A DNA stretch of 36,845 nucleotides. It comes from a bacterium (GTDB lineage: Bacteria > Acidobacteriota > Blastocatellia > HR10). Positions within the stretch are counted from its first letter, which is position 1. The number at the start of each line of letters is the position of its first letter. The notes beneath the pieces were generated by a model that saw only the letters and a list, made by a program, of their open reading frames with translations, had not been told where the DNA came from and did not search any database. The stretch is taken from the NCBI GenBank assembly GCA_041640655.1, contig JBEPZV010000025.1, forward strand, positions 1-36,845, given 5' to 3'. A program made the position numbers and the translations under genes. This document shows, in pieces, positions 1-36,845 of this stretch.

Positions 1-3000
1 TCCACGTGTAATTGGCGTTGAGCGTGAGGCCGCGACTGAAGGAGCGCCGCAGTTCGATCTGCAGTCCGTGATGAGTGGACCACGAGTTGTCGTCCACAAG
101 CGTCATGCTCGTGACGAACGGGTTGGCGCGGAAGAAGTTGATCGGATATGGGCCCGGCGCGTTGAACCCCAGCGTCGCGCAGGGCGCGAAAGTGCTGCCG
201 ACCAGTCGGCAGAAATAGATGTTGTTGGTTGCTAGCGTATTAGCCAAGGCCCCTACTGTCCCCTGACGCAGGTGATTGATGAATGTGCCGTTGGCAAATC
301 CCGACCCGGCCGGCAGCGCCGGTTGCGAGCCGCGCGCGCCAAACGCCGCCTCGAAGATCGGCAGCGGCACCTGCCCGGGCAGCCCCCGATTCGCAAAGCT
401 GTTCACACCAGCCGCTTGATTGATCGCCAGATTCCGCTGCGCGTTCAGGAATTCCTGCAAGAACCCATTCTCGAAGATGTTGGTCTCGCTCAGGGGGTAA
501 GTCCTCCAGATGTGCGTGGACTTGTTCCCAACGTATCGCACTTCGAGGACGGTGTTCGACGTGAGTTCGCGTTGAATGCCGAACGTCCAGTTTTGGACAT
601 ATGGCGTGTGCATGAACGGTTTGAACGAGGCCAATCCGCTCACGAAGGTGAAGAGCGATTGAGGCATGGGGAAGGTGAAGGCCGGCGGATTCACCGCGAA
701 CGGCGGAAGTGGCGACGTGAGCGCTCGCGTGAGGGAGAGTTCACCAGGGGCGAAGCCTGGCATCCCGGGCTGCAGGACGAAGCTCTGGGTCAGACCGGGG
801 TTGTTGCCAACGCTGAACTGGAGCATGTTCATGCCCTCGTCGTAGTAATTGATCCCATAGGCGGCCCGGATGACCGTTTGGCGATCCGCGCCAAAGAGCT
901 TGCTCAGGATACCATTCTGAAAGGCCGGATTCCATGCGAATCCGAAATTCGGCGCCGGATTCACCTTGTCCGACCGATACGACTTCGAACGCTGGAAGAT
1001 CTGTGGGGCCGAGACACCGTCGAGGACGCCCGGACGAAAGAGCTGGCGTGAGGGGCCCATGAGGTGCTCGAACCCGGGATCCGTGTAGATGCCATTCGTA
1101 TTCGTGTGCGTGCCGGAGATCTCCCATCGGAACCCGTAGTTGAGCGTCAGGCTCGGTGTCACCCGGTAGGAGTCCTGGAAATAGACGCCGCCGGTCGAGA
1201 ACGCCTGGCGGCGGATGACCGGCGCGAAATCGCGGTATTGTTTCGTGCGCTCATCCACATTGCGACTGCCCGTGATGCTGCTGATGCGGCCTGTGAGCAA
1301 GGCGTAGAGGGACCAGGCCATGCTCAGATCGGAACTGCGGATCATCGGCAAATTCGAGCCACTCAGGACGGAAGTGACCGGATCGGCCGCGACCACCCCC
1401 AAATTGTAGATGGGGACGCCCGCCGATCCATACGCCGTCTCATACATGCTCGTGCGGAGGACCGATGTCCCGAAGGTGAAGGTGTGCTTCCCGCGGACCC
1501 AGTTGAGATTGTCTGAGAGGCTGTACACCGGATTGTTCCGAGGGAAGGGAAGTCCGGTGGGAATCGGGTGAGTGATGAGGGGAAGGGCGATCCGCGGGAT
1601 ACCCAAGTCGCGCCAAATGAGGGGCGTCGCATGTTGATTGAAGTTCTCCAGATTGGACTGCACGCCGAAAGTGAAGGTGTTCAGGAGGTTGGGTGTGATC
1701 GTCCACTCGAGTCCGGTCGAGGCGATGTAGATCGTAGCGTTCGCCTCGTTCGCCCACAGGCGCCGATCTGCTTTCGAGGCCAATCCGGGATAGAGCGGTT
1801 CTCCATCCCATTGGTTGTGTCGAAGGTTCCAGGTCCCGCGCCAGGCCAACTTCGGGGTGATCTGGTAATCCAAGCGCACGGTCGGATAGTATGCCCCCGC
1901 GTAGTCCTCTTGCGTCCATTGCAGCGTGACGCGATTCAAATCCGTCGCGCTGGGAAGGAGCGTGCCCTTAGAGAGCGTGCTGTTGATCGCATCGAAGATC
2001 TTTTGAATCGTGGGATCTATATGGCTCGGAAAACCAGCGCGCCCGGCGATCTCCAGGAGGTTCGCCGAATAGATGCGGCCATCCGTCCCGATGTACTTGA
2101 AGATCCCACGCTGCGCCTCCGGCGTGAGGACCAATTGCGTCGCCGTGAACGACGAGGGAACGGGGTTCGCTTCGAAGTTCACGAAGAAATAGAGTCGCTT
2201 CTTGGTGAAGGGGATGGGAATGTAACCGCCCACATTCCCGCCGAAATCGTTGTTGCGAACGCGCGGTTTCGGTAATCCGCGAGCGTTATTGAAGAAGGTG
2301 TTCGCGTTCAGCGCTTCGTTTTGCATCTGATAGAAGACCTTTCCGTGGAATTCATTCGTTCCCCGCCGCGTCGTGAAGCGGATCGTCATCGCGCCTCCGG
2401 CGGCCGCGTCTGCACTCAACCCCGCCGTGGAGATCGAGACCTCTTCAATGGCATCCAAGCGCATGGGGGCGAAGCCGAAGTAGCTCGTCCCGCCGCTCTT
2501 CCAGCGCTGCGAGTTGTTGTTCATCCCATCAATGCTGATGTTCAGAGAGGCATTGGGAAGCCCATTGAACGTCGTGTCTCGCGCGTTGGTGCCGGGTGTT
2601 TGAGCCCCAGCCATCAGGATGCCGAAGGGAAGCGTGTCACGTCCGGCGAGAGGAAGGCGATGGACGAAGTCGTTCCGAATGGTTTGACTGACGGTGGTCG
2701 AAGTCCTCTCCAGTGTGGGGAGGCCGGTCGTCGTGACCTCGACCGTCTCGGCAATCGCTCCGACACTCAGATGTACGTCTACGTCGGTCGTGCGTGCCGT
2801 CTCGACGACGACGCGCGGAAGGACCGTCGTTTGAAAGCCCGGATGACGCGCGGTGAGCTCGTAGACGCCCGGTTGAAGGTTCAGGAGAACGAATGTCCCG
2901 ATCGCATCCGACGTCGTCGTTCGAATCCGCCCGGTCGCTAGGTCTTTCGCCTCAATCGTGACGTCCGGGATCACAGCGCCTGTGGGGTCGAAGACCCGCC

Positions 3001-3136
3001 CGCGAATCTCCCCGGTCGTGCGCACTTGGGGGGCGGGCGCCGCCAAGCTGGCCGCACTGATCCATGCCCCTATCAGGCAAAGCAGCGAGGCGGTGGCCAT
3101 CAATCGCGAGGCTTTGTGGAACGATGCGTGTGGCAT
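1..3136 (-). CDS. TonB-dependent receptor, Oar-like, with N-terminal carboxypeptidase-regulatory-like domain (3' end lies outside the window)
   Basis: Missing from the ORF track because it runs off the edge. Hand translation from ATG 3136 (GGAGGAG RBS upstream): MPHASFHKASRLMATASLLCLIGAWISAASLAAPAPQVRTTGEIRGRVFDPTGAVIPDVTIEAKD...LQPGVYELTARHPGF...VGAIAETVEVT. The same frame at the window edge reads SFSRGLTLNANYTW, a typical barrel strand. Confidence 0.92.
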   Translation of the reverse strand, partial: MPHASFHKASRLMATASLLCLIGAWISAASLAAPAPQVRTTGEIRGRVFDPTGAVIPDVTIEAKDLATGRIRTTTSDAIGTFVLLNLQPGVYELTARHPGFQTTVLPRVVVETARTTDVDVHLSVGAIAETVEVTTTGLPTLERTSTTVSQTIRNDFVHRLPLAGRDTLPFGILMAGAQTPGTNARDTTFNGLPNASLNISIDGMNNNSQRWKSGGTSYFGFAPMRLDAIEEVSISTAGLSADAAAGGAMTIRFTTRRGTNEFHGKVFYQMQNEALNANTFFNNARGLPKPRVRNNDFGGNVGGYIPIPFTKKRLYFFVNFEANPVPSSFTATQLVLTPEAQRGIFKYIGTDGRIYSANLLEIAGRAGFPSHIDPTIQKIFDAINSTLSKGTLLPSATDLNRVTLQWTQEDYAGAYYPTVRLDYQITPKLAWRGTWNLRHNQWDGEPLYPGLASKADRRLWANEANATIYIASTGLEWTITPNLLNTFTFGVQSNLENFNQHATPLIWRDLGIPRIALPLITHPIPTGLPFPRNNPVYSLSDNLNWVRGKHTFTFGTSVLRTSMYETAYGSAGVPIYNLGVVAADPVTSVLSGSNLPMIRSSDLSMAWSLYALLTGRISSITGSRNVDERTKQYRDFAPVIRRQAFSTGGVYFQDSYRVTPSLTLNYGFRWEISGTHTNTNGIYTDPGFEHLMGPSRQLFRPGVLDGVSAPQIFQRSKSYRSDKVNPAPNFGFAWNPAFQNGILSKLFGADRQTVIRAAYGINYYDEGMNMLQFSVGNNPGLTQSFVLQPGMPGFAPGELSLTRALTSPLPPFAVNPPAFTFPMPQSLFTFVSGLASFKPFMHTPYVQNWTFGIQRELTSNTVLEVRYVGNKSTHIWRTYPLSETNIFENGFLQEFLNAQRNLAINQAAGVNSFANRGLPGQVPLPIFEAAFGARGSQPALPAGSGFANGTFINHLRQGTVGALANTLATNNIYFCRLVGSTFAPCATLGFNAPGPYPINFFRANPFVTSMTLVDDNSWSTHHGLQIELRRSFSRGLTLNANYTW

Positions 3137-3137
3137 G

Positions 3138-3171
3138 GATTCTCCTCCAAAGGTAGATTCTCCCCCAAAGG
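3138..3171. repeat. Tandem 16-bp direct repeat (period 18) containing the receptor RBS
   Basis: gattctcctccaaagg (3138-3153) and gattctcccccaaagg (3156-3171), one mismatch. Confidence 0.8.
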
Positions 3172-3276
3172 ATGAGTGCAGGGTCTCATCTTCCGATTGC
3201 CGGGCATCTTTTCTCTGGATTTCGCCTCTCCTCATTCCCTCTGCTCATGGGATCCGAAGGCTCTCCAGAGAGCACC

Positions 3277-4182
3277 TCAGCGAGACCGCCGTGGAGGCGG
3301 AATGTTCTTACCGTGATAGACGTCCATTGGAATGCGATGCGTCTCATAGACACGGCTGAGCAACTCGTAGAGTCTGGGATCATACTGCTTGAGATCGTCC
3401 GGCGATTGAACGCGGCGCGAGCCGTCGCGGTATTCGTAGTTGGACCAGAACCAGAACTGAGTCCCTTCGGCCCAATATTCGTTGGCATTGGTCGCGGCGT
3501 AGTGGCCTTTCCAGAGCCCTTTGGCCATCGCCTCGCGATAGGCCGCGAGAATCTCCTCGTAGAGCTGGGGATCGGCCGTTCGGATGGCGACGTTCATGAT
3601 GGCGTGAGCGAATTCATGGACGAGGATGTTCTCGCCATAGTAGCGCGTTCCCGGATAACCCAGCAGATTTTCCTCGGCGCAGGTTGTGGGGTTTCCTCCG
3701 AGCCCCCGAGCGCGACGATCCCAGTATTCTTTGTCGGTCATACTGCCGATGCCGCCCGGTCGGTCATAATTGGCGCGTTCGGCCGGGGTCAGTCGCGGAT
3801 CGTCACGCGCCGGTTTCTTGCGGTGGCGATGTTCGGGAATATCGGTGGTGACCTCCGATTGGGCCATGACGCCAACGCGCATCTTCTTCCGGATCATTTC
3901 CTGTCGCAGATCGGGCCGCTTGGCCAGCATGGCAATGACGATGTCCCGCGCCACCAACAGGGCGGCATCGGGCACTTTCTCCGAGCTGAGGATGGGAATG
4001 CCCAGCGCCTCGGTGTACTTCTTGTAGAAGGGATCAACGTCGAGGGTTGTCGGAGGGGTTGTCACCGCAGCCCGTACATAATCCTCGATGAGTGGCTTCT
4101 CCTGGGCCGGCACTCTTGGGCTCACAGTCAGCACACCCATCGCGGCACACGCGATGGACCATAGCCCTCGCCATTGCCTCAT
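3277..4182 (-). CDS. Secreted zinc metallopeptidase, anthrax lethal factor/Pro-Pro endopeptidase (ATLF)-like
   Basis: Signal peptide MRQWRGLWSIACAAMGVLTVSPRVPA|Q; RGLGG, ENILVHEFAH (HExxH), YAATNANEYWAEG, LKQYDPRLYELL. The start could be 4182 or 4200. Confidence 0.72.
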   Translation of the reverse strand: MRQWRGLWSIACAAMGVLTVSPRVPAQEKPLIEDYVRAAVTTPPTTLDVDPFYKKYTEALGIPILSSEKVPDAALLVARDIVIAMLAKRPDLRQEMIRKKMRVGVMAQSEVTTDIPEHRHRKKPARDDPRLTPAERANYDRPGGIGSMTDKEYWDRRARGLGGNPTTCAEENLLGYPGTRYYGENILVHEFAHAIMNVAIRTADPQLYEEILAAYREAMAKGLWKGHYAATNANEYWAEGTQFWFWSNYEYRDGSRRVQSPDDLKQYDPRLYELLSRVYETHRIPMDVYHGKNIPPPRRSR

Positions 4183-4215
4183 CCCTGCGGATCTCCGCAT
4201 ATGCCGTCGGCGGCC

Positions 4216-4369
4216 ACTATATTCGCCTCGACCGGCCCTGTCTTGCACGCCTTTATGCCTTCTTGAACAAGCTTAGGGGACCCGTGGGCGTGAATCACAA
4301 AGGAGACTAATTCCGTTCAAAGTCACTTGAGATCGTTCAAGACGACCCTCTTGAAAGGCGATATACATT
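4216..4369. promoter_or_regulatory. Divergent promoter pair with GTNCAAGAC boxes and 20-bp-period upstream repeats
   Basis: Minus strand: GTTCAAGA (4268-4261), GTGCAAGAC (4248-4240), -10 TATAGT (4221-4216). Plus strand: GTTCAAAG (4315), GTTCAAGAC (4335-4343), -10-like TATACATT (4362-4369). Confidence 0.55.
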
Positions 4370-4649
4370 TCGACCTTGCGTGAAAGTGGAGATCATAGAT
4401 GTAGACTACCTAGTTCGTGGGAAACCGTATCCGGCGGCGTTCAGGACGATGGGTGAGCCGATGCTCTCGTCCCCGGCCTTCGGTCGCGCGACGACAGTCC
4501 TCGCTCCCCATCACCGAGTTCCATCTCCCGCTTGCTTCACGTTTCGGGTGAGGTGCGGAGAAGCACATCACAGTTGAAACCCTGCGGTCCCTCTCATCTG
4601 ACGCTGGGGGACTGGTGGGGGGGATGCGAATGTATCCTCGGAGCGATCG

Positions 4650-4658
4650 TGCTAGAAT
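4650..4658 (+). promoter_or_regulatory. Extended -10 promoter candidate (TG-c-TAGAAT) for the amidohydrolase gene
   Basis: Matches TGnTAnnnT about 115 bp upstream of ATG 4773. Confidence 0.4.
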
Positions 4659-4772
4659 AGGCGCTCGCCCGGCTCAGGGGGGATGTGCGGTATCCGAACG
4701 AGAACCGTCCTTCCGGGCGCCAAACAGCGGTTGATCTGCAGAAGGGCATCATCGGTTGAGAGGAGGAAAGCT

Positions 4773-6425
4773 ATGGAGCGAAAACGAAGAAAGACCCTGA
4801 TGGGGAGTCTCCTCGTTGTGCTGGTTGTGGGCAGCGGCGGCGTGCTCCGTCCGTTGCGTGGGCAGCAACGGCCGCCGGAAGCCCAATTGATTCCCGCTCC
4901 CCCGCGGCGAGCGGACGAAGGCATCGGTCCTTTCAAGACGTTGGTGATTCGGGGAGCCATTCTCATTGACGGCACGGGAGCGCCGCCGCGCGGTCCCGTT
5001 GACATTGTCATCGAGAACAACCGAATCAAAGAGATTCGGGTGGCGGGCACGCCGGGTCTGCCGCTGCGGCCCAACCGACCGCCCGAGAAACCCGACTATG
5101 AGATTGATGCCACCGGGATGTATGTCCTGCCGGGCTTCGTGGACATGCACGTTCACGCCGGCGGACCGCCAAAGAATCCTGAAGCCGAGTACGCCTACAA
5201 GCTCTGGATGGCCCATGGCGTCACCACCGTGCGCGGCGTCCCTCTGGCTCCCCACGAGATCGCTGTGAAAGAGAAAGAGCGCAGCGCCCGCAATGAGATC
5301 GTGGCCCCTCGCATCTTCAACTATCAACGACCGGGCGCCGGTTGGAATCGCGGACCGGTGAGAACGCCCGAAGACGCGCGCGAGTGGGTTCGCTGGGCCG
5401 CACAAAACGGCGTGGACGGCTTGAAGCTCGATGCCTATCCGCCGGAGCTCATGGCGGCGCTTTTGGACGAAGCCAAAAAGCACGGGCTCGGTTCGACGGC
5501 TCACCTGTCGCAGCTCGGCGTGGCCCGCATGGATGCTCTGGAAGCCGCCCGCCTGGGATTGGGAACGGTCACCCACTTCTACGGACACTTCGAGGCGCTG
5601 CTCAAGGACCACGTCGTGCAGCCCTTCCCTGTTGACTACAACTACTACAACGAGCAGGATCGCTTCGGTCAAGTGGCACGGCTGTGGGACAAGATTTATC
5701 CGCCGGGCAGCCCCGAATGGAACGAGTACCTCCGGGAACACAAGAAGCTGGGGACGACGTTCGATCCCACGATGGTGGCCTATCTGGCCAGCCGCGACCA
5801 GATGCGCATGCGCAACGCCGACTGGCACGAGAAGTACACGCTGCCCTCGCTCATGGACTTCTACGAGGCCAATCGAGGAAATCACGGCTCCTACTGGTAC
5901 TACTGGACGACCTGGGATGAAGTCGCCTGGAAGAATTTCTATCAAGTCTGGTTCCGGTTGCTCAACGATTACAAAAAGATCGGCGGGCGCGTGACGGTGG
6001 GCTCGGATTCCGGATTCATCTACAACACTTACGGATTCGGATTCATCCAGGAGATGGAGCTGCTACAGGAAGCCGGCTTTCACCCCCTGGAAGTCCTTCA
6101 GGCGGCCACCCTGAACGGAGCGCTCACCCTGCACGAACCCAAGGGAAAGCCGCTGGAGTTCGGCATCGTCCGCGAAGGCCTGCTGGCCGATCTGGTGATC
6201 GTGGATCAAAATCCGCTGGAGAACTTGAAGGTTCTCTACGGAACGGGCGCGCTCAAGCTCAACGATAAAACCGGCAAGGTCGAGCGCATCGGCGGCATCA
6301 AGTGGACGATCAAGGACGGGATCGTCTACGATGCCAAAAAGCTCCTGGCGGACGTGGCCCGCATGGTCGAAAAACAAAAACAGGAGCGGCTCAAAGTCGC
6401 CGCCAAGGATGCGACCAAGAAGTGA
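4773..6425 (+). CDS. Secreted metal-dependent amidohydrolase
   Basis: AGGAGG RBS before ATG 4773; N-terminal signal; IDATGMYVLPGFVDMHVH (HxH), GVTTVR, VGSDSG, ATLNGA, GLLADLVIVDQNPLENL. Confidence 0.88.
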   Translation: MERKRRKTLMGSLLVVLVVGSGGVLRPLRGQQRPPEAQLIPAPPRRADEGIGPFKTLVIRGAILIDGTGAPPRGPVDIVIENNRIKEIRVAGTPGLPLRPNRPPEKPDYEIDATGMYVLPGFVDMHVHAGGPPKNPEAEYAYKLWMAHGVTTVRGVPLAPHEIAVKEKERSARNEIVAPRIFNYQRPGAGWNRGPVRTPEDAREWVRWAAQNGVDGLKLDAYPPELMAALLDEAKKHGLGSTAHLSQLGVARMDALEAARLGLGTVTHFYGHFEALLKDHVVQPFPVDYNYYNEQDRFGQVARLWDKIYPPGSPEWNEYLREHKKLGTTFDPTMVAYLASRDQMRMRNADWHEKYTLPSLMDFYEANRGNHGSYWYYWTTWDEVAWKNFYQVWFRLLNDYKKIGGRVTVGSDSGFIYNTYGFGFIQEMELLQEAGFHPLEVLQAATLNGALTLHEPKGKPLEFGIVREGLLADLVIVDQNPLENLKVLYGTGALKLNDKTGKVERIGGIKWTIKDGIVYDAKKLLADVARMVEKQKQERLKVAAKDATKK

Positions 6426-6703
6426 CGGATCATGACCTGGAGGGGATCGTCGGCTGATGGAGGGGCAGTCTCCCGGATCCAGCCTCGTCTGAGCCGTGGC
6501 GACGGGCCTGGAAGTGTAGAGGGTTATCGGGGACTTTGATCGTCTGTGCTTGCTGACGCGATAGAGAGTACCTTTGTCTGGGTAACACTCTGTCTGGATC
6601 GAGAGGGCCTTCGGCGGGCTCGGAGTGCTGGGAACCCGCGGAGCGGGCACGATGGCGATTCCGATGATCGCTCTCCTGATCTGTGAGGAAAGGAGATCTG
6701 ACG

Positions 6704-8419
6704 ATGATGCGTCGGTGGTATGCCGTTATGCTGATGGCAGTGCTATTCCCAGTGCCGGTGCTCGGTCGTAGCCAGAGCCAGCCGTATTATCAATCCCATT
6801 TCCCGCCTGAGGAATTTAAGGCTCGGTGGAACAAGATCTTTGACAAGATCGGCCCTCAAGCCATCGCCATCGTTCAAGGGGCGCCGCAGGTGGGCGGATT
6901 TATTTACCCCCGTCAGACGAACGAGTTTTATTATCTCTGCGGCGTCGAGACGCCTCACTCGTACCTCATTTTGGATGGACGAACGCGTCGGGTGACGCTG
7001 GTGCTGCCGCCCCGGAATCCCCGGTTGGAGAGCGCTGAGGGGCGAGTCCTCTCGGCCGAGGATGCCGAGCTGGTGAAACAGCTGACTGGCGTCGATGAGG
7101 TACTGAGCACCTCGGCGATGACCGCCGAGTGGATGCATCAGTTTCTGGGACGACCAGCTCCGGTGATCTACACGCCGATGGCTCCCGCTGAAGGGGCCGC
7201 TCAGAGTCGCGGTGAACTCCTGGCCGCTCAGGCCAGCATCGCGCTGGATTACTGGGATGGGCGCCCTTCACGCGAGGCGCACTTTGTCGGCCTTCTGCGC
7301 ACACGATTTCCTCAGGTGGAGGTTCGCGATCTCTCACCGATTCTCGATGAGTTGCGCAGTGTGAAGAGTCCCCGCGAGATCGCCCTCATTCGTCGGGCTT
7401 CTCAATTGGCCGGGCTCGGTCTCATCGAGGCGATGAAGGCGACGCGACCTGGCGTCTACGAGTATCAGCTGGATGCCGTGGCGCGCTACGTCTTCCTCGT
7501 CAATGGGGCGCGGCTGGAAGGTTATCGCTCGATCGTCGCCTCTGGCACCGCCAATATCTGGAACATCCACTACTATCGCAATCTCGATCAACTGAAAGCC
7601 GGGGATCTCGTGCTCATGGATTATGCTCCCGACTATGGCTATTACACCAGCGATGTGGCCCGCATGTGGCCGGTGAGCGGCCGGTTCAGTCCCTGGCAGC
7701 GCGAGCTGCTTCAGTTCGTGCTGGAGTATCGCAAGGCGATTCTCGCTCGCATTCGCCCTGGCGTGACCGTGCAGACCATCATGGATGAAGCGAAGATCGC
7801 TATGGAAGAAGTCTTTCGCCGAACGAAATTCTCCAAGCCGATCTACGAGCGGGCTGCTCGTCGGCTGGTGGAAACCGGAGGGGGCGTCTTCTCTCATCCC
7901 GTCGGCATGGCCGTTCATGATGTGGGCACCTACACGCGCGACGTCCTCAAGCCCGGTCAAGTCTTCTCGATTGATCCTCAACTGCGGGTGCCCGAAGAAA
8001 ATCTTTATCTCCGCTATGAGGACGTAGTGGTGGTGACGGAGACGGGCGTGGAGAACTTCACCGATTTCTTGCCCTCGGAATTGGGCGACATCGAGAAGCT
8101 CGTCGGACGCGGGGGCCTGTTGCAGGTGGTTCCTCCTGTTTCCGAAGATGAGTTGAGGCGGCTCAGCGAACCGAACCGACGTACGGCCGACCGGGCTGAC
8201 GAGATGGTGACGCCTGCCGATCGCACCGTGCGAGGGGCGAACGGGCATCGGAGGGGCCGGCGCTTCTCGTTCTTGGATTCGAGTCCACCTCGAGCCTATG
8301 GGGTCAAGTCGCTAGGAGACGCGAGTATATGGATGGGATCACGTCACCGATCCATATACGCCCGTTGGGTCCCTTGCGATTTCCCCTGCATGGTCGTGGG
8401 CGGATGCGAACCGGATTGA
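6704..8419 (+). CDS. pepP: Secreted Xaa-Pro aminopeptidase (peptidase M24B)
   Basis: AAGGAG RBS; signal peptide; RQTNEFYYLCG, LRSVKSPREI, DLVLMDYAPDYGYYTSDVAR, HPVGMAVHD, RYEDVVVVT. The last ~85 aa look non-conserved. Confidence 0.88.
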   Translation: MMRRWYAVMLMAVLFPVPVLGRSQSQPYYQSHFPPEEFKARWNKIFDKIGPQAIAIVQGAPQVGGFIYPRQTNEFYYLCGVETPHSYLILDGRTRRVTLVLPPRNPRLESAEGRVLSAEDAELVKQLTGVDEVLSTSAMTAEWMHQFLGRPAPVIYTPMAPAEGAAQSRGELLAAQASIALDYWDGRPSREAHFVGLLRTRFPQVEVRDLSPILDELRSVKSPREIALIRRASQLAGLGLIEAMKATRPGVYEYQLDAVARYVFLVNGARLEGYRSIVASGTANIWNIHYYRNLDQLKAGDLVLMDYAPDYGYYTSDVARMWPVSGRFSPWQRELLQFVLEYRKAILARIRPGVTVQTIMDEAKIAMEEVFRRTKFSKPIYERAARRLVETGGGVFSHPVGMAVHDVGTYTRDVLKPGQVFSIDPQLRVPEENLYLRYEDVVVVTETGVENFTDFLPSELGDIEKLVGRGGLLQVVPPVSEDELRRLSEPNRRTADRADEMVTPADRTVRGANGHRRGRRFSFLDSSPPRAYGVKSLGDASIWMGSRHRSIYARWVPCDFPCMVVGGCEPD

Positions 8420-8502
8420 CGATCCAAGCGCGTTCGCGGCGATCTTCATCGAGGGGGACGGAGCGAAGCTGATTCAGGCGCTCAGGTCAGATTCGCGAGG
8501 AA

Positions 8503-8537
8503 GCTGAGAGGATGCCGTGGAGTAGCATCCTCTCAGC
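8503..8537. terminator. Perfect 13-bp stem-loop, possible bidirectional terminator
   Basis: gctgagaggatgc (8503-8515) / gcatcctctcagc (8525-8537) with a 9-nt loop. There is no strong U-tract on either strand. Confidence 0.55.
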
Positions 8538-8702
8538 CGATGGGCGTGACGACGAGGAGGCTTTGGGAGGGCATCCTCCCTATTAGTGAGGGCGAGATGG
8601 CAACAGCTCAATGAGCGTGCGGCGTAAGGGCTCCCCGATCTCATCTCCTGTCACGCAAGCCTCCTCCTGCATCGAACACGGCACCAGTAAAAAACACTGC
8701 AT

Positions 8703-8827
8703 AACCTACCAAGCAAAGGCGCGCTCTGTCTTGTACGAGCTTATGGAACGTTTTTAAGGGTCGGCCTAATCGTGTTCAAATACCCTTTGGATTGTTCAAG
8801 ACGTTGCGCGCATGCCCTCCGTACACT
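8703..8827. promoter_or_regulatory. Second divergent promoter pair with GTNCAAGAC boxes
   Basis: Plus strand: GTTCAAAT (8774), GTTCAAGAC (8794-8802), -10 TACACT (8822-8827). Minus strand: GTACAAGAC (8736-8728), -10-like TAGGTT (8708-8703). Confidence 0.55.
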
Positions 8828-9001
8828 CTCAGGGGGTTCAATGGGGAGGAAGGCGCAGGAACGGAAAGGCTGGAAGCGGGGGCGGTTTACTCCCGTTGAT
8901 TCCCGCATTGTACCGCGACATCATATAGATCGCGCGGGCGTGAGAAGAGAGGCCGCGTGAGCCCAATGAGGCTCCTCATCTTTTGGAGGGAGAGGGCGAG
9001 T

Positions 9002-10978
9002 ATGAATCATGGGCGAGTACTGATGGCGATCGTCTCACTCTGCTTCATTCTGTGGGGTCCATGGGTGGCGATCGTGTGGGCTGGAGAAGAGGAGGCGCAG
9101 CGATCTCCGCGTTCGACGCCAGTGAGACCGGATCGAACGAGCGCAAGTGGCGTGAGAGACGACGACCTGGATACGTCGCGAAGTGAGATTCGTCCGTTGA
9201 TCGAACGCTTCACTATTGATCTCAGCAGTTTGAACCGCTTCTACACGATTCCGATCTCTCCGACTCGGCGCGAACGCTTGAAGACGTTCTACACCGAATG
9301 GCTTCAGCGGTTGGAAGGGGTGAACTTCGAGGCGTTGAGCTTAGATGGGCGTGTGGATTACCTCCTTTTCAAGAATCATCTCGAGTACTTGCTGCGGCAA
9401 TTGGATATTCAAGCGCAGCAGATCGCGGAGATGGAGCCGCTCATGCCTTTTGCTCAGGCGATCATCGAGTTGGAGGAGGCACGACGGCGCATGGAGCCGG
9501 TTCAATCTCAGCACGTGGCCGAGCGGTTGGCGCTGATGAAGAAACAGATCGAAGAAGTACGCCGCGCGGTGGAAGCTGGTTTGCGGGAAGGGCGTTCGGA
9601 TGGTCAAGCTCGAGGGCCAGGAGCAGGGGGGATCACTCCGATTCGCGTCGCGCGGACGGTGGCAAATCGAGCGCTGCAAACCTTGCAGAGCCTGCGGATG
9701 ACCTTGCGGAATTGGTTCAACTTCTACAATGGGTATGATCCACTCTTCACCTGGTGGGTGAGCGAGCCGTATCAATCGGTGGATCAAACGCTCGGGAGCT
9801 ATATGGACTTTTTGGCTCAGCGCGTTGTCGGCGTGAGGATGGAAGAGATGGCGCTGGGCGGCCCGCAGCCGGGACCGGGGCGGGGAGCGGGTGGACCGCA
9901 ACGGCCAACGACGGGGGAAGCGCGACCCCCCGTCCCTCGGCCGGGAGATACGAGCGACATCATCGGCGATCCGATTGGTCGAGAGGCCTTACTCGTCGAG
10001 CTGGCGCGCGAGATGATTCCCTACACTCCCGAAGAGTTGATCGCCATCGCTGAGAAGGAAATGGCCTGGTGCGAGAATGAGATGAAAAAGGCCGCTCGCG
10101 AGCTTGGATTCGGAGACGACTGGAAGAAAGCGCTCGACTATGTCAAGACGCGCTATGTCGAACCCGGCAAGCAGCCGGACCTCGTGCGCGATCTCGCGCG
10201 GGAAGCCATCGCGTTCCTGGAGCAGCGGGACCTGGTGACGATCCCTCCGCTGGCCAAAGAGACCTGGCGCATGGAGATGATGTCGCCCGAACGCCAGCTC
10301 GTGAACCCCTTCTTCACCGGCGGCGAGGTGATCACCGTCTCCTATCCGACCAACACCATGTCGCACGAAGCGAAGATGATGAGCCTGCGGGGCAACAACA
10401 TTCACTTCTCGCGGGCGACCGTCTTCCACGAGCTGATTCCCGGCCATCATCTGCAGGGGTTCATGACGGCGCGCTACAAGCCCTATCGCAACCTCTTCAG
10501 CACGCCGTTCTGGGGCGAGGGTTGGGCTCTCTACTGGGAGTTGCTGTTGTGGGACCTCGGCTTCCATAAATCGCCGGAGGATCGCATCGGAGCGCTCTTC
10601 TGGCGGATGCATCGCTGCGCGCGGATCATCTTCTCGCTCAAGTTCCATCTGGGGGAGATGACTCCGGAGGAGTGCATCAATTATCTCGTCGAACGCGTGG
10701 GGCACGAGCGGGCCAATGCCGAGGGAGAAGTGCGTCGGTCCTTCGGCGGAGCCTACGGGCCGCTCTACCAGGCGGCGTACTTGCTCGGCGGATTGCAATT
10801 TCGCGCCCTCCATCGCGAGTTGGTCGAGTCGGGCAAGATGACCAATCGCGCTTTCCACGATGCCATCCTCCGGGAAGGGCGTATCCCCGTCGAGATGGTG
10901 CGGGCCATCCTCACCCGACAGCCGCTCACGCGCGATTTTCGTTCGTCGTGGCGGTTCTACGATCTGGGACGGCGCTGA
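9002..10978 (+). CDS. DUF885 family secreted protein (putative zinc peptidase)
   Basis: Signal peptide; ATVFHELIPGHHLQ, EGWALYWE, WRMHRCARII, YQAAYLLG, FHDAILREG. The start is uncertain (8957, 8966 or 9002). Confidence 0.88.
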   Translation: MNHGRVLMAIVSLCFILWGPWVAIVWAGEEEAQRSPRSTPVRPDRTSASGVRDDDLDTSRSEIRPLIERFTIDLSSLNRFYTIPISPTRRERLKTFYTEWLQRLEGVNFEALSLDGRVDYLLFKNHLEYLLRQLDIQAQQIAEMEPLMPFAQAIIELEEARRRMEPVQSQHVAERLALMKKQIEEVRRAVEAGLREGRSDGQARGPGAGGITPIRVARTVANRALQTLQSLRMTLRNWFNFYNGYDPLFTWWVSEPYQSVDQTLGSYMDFLAQRVVGVRMEEMALGGPQPGPGRGAGGPQRPTTGEARPPVPRPGDTSDIIGDPIGREALLVELAREMIPYTPEELIAIAEKEMAWCENEMKKAARELGFGDDWKKALDYVKTRYVEPGKQPDLVRDLAREAIAFLEQRDLVTIPPLAKETWRMEMMSPERQLVNPFFTGGEVITVSYPTNTMSHEAKMMSLRGNNIHFSRATVFHELIPGHHLQGFMTARYKPYRNLFSTPFWGEGWALYWELLLWDLGFHKSPEDRIGALFWRMHRCARIIFSLKFHLGEMTPEECINYLVERVGHERANAEGEVRRSFGGAYGPLYQAAYLLGGLQFRALHRELVESGKMTNRAFHDAILREGRIPVEMVRAILTRQPLTRDFRSSWRFYDLGRR

Positions 10979-11000
10979 GCCGACCACGCGGGAGGGGAAG

Positions 11001-12803
11001 ATGACGACCGGACGGATCTCGCGTCGCGCGTTTCTTGGCAGCGTCGGGATGCTGGGAGCGAGCGCCCTCGTGACTCCGGCTCGCTCCCGCTCGGCGATGC
11101 CGCGGGTCGTCCTCCAGGTGCCCAACGGGACGATCCACCTCTTCACCTCGACCAGTGGCGTTCACGTTCCGCCTCGCGGGCGGTCGTACATGAAGTTCAG
11201 CTTCGACTTCCCGGAGCCCTCCGTCGAATTCGAGGGGTATCAGTTCGGGTTCCTCATCTTCACCCACGAGAATGTCTACGGGCTGGACCGCGAGCGAATG
11301 ACCGTGAGCGCGCGCGATGGCACGCTGGAACTTCACTGCGACCGGCTCGTGTGGGCCGGTGGGCAAGAGAAAGCACCGGGACGGCTGCGGGCGCGTCTGG
11401 AGAAGCGCGGCGCGTTCATCGAGTGGGACGCGACCGTGGAGATGACGCGCCCGATCCGAGCCGTCACGACGATCATCCGTGGCGTGCCGCGCGGGCGGAT
11501 ATCGAGCGCGTTGCAGGGCTTTTTCGATCCGCGCGAGGATGAAGTGCTTTTGGGCTATCCTTTCTCCGGCGGCAATCTGTTCGGTCCGGGAGCGGCGCGC
11601 GGCATGGAGACGCCGCTCGCCCTCGTGCAGGCGGGGGAAGGCGATTTCTTCTTCATCTCATCGCTCGATGATCGCGTGCGAACCAAGCGCTACTACTTTC
11701 AGCCCGGGGAGCGCGGCTATCGCCTGGAAGCTGTCTGCGAACTGGAAGGATGGACACGGCAGACCAGGGTGACGTTTCCCCGCTGGCGCATCGGGCGAGC
11801 ACCGACGGTGGAGGCGATTGCGCGCGCGCACTATGAGCATCTGGAGCGCGTCTATCACCTGCAACCGTGGGAGACGCGCCGAGACGTTCCCGATTGGCTG
11901 CGGCGCATCGCGTTGGTCGTCACGCTTCACGGCATGCACTACACGGGCTACATCTTCAACGACTATGCCCGCATGGCGGAGATCTTGCGCTGGATGGCCG
12001 AGCGCATCCCGCCCGATCGCGTGCTCGTTTTTCTCTCGGCCTGGGATGGGCGATACTACTGGGAGTATCCCCTCTATCGGCCCGCGCCGCGCATGGGCGG
12101 GGAGGAGGGATTTCGTCGGCTCGTTCAGGGAGCGCAAAAGCTCGGCTTTCGCATCATGCCGATGTTCGGAGCGAACGCGGCCAATCGTCAGCAGCCTGTC
12201 TTCGCGCGCGTGGCCGACGCGGCGACGGCCAGGATTGACGGCGATCGGTTCGATCTCAACTGGGTGGATTGGGACAACGATCGCCATCAGGACGGCTGGC
12301 TCTCGTACATGAATCTGGGCGTCGCCTCCTGGCGCGAGTATCTGTTCGAACGCATCGCGGAGGTCATCGAGCGCTACGGCGTGGATGCGTATTTTCTCGA
12401 CATCGTCGGTGGATGGGTGAACAATCCGCAGGCCGATATGCATGAGGGGACGCGGCGGCTCGTCCTCGATCTGCGGGCGAAATATCCGCATGTTCTGGCC
12501 TGTGGCGAGATGCACTATGACGCGCTCTTGGAGTTCATCCCTCTCTATCACGTCTTCTCGCAAATCGCCTATCCGGCGGCCGTTCAAAAATACGCGCGCT
12601 TTTTCCAGCATCTCAGCCATCCGGCGCCGGGGCGAGGAAGCACGGGCGTGCACGAGGCGGGCTTCGGCCGCTGGAATCCGGAGACGCTCTCGCTGCGCGA
12701 CGAACAAATCCCCACGCTCAGCGTCGTGGACGACACCTTCACGACCTCTCGCGATCAGATGGAGGCCGTCATCCGCCGCGCCCGTCAACGCGCCGGAATC
12801 TGA
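11001..12803 (+). CDS. Tat-exported putative glycoside hydrolase (TIM-barrel, GH36/DUF6259-like), specificity unknown
   Basis: GGAGG RBS; twin-arginine signal SRRAFL; YPLYRPAPRMGGEEGFRRLV...LGFRIMP, MNLGVASWREYL, YGVDAYFLDIVG (nucleophile-like Asp), ACGE. Confidence 0.6.
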   Translation: MTTGRISRRAFLGSVGMLGASALVTPARSRSAMPRVVLQVPNGTIHLFTSTSGVHVPPRGRSYMKFSFDFPEPSVEFEGYQFGFLIFTHENVYGLDRERMTVSARDGTLELHCDRLVWAGGQEKAPGRLRARLEKRGAFIEWDATVEMTRPIRAVTTIIRGVPRGRISSALQGFFDPREDEVLLGYPFSGGNLFGPGAARGMETPLALVQAGEGDFFFISSLDDRVRTKRYYFQPGERGYRLEAVCELEGWTRQTRVTFPRWRIGRAPTVEAIARAHYEHLERVYHLQPWETRRDVPDWLRRIALVVTLHGMHYTGYIFNDYARMAEILRWMAERIPPDRVLVFLSAWDGRYYWEYPLYRPAPRMGGEEGFRRLVQGAQKLGFRIMPMFGANAANRQQPVFARVADAATARIDGDRFDLNWVDWDNDRHQDGWLSYMNLGVASWREYLFERIAEVIERYGVDAYFLDIVGGWVNNPQADMHEGTRRLVLDLRAKYPHVLACGEMHYDALLEFIPLYHVFSQIAYPAAVQKYARFFQHLSHPAPGRGSTGVHEAGFGRWNPETLSLRDEQIPTLSVVDDTFTTSRDQMEAVIRRARQRAGI

Positions 12804-12844
12804 GAGGTGGAACTCGTCATCTCCCGCGAGTCGGTGAGAGGAGG

Positions 12845-15634
12845 ATGCACATGATGAAAGGAATCCTGGGGCAGATCGTGAGCGGGCTCTTCGCGCTCTC
12901 CCTTCTCACGTCCGGGTACGCGTGGAGGCGTGGGGAGCGGGGGGAGGTCGTGCCCTCCCTTCAAGAAGCCTTCGCCTCCGGACGTCCGGAACGGGCTTCC
13001 GATGAGACGCAACGCCGTCTCGACGAACTTCTGCGCACGGGATTCACCTTTCGGAATCTCGGCCCGTTTCGAGCGGGTGCCTGGATCTCTGACATCGCCG
13101 TTCCCGAGACTCCGGGGCGCGAACACCTCTACACGTTTTACGTCGCCGCGCGCAACGGCGGCGTGTGGAAGACGACGAATAACGGAACGACCTTCGAACC
13201 GATCTTCGATGCTGTGGGCGTGAGTTCTATGGGAGCCTTAGCCATCGCTCCCTCGGACTCGAGAATCGTGTGGGTGGGAACGGGCGATGCCTCCAATGCG
13301 CGAAGCGCATATCCGGGGAACGGGGTCTATAAGTCGGAGGACGGGGGAAAGACGTGGACGCACATGGGGCTCGCGGATACGCATCATATCGCCCGCATCG
13401 TGATCCATTCCACTGATCCGAACATCGTGTATGTAGCGGCGATGGGGCACTTGTATACGCCGAATTCGGAGCGGGGCGTCTTCAAAACGGAAGATGGCGG
13501 GCGAACGTGGCGACGAGTGCTCTTCGTGAACGACCGGACGGGGGCGATTGATCTGGTGATGAATCGTCGCGACCCGGAGACCCTCTATGCGGCCACCTAC
13601 GAGTGTTTGCGATTGCCGTGGCGGCTGCTGGACGGAGGGCCGGGGAGCAGCCTTTACAAGACCACCGATGGAGGCCGGACCTGGCAACGGCTCACAGGGG
13701 GATTGCCCACGGGGGTCATCGGTCGGATCGGCATAGACCTCTATCAACGGGATCCGCGAATCCTCTACGCCGTCGTGGACAATCGAAATTCGCGCCCGCC
13801 AACAGAAGAGGAAGCCGAGCAAGACCGCGCGCGAGGGATCGCGCCACGCCCGCGATTGATCGGAGGCGAAGTCTATCGCACCGATGATGGAGGCCTCACC
13901 TGGAGGAAGATGAACGCCGAGCGCGATGATGTGAGCCGGAAAACGGGATACGCGTTCAATCAGATTCGCGTGGATCCGAACAACCCGGATCGGATTTTCG
14001 TCACGGGGGCGACGTTGCTCATGTCTGAGGATGGCGGGCGAACATGGGTGGGATTGCGCGGGGCGAGGGAGCCTCGTCCCTTCCGGCGCGCCTTCGGCGA
14101 TTTCCGCACCCTGTGGATTGATCCGCAGGACTCGAACCGAATCATCGCCGGATCCGATGGCGGCGTCTTCATCTCCTACGACGGTGGACGGACGTGCGAT
14201 CACCTCTGGACTCTCCCCTTGGGCGAGGTCTATGCGATCGCCGTGGACATGGAGGACCCGTATCACATCTATGCCGGGCTCCAGGATCATGACTCTTGGC
14301 GAGGGCCCAGCAACGGATGGAGCGGGAGCGTGGGATTGGAAGACTGGGTGACCGTTGGCAGCGGAGACGGCATGTACAACCAGGTGGACCCCACCGACAG
14401 CCGATGGGTGTATAACACGCAGCAGTTCGGAGGACATCATCGAGCCGATCTGAAGCTCCGCGTGCGGAAGCGGATCGAACCCGCGCGCCCTGCAGGGCAA
14501 CCGCCCCTGCGCTTCAATTGGACGCCGCCGTTGATCCTTTCGCCTCATGATCCACGCGTGCTGTATACGGGGGCGCAGGTCGTCCTCCGTTCGCGAGATC
14601 GCGGAGACACCTGGGAGGAGATCAGCCCTGATTTGACGACGAACGATCCGGAAAAGATCAGCGAGCCCGGAGCGGGTGTTCAATTCTGCACGATAACGAC
14701 CATCTCGGAATCGCCGCGGCAACCGGGTTGGCTCTGGGTAGGGACGGATGACGGCAAGGTGTGGGTGACCCGAGATGGGGGCGCCACGTGGACGGATGTG
14801 ACGAGAGCGCTGACCAAAGCCGGCGCTCCCGAAGATGCCTGGGTCACGCGCGTCTTCGCCTCTCGATTCGATGGAGGGACCGCCTATGTCGCGAAGTCGC
14901 GCCATCGTCAGGACGATTTTCGTCCGTTCCTCTACAAGACGACGGATTTCGGCGCCACGTGGACGCCGATTGTGAACGGCTTGCCGAATCGGCCCGTCAA
15001 TGTGATCATCGAGGATACTCACCGTCGAGAGCTTCTCTTCGCGGGGACCGATGGCGGAGTCTTTGTCTCTTTCGATGGAGGGCGACGATGGCGAAAGTTC
15101 GGCGGGAATATGCCGACGATTCCCGTCACCGATTTGCTCGTGCATCCCCGCGAGGGGGACCTCGTCGTCGGGACATACGGTCGGGGAATCTGGGTGACGG
15201 ACATCACCCCGCTTCGAGAGTTGGGAGAACAGGTCGTCCAGAAGGACGTGCACCTCTTTGCCGTGCGACCTCGGGCGCCGCGGAACGAAGGGGCGTGGGG
15301 GAATTACCGATTGTATGGGGATCGAGTCCTGATGACCCCCAATGAGCCCAATGGGCTTGTGTTCGTCTATTACCTGAAGGAGGACGCGCGTGAGCCCGTC
15401 GAGATCATTGTCGAGGATCACGAAGGCAGAGAGGTTCGTCGGTTAAACGGCGTTGGGAAAGCCGGGATCAATCGCCTCGTTTGGAACTTCACCGATGCGC
15501 AGGGGAGGATCGTTCCTCCCGGAGTGTTTCGCGTGACCCTTCGCGTCGGCCCGTGGACGCTGAGTCAAGAGGCGCGCGTCCTCGCCGGCCTGGGGCATGA
15601 AGCATCGGGAGAGACAGCGAAAGGAGCATCATGA
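12845..15634 (+). CDS. BNR/Asp-box repeat, sortilin/VPS10-like beta-propeller protein with C-terminal FlgD/Ig-like domain
   Basis: Many (S/T)xDGGxTW Asp boxes; FRNLGP, GGVWKTTNNGTTF, VWVGTGD, YAGLQD, LRFNWTPP, WEEISPDLT, DLVVGTYGRG. Confidence 0.88.
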   Translation: MHMMKGILGQIVSGLFALSLLTSGYAWRRGERGEVVPSLQEAFASGRPERASDETQRRLDELLRTGFTFRNLGPFRAGAWISDIAVPETPGREHLYTFYVAARNGGVWKTTNNGTTFEPIFDAVGVSSMGALAIAPSDSRIVWVGTGDASNARSAYPGNGVYKSEDGGKTWTHMGLADTHHIARIVIHSTDPNIVYVAAMGHLYTPNSERGVFKTEDGGRTWRRVLFVNDRTGAIDLVMNRRDPETLYAATYECLRLPWRLLDGGPGSSLYKTTDGGRTWQRLTGGLPTGVIGRIGIDLYQRDPRILYAVVDNRNSRPPTEEEAEQDRARGIAPRPRLIGGEVYRTDDGGLTWRKMNAERDDVSRKTGYAFNQIRVDPNNPDRIFVTGATLLMSEDGGRTWVGLRGAREPRPFRRAFGDFRTLWIDPQDSNRIIAGSDGGVFISYDGGRTCDHLWTLPLGEVYAIAVDMEDPYHIYAGLQDHDSWRGPSNGWSGSVGLEDWVTVGSGDGMYNQVDPTDSRWVYNTQQFGGHHRADLKLRVRKRIEPARPAGQPPLRFNWTPPLILSPHDPRVLYTGAQVVLRSRDRGDTWEEISPDLTTNDPEKISEPGAGVQFCTITTISESPRQPGWLWVGTDDGKVWVTRDGGATWTDVTRALTKAGAPEDAWVTRVFASRFDGGTAYVAKSRHRQDDFRPFLYKTTDFGATWTPIVNGLPNRPVNVIIEDTHRRELLFAGTDGGVFVSFDGGRRWRKFGGNMPTIPVTDLLVHPREGDLVVGTYGRGIWVTDITPLRELGEQVVQKDVHLFAVRPRAPRNEGAWGNYRLYGDRVLMTPNEPNGLVFVYYLKEDAREPVEIIVEDHEGREVRRLNGVGKAGINRLVWNFTDAQGRIVPPGVFRVTLRVGPWTLSQEARVLAGLGHEASGETAKGAS

Positions 15635-18519
15635 TCGTGAGGAGGAGAGGGCGAATGTTCGATCGTATCTCACAGGGCATCGGGCTGAGCATTGTTCTCG
15701 TGACCGTCCTCTTTCCTCCTTTCCGACATGTGGCGGGACAACTGTCTCAAGGGACGATTCGAGCGGCGCATTTCGTGCTCACGTATGACCGGCGGGGGAT
15801 CACCGGGTTGTGGAATCCCCAAGATCCGTTTCAGGCCAACCTCGTGAGCGACGACGGACGCTTGGGCGAGCCGGTCGTGACCTACCGAGTGGAAGGCGGC
15901 GATTGGTTGCCGATTTATACGGGAGCGCGACGGCTCGAGGCGGAGCCGGAGAAAGGGATGCTCACCTATACGGATTTCGATCCCGGATCTCCGCTCAAGA
16001 TGGTTCAGCAGTTCACGCTCGCAGATGAAGTCCTCGACTGGGTCATCGAGATCGAGACGACGATGAACTTCCCCGTCGTGATCGGGGACCTCGCGCTGCC
16101 AATTCCCTGGCGCTTCCCGACGGGGCCGGACGCGCCGACGATCTTCGAGCGGAGTTGGACGAAGCATCATTTCATCTCCGGTCACGGGTCGTTCCTCTAC
16201 TTCGTGCGACCGAGCGGGGACCCGCCGTATTTAGTCATCACTGTGCATCCGGGGACGAAGTTCGAGTACTACACGTCGGAGAGAAGGGGCAATTACCGGG
16301 CCTATATTCACTCGGGACTCTCCGGTGGGCGCGAGACGCGTGGGAGTTGGCGGCAGCCGCATACGGTTTTAGAGCTGCAACCGGCGGGGGCTCCGGGAAG
16401 CGCCGTGCGTTACGGCGTTCGGTTTCAGTGGGCCTGGTCCTATGCCGAGATGCGCGAGATTCTCTATCGGGAGGGGCTCTTCGATATTCGCATTGTTCCC
16501 GGCATGACGGTTCCCGAGGACCTGACGGCCCTGATCGCCCTTCGCACGAAGGCCCGCATCGAGGTGCTGGAACCGGAGTTCCCTGACAAGACGCGCATCA
16601 CGTACCTCGGCGAGCGACGCCCCGATCATCATCTCTACCGCATCGCCTTCGCGCGACTCGGCGAGAACCTGTTGACGATTCGACATGATGGTGGCCGGCA
16701 AACGTATCTGGAGTTCTTCGTAACGGAACCGCTCGAAGTCTTGATCAAGAAGCGAAGCCGGTTCATCACCCACCGGCAGCAACATCGGGACCCCTCCAAG
16801 TGGTACAACGGACTCTACTCGGTCTACGACATGAAGAACAAAGTCCTGCGAAGTCCGGAGAATACCGATGGGTTCGATTATTGGTGGGGGTATGTCCTGG
16901 CCTCCGATGATCCGGTGCTCGGCAAAGCTCCGTTTGTGGCGGCGAAGAACGTCCATTTTCCCGATCCGGAGGAGATCGCCTCGGTCGAATACTACATCGA
17001 GCATTTCGTCTGGGGCGGCTTGCAACGCACGGATCAGGAACACCCGTATCCGTACGGCATCTACGGTGTGCCCAACTGGAAAGTGAACCGCGATCCCGAT
17101 CTGCGGGCACGCGCGGGGATTCGCAATCGCCATCTCGACAAGATGCCCATCTGGCGCTCGTTCGATTATCCTCACGTCATCATGCTTTATTTCCACATGT
17201 ATGAGATCGCCGGGAAATATCCGCAGATGGTGCGCTATCTCGATGCGCGAGGGTATCTCGAGCGCGCCTATCAGACGGCGCGGGCCTACTTCCTCTATCC
17301 CTATGAGATCCTGCCTCTGGAGTACGAGACGTACAAGATCGGCTGCTATAACGAAGTGGTGATTCCGTCGCTCATCGCCGCGCTGGAGCGAGAAGGGTTC
17401 CCGGAGAAAGCGGCATGGCTGCGTGGCGAGTGGGAGAAGAAGGTCAAATACTTCATCTACGACGATCCCTATCCCTATCGCTCGGAGTATCCGTTCGATC
17501 GAACGGCGTTCGAGACGACGTACGCGGTGGCCAAGTACGGAGCCACGCACGAGATGAAGCCGGATGAGAACCTGTGGTTCGACAAGAGGCTGCAGAAGTG
17601 GTATTCGCATCCCGTCGTGCGCAAGGAAGACGCACGGGCATTCATGGAGCGACAACTGCGGGCGAATTTGGCCGTTCGGGGATGGCTGGAAGCGGCCTAT
17701 TATCTGCTCGGTGCGGATTTCACCGGTTCCTCCGATGCGGGGGCGATGAGTTATATGGCGGCCATGGGCGGCTGGGGAATTCTCGACTATGCCGTTCATT
17801 TCGCCCGAGACCCCACCGACTGGCTTCAGCTCGGATACGCCTCTTACCTCAGCTCCTGGTCGCTCATGAATACCGGGCGACCGGAGACGAACTATGGCTT
17901 CTGGTTCCCCGGCAAGGAGAACGATGGAGCTGCCGGATGGCAGTTCATGACGGCCAAGTTCGGACGTGCCTGGATTCGGAAAGATATGCCGCGCGGGGCC
18001 TGGCACTACGACGGCGAAATTGATCTCGGCTACGGCGGGGCGCTTCGCATGGCGGCGACGATTCTGACGCGCGATCCGCTCTTCGATTGGTTCGCCTATG
18101 GGGGCGCGCTCACGATCACCGCCGACGAGTTTTCCATCATCCCGCGCGATGGGTTGCGGAAGCGTTTTCACATCGTGCGGCCTGATCTTCGGATGACGAT
18201 CGAGCTGGATCGAGACGGATTCGCTGCCGAGCGACCGATCGTCGTCGCGCGAGACCTGGGGCGCATTCGGATGATGGTGGAGAATCGAACGGCGGATGCG
18301 CATGTGACGCGGCTGAGGGTCTCCGTCAGAGATCGAGCGTTGGGAGAAGCGTCCCCTGCGGGGACCGGATCGCCGCGCGCGGCCTACACAATCGTTCAGG
18401 AGGGACGGCGCCTGGGGGTCGTTCGATTCGGCGAGGAGTCCGAGATCGCGCTGACCGTCTCTGGAACGGCGACGGTCATCGAGCTGATCCGGACGCGCGA
18501 GGGAAGAGAGGGGAAGTGA
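15631..18519 (+). CDS. DUF5695 family secreted protein (putative glycoside hydrolase)
   Basis: ATGA overlap with the upstream stop (alternative ATG at 15655); signal peptide; HHFISGHGSFLYFVRPSG, FVWGGLQ, YPYGIYG, WRSFDYPH, RSEYPFDRTAFE, GYASYLSSWSL, YDGEIDLG. The family was recognised from memory. Confidence 0.72.
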   Translation: MIVRRRGRMFDRISQGIGLSIVLVTVLFPPFRHVAGQLSQGTIRAAHFVLTYDRRGITGLWNPQDPFQANLVSDDGRLGEPVVTYRVEGGDWLPIYTGARRLEAEPEKGMLTYTDFDPGSPLKMVQQFTLADEVLDWVIEIETTMNFPVVIGDLALPIPWRFPTGPDAPTIFERSWTKHHFISGHGSFLYFVRPSGDPPYLVITVHPGTKFEYYTSERRGNYRAYIHSGLSGGRETRGSWRQPHTVLELQPAGAPGSAVRYGVRFQWAWSYAEMREILYREGLFDIRIVPGMTVPEDLTALIALRTKARIEVLEPEFPDKTRITYLGERRPDHHLYRIAFARLGENLLTIRHDGGRQTYLEFFVTEPLEVLIKKRSRFITHRQQHRDPSKWYNGLYSVYDMKNKVLRSPENTDGFDYWWGYVLASDDPVLGKAPFVAAKNVHFPDPEEIASVEYYIEHFVWGGLQRTDQEHPYPYGIYGVPNWKVNRDPDLRARAGIRNRHLDKMPIWRSFDYPHVIMLYFHMYEIAGKYPQMVRYLDARGYLERAYQTARAYFLYPYEILPLEYETYKIGCYNEVVIPSLIAALEREGFPEKAAWLRGEWEKKVKYFIYDDPYPYRSEYPFDRTAFETTYAVAKYGATHEMKPDENLWFDKRLQKWYSHPVVRKEDARAFMERQLRANLAVRGWLEAAYYLLGADFTGSSDAGAMSYMAAMGGWGILDYAVHFARDPTDWLQLGYASYLSSWSLMNTGRPETNYGFWFPGKENDGAAGWQFMTAKFGRAWIRKDMPRGAWHYDGEIDLGYGGALRMAATILTRDPLFDWFAYGGALTITADEFSIIPRDGLRKRFHIVRPDLRMTIELDRDGFAAERPIVVARDLGRIRMMVENRTADAHVTRLRVSVRDRALGEASPAGTGSPRAAYTIVQEGRRLGVVRFGEESEIALTVSGTATVIELIRTREGREGK

Positions 18520-18567
18520 TCCTCGTTTTCTGGAATGCAGCGGGCGAGGCGAAAAGAGGGGGCAGGC

Positions 18568-20805
18568 ATGGTGACGCTCACACGACGAGACGTGTTGAAA
18601 GGCGTCGGCGCGATGGGTGCGGGGATGCTCTGGAGCGCGCGCGGAGGACGCGCGCAGGATGGGCTGCGCATGCGGGACCGACCGGTGGAGATCGTCATCT
18701 CCCCGGTGAGCGCGCGCACGGTGCGCATCAGTGTGATCCCGATGGACTCCGACCGCCCGATGCCGATTCCACAGGACGGTTCGCTCGTCCAGGCGGCGTG
18801 GGAGCCGCCGGTCGCGCGCCTGCGCTCGGTGACCGCGTCCCAGCGCGTGCGCGCGGGAGCGCTCACCGTGTGGGTCTCTCCCGAACCGCTGACGATTCAC
18901 GTCGAGAACGACCACGGACGCCTCGTCCAGCGGCTGCGGTTCGATTCGCGCACCGGCGCGATGGATTTTCTCCTGGGCGATGGGCCCGTTCTCGGTCTCG
19001 GACAAGGCGGGCCACAGTTCGATCGTCGCGGATCGCGCGATCTCATGCGCAGCGGTCAGGGAGGGTATCGCTTGCGCACGCACGGCGGGCGCGTGCCGAT
19101 CCCCTGGCTCATCGGGACGTCCGGGTGGGCGATGTTCGTCCATCAGCCCGATGGGATATTCGATCTGACCGGGTCGGAGGGGCGCTTCGAGCCACGCTCT
19201 CCTGAAGCTGCGCTTCCGCTCGATGTCTTCGTCGTCGGAGCGGAGGAACCGACCGAGATCATGGCCGAGTACGCGCGTCTCACGGGATGGCCCGAGATGC
19301 CGCCCTTGTGGGCCTTCGGCTATCAGCAATCGCATCGCACGCTGGCCGGTCCGGATGAAGTCCTGTCGGTCGCCCGAACCTTCCGCGAGAAGAAGCTGCC
19401 GTGCGACGTGCTCATCTACCTGGGGACGGGATTCACCCCATCGGGCTGGAACACGGCCAACGGATCGTTCTCGTTCAATCGGTCCGTCTTCCCCGATCCC
19501 GAGCGTATGATCCGCGAGCTGCACGAGATGCATTTCCGCGTCGTCCTTCACGTTGTCATCCTCTCGCGGACGTTGCGCGGGACGGTTCACGATGCATGTT
19601 CGCTGGCTCGATTCGATGAAGAGGAAGCGGGATGCTACTGGAACTTGCATCGTCGCGTGTTTGCCATGGGCGTGGATGGGTGGTGGGTGGACGAAGGCGA
19701 TCCGCTCGATCGCGCCTCGCGTCTGACGCGAAATCGCCTGTATTGGGAAGGGCCGCAGGTGGATCGCCCGAACGTGCGTCCCTATGCCCTGCATCGCAAT
19801 GGGCATGCCGGCATGCAGCGATATGCGGCGTTTCTCTGGTCGGGCGATGTCTATTCCACCTGGGAGACGCTCCGCACGCACGTTCCCGTTGCCGTCAATA
19901 CCGGGTTGAGCGGCATCCCCTATTGGGGAACGGATACCGGGGGGTTCGTTCCGACGAAAGAGCTGACGGGCGAACTCTACGTGCGATGGTTTCAATTCAG
20001 CGCGTTCTGTCCGCTCTTTCGTTCGCACGGGCGGACGTGGCATCTGCGCCTGCCGTGGGGATGGAACACGGGTCAGTTGGGGCCGGACGAGATTCGCTCC
20101 TATAGCGATGCCGCCAATCCCGATCCGAGCGAGTTGCGCAATCCGCAGGTCGAGCCGATCTGTCGTCGGTATTTGGAGTGGCGCTATCGGCTCCTGCCGT
20201 ATCTCTACAGCGTCGTGCGCGAAGGGGGCGAAACGGGACTGCCGATCATTCGCGCCTTGTGGCTGCACTATCCCCATGATGGGGCTGCCGTCAGGCGAGG
20301 GGATCAGTACCTCTGGGGACGCGATATTTTGGTCGCGCCGGTGACGGAGAAGGGAGCGACCGTGCGCCGTCTCTATTTGCCATCCGATCTGTGGTACGAC
20401 TTCTGGACGGAGGAGCGCGTGGACGGCGGACGCGAGATAGATCGCGCGGTGGATCTGGCGACGACGCCGCTCTATGTGCGGGCGGGAACGATCCTCCCTC
20501 TGGGTCCGGTGAAGCAGTACGCGGCGGAGCCGAGCGAGGAGCCGCTCACGCTCGCGGTCTATCCGGGAGCCGACGGCCGATTCGTGCTCTACGAAGACGA
20601 CGGCGTGACGTTCGATCATCGTCGAGGGGAGCAGATGAAGATCGAAGTGCGCTGGGACGACCGCCGGCGACGATTGCGTCTGCAGCTCGTCGAGGGCACG
20701 CGAATGCTTCCGCCGTCACCGCGGCGACTGCGCGTGCGCCGTGTGCCGGGCCGCGAGGTGCGCACGCTGCTCTTCACCGGCGAGCCCGTGGAGATTTCGC
20801 TGTGA
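18568..20805 (+). CDS. Tat-exported GH31 alpha-glycosidase (alpha-glucosidase/alpha-xylosidase type)
   Basis: TRRDVLK Tat motif; YARLTG..PPLWAFGYQQS, GWWVDEG (nucleophile), WSGDV, WGTDTGGF (acid/base), ELYVRWFQFSAFCPLFRSH, RYRLLPYLY, LYEDDG. Confidence 0.93.
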   Translation: MVTLTRRDVLKGVGAMGAGMLWSARGGRAQDGLRMRDRPVEIVISPVSARTVRISVIPMDSDRPMPIPQDGSLVQAAWEPPVARLRSVTASQRVRAGALTVWVSPEPLTIHVENDHGRLVQRLRFDSRTGAMDFLLGDGPVLGLGQGGPQFDRRGSRDLMRSGQGGYRLRTHGGRVPIPWLIGTSGWAMFVHQPDGIFDLTGSEGRFEPRSPEAALPLDVFVVGAEEPTEIMAEYARLTGWPEMPPLWAFGYQQSHRTLAGPDEVLSVARTFREKKLPCDVLIYLGTGFTPSGWNTANGSFSFNRSVFPDPERMIRELHEMHFRVVLHVVILSRTLRGTVHDACSLARFDEEEAGCYWNLHRRVFAMGVDGWWVDEGDPLDRASRLTRNRLYWEGPQVDRPNVRPYALHRNGHAGMQRYAAFLWSGDVYSTWETLRTHVPVAVNTGLSGIPYWGTDTGGFVPTKELTGELYVRWFQFSAFCPLFRSHGRTWHLRLPWGWNTGQLGPDEIRSYSDAANPDPSELRNPQVEPICRRYLEWRYRLLPYLYSVVREGGETGLPIIRALWLHYPHDGAAVRRGDQYLWGRDILVAPVTEKGATVRRLYLPSDLWYDFWTEERVDGGREIDRAVDLATTPLYVRAGTILPLGPVKQYAAEPSEEPLTLAVYPGADGRFVLYEDDGVTFDHRRGEQMKIEVRWDDRRRRLRLQLVEGTRMLPPSPRRLRVRRVPGREVRTLLFTGEPVEISL

Positions 20806-20916
20806 CCATGAGCCCGCGCTCGCCGCTCATCGGCCCGTCGCATCCCGCGGCTCGTGCGTCCACCGACCGTCTACCCATCGCCAAATGCCAAGAAGGGAGT
20901 CATCCTTCAATTCATC
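20787..20916 (+). repeat. Left copy of a decayed 130-bp direct repeat (intact GH31 end plus degenerate aldehyde dehydrogenase 3' end)
   Basis: Ungapped alignment to 25143-25272 at offset 4356, with 93/130 identities by hand count. The minus strand reads DELKDDSLLGIWRWVDGRWTHEPRDATGR*. Confidence 0.9.
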
Positions 20917-21040
20917 CAACGTTGCAATTGGGCCTTGCCATTCTTCATCAGAGGATCCTGTCCGTTGAGATCCGACCCGCGCGAGGTGGCAGTTTCTGTC
21001 GCGGAAGGGAGTCTTCCGTCCCGTTGCCGAAAAAAGAGGC

Positions 21041-21065
21041 TTGACAGACAGACAGACAGTATACT
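21041..21065 (+). promoter_or_regulatory. Sigma70-type promoter with (GACA)4 simple-sequence repeat; spacer only 13 bp
   Basis: TTGACA 21041-21046, spacer gacagacagacag, TATACT 21060-21065. Confidence 0.6.
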
Positions 21066-21108
21066 TAGGACCATGACGAGAAAAGCATAGTCCGAAGGAG
21101 GTGTCGAA

Positions 21109-21399
21109 ATGAAGCGCTGGGTATGGTCGTTGCCGGTTCTTAGACAGATTTGGAAGCGCATGGGGACAAGGGGACTCCGGATCATCGAAGTGACCCTGTT
21201 TATGACCTTGATCCTAATGCTCCTTTCGGCCGGAGGCCCGTCGAGGGCGACAGCCCAAGACGAGATTTTGTTATGGGCGCGCTGTGCGGATGCCGGGTGT
21301 CCAGCCTGTCCTTTAGGATGCGAGGGTTACGTGAATCCCTGCGCGGTCATTTGTAATGATGGGCGATGGATTCGGTGTGGCAGCTTGGGATGCCCATGA
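21109..21399 (+). CDS. Secreted cysteine-rich micro-protein / peptide precursor (8 Cys in a 47-aa mature region)
   Basis: AAGGAGGT RBS; basic N-region, hydrophobic core and A-T-A|Q cleavage site; mature QDEILLWARCADAGCPACPLGCEGYVNPCAVICNDGRWIRCGSLGCP. Confidence 0.8.
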   Translation: MKRWVWSLPVLRQIWKRMGTRGLRIIEVTLFMTLILMLLSAGGPSRATAQDEILLWARCADAGCPACPLGCEGYVNPCAVICNDGRWIRCGSLGCP

Positions 21400-21578
21400 C
21401 GAACGCCGCCCGTAAAACGTGCAGTTACGGCAGGTCGGTTGGTCTTGTGACGTGTCCGTCTCCTCGTCCGAAAGTTGAGAGGTACGTGGATCATGCGCGG
21501 GTCGATTCAAAGAACACTGCCCCGCCTAATATGGCATAAATCGACTTCGGGCGCCTGCGGGGAAAACATAATAGGGAA

Positions 21579-23360
21579 ATGGACATGACGGGATCAGTTC
21601 GGAAGGGCCTCGGTCTTTGGGTGATGGCGGTGAGCTTCTTTCCTCTCGCTCTTGGGCAGGAGGGCGACAGGGACGCTCAAAAGGAAAGGGCTTGGCATCT
21701 GGTCGAGAGCCTCAGTCACGAAGTCAAACAATGGAACGACTTCCGTGATCGCGTGGTGGTCTCTTTGAAGCTGGCCGATCTTCTATGGGAACATGACGAA
21801 CAACTCGCCCGAGACACCTATATTGCGGCCTTTCGGGCCATTCCGCCGGTCAGTAAGGAGACGCCTCGTTTGGAGCGAGAATTTCGCCGGCAACTCCGGC
21901 TTCGTGTTTTATCGGAGCTGGCCCGTCGAGATCCGAAACTAGCGGAGCGGCTTACCAGGGAACTGACCGAGGTGGTGCGAGATCATGATCCTTCTTCTCA
22001 GCACCTTTCTGAGGAGGAACGCAGAGAACGGGCCGAGTCTCTTATCCAAGAAGCGGGTTTGGTATCGCTGACCGATCTCAAGGCAGCGGCGTCGCTGGTG
22101 GAAGAGGCCGTGCGCTATCAGGTCGTGCCGAGTTTCGCCAATTTTCTCGACGTCTTTGCATCAAGAGAGCCGGAGATAGCCAGGAAACTGTACGGCTTGG
22201 CCTTCGCGCGGGCTCGGGCCCAAAGGTTTTCGGGGTCAACCTTGGAGACGATGTTGATGGCGGTTGTCCGAACCAGGAGCTCAGATCCTCCTCTTTACAG
22301 CCCAGAGCAGCTCAAAGAGCTGTTGTGGATTCTCGAAAGTCGACTCAGTCAGGGAATCCGCTTTTCAGCGACAGAGCCGTTGCCGGTCGCCCTCGAATGG
22401 GTTCGCGTGCCGACGATCGTTTCATTGCTCAAGGAGTTGATCCCACTCTATGAGCAGTATCTTCCGGAGCTGTTGCCGAGTATTCAGGCACATCTCCTCT
22501 CGCAACTTCGTTCGCTGAATGAGCTTCAGCAAATAGCTTTAGGCTATAGCGGATCCGCCGGTACGGACGTAACGGTTGAAGAGCTTGTTTCTAAGGCCAA
22601 CAGGGCGGCAAGCCAACGCGCGCGGGACGTGTTGTATTGGTTGGCAGCCGAGCGTGCCAGGAGGAAGGGGGATCTGATACAAGCCTTTTCCCTGGCCGAG
22701 AAGATTCAAGATGAGCGCCATCGCGAGGCCATGATCACGGCCTTGCGCATCGCAAGGGCGCAAGCAGCAGTGGGTGCTGGAGACACCGCTCAGGCCCTGG
22801 ACGTTCTTCGGAAGATGCCGAAGGAGACGTGCGGCAAGATCACCCCTGTCTACGCTGAGATTGCTAGAGCTTTCGTGAAGCAAGAGAACCCCGAGCAGGC
22901 TCGTGCCGTCATTGCCGAGGCTGAGCGATGTTGGTCCGGTCGCGAACTCACCGCCGATCCCTGGGAGGCTGCTGGATCGCTCACACTGCTTGTGGACGTC
23001 CTTGTCCCCTTGGACGAGGACTCGGCCTTTGTGCTCACGGCTTCGATCATCCCCTGGCTCAACCGATCGACCGAAAAGAAGGACGACACCGCTGCTCACG
23101 ATGGGTTCACTTGGCGAAGACTGCCTATGATCGGCTATCCGACGAGCACCAACGGTGGGATGAGGATGGTGAGCTTTGAGGAGATTTTGGCCCGACTGGC
23201 CCAAAAAGATTTCGAGCGAACTCTGCTGATCGTCACCGGTTTGAAATCGGCAGCCCTGCGCGCTCTCGCCCAGCTCGCCGTTTGTGACGGAATACTCCGT
23301 CATGCGGAGGAGAAGCGAACGTCTTCGTTTGAGCGTGGTCCGGTGTATGGGCGGAAGTGA
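21579..23360 (+). CDS. Secreted alpha-helical repeat (TPR/HEAT-like) hypothetical protein
   Basis: 593-aa ORF; signal peptide ending ALG|Q; amphipathic helical repeats (LADLLWEHDEQLAR, GDLIQAFSLAEKIQD, LAQKDFERTL). Confidence 0.78.
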   Translation: MDMTGSVRKGLGLWVMAVSFFPLALGQEGDRDAQKERAWHLVESLSHEVKQWNDFRDRVVVSLKLADLLWEHDEQLARDTYIAAFRAIPPVSKETPRLEREFRRQLRLRVLSELARRDPKLAERLTRELTEVVRDHDPSSQHLSEEERRERAESLIQEAGLVSLTDLKAAASLVEEAVRYQVVPSFANFLDVFASREPEIARKLYGLAFARARAQRFSGSTLETMLMAVVRTRSSDPPLYSPEQLKELLWILESRLSQGIRFSATEPLPVALEWVRVPTIVSLLKELIPLYEQYLPELLPSIQAHLLSQLRSLNELQQIALGYSGSAGTDVTVEELVSKANRAASQRARDVLYWLAAERARRKGDLIQAFSLAEKIQDERHREAMITALRIARAQAAVGAGDTAQALDVLRKMPKETCGKITPVYAEIARAFVKQENPEQARAVIAEAERCWSGRELTADPWEAAGSLTLLVDVLVPLDEDSAFVLTASIIPWLNRSTEKKDDTAAHDGFTWRRLPMIGYPTSTNGGMRMVSFEEILARLAQKDFERTLLIVTGLKSAALRALAQLAVCDGILRHAEEKRTSSFERGPVYGRK

Positions 23361-23946
23361 CGTTTCTGTCCGAAGACGCTTGATATATATCGTTCTGCTT
23401 CTCGCTGCGAATTACCTCTTGGCGGCGACCCTTTTCTTTCCTCCGAAGACGATCCAATCCTCCTTCCCATCCATCCCTCGGCGCGCGAGACTGAGCGATA
23501 TCCCCGGATTGGAACAACTTAGAGAAATGATCACACCAGCGGCGCGACAATCGCGTCCATCTGTCATCGTTCTTCTGGAAAATTACTCAACGACGTGTCC
23601 AGGGGCCGCTTTGGTGGAGGCGCTCAAAACGGTGCATGAGCAAAGGGGGAATGGAGTTCACCTCCTCAGTATCCTCGTGGACGGGGACCTTGAAGTTGCC
23701 GACCTGGAGAACTTCAAGCGAGTGCTTGAATTCCAGCTGCCAGGGGTTCCGGTTCAAGTCTCCTGGGCCGACCAACGCCTCCGCACCTGGTGGACTCGTT
23801 CGATGCCGCGATCGGGGAGATGGCAGAGTCGCGCTGTGATGATGGTCGTCGATGCGCATGGTCGTGTTCGTGAGATCGTTGATGAAGCGAAATTGAATGA
23901 GGTTGATCGGGTGCGTGCGGCCTTTGCGTTTGAGGGAAAGCCGTGA
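23347..23946 (+). CDS. Membrane-anchored thioredoxin-fold (TlpA/AhpC-like) protein with degenerate STTC active site
   Basis: ATG 23347 overlaps the upstream gene end; TM helix IYIVLLLAANYLLAATLFF; PSVIVLLENYSTTCP, helix, VHLLSILVD, then VMMVVDAHGRV follow the TlpA pattern. Confidence 0.6.
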   Translation: MGGSDVSVRRRLIYIVLLLAANYLLAATLFFPPKTIQSSFPSIPRRARLSDIPGLEQLREMITPAARQSRPSVIVLLENYSTTCPGAALVEALKTVHEQRGNGVHLLSILVDGDLEVADLENFKRVLEFQLPGVPVQVSWADQRLRTWWTRSMPRSGRWQSRAVMMVVDAHGRVREIVDEAKLNEVDRVRAAFAFEGKP

Positions 23947-25094
23947 TACGGCTCGCCGTCACGCTAGCATCATTATGGTTGGTGATCTCATGTCAAGGTT
24001 CGCAGGAGCTCGATGGTAAGCTGAAACCGCGACCCCAGACGGAGGCGAGGGCCCCCCAGTCCGTCATTGATCAGAACGTCCTGAAGAGGGATCTCCTGGC
24101 CCGGCTTCCCGCTGACGACAACTGGATGAAGCTCGAACTGATGAAGGTGTTCCCCTTAGACGGACAGAGGGGCACGATTCCCATCATAACTCCTATCATG
24201 ATTTCTTCGGGCTCGGAAGGAACCGTGTATATAACGGATGCCGCCGGGAACCAGGTGATTGAGCTCTCGCCGGATCTTGAGGTCCTCAGAAAGATCCCCT
24301 CCCAACCTTTTCGGCCGCTTAACAGACCCTCATGGGCAACGCCGGTCGATGGAACCTTGTACGTATTAGATCTGACAGGATTCAACGTCTTCTCGGCCGC
24401 AGGAGAGTGGATCGGGAAATTTAAGGCCTTCGTTGCCGCTCATTCGATAACTCTCTGCCGCGATGGCGGGATGTACGTGAATCCCATATTTCTTTACCCT
24501 CCGCGCGGGCGCGCGTCTCCTCTCATCATGCAATTCGACCTCTCGGGTAGGCTTCTCCGTTCTTTTGGCCGAGCAGAAAGTAACGGTATCGGAGCTATCG
24601 ATAATCGAGCCCTCCTCGCATGCGATCGGCATCGGCTTGTAGCGGCGTTCACGTATCGAAGCAAGATTCACGTCTATGCGCTTGATGGCCGAAAAATAAG
24701 GGACATAGATGTCCGGTATCGGCCGATACGAGAGCTCGAACGGCATAATATCGAGCAACAGTCCACCCTACAGTCTTCCGGGATCGTACATCGGGTCAAT
24801 CTCGTCGCTGGAGTTTCAATCTTCAAGGAAAGAATCTTTGTTCTTCTTGACCTGCCGCGGATCGAGATTCTGGAGTTTGATCTTCAAGGGCGCCAGGTAA
24901 AGCATTATTATGCAGGCGAAGGCGCAGGGTTTGTCGGTCCTGGGGGAAACGGTCTCGTTGTGAGGCGACAGGGTCGGACGTTAATCTTTTATGTCCTGTC
25001 AGGGCGCGGGACTTTGTTCAAACTCTCATCACCTGTAAGATCGTCTCCCCGCGTTCCCCTCCGAGGGCGAATCGGGCGAGGCAGGCCGATTTGA
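23943..25094 (+). CDS. Six-bladed beta-propeller / NHL-repeat lipoprotein
   Basis: GTGA overlap with the upstream stop; lipobox LVIS|C; blades GTVYITDAAGNQVIEL, FNVFSAAGEWIGKF, IMQFDLSGRLLRSFG, IHVYALDGRKIRDI, ILEFDLQGRQVKHY. Confidence 0.8.
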   Translation: MIRLAVTLASLWLVISCQGSQELDGKLKPRPQTEARAPQSVIDQNVLKRDLLARLPADDNWMKLELMKVFPLDGQRGTIPIITPIMISSGSEGTVYITDAAGNQVIELSPDLEVLRKIPSQPFRPLNRPSWATPVDGTLYVLDLTGFNVFSAAGEWIGKFKAFVAAHSITLCRDGGMYVNPIFLYPPRGRASPLIMQFDLSGRLLRSFGRAESNGIGAIDNRALLACDRHRLVAAFTYRSKIHVYALDGRKIRDIDVRYRPIRELERHNIEQQSTLQSSGIVHRVNLVAGVSIFKERIFVLLDLPRIEILEFDLQGRQVKHYYAGEGAGFVGPGGNGLVVRRQGRTLIFYVLSGRGTLFKLSSPVRSSPRVPLRGRIGRGRPI

Positions 25095-25142
25095 ATGAAA
25101 GCGCGGCCGTTCTGGCTCAGGCTGGGCGGGACGCGAGGGATG

Positions 25143-25272
25143 CGTGGACGCCTCGCTCTGACGACGAGCGCGCAATCCTCGTTCATTTTCCCGTCGCGTT
25201 GAGCGGCTCGCGCGTCCACCGACCATCCACCAGCCGCCAGATGCCCAGCGGATTTTCGTCCTTCAGTTCGTC
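25143..25272 (+). repeat. Right copy of the 130-bp direct repeat (degenerate GH31 end plus intact aldehyde dehydrogenase 3' end)
   Basis: gtggacgcctcgctctga (VDASL*) mirrors the GH31 end gtggagatttcgctgtga (VEISL*). Both stop codons align at offset 4356. Confidence 0.9.
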
Positions 25273-26799
25273 AGGCAGCGCCGCATTGGGGAAGTTCTGA
25301 TAGCAGATGGGGCGGGTGAAGCGATAAATCGCGCGCGTGCCCACGGAGGTGGATCGGCCATCCGACGTCGCCGGGAAGGGGCCACCGTGCACCATCGCGT
25401 GGCAGACTTCGACGCCTGTTGGAAAACCGTTGAAGATCAGCCGGCCGACCTTCGTCTCCAAGATGGCGATCAGATCGCGGAAAGCGAGCAGATCGTCCTC
25501 CGTGCCGTGGAGAGAGGCCGTCAGTTGACCCTCCATCGCGCGAGCGATGGCCAGAAGGTGCTCTCGGCGCGAGTAGGTGACCAAGAGCGTCGCCGGTCCG
25601 AAGATCTCTTGGCCCAGATCGGGATGCGCGAGGTAGGATTGAGCGTCCGTTTGGAAGAGGGCGGCGTAAGCGGAGCATCCCAGTGATGTCGCCTCCAAAG
25701 CGGAGGGGGATCGAGGAGCGAGAAGCGTGACGGCCGTATGATGACCGCGATCCTCAAGAGCGCGGCGGTAGGTCGCGCCGATGCCCGCAGTCAAGAGCGT
25801 GAAGGGAGGCGTTTGCGCGATCAGCTCGGCGAGCTTTTCGATGAAGGGGGCGGAAGCCGCCCCTTCTTCGATCAGGACGACTCCCGGTTTCGTGCAGAAC
25901 TGGCCGGCGCCGACCGTGACCGATGCGTACAGGCCCATCGCGATCTGTTCTCCGCGTTCGCGAAGAGCGCCTGGGAGGATGAAGATTGGATTCACACTGC
26001 TCATCTCCGCGTAGAAGGGGATCGGATCCGGTCGCGAGGCGGCCTCCGCCATGAGGGCGAGGCCTGCGGCGCGAGATCCGGTGAAGGCGACGGCTCTCAC
26101 TTCCGGATGGATGACGAGCGCGCGACCGATGTCTGTTCCGGCGTCGAAGAGCAGAGAGAAGACGCCCTCGGGCATACTGCAGGTGTGCGCGGCTTCGATG
26201 ATCGCCAGGCCAACCATCTCCGATGTCCCCGGATGAGCCGGATGAGCTTTGACGAGCACCGGATTTCCAGCGGCGAGCGCCGAAGCCGTATCTCCCCCCG
26301 CGACGGAGAACGCCAGAGGGAAGTTACTCGCACCGAAGACGGCGACGGGACCCAGTGGGCGGAGCAGCGAGCGAACATCCGGTTTGGGGACGGGCTGACG
26401 GGTGGGATCGGCGCGATCAATTCGCGCGTCTACCCATGACCCTTCTTCGACGAGATCCGCGAACAGGCGAAGCTGGAAACACGTTCGCGCTCTCTCCGCC
26501 TGAAGACGCGGGATCGGAAGGGCTGTCTCCTGAGCAACTCGCTCCAGGAGGGCGTCGCCGAGCGCTTCGATATTGGCGGCGATCTGGCGCAGGAAGGCCG
26601 CTCGCTGGTGACCGGAGGTCTGGGCGTATGTAGCGAAGGCGCGCGCCGCCAATTGTACCGCCTCTTCGAGTTCAGCACGGGATGCCGAATAATAGGCGGG
26701 CTCTAGGGGCTCGCCCGTTGTGGGATTCACCGCGAAGAAGGATGTCCCTGTGGGAGCGCCTCGTCGGAAACCGATGATCGAGACACCGGTGAGCTTCAT
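25183..26799 (-). CDS. Alpha-ketoglutaric semialdehyde (2,5-dioxopentanoate) dehydrogenase
   Basis: GGAGG RBS at ATG 26799; PVAVFGASNFPLAFSVAGGDTASALAAG, KAHPAHPGTSE, FTGS, EMSSVNP, GQFCTKPG, GFPTGVEVCHAMVHGGPFPA. Confidence 0.93.
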   Translation of the reverse strand: MKLTGVSIIGFRRGAPTGTSFFAVNPTTGEPLEPAYYSASRAELEEAVQLAARAFATYAQTSGHQRAAFLRQIAANIEALGDALLERVAQETALPIPRLQAERARTCFQLRLFADLVEEGSWVDARIDRADPTRQPVPKPDVRSLLRPLGPVAVFGASNFPLAFSVAGGDTASALAAGNPVLVKAHPAHPGTSEMVGLAIIEAAHTCSMPEGVFSLLFDAGTDIGRALVIHPEVRAVAFTGSRAAGLALMAEAASRPDPIPFYAEMSSVNPIFILPGALRERGEQIAMGLYASVTVGAGQFCTKPGVVLIEEGAASAPFIEKLAELIAQTPPFTLLTAGIGATYRRALEDRGHHTAVTLLAPRSPSALEATSLGCSAYAALFQTDAQSYLAHPDLGQEIFGPATLLVTYSRREHLLAIARAMEGQLTASLHGTEDDLLAFRDLIAILETKVGRLIFNGFPTGVEVCHAMVHGGPFPATSDGRSTSVGTRAIYRFTRPICYQNFPNAALPDELKDENPLGIWRLVDGRWTREPLNATGK

Positions 26800-26827
26800 C
26801 CGTATACCTCCTTTGAAGTGGGCCGTT

Positions 26828-27736
26828 TCAGCCTTCACCCACGTGAGGGCGAGTCTGGAGCGCAGCGCGAATTGTGGCTTGCGCGCGCTCCAGCTCCTCG
26901 CCGACCAGCTCCAAACGTGGGGGCCGCACGCGCGCGTTCCCCATGCCCACCTCCTGTTGCACCAGTTTGATCAACTGCACGAACTTCGGCACCGTATCCA
27001 TCCGCAGCAGGGGAAGGAACCAGCGGTACAGTTCGAAGGCTTCTTCCCAGCGGCCTCGCATGGCCAGATCGAAAAGAGCGACCGACTCTCTGGGGAGCGC
27101 ATTGGCCAGACCGGCGATCCAGCCGACGGCTCCCATGGCAATGCCTTCCAGGATCAGGTCATCCACCCCCACGAACACAGCGAGCCGATCTCCGACACGG
27201 GCTCGGATCGCCGTCACGCGCCGAACATCAGCGCTGGATTCCTTGACGGCATGGAGATTCTCGTGCTCGGCGGCCAACTCCTGAATATGCTCGGGGAGAA
27301 AATCCGTTCCATAAGCGATGGGGTTGTTATAGAGCATGCAGGAGAGGTGGGTCGCACGGAACACGGCCGAGACATGCGCCTTCATCTCTCGCCAATCTCC
27401 GCGGTAGACATAGGGGGGCAGGACCATGAGGCCCTGGCATCCGATGTCCGCTGCGCGCCGGGCTAATTCGACCGCTTCCCTCGTGCTCAACGCGGAGATT
27501 CCGGCGACGACGGGCGCTCGACCTTCCAGAGCGCGCACACACGTTCGCCAGAGGGCGAGCTTCTCCTCGAAGCTGAGCGTCGCTCCCTCGCCCAGGGAGC
27601 CGCACACGACAACGCCCGCGCATCCGTTCTCAACCAGCCAGACGCAGTGCCCAGCCACGAAGGTGTGGTCAATCTGCAAATGTTCATCAAAGCAGGTCGT
27701 GATCGCCGGCATGACGCCTCTCCAGATCATCGCCAT
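26828..27736 (-). CDS. lhpC: Delta1-pyrroline-4-hydroxy-2-carboxylate deaminase (DapA/DHDPS family)
   Basis: True start MAMIWRGVMPAITT (AAGGAG RBS); GSLGEG, MLYNNPIAYGTD, AVKESSADVRR, GVDD, GWIAGLANA; sits in the hydroxyproline operon. Confidence 0.88.
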   Translation of the reverse strand: MAMIWRGVMPAITTCFDEHLQIDHTFVAGHCVWLVENGCAGVVVCGSLGEGATLSFEEKLALWRTCVRALEGRAPVVAGISALSTREAVELARRAADIGCQGLMVLPPYVYRGDWREMKAHVSAVFRATHLSCMLYNNPIAYGTDFLPEHIQELAAEHENLHAVKESSADVRRVTAIRARVGDRLAVFVGVDDLILEGIAMGAVGWIAGLANALPRESVALFDLAMRGRWEEAFELYRWFLPLLRMDTVPKFVQLIKLVQQEVGMGNARVRPPRLELVGEELERAQATIRAALQTRPHVGEG

Positions 27737-29010
27737 ACGCTCTCTCCTTGTTCTGGGAATGCGATCAAACTCTCCACACGGGCGGGAAAGATCGGAGGTC
27801 GGATGGACTCCATGGTCCAACCGAAGAGAAATTCGACGGCTGGGCCACAGATGCGACCTTGGCAGGGACCCATCCCGCATCGCGTGTGGAGCTTCGCTTC
27901 TCTCCACGATCGGTATGCCTCCAAGCGTCCTCGTGGGACATCCTCGCACCGGCAGACGATCGTCTGCGCATCCGGAAGCTTCTTCAATTCCGGACGAAGG
28001 GCGAACGTTCGGTTGAGTCTGGCGGCGAAACGCCGCCATCGGTCGCGTTGAGGAAAGAGCGCGCGCGCCGCCTCCGGGCGACCGGCCGCTGCATATCCGG
28101 CGATCTGCCCTTCCACGAGGGCCAGGTCCACGCCTCCAATCCCGGTGGGCTCGCCCGCGCAGAAGATGTTCGCGCGCGAGGTCTCTTGAAACTCGTTCAC
28201 CCGCACACAGCCCTCGCGCACTTCGCACCCCAACAGGAGCGCTAGTTCCACATTCGGGACGAGGTGGAACCCGCATGCCAGATAGTCGCAGGGGATCTCT
28301 CGCGTTCTGGATCCGCACTGCAACGTGACGCTCTGCAGGCGCCCGTCGCCGTTCGCCGAGAGAGGCCAGCAGCTTGAGCGATATGGCGCATCGAAGAGCC
28401 GTCCGCGCAAGATGAGCGCCTGCCATGCCTTCGTGGGGAATCTCCAGAGCCCCCGTCCTAGCGAGAGAAGGCGGGAGAGCGGCGCTTGTTCGGCGATCAT
28501 GAGGACACGGGCGCCGTGCGCGCGCAGGTAGGCTGCGACCGCGAGAAGGAGCGGGCCGGTTCCTGCGACGACGACTCTCTTGCCGCGAATGGGAAAGCCC
28601 ATCTTCACCAGTGCCTGAAGTCCTCCCGCGCCCATGACGTTCGGGAGCGTCCACCCGGGGAAGGGGAGGAATCGCTCCCGCGCGCCCGTCGCGAGAATCA
28701 GCGTCTTGTAGCGGAATTCATAAGCGACCTGTTGGTCCTCGCCCAGAAGCGTCCTCTCTGCGACTTCTGCGATGACGCGAATTCCTGTCAGGATCGTGAG
28801 GCGCGCGCGACGCACCTTGTCGAACCACGACGCCGCTTCTGAGGAGCGCGGAGTCGTCCACTCCCCGCGCCAGATCTGACCGCCGGGCATCGGGTTCTCA
28901 TCCACGAGGATCACGTGACGTCCGCTGCGCGCGGCTGTGTACCCAGCCGCGAGGCCAGCCGGACCGGCACCGATGACAAGCACCTCTGTGGCGAATCGTT
29001 GCAGTCTCAT
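27727..29010 (-). CDS. D-hydroxyproline dehydrogenase alpha subunit (FAD/NAD(P)-binding, C-terminal BFD-like 2Fe-2S; HcnB/OoxA-like)
   Basis: VIGAGPAG, LILATGARERFLPFPGWTLPNVM, GTGPLLL, VCRCEDV...TRCGMGPCQGRIC. Confidence 0.85.
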   Translation of the reverse strand: MRLQRFATEVLVIGAGPAGLAAGYTAARSGRHVILVDENPMPGGQIWRGEWTTPRSSEAASWFDKVRRARLTILTGIRVIAEVAERTLLGEDQQVAYEFRYKTLILATGARERFLPFPGWTLPNVMGAGGLQALVKMGFPIRGKRVVVAGTGPLLLAVAAYLRAHGARVLMIAEQAPLSRLLSLGRGLWRFPTKAWQALILRGRLFDAPYRSSCWPLSANGDGRLQSVTLQCGSRTREIPCDYLACGFHLVPNVELALLLGCEVREGCVRVNEFQETSRANIFCAGEPTGIGGVDLALVEGQIAGYAAAGRPEAARALFPQRDRWRRFAARLNRTFALRPELKKLPDAQTIVCRCEDVPRGRLEAYRSWREAKLHTRCGMGPCQGRICGPAVEFLFGWTMESIRPPIFPARVESLIAFPEQGESVWR

Positions 29011-29252
29011 TCGGTTCGCACGTCCATGCCATCCTCACAGAGCACCTGACAGCTCCGACAATGCGGCCGATTGTTGATCATGACGCGGCATTCGAAGCAC
29101 ACGCCAATGCCGCACAGGGGGCCGCGCGGTTCCCCGCTCACCGACCGCCGCACCGCCAGGATGCCGTTCGCGAGCAACGCCACCAGAACCGTCGTGCCCG
29201 CTGGAACCTCGACGCGCGTGTGATTGATCGTCAGGGTGACGACCTCAAGCAT
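29007..29252 (-). CDS. D-hydroxyproline dehydrogenase gamma subunit (2Fe-2S ferredoxin-like)
   Basis: RRSVSGEPRGPLCGIGVCFECRVMIN...RSCQ; overlaps both neighbouring genes. Confidence 0.88.
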   Translation of the reverse strand: MLEVVTLTINHTRVEVPAGTTVLVALLANGILAVRRSVSGEPRGPLCGIGVCFECRVMINNRPHCRSCQVLCEDGMDVRTE

Positions 29253-30370
29253 GTCAGGCTCTCCATCCGAGAGGGGAGATAAGGCTCTGGGGGGATCGCC
29301 GGAGGCCGCTTCAGGAGATGGGCGACGAGCAACTGAGCCGTCCCCAGGGACGTCGTGATACCCAGTCCTTCATGGCCGGTGGCGAGGTACAGATACTCGT
29401 GCCCGGGGAGTGGACCAATCAGCGGCAGGTTGTCCGGCGTCGCCGCTCGGAACCCCGTCCACGTGCGGATGATCGAAAGCTCGGCGAGCTGAGGCAGATA
29501 GGCGCACGCGCGCGCGAGCATGCGCGCCAGAACTTCGTGACTCACATCGGAGGATTCGACATCATACTGGCGAGATGAACCGATCAGCAGCTGCCCCGTC
29601 GGTCGGGGCTGAATGTTGAAGGCGATGGAGCTGGCCTCATGGGCGTGCGCGCTCTTGAGGTATCCCACTTCGACGAGCTGATGTCGCACAAAACCCGGAT
29701 ACCGATCGGTGATAGCGAGGTGCCCTTTTCGCTTCTTGATCGCCAGTCCCGGCATCAGTTCCGACGCCCACGTGCCTGTCGCGTTGATGATCGCGCCAGC
29801 CGGGAGGAATGATCCATCGCGCAAGGTCACGCCCTGTTTGTCGAGCCTCACCACAGATTGCCCGATGAAGATCGCCGCTCCGCGATCTCGAGCTCGCTCC
29901 AAGAGGAAGCGCGCGGCACATGGCGGATAAACGACGCTATCGCCAGAGACGAGCAGTCCTCCTCGAAGGCCTTCGCGGAGATTCGGTTCGGCTTCCGCGA
30001 GAGCCCGTTCGTCCAAAAACTCAACGGAGACATGGCGCTCCCGGTAGAACTGCTCCTTGCGCCGCAAATGGCCCAGCTCTTCCTCATCGGTCGCGATCCA
30101 GATCGTCCCATACCGTCGGAATTCGCATTCCGGGGGGAGGTCATCGGCGAGTTGATCCCAGAGACATTGCGAATACCGCGTCAGCGCGAACTGCGCGTCC
30201 GAATCATCCATGACCACAATGTGTCCCATCCCGGCTGCCGTCGCCCCTCCCCCGACACACGACGACTCGACGACGGCTACTCGCATCCCTTCCTTCGCGC
30301 ATTCGGCTGCGCACGCGGCTCCCACGATGCCGGCGCCCACGATGATGACATCATACGCGCGCGGACTCAT
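29231..30370 (-). CDS. lhpB: D-hydroxyproline dehydrogenase beta subunit (DAO-family flavoprotein)
   Basis: True start MSPRAYDVIIVGAGIVG at 30370 (ATGA overlap with the epimerase stop); GATAAGMGH, RKGHLAITDRY, WTGFRAATPD, GHEGLGITT. Confidence 0.87.
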   Translation of the reverse strand: MSPRAYDVIIVGAGIVGAACAAECAKEGMRVAVVESSCVGGGATAAGMGHIVVMDDSDAQFALTRYSQCLWDQLADDLPPECEFRRYGTIWIATDEEELGHLRRKEQFYRERHVSVEFLDERALAEAEPNLREGLRGGLLVSGDSVVYPPCAARFLLERARDRGAAIFIGQSVVRLDKQGVTLRDGSFLPAGAIINATGTWASELMPGLAIKKRKGHLAITDRYPGFVRHQLVEVGYLKSAHAHEASSIAFNIQPRPTGQLLIGSSRQYDVESSDVSHEVLARMLARACAYLPQLAELSIIRTWTGFRAATPDNLPLIGPLPGHEYLYLATGHEGLGITTSLGTAQLLVAHLLKRPPAIPPEPYLPSRMESLTCLRSSP

Positions 30371-31320
30371 CGGCGGATTCCCCAGCACAACGGATCCCGC
30401 TCGTCCAGAATCAACTCTGCCTCCGCCGTGATGAACGCAGATCCTGTGATGCTCGGATAGATCGTCCCATTGATGACGGAGATCGTGCCCTCGAAGACGC
30501 TTCCGATGATGCTCTCCTGCCGATACACCTGCCCCTCTTTGAGTCTTCCGTCCGCGTACAGGCACGCCATTCGGGCGCTCGTCCCCGTCCCGCAGGGCGA
30601 GCGATCGTAACTTCCTCCAGGACAGAGGACGAAGTTCTTGCTATCAATGCCCTCCCGGGGAGAGGGGCTGAAGAGCTCGATGTGATCAATCTCCTCTCCA
30701 TGCGCACCTCGGATCCCCTCGCGCGCCAGGGCTTGACGAATGCGCCAGGTGAAGTCCGTCAGACGCTCCAGATTCTCCAGCGTCAGTTCGAGCCCATGCT
30801 CTTCGACGAGGAAGAACCAATTCCCTCCCCACGCGACGTCACCGATCACCGTCCCGTAGCCTGGGACGTCCACGGGGACTCGCGCTGCGAGGCGATAGCT
30901 CGGGACGTTCCTGACCGTCACCGTCCCATCTTCGTTCAACCGGGCTTCCACGATCCCCGCCGGAGTCTCAATCCGGTGCGTCCCAGGCCGAATGCGGTTC
31001 AAATACGCGAGGGTGACAATCACTCCAATCGTCCCGTGCCCGCACATACCGAGGTATCCGACATTGTTGAAGAAGATCACTCCGGTTGTGCAAGATGGCT
31101 CCGTGGGTTCACACAAGAGTGCTCCGACCAACGCATCAGATCCTCGGGGCTCATTCACGATGGCGGAGCGAAAATGGTCATATTCGCGCCGAAATCGCTC
31201 CAATTGCTCCGCGAGCGATCCGGCCCCCAACTCGGGGCCACCGCGGATCACCACGCGCGTTGGCTCGCCCGCCGTATGCGAATCAATGACATGGATGCGT
31301 TGAATCCTCGTTGGCCTCAT
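30367..31320 (-). CDS. lhpA: 4-hydroxyproline 2-epimerase (proline racemase family)
   Basis: DSHTAGEPTR, EPRG, FFNNVGYLGMCGHG and DRSPCGTGTSA (Cys/Cys catalytic pair), AWGGNWF. Confidence 0.93.
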   Translation of the reverse strand: MRPTRIQRIHVIDSHTAGEPTRVVIRGGPELGAGSLAEQLERFRREYDHFRSAIVNEPRGSDALVGALLCEPTEPSCTTGVIFFNNVGYLGMCGHGTIGVIVTLAYLNRIRPGTHRIETPAGIVEARLNEDGTVTVRNVPSYRLAARVPVDVPGYGTVIGDVAWGGNWFFLVEEHGLELTLENLERLTDFTWRIRQALAREGIRGAHGEEIDHIELFSPSPREGIDSKNFVLCPGGSYDRSPCGTGTSARMACLYADGRLKEGQVYRQESIIGSVFEGTISVINGTIYPSITGSAFITAEAELILDERDPLCWGIRR

Positions 31321-31332
31321 AACCCGTCCTCG

Positions 31333-32259
31333 CTAAAAGAGCAGGGGATGGTCGGGAGCCGGACACCGCGCGAGGGATTTGCCCGATCGGTGAGGACCAA
31401 GGAGCGATTCCCGATACTGGGCCGGAGTGACGCCGACGTAGCGCTTGAACGTCCGAGTGAAGTGGCTCTGATCGGAGAACCCAGCCGCCAGAGCTATTTG
31501 GCACAGCGGAGCATCCGAGGTGGCTAGCTCTCGACGGGCGAACTCTAAGCGGAGTTGCCGAATATAAGCGCCCACAGTGCATTTGAAGTACTTGTGAAAC
31601 ATTTGCGCCAGATACACCGGGTGGACTCCTACGCTCTGCGCGATCTCGCTGAGCGTCAGCGGCTCGGCAAATCGAGCGTGTAGCATCTCCTTCACCTGGA
31701 GGAGCCACGCCGGGGGCTTCTGCGGAAATGGTGCCGAGGGACGACGCGACGCTTCGCCCAGAATCGTCAAGACCAGCCCTTCGAGAATGAGCGGAGAGAG
31801 GTCATCCGTTCCCTGAAGGAACTCCCGATACAACTTCATCCCCAGGTAGACGAGGTCTCCTCCGCGAAACTCCGCCGCTTCTCCGATAACCTGAGCCTGA
31901 TCCCGCACGCGCTCAAGCCATCGAGGTTCTAACTCGATGATGAATAAGCGCCCCCCGGTTTGGTGAAACTGCTCCATGTGCACTTCGTCCGCCGGGTGAA
32001 AAATTAAAAGTGGTGGCTCGCAGATCCGCACCCTCGCCCCAAAGGTCTCCGTATATCCCCCTTGAATCACCAGGCAGAGCAGGGCATGTCCGTGCGCATG
32101 TTTCGGAGTTCTGAAGAAGGGGGCGTATCCGCGCTCGGAGAGGACGAGACCTGAAGCGGCTCGGCTTCGCAAAGTCTCTCCGTAGAGGTATCCCAGCGGG
32201 AGTCGCTCCACGCACCATTTCCCCCCACTGTTGTTCGCGCGCTGTTGCGCCTGAGCCAT
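31333..32259 (-). CDS. AraC family transcriptional regulator
   Basis: Cupin N-domain (PKHAH...VH); double HTH LSEIAQSVGVHPVYLAQMF...IALAAGFSDQSHFTRTFKRYVGVTPAQYR. The GGAGG RBS best fits ATG 32259 (32265 is an alternative). Confidence 0.92.
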   Translation of the reverse strand: MAQAQQRANNSGGKWCVERLPLGYLYGETLRSRAASGLVLSERGYAPFFRTPKHAHGHALLCLVIQGGYTETFGARVRICEPPLLIFHPADEVHMEQFHQTGGRLFIIELEPRWLERVRDQAQVIGEAAEFRGGDLVYLGMKLYREFLQGTDDLSPLILEGLVLTILGEASRRPSAPFPQKPPAWLLQVKEMLHARFAEPLTLSEIAQSVGVHPVYLAQMFHKYFKCTVGAYIRQLRLEFARRELATSDAPLCQIALAAGFSDQSHFTRTFKRYVGVTPAQYRESLLGPHRSGKSLARCPAPDHPLLF

Positions 32260-32288
32260 CGGCATCACCTCCTCGTCTCTCAAAATGG

Positions 32289-32315
32289 GCATATCCTATA
32301 TAATATAGGATATGC
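32289..32315. promoter_or_regulatory. Perfect 27-bp palindromic operator
   Basis: gcatatcctatat-a-atataggatatgc (13-bp arms) lies between two divergent regulator genes. Confidence 0.85.
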
Positions 32316-32344
32316 TTGACTGTCAAGCCGCCCTATGGCATAAT
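32314..32344. promoter_or_regulatory. Back-to-back sigma70 promoters sharing the palindrome gcttgac-t-gtcaagc
   Basis: Plus strand: TTGACT (32316-32321), 17 bp, then CATAAT (32339-32344) with a TG extension. Minus strand: TTGACA (32326-32321) with an AT-rich -10 region inside the operator. Confidence 0.75.
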
Positions 32345-32436
32345 TCGCGCCTCTGGCGCCGGTCCGCGCGCTTTGAAAACGCGCAGCTCTGAGGGAGGAG
32401 AGCTCTCGGAGAGGGCATAGGAGCAGGAGGGAGAAG

Positions 32437-33135
32437 ATGGACGGGAAAGTCGATGCAGCGGGAAGGCCGGTGGGGATCGTGCGCAAATCGTTAGCGACGG
32501 AGGTAGCCGACAAGCTTCGCGAGAAGATCCTTCGAGGGGAGTTGAAGGAGGGGGAGCAGTTGCGTCAGAAGGCACTGGCCGAGGAGTTTCACGTCAGCCA
32601 GATTCCCGTGCGGGAAGCGCTGCGGCAGTTGGAGGCCGAGGGATTAGTGACGATCATCACCCATCATGGGGCGATCGTCTCCTCGCTCTCTCCTGAGGAG
32701 ATCGAGGAGCTTTTCGAGATCCGCGCGGTCCTGGAGTGCGCGATCCTTCGCCAGGCGATCCCTCGACTGACGGCTGAGGACTTGGCGCGGGCCGAGCACA
32801 TCTTGGATGCGTACGAGCGGGCGTTAGACGCCGCGGACGCGGAGAGCTGGGGGGAGTTGCATTGGCAATTTCATTCGACGCTCTATGCGGCGGCCGATCG
32901 TCCGCGCTTCATGTCCCTGATTCAGATGACGAATGTGAATGCCGATCGGTACATTCGCTTGCACATTCGGTTCTCCCTGGAGATGCACCGACAGGTCAAA
33001 CGGGAGCATCGGTTGCTGCTGGAGTATTGTCGGGCGCGGGATGTGGAGGCCGCGACGCAACTGCTCCAACGGCATATCCTCAACGCCGGGAGCGAGCTGA
33101 AAGAATACATTCGGCAGTATCGGGAGAGGAGATGA
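32437..33135 (+). CDS. GntR/FadR family transcriptional regulator (FCD domain)
   Basis: LREKILRGELKEGEQLRQKALAEEFHVSQIPVREALRQLEAEGLV; EIEELFEIRAVLE, HWQFH, EH...L..H. Confidence 0.93.
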   Translation: MDGKVDAAGRPVGIVRKSLATEVADKLREKILRGELKEGEQLRQKALAEEFHVSQIPVREALRQLEAEGLVTIITHHGAIVSSLSPEEIEELFEIRAVLECAILRQAIPRLTAEDLARAEHILDAYERALDAADAESWGELHWQFHSTLYAAADRPRFMSLIQMTNVNADRYIRLHIRFSLEMHRQVKREHRLLLEYCRARDVEAATQLLQRHILNAGSELKEYIRQYRERR

Positions 33136-33159
33136 ACGATCCTCGTAGGAGGGAGGAGT

Positions 33160-34569
33160 ATGTCGAGGCCAACGACGTTCGGCGTGATCGTCGGGAATCG
33201 GGGATTCTTCCCGGCACATCTTTGTGAATCGGGGCGGCAGGAGATCTTGCGCGTCTTGGAGGAGGAGGGATTTCGCGCGATCATTCTTCCCCAGGACGCG
33301 ACGAAATTCGGCGCTGTTGAGAGCTACGAGGATGCTCAAAAGTGCGCCCAGTTGTTTCGAGCGCATCGTGAGGAGATTGATGGGATTCTTGTGACGCTGC
33401 CGAACTTCGGCGATGAGCGGGCCGTCGCGGATACGATTCGATGGTCCGGGCTCGACGTCCCCGTCCTCGTTCACGCTTTTGGCGATGAGCCGGGGAGGAT
33501 GACGATTCAGTATCGCCGTGACAGCTTTTGCGGCAAGATCTCCGTTTGCGACAACCTGCGTCAGTATGGGATTCCCTTCTCGCTGACGCAACGGCATACG
33601 GTTCATCCCTCGGATCCCTCGTTTCGCGCAGACTTGCGCCGCTTCGGAGCGACGTGTCGGGTCGTCCGTCGTCTGCGGGGGGCGCGCATTGGAGCCCTGG
33701 GGATGCGACCGGCGCCCTTCAATACGGTACGGTATAGCGAGAAGTTGCTGGAGCGTTCGGGGATCACCGTCGAGAGCATTGATCTGTCCGAAGTCATCGG
33801 GCGTGCGAACCGATTGAGCGAGGCGGATCCTGCCGTCTCGGACAAGTTGGAGGCGATCAAAGCTTACACGGAGACGGTGGGGGTTCCTCAATCGTCCTTG
33901 ATCAAGATGGCGAAACTCGGGGTCATCATTGATCAGCTCATTCAAGAACGACATCTCTCGGCCACGGCGATCCAGTGCTGGACGGCTCTTGAAGAGTACT
34001 ATGGCGTGGTCCCTTGCACGGTGATGAGCATGATGTCGAATGCGCTGTTGCCGAGCGCTTGCGAGTCGGACGTCACGGGGTTGGTGAGCATGTACATCCT
34101 GCAAGCAGCCTCGGAGAAGCCCGCGGCGTTGCTCGATTGGAACAACAACTATGCGGATGATCCGAACAAAGGGGTCCTGTTTCACTGCTCGAATCTCCCG
34201 AAGGCATTTTTCACCGATACGAAGATGGGGTACCAGGACATCATCGCGGGGACTGTCGGGAAAGAGAACACCTATGGGACGATTCTCGGTCGGATCGCGC
34301 CGGGGCCCTTCACCTATTGTCGGGTTTCCACCGATGACCTGGAGGGGTGCGTGAGGGCGATCGTCGGTGAGGGGCGGTTCACGGACGATCCGTTGGAGAC
34401 CTTCGGGGGATACGGGGTTGTGGAGATCCCGGATTTTCAGAAGCTCCTGCGCGTCATCTGTCGCCGGGGGTTCGAGCATCATGTCGCGGCTACGCGGGAT
34501 ACGGTGGCCGAAGCCGTTGCCGACGCCCTGAGTACCTACATGAGATGGGACGTCTATCACCATCAGTAG
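33160..34569 (+). CDS. L-fucose/L-arabinose isomerase family protein
   Basis: GVIVGNRGFFP, LPNFGDE, RRDSFCGKISV, FNTVRYSEKLL, AIQCW, SACESDV, FHCSN, GFEHHVA. Its link to ribulokinase suggests L-arabinose. Confidence 0.85.
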   Translation: MSRPTTFGVIVGNRGFFPAHLCESGRQEILRVLEEEGFRAIILPQDATKFGAVESYEDAQKCAQLFRAHREEIDGILVTLPNFGDERAVADTIRWSGLDVPVLVHAFGDEPGRMTIQYRRDSFCGKISVCDNLRQYGIPFSLTQRHTVHPSDPSFRADLRRFGATCRVVRRLRGARIGALGMRPAPFNTVRYSEKLLERSGITVESIDLSEVIGRANRLSEADPAVSDKLEAIKAYTETVGVPQSSLIKMAKLGVIIDQLIQERHLSATAIQCWTALEEYYGVVPCTVMSMMSNALLPSACESDVTGLVSMYILQAASEKPAALLDWNNNYADDPNKGVLFHCSNLPKAFFTDTKMGYQDIIAGTVGKENTYGTILGRIAPGPFTYCRVSTDDLEGCVRAIVGEGRFTDDPLETFGGYGVVEIPDFQKLLRVICRRGFEHHVAATRDTVAEAVADALSTYMRWDVYHHQ

Positions 34570-34594
34570 AAGATCTCGTCCGGAGGGAAGGCGG

Positions 34595-36358
34595 GTGGCC
34601 TTCTGGGACTGGTTGATTATCGTGTTGTATTTCGTTGGGCTGCTGAGCCTCGCGTGGTGGGTGATCCGAAGAGGGAGGGAGACGGCCGACGATTATTTCC
34701 TGGCAGGTCGAAACCTCGGTTGGTTCATCGTCGGGGCTTCGATTTTCGCCTCGAACATCGGGTCGGAGCACTTGGTCGGCCTCGCGGGGTCTGGGGCGAC
34801 CAGTGGAGTCGCCATGGCGCATTATGAGCTGCACGCTTGGTGTCTGTTGGTCCTCGGATGGGTCTTCATCCCCTTCTACATGCGCTCACGGGTCTTCACG
34901 ATGCCGGAGTTTTTGGAGAAACGGTACTCTCCGGCGGCGCGATGGATCCTCTCGCTCATCTCGCTCGTCGCCTACGTGCTGACGAAGATCGCCGTGGGGA
35001 TTTTCGCCGGAGGGGTCGTCTTCAGTACGCTCTTGCCCGAGTTGCGTCTCACTGTTGGTCAGGCGACGTTCGACAGCTTTTGGATCGGCTCGGTTCTGGT
35101 CATCGTGCTGACCGGCATTTACACCGTCTTAGGGGGCCTACGGGCTGTGGCGTACACGGAGGCCGTGCAGACGCTCATCCTCATCCTCGGATCGGTCCTG
35201 CTGACTCTCTTTGGCCTCGCGAAGCTGGGGGGATGGAGTGCGTTGCGCGCGGCGTTGGATCCGGACATGTTCAACTTGTGGAAGCCGCTCATCCCTCCGG
35301 GCATGGAGGGGACATGGGAACCGGTGAAAGAGGCGAATCGAATCGCGTGGTATTTCAATGGGAACTATCCGTGGCTGGGAATGGTGCTGTGCTCGCCGGT
35401 TATTGGCCTGTGGTATTGGTGCACGGATCAGTACATTGTTCAACGCGCCCTTGGGGCACCTAATGAGCGCGAAGCGCGTCGCGGCGCGATCTTCGCGGCG
35501 TATCTCAAACTCCTTCCCGTCTTCATCTTCATCATTCCGGGGATGATCAGTGTGGCGCTCGCGAAGACCGGACGGGTGCCCGAATTGACCGTGATGGTGG
35601 ATGGCAACGGGGAGGTCATCCCGCACGCGGCTCAAGCGGCTTTTCCGCTTATGGTCAAGCACGTGTTGCCGGTCGGGGTTCGGGGGATCGTCGTCGCCGG
35701 GTTGCTCGCGGCGCTGATGAGTTCGCTGGCCGGAGTCTTCAATGCCTGCTCGACGCTCTTCACGATCGACTTCTATCAGAAGTTCCGGCCTCAAGCGTCG
35801 CAACAGCGGCTCGTCTGGGTCGGGCGCGTGGCTACGACGATCATGGTGATCATCGGATTGCTCTGGATCCCAGTGATTCGAGGAGGGAAGGGGCTGTACG
35901 ACTATCTGCAGGGAGTCCAAGGATACCTCGCGCCTCCGATCTTCGCCGTCTTCTTCCTGGGCGTCTTTTTGAAACGGCTCAACGGGAAGGCCTGTTTGGC
36001 GGCGCTGATCGTCGGCTTCGTCTTAGGACTCTTTCGACTGCTCGTGGACACGCCGGTGGCGCTCAAGCTGCCCGGCTTTGAGAATGGCTACCCCGAAGGA
36101 TCGTTCTTCTGGATCGTCAACAACATCTACTTCCAGTATTACAGCGCGCTCATCTTCATCGTGTCCATCCTGGTCCTGGTCGGCGTCAGCTATCTGACGG
36201 AGCCGCCCTCTGAAGAGCAGATTCGCGATCTCACGTATGCGACGGTGACTCCGGAGCAGCGGAGGGCATCTCGCCTGAGCTGGAACAAATGGGATGTCAT
36301 CCATTCGGGGATCGTCTTGAGCGTCATCACGCTCGCCTATCTCTATTTCCGAGGATGA
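34595..36358 (+). CDS. Sodium:solute symporter (SGLT-like sugar transporter)
   Basis: DYFLAGR, ASIFASNIGSEHLVGLAG, TMPEFLEKRY, GGLRAVAYTE, WYWCTDQYIVQRAL, AALMSS; many TM helices; GTG start. Confidence 0.94.
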   Translation: MAFWDWLIIVLYFVGLLSLAWWVIRRGRETADDYFLAGRNLGWFIVGASIFASNIGSEHLVGLAGSGATSGVAMAHYELHAWCLLVLGWVFIPFYMRSRVFTMPEFLEKRYSPAARWILSLISLVAYVLTKIAVGIFAGGVVFSTLLPELRLTVGQATFDSFWIGSVLVIVLTGIYTVLGGLRAVAYTEAVQTLILILGSVLLTLFGLAKLGGWSALRAALDPDMFNLWKPLIPPGMEGTWEPVKEANRIAWYFNGNYPWLGMVLCSPVIGLWYWCTDQYIVQRALGAPNEREARRGAIFAAYLKLLPVFIFIIPGMISVALAKTGRVPELTVMVDGNGEVIPHAAQAAFPLMVKHVLPVGVRGIVVAGLLAALMSSLAGVFNACSTLFTIDFYQKFRPQASQQRLVWVGRVATTIMVIIGLLWIPVIRGGKGLYDYLQGVQGYLAPPIFAVFFLGVFLKRLNGKACLAALIVGFVLGLFRLLVDTPVALKLPGFENGYPEGSFFWIVNNIYFQYYSALIFIVSILVLVGVSYLTEPPSEEQIRDLTYATVTPEQRRASRLSWNKWDVIHSGIVLSVITLAYLYFRG

Positions 36359-36845
36359 GAGCGATCATGCGGGGGAAACGGTACACCATCGGGTTGGACT
36401 TCGGGACGAATTCGGTGCGCGCTCTGGTCGTGGATGTCTCCAACGGACGGGAGGTCGGAACGGCCGTATGGAACTATGAGCATGGAGAGGCGGGCATACT
36501 CCTGTCGCGCGATCCGAATCTCGCGCGGCAGCATCCGGCGGATTACGTCAAGGGGACGGAGATGAGCATCAAGAAGGCCTTGGCTCAGGCCCGCCGAGCC
36601 GTGCGGGGCTTCCGTCCGGACCAGGTTATTGGCATCGGCGTCGCGACGACCGGAAGCACGCCGATTCCGGTTGATGAGAATGGTCGCCCTTTGGCCTTTC
36701 GCAAGGAATTCGCGCGGCATTTGGCGGCGATGGCCTGGCTGTGGAAGGATCACACGGCGGTCGCCGAGGCGGAGGAGATCACGGAGCTGGCGCGGCGGAT
36801 GCGCCCTCACTATCTGGCCAAATATGGCGGGGTTTATTCGAGCGA
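36355..36845 (+). CDS. araB: L-ribulokinase (FGGY family), 5' part only
   Basis: Absent from the ORF track (runs off the edge). ATGA overlap at 36355, with an in-frame ATG at 36367. Translation: YTIGLDFGTNSVRAL...ARQHPADY...GIGVATTGSTPIPVD...WLWKDHTA...YGGVYSS. Confidence 0.88.
   Translation, partial: MRAIMRGKRYTIGLDFGTNSVRALVVDVSNGREVGTAVWNYEHGEAGILLSRDPNLARQHPADYVKGTEMSIKKALAQARRAVRGFRPDQVIGIGVATTGSTPIPVDENGRPLAFRKEFARHLAAMAWLWKDHTAVAEAEEITELARRMRPHYLAKYGGVYSS

Follow-up and report, generated by a model that had tools for sequence, protein, structure and literature searches.

Gene neighbourhoods in Bacteroidales combine NVEALA peptides (PF14055), DUF5128 "6-bladed beta-propeller" proteins and TlpA-like proteins, and at hif a TA tract lies between the -35 and -10 elements. 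Proteins of the TlpA/ResA/CcmG/DsbE type have an N-terminal membrane anchor and an extracytoplasmic thioredoxin fold. In SOQ1 and NHLRC2 a thioredoxin-fold module and an NHL propeller belong to one chain; the NHLRC2 structure is described as having the cup of the propeller faced by the thioredoxin active-site region (PMC6107167), and the lumenal domains of SOQ1 are described in a preprint as functional even as separate proteins (10.1101/2024.11.01.621559). The bacteroidetocins (class IIf, Bacteroidales) are reported to require a dedicated thiol oxidoreductase for full activity, and to have a 15-aa double-glycine leader, a peptidase-domain ABC transporter and a five-helix membrane protein (PMC6671954). 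Comparators for repeat-controlled loci are nadA, with a tetranucleotide tract by its promoter (PMC2791445), and the simple-sequence-repeat contingency loci described for sabA (PMC4081817) and H. influenzae (PMC2651432).

The locus considered here lies in a 36,845-nt stretch of DNA (the window) from a hot-spring acidobacterium, and encodes a small 8-Cys peptide, predicted to be exported, and three putative cell-envelope partner proteins. The ORF listing of the window contains four + strand frames, p1 (21109-21399, 96 aa), p2 (21579-23360, 593 aa), p3 (23284-23946, entered as a feature at 23302..23946) and p4 (23943-25094, 383 aa, GTG start). The start of p3 is uncertain, with GTG at 23284 giving 220 aa, ATG at 23302 giving 214 aa and ATG at 23347 giving 199 aa. 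The 3' end of p2 is overlapped by p3, p3 shares 4 nt (GTGA) with p4, and the p4 ribosome-binding site, GAGGGAAAG, is directly upstream of the p4 start. This layout, including the 179-nt gap after p1, the hairpin arm positions and the overlaps of the last three genes, is as recorded in a first-pass annotation, whose export or anchor signals on all four products were also recovered by visual reading and a crude hydrophobicity filter. The system had been called apparently undescribed, and no Pfam, NCBIfam or PADLOC family reached its cut-off for any of p1 to p4; no publication on triads of Cys peptide, thioredoxin and NHL proteins was found in a literature search. All four frames are unbroken in the sister species G002, at 93 % (p1), 97 % (p2), 95 % (p3) and 96 % (p4) protein identity and 96-98 % DNA identity, and their retention at this level places the ORFs beyond chance. 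The frames are also intact in contigs of four public runs, and at least 56 % of the sampled words of the cassette are present in 20 runs from 17 studies; no RNA run was found to contain the locus. Between the source genome (G000) and G002, non-synonymous and synonymous codon differences occur in roughly equal numbers (p1 7:4, p2 19:19, p3 10:5, p4 16:15), which fits moderate constraint only.

The p1 gene is preceded by the Shine-Dalgarno sequence GAAGGAGG (21094..21101, + strand), 7 nt before the ATG. Its precursor comprises a signal peptide of ~49 aa, read by eye as a long n-region, an h-region and an Ala-Thr-Ala cleavage site (between ATA and QDE), and a 47-residue mature part that begins with Gln and contains the 8 Cys counted in the earlier annotation. 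These are arranged in close pairs (CxxC, CxxxC, Cx4C) and are all kept in G002. The mature peptide is net negative (5 Asp/Glu vs 3 Arg), unlike most cationic antimicrobial peptides. Public gene sets also call p1 (one 95 %-identity cluster, 19 contigs), and it is weakly similar to a small ORF that precedes a p2 paralog (contig C91; E 0.003, single comparison). The spacer between p1 and p2 (21400..21578, + strand, 179 nt) is non-coding, given its 7 gap columns in a 93 %-identical alignment with G002. The small hairpin within it (21410-21430, arms 21410-21415 and 21425-21430) is no more than expected by chance, since 161 of 200 shuffled sequences match or exceed the natural one in folding (184 nt folded, z +0.86). 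No terminator-like site was found after p1 and the spacer had no Rfam match at E<=1, so the gap and hairpin do not bear out the earlier suggestion of a precursor made in excess.

The p2 protein, with a signal read by eye as ...FFPLALG followed by QEG, is predicted to be a secreted TPR-like alpha-solenoid of a large, unnamed, mainly acidobacterial family. Its AF2 model (pLDDT 77, 27 helices) is all-helical, in agreement with the helical scaffold first proposed, and its PDB matches were limited to generic TPR or solenoid entries. A p2 profile recovered 2015 cluster representatives at E<=1e-30, and its Atlas neighbours are hypothetical proteins, mostly from Acidobacteriota, without a Pfam family. 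The p3 protein is modelled as a membrane-anchored thioredoxin fold in which CPGA replaces CxxC and the canonical cis-Pro is missing; it has a single N-terminal hydrophobic helix (by eye) and one Cys in its exported part. The AF2 model of p3 (pLDDT 72) was built from an alignment of 7 rows, 4 of them TlpA-like proteins chosen by the analyst. Its top PDB matches in Foldseek were ResA, aq_2194, DipZ, DsbF and CcmG (E ~1e-4, probability 1.00, target TM ~0.5), its Atlas features were 0.92-0.93 to SCO1/AhpC-TSA/Redoxin clusters, and hhalign against the TlpA-like proteins of sister cassettes gave a probability of only 1.3 %. The resemblance to the TlpA group lies in the anchor and the fold; p3 differs in having a single Cys, no cis-Pro and no Pfam match. 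Of the earlier label "monothiol redoxin", the fold and the single Cys at the CxxC position stand, but redoxin activity is doubtful because p3 lacks both a second Cys and the canonical cis-Pro.

The p4 protein, with a lipobox read by eye (LVIS before C), is an NHL-type beta-propeller lipoprotein, as had been proposed, and its blades are recognized by profile searches. A profile of p4 and close relatives matched the PDB sequences Pizza6 (8e-17) and PknD (7.6e-4), a wider profile matched TRIM3 (1.6e-14) and PknD (1e-13), and BLASTP from p4 reaches an NHL-positive homologue. The Bacteroidales parallel drawn in the first-pass annotation is thin. Both settings place a thioredoxin-like protein next to a small exported peptide and a six-bladed propeller lipoprotein, but neither p1 nor p4 has a Pfam match, no NVEALA-like peptide was found, and DUF5128 scores only against a distant p4 homologue in G037, at 22.4 bits vs a cut-off of 22.9. 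With the bacteroidetocins the cassette shares a small exported multi-Cys peptide, a neighbouring gene of thiol-oxidoreductase type and strain-specific occurrence (PMC6671954). It differs in having a Sec signal peptide, no transporter, no peptidase and a p3 that is not a CxxC enzyme; the absence of a RiPP enzyme, peptidase or ABC exporter from the inserted block had been stated before and holds. The host also has a general disulfide system, described as absent from Bacteroides (PMC6671954); a VKOR-DsbA fusion and two DsbA-like genes make oxidative folding possible.

The cassette is a 4.2-kb low-GC insertion bounded by a duplicated ~130-nt gene end. The left direct-repeat copy (20787..20916), a relic of the 3' end of an aldehyde dehydrogenase gene, marks the left edge and overlaps the final 19 nt of a GH31 gene. 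The inserted block (20917..25142, + strand) holds the whole cassette, and the right copy (25143..25272) forms the functional 3' end of that dehydrogenase gene (25183-26838, minus strand). The two copies are 72 % identical in alignment. Two congeners, G004 and G006, have the empty site, in which GH31 adjoins the aldehyde dehydrogenase gene, and in one of these (G004) one single stretch matches both copies. The GC content of the block, 0.563 where the genome averages 0.637, falls in the lowest 1.7 % of 1363 windows of 4.2 kb, and among 41 related genomes p3 was found only in G000 and G002. The insertion is recent. Its flanks are unrelated genes of sugar and hydroxyproline catabolism, and no mobility gene was found in the island.

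Paralogous cassettes occur elsewhere in the genome. Four of the six p2-family genes in G000 have a small ORF with a signal peptide and at least 4 Cys within 1 kb upstream on the same strand, compared with 24 of 3324 long ORFs, and the remaining two lie behind larger secreted Cys-rich proteins. This co-occurrence, which the first-pass annotation had proposed as a check, favours it; its observations are confirmed and its interpretation is partly supported. TlpA-like or propeller genes are often near the p2 paralogs, and true TlpA-type members fill the slot of p3 in sister cassettes, where AhpC-TSA exceeds its cut-off (on C59 and in L025 and L030). G037, a genome from a different family of the class, encodes first a 7-Cys peptide, then a p2 homologue and then an NHL propeller. 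In other genomes 21 p2-family genes were read, of which 12 or 13 have no adjacent Cys-rich ORF; some sister cassettes consist of peptide and p2 only or of p2 and a propeller without a thioredoxin-like gene, and the peptides of different cassettes have no common Cys pattern.

A promoter-like module, TTGACA(GACA)nG-TATAMT, is recognized upstream of p1 (21041..21065, + strand) by its sequence and its recurrence across loci. At the window locus it has 4 GACA units (21043-21058, including one within TTGACA) followed by G and TATACT, and the hexamers are 13 nt apart; a sigma-70 scan did not call this promoter. The module occurs at 13 loci of G000 and at 41 sites in 8 genomes, and the motif is present in each of the 7 further family genomes searched and in none of the 33 genomes from elsewhere in the class. 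Tracts of at least three GACA units number 10 in G000, vs 0.37 expected, and all ten are within the module. Unit numbers differ at orthologous loci (2 vs 6, 4 vs 3, 2 vs 3), and the cassette locus has 4 units in the window and in run X3, 5 in run X4, another metagenome (depth 2956 of 2967, 17-nt spacer), and at least 6 in G002. As all of these are assembled contigs, the differences are between samples and species, and length variation within one population was not seen; the differing repeat lengths of populations suggest on/off switching. As at contingency promoters, a short tandem repeat lies in or beside the core promoter, a unit change alters hexamer spacing, like tracts occur at many exported-protein loci, and unit number differs between close strains. 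The differences are that the host is a free-living hot-spring acidobacterium and not a host-adapted pathogen, that the repeat begins within the -35 hexamer and most tracts have 2-4 units, and that switching is here something we infer.

The tract could instead be the operator through which a transcription factor co-regulates the genes of a secretome regulon, with neutral drift behind the variation in its length. The module is also conserved to either side of the repeat (AAAGGGGCTT ahead of it, a GGCCGCCAAG-like sequence past the -10), which a protein-binding promoter would be expected to show, and among the 41 assembled sites 29 have 2 or 3 units and none has the "ideal" 5. Tracts of 2 or 3 units should slip rarely, and their 5- or 9-nt spacers are too short for TTGACA to act as the -35; the repeat may be a protein-binding site. 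This account is nevertheless unlikely, as unit number varies between samples and between orthologous loci otherwise 96-98 % identical, every change is a whole 4-nt unit, and one natural population has the exact 17-nt spacing. A decaying or silent accessory island without present function is very improbable: occurrence in two species, the lack of a mobility gene, the sub-optimal spacing at the window locus and the codon differences given above would fit it, but neither species nor the public contigs show a broken frame, the 8 Cys are all kept, and at least 56 % of the sampled words recur in the 20 runs.

Two functional alternatives are both distinctly doubtful. In one, the Cys pairs of the peptide would serve as periplasmic ligands for iron, copper or zinc, with p2, a p3 of SCO1-like fold and p4 as relay or store, and the cassettes would be accessory modules of metal acquisition or detoxification. 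Two sister loci with the same promoter adjoin iron uptake genes (C59 sits after FeoB and a DtxR-like/FeoA gene, a neighbourhood kept in G005; C54 is followed by Peripla_BP_2, FecCD, an ABC ATPase and a TonB-dependent receptor), the peptide is acidic, and SCO1/SenC clusters and Sco2 appear among the Atlas neighbours and Foldseek matches of p3, respectively. However, p3 has neither the CxxxC nor the His found in SCO1-type copper binders and carries one Cys in its exported part, the cassette in the window sits between unrelated catabolic genes, exported Cys are expected to be oxidised where VKOR-DsbA is present, and the peptides share no Cys pattern. In the other, p3 and p4 would be a split analogue of SOQ1/NHLRC2 in redox repair of an envelope client, with p2 as scaffold and the small Cys-rich protein as redox partner or regulated client and not a released product. 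A membrane-anchored thioredoxin-like module followed by an NHL propeller corresponds to the lumenal architecture described for SOQ1 (PMC6107167; 10.1101/2024.11.01.621559), the p3 and p4 genes are translationally coupled, and a 48 %-identical relative of p4 fuses a p3-like membrane anchor straight onto the propeller. Against this, p3 has CPGA in place of the CC(I/V)NC that, with the cis-Pro, defines the NHLRC2/SOQ1 thioredoxin-like domain, no C-terminal domain carrying a redox Cys pair was identified, and the thioredoxin-like gene is missing from some sister cassettes. The cassette also uses two genes where SOQ1 and NHLRC2 have one chain and adds the secreted peptide and a TPR-like protein, and no sequence match of its proteins to SOQ1 or NHLRC2 was obtained.

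The most likely reading, with a probability of about 0.4 taken as a whole, is that the block is an operon inserted by horizontal transfer, belongs to a family of about a dozen loci in the genus, is stochastically switched and exports a disulfide-rich peptide with dedicated envelope binders. Transcription would start from a sigma-70-like promoter in which (GACA)n separates the -35 and -10. One unit gained or lost would shift the spacer by 4 nt, from 13 nt here to 17 nt with an extra unit, and because hexamer spacing is altered in this way the operon is probably switched or tuned by slippage. The Sec precursor p1 would be well translated, cut to the 47-residue peptide and oxidised by the host VKOR-DsbA system, with four disulfides at most. 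The envelope proteins, periplasmic p2, membrane-anchored degenerate p3 and lipoprotein p4, would follow, coupled in translation. Of these, p2 may be a dedicated peptide binder acting as chaperone, carrier or self-protection, and p3 and p4 may pair up like the thioredoxin-like and NHL modules of SOQ1/NHLRC2, with p3, given its one Cys and lack of cis-Pro, a holder or mixed-disulfide partner rather than a full oxidoreductase. A bacteriocin-like role of the peptide is a guess. The earlier description of the locus did not include the insertion scar, the cassette paralogs or the common GACA-repeat promoter. The peptide would most likely serve this organism as a released antagonistic or signalling factor, with its partners providing maturation and immunity.

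The four open reading frames (ORFs) of the first-pass annotation were all recovered in the ORF listing; they lie on the plus strand, between a GH31 gene and an aldehyde dehydrogenase gene. The first gene, p1 (21109-21399), encodes 96 amino acids and has the Shine-Dalgarno sequence GAAGGAGG 7 nt 5' of its ATG. The second, p2 (21579-23360), encodes 593 amino acids, and p4 (23943-25094) encodes 383 amino acids from a GTG start and is preceded by a good ribosome-binding site. The p3 gene ends at 23946 and its start is uncertain (GTG at 23284, ATG at 23302 or ATG at 23347), with public gene calls using 23302, which gives 214 amino acids. The end of p2 is overlapped by p3, and p3 and p4 share the 4 nt GTGA, so the last three genes do overlap as had been described. 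The p1 product has a predicted long basic n-region, a hydrophobic core and Ala-Thr-Ala, followed by 47 residues that begin with Gln and include 8 Cys; export signals were identified by visual inspection and a crude hydrophobicity filter. The strong ribosome-binding site of p1, the 179-nt spacer between p1 and p2 and the six-base hairpin arms (21410-21415 and 21425-21430, plus strand) are likewise present in the sequence. The hairpin itself does not hold up as a meaningful feature, because shuffled versions of the spacer fold just as well (z +0.86); a site scan found no terminator-like site 3' of p1, and the spacer has no Rfam match. Positions 21400-21500 differ from the sister species (genome G002) by a single base and are more conserved than the coding parts; neither structure nor family was detected there, and with few differences overall the conservation may be chance.

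In the sister species the same four genes occur in the same order with unbroken frames; their proteins are 93-97 % and their DNA 96-98 % identical to those of the window, and p1 retains all 8 Cys. Judged by sequence comparison, the cassette genes are real yet narrow in range. In public sets p1 forms one cluster (95 % identity) on 19 contigs and has no further relative. Among 5.8 billion proteins p3 matched only itself and an ortholog of about 94 % identity, and in the related genomes it was found in 2 of 41 at strong E-values and in 5 more at weak ones (0.001-0.1). Three relatives of p4 were found, the most distant 48 % identical, and a single locus, of the G002 type, among species representatives. 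The p2 protein was matched in 28 of the 41 related genomes. Contigs carrying the block were detected in 20 public metagenome runs from hot springs and sediments, drawn from 17 studies (on the criterion that at least 56 % of sampled words were present; 2 of the 20 runs are possibly the source of the window itself), and no RNA run was listed among those carrying the block. The description of the host as a hot-spring acidobacterium draws on the habitats of these runs and on the taxa of Atlas neighbours. None of the four proteins reached a family cut-off in Pfam, NCBIfam or PADLOC, the last a defence-system scan that returned no match for any of them.

The cassette is an insertion. Its left edge is marked by 130 nt (20787-20916) that repeat the 3' end of the aldehyde dehydrogenase gene at 25143-25272 with 72 % identity, and the GH31 and aldehyde dehydrogenase genes are adjacent in two congeners (G004 and G006), which thus carry the empty site; in G004 both repeat copies align to a single stretch. 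The 4.2-kb block that they enclose has a GC content of 56.3 % against a genome mean of 63.7 %, which places it in the lowest 1.7 % of 4.2-kb windows. Empty site, flanking direct repeats and deviant composition are therefore all observed. No integrase or transposase was found in the block, which contains four ORFs only, none with a Pfam family. The flanks are ordinary in content: DUF885, BNR/sortilin, DUF5695 and GH31 genes on the left (8957-20805, plus strand), and on the right a hydroxyproline-type catabolic cluster (25183-32292, minus strand) of aldehyde dehydrogenase, DHDPS-like, FAD oxidoreductase, proline-racemase-like and AraC regulator genes.

The model of p2 is an all-helical solenoid (pLDDT 77, 27 helices), which supports the earlier helical-scaffold call at the level of the fold. 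Fold searches of the PDB returned generic TPR/solenoid matches only (TM below 0.3), and p2 scores below the gathering thresholds of TPR-family Pfam models (ARM_TT21 22.7 and TPR_4 14.9 bits; cut-off 27 for both). A profile built from 26 relatives and searched against 1.84 billion entries recovered 12,447 cluster representatives at E≤0.001, of which 2,015 reach E≤1e-30. The Atlas neighbours of p2 are hypothetical proteins, chiefly from Acidobacteriota, without a Pfam family, and the long relatives of p2 have no informative extra domain, DUF3887 being found in 2 of 9.

The p3 protein had been called a monothiol redoxin, of which the single Cys and the predicted thioredoxin fold can be retained; the word redoxin goes beyond the evidence, as both the CxxC motif and the cis-Pro loop are missing. 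Language-model features of p3 adjoin SCO1, AhpC-TSA and Redoxin clusters (Atlas, 0.92-0.93), which serves as a lead only. An AlphaFold2 model from 7 sequences (pLDDT 72) has ResA, DipZ, DsbF and CcmG as its top PDB matches and would place a thioredoxin fold behind an N-terminal membrane anchor, as in TlpA/ResA proteins; the model counts as support and not as proof, because 4 of the 7 alignment rows were TlpA-like proteins picked by the analyst. By alignment, p3 has C-P-G-A, against C-R-A-C in its paralogs and C-T-G-C in a 30 %-identical relative from genome G032, and a gap stands opposite the T-A-I-P-Q of the TlpA-like paralogs, at the cis-Pro loop before strand 3, a region (residues 156-159) where the model is of low confidence. 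These two features make p3 a degenerate, single-Cys member of the thioredoxin fold. By sequence, a PDB search with p3 yielded one match, too weak to be meaningful (E 0.49), and against the paralogous thioredoxin-like proteins BLASTP was not significant and hhalign gave 1.3 %. The sole distant relative of p3 that was found (L044, contig C1 of G032, 934-1899, plus strand) is a 321-aa membrane-anchored protein without a Pfam family, with two tandem p3-like domains, the second carrying CTGC.

The beta-propeller assignment of p4 is borne out by profile matches to NHL proteins. A profile of p4 with two close homologues matched Pizza6 (8e-17; residues 81-149, up to 6 stretches) and PknD (7.6e-4), and a wider profile matched TRIM3 (1.6e-14) and PknD (1e-13), which points to NHL-type sequence blades. 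The p4 protein itself did not reach the gathering score of PF01436 and had no Pfam family at E≤1; NHL was matched in 2 of 7 aligned relatives, best in the homologue from G037, a genome of another family of the class (31.9 bits, cut-off 20). The 48 %-identical relative (P0002) has a p3-like N-terminal membrane anchor followed by the propeller, with no thioredoxin-fold domain between them. Anchor, thioredoxin-fold domain and propeller seem to have been gained, lost or split among relatives.

The host genome (G000) contains five paralogs of p2. A small ORF lies upstream on the same strand for 4 of its 6 p2-family genes, against a baseline of 24 of 3324 long ORFs under a uniform but crude filter (signal-peptide-like start, at least 4 Cys, within 1 kb), and the remaining two are preceded by larger secreted Cys-rich proteins (596 aa with 30 Cys, and 276 aa with 11 Cys). 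In a survey of other genomes, about 6 of 21 p2-family genes (20 loci) had such a small ORF, 2 followed a larger Cys-rich secreted protein and 12-13 stood alone. The proposed co-occurrence of homologues with Cys-rich small ORFs is thus strong for p2 in the host lineage and not universal. In G037 a 96-aa 7-Cys precursor is followed by a p2 homologue and an NHL propeller. TlpA-like genes lie 3' of p2 paralogs on host contig C59 and in G005, G002 and G001; AhpC-TSA was above cut-off in all three that were scanned (C59, L025 of G005 and L030 of G001), and the G002 gene (L027) encodes a product 89 % identical to the C59 protein and was placed on that basis. A further single-Cys variant, CPFS, is found on contig C51, and the C59-type locus continues with a second promoter, another Cys-rich protein and a 343-aa protein weakly alignable with p4. 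Between cassettes the peptides show no sequence relationship, apart from a weak match between p1 and the C91 ORF (E 0.003, single comparison).

Several sister loci have features of their own. The same G-P-G-P-I-L-P tail ends ORFs at L012 (C51, 3092-3412, minus strand) and L031 (G037, 6417-6707, minus strand), which are otherwise unrelated Cys-rich precursors preceding p2 homologues in different families of the class; the tail could be a sorting or recognition tag. Locus L018 (C54, 3-5596) encodes two secreted proteins, one with 8 Cys and one of 296 aa, followed by iron-uptake genes (Peripla_BP_2, FecCD, ABC ATPase and TonB-dependent receptor). The L011 cassette (C59, 122-5933) lies directly 3' of FeoB and a DtxR-like/FeoA gene. 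Locus L016 (C2, 4601-7110, minus strand) carries a GACA module (see below) and encodes a 97-aa secreted protein, a 101-aa hydrophobic 10-Cys protein and a 271-aa protein that weakly matches LolA-like proteins, followed by an ABC ATPase. About 1.2 kb upstream of the 30-Cys protein and its p2 paralog, a DsbA-like match interrupted by one in-frame TGA (C45, 9003-9479, plus strand) might represent either a selenoprotein or a disrupted gene.

Upstream of p1 lies a promoter-like element (21041-21065, plus strand), here termed the GACA module, that consists of TTGACA, further GACA units, G and TATACT, with four units counting the one in TTGACA; the tract itself (21043-21058, plus strand) runs between and within the hexamers. 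The module is present at 13 loci of the host genome with 2-8 units, the others being at C2:60587, C19:18657, C32:12839, C32:7846, C36:361, C51:11420, C54:5585, C59:3025, C59:99, C66:6095, C72:3034 and C91:5460. The consensus over 41 sites is AAAGGGGCTT, (GACA)n, G, TATAMT and a GGCCGCCAAG-like stretch. Each of the 13 host modules is followed after 25-50 nt by a strong ribosome-binding site, and at 11 or more of them the first ORF has a signal-peptide-like start, with at least 4 Cys in eight of these. Tracts of three or more GACA units number 10 in the host genome against 0.37 expected, and all 10 are inside the module. Searches of further genomes found the motif in all 7 from the host's family and in none of the 33 from elsewhere in the class. 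The module also breaks assemblies, since several contigs end at or near it.

Repeat lengths, read from assembled contigs and compared between samples and species, differ by whole units. The cassette locus has four units in the window and in the spanning contig of metagenome run X3. One contig of run X4 (depth 2956 of 2967) has five units, and the sister species, whose contig ends inside the tract, has at least 6. Orthologous loci have 2 units (G000, G001 and G004) versus 6 (G002), and elsewhere 4 versus 3 and 2 versus 3. The module is accordingly a core-promoter tandem repeat with whole-unit length differences between close relatives, as simple sequence repeat (SSR) promoters are. Five units place TTGACA and TATACT 17 nt apart, the textbook spacing, and a sigma-70 scan does not call the GACA promoter at the 13-nt spacing.

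The cassette lacks the defining features of every named family considered, and the possibility that it matches a characterised system was not borne out. The first-pass annotation had likened it to NVEALA-peptide/6-bladed-propeller loci; this likeness is thin, as neither PF14055, found in the NVEALA peptide, nor PF17170, found in the DUF5128 propeller, was matched in p1 or p4, DUF5128 reaching 22.4 bits (cut-off 22.9) in the p4 homologue of G037 only, and a literature search on NVEALA found no paper. In NHLRC2 and SOQ1 the thioredoxin-like domain has a CC(I/V)NC motif (PMC6107167) and is joined in one chain to the NHL domain and a C-terminal beta domain, whereas p3 has T-T-C-P-G-A, p3 and p4 are separate genes with a 4-nt overlap, and no extra C-terminal domain was identified. 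Bacteroidetocin (class IIf) clusters are by analogy the nearest studied case, and need a dedicated thiol oxidoreductase (PMC6671954). They have a double-glycine leader and an ABC transporter that bears a peptidase domain, unlike p1 with its predicted Sec-type signal peptide; 20917-25142 encodes no transporter or peptidase, as had been noted. The folds of the parts, and SSR promoters as a kind, are known already. What is new is that the p2 solenoid is the constant partner, that p3 has a single Cys, that the insertion left a scar and has empty sites in relatives, and that GACA-repeat promoters form a family; a literature search of main texts found no paper on any of these points, and a search on phase variation in Chloracidobacterium likewise found nothing relevant.

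In the mechanism proposed here, the operon would be transcribed when the length of the GACA tract is permissive, and p1 would be exported by Sec and cut after Ala-Thr-Ala. The peptide would then be oxidised by the VKOR-DsbA system, which the host possesses (DsbB was not found in it), and bound in the periplasm by p2, while p3 and p4 might act jointly, like the thioredoxin-like and NHL parts of SOQ1/NHLRC2. The preferred reading, to which a probability of roughly 40 % is given, is a peptide for competition or signalling whose partner proteins are dedicated to handling it or to protection; it fits the strain-specific presence, foreign composition and many diverged copies of the cassette, the hypervariable peptides with conserved partners, and the stochastic-looking control. 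The iron-uptake neighbours bear on another reading, in which the cassette handles metals, as two sister loci adjoin Feo and Fec-type uptake genes; this is considered improbable, and a role of the cassette as an envelope redox-repair module is given the same low standing. The tract may also be an operator bound by a regulator and not a switch, which is judged unlikely; against a simple switch, five units occur at none of the 41 assembled sites and two or three units at 29 of them.

SSR-driven phase variation is known mainly from host-adapted pathogens. A wider and rather speculative extension of the competition or signalling reading, given less credence than that reading itself, is a "phasome", in which a free-living thermophilic acidobacterium would have at least a dozen contingency loci, each switched by slippage of (GACA)n, that together form a stochastic, combinatorial arsenal of secreted peptides on strain-mobile cassettes. 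The tract would begin inside the -35 hexamer, each locus would supply a different exported disulfide-rich peptide, and every peptide would have its own TPR-like binder, often with a thioredoxin-fold/NHL pair, the arsenal consisting of toxins or signals.

The cassette connects a very large, unnamed acidobacterial family, that of p2, to small Cys-rich secreted peptides and to the thioredoxin-fold/NHL pairing, the counterparts of which in humans (NHLRC2) and plants (SOQ1) are just beginning to be understood. A promoter with a repeat that grows out of the -35 hexamer is a directly testable design, and the genus supplies natural presence/absence variants and putative on/off variants of the module. 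If the repeat truly switches these operons, SSR phase variation would also shape the set of peptides that a member of a hot-spring community exports.
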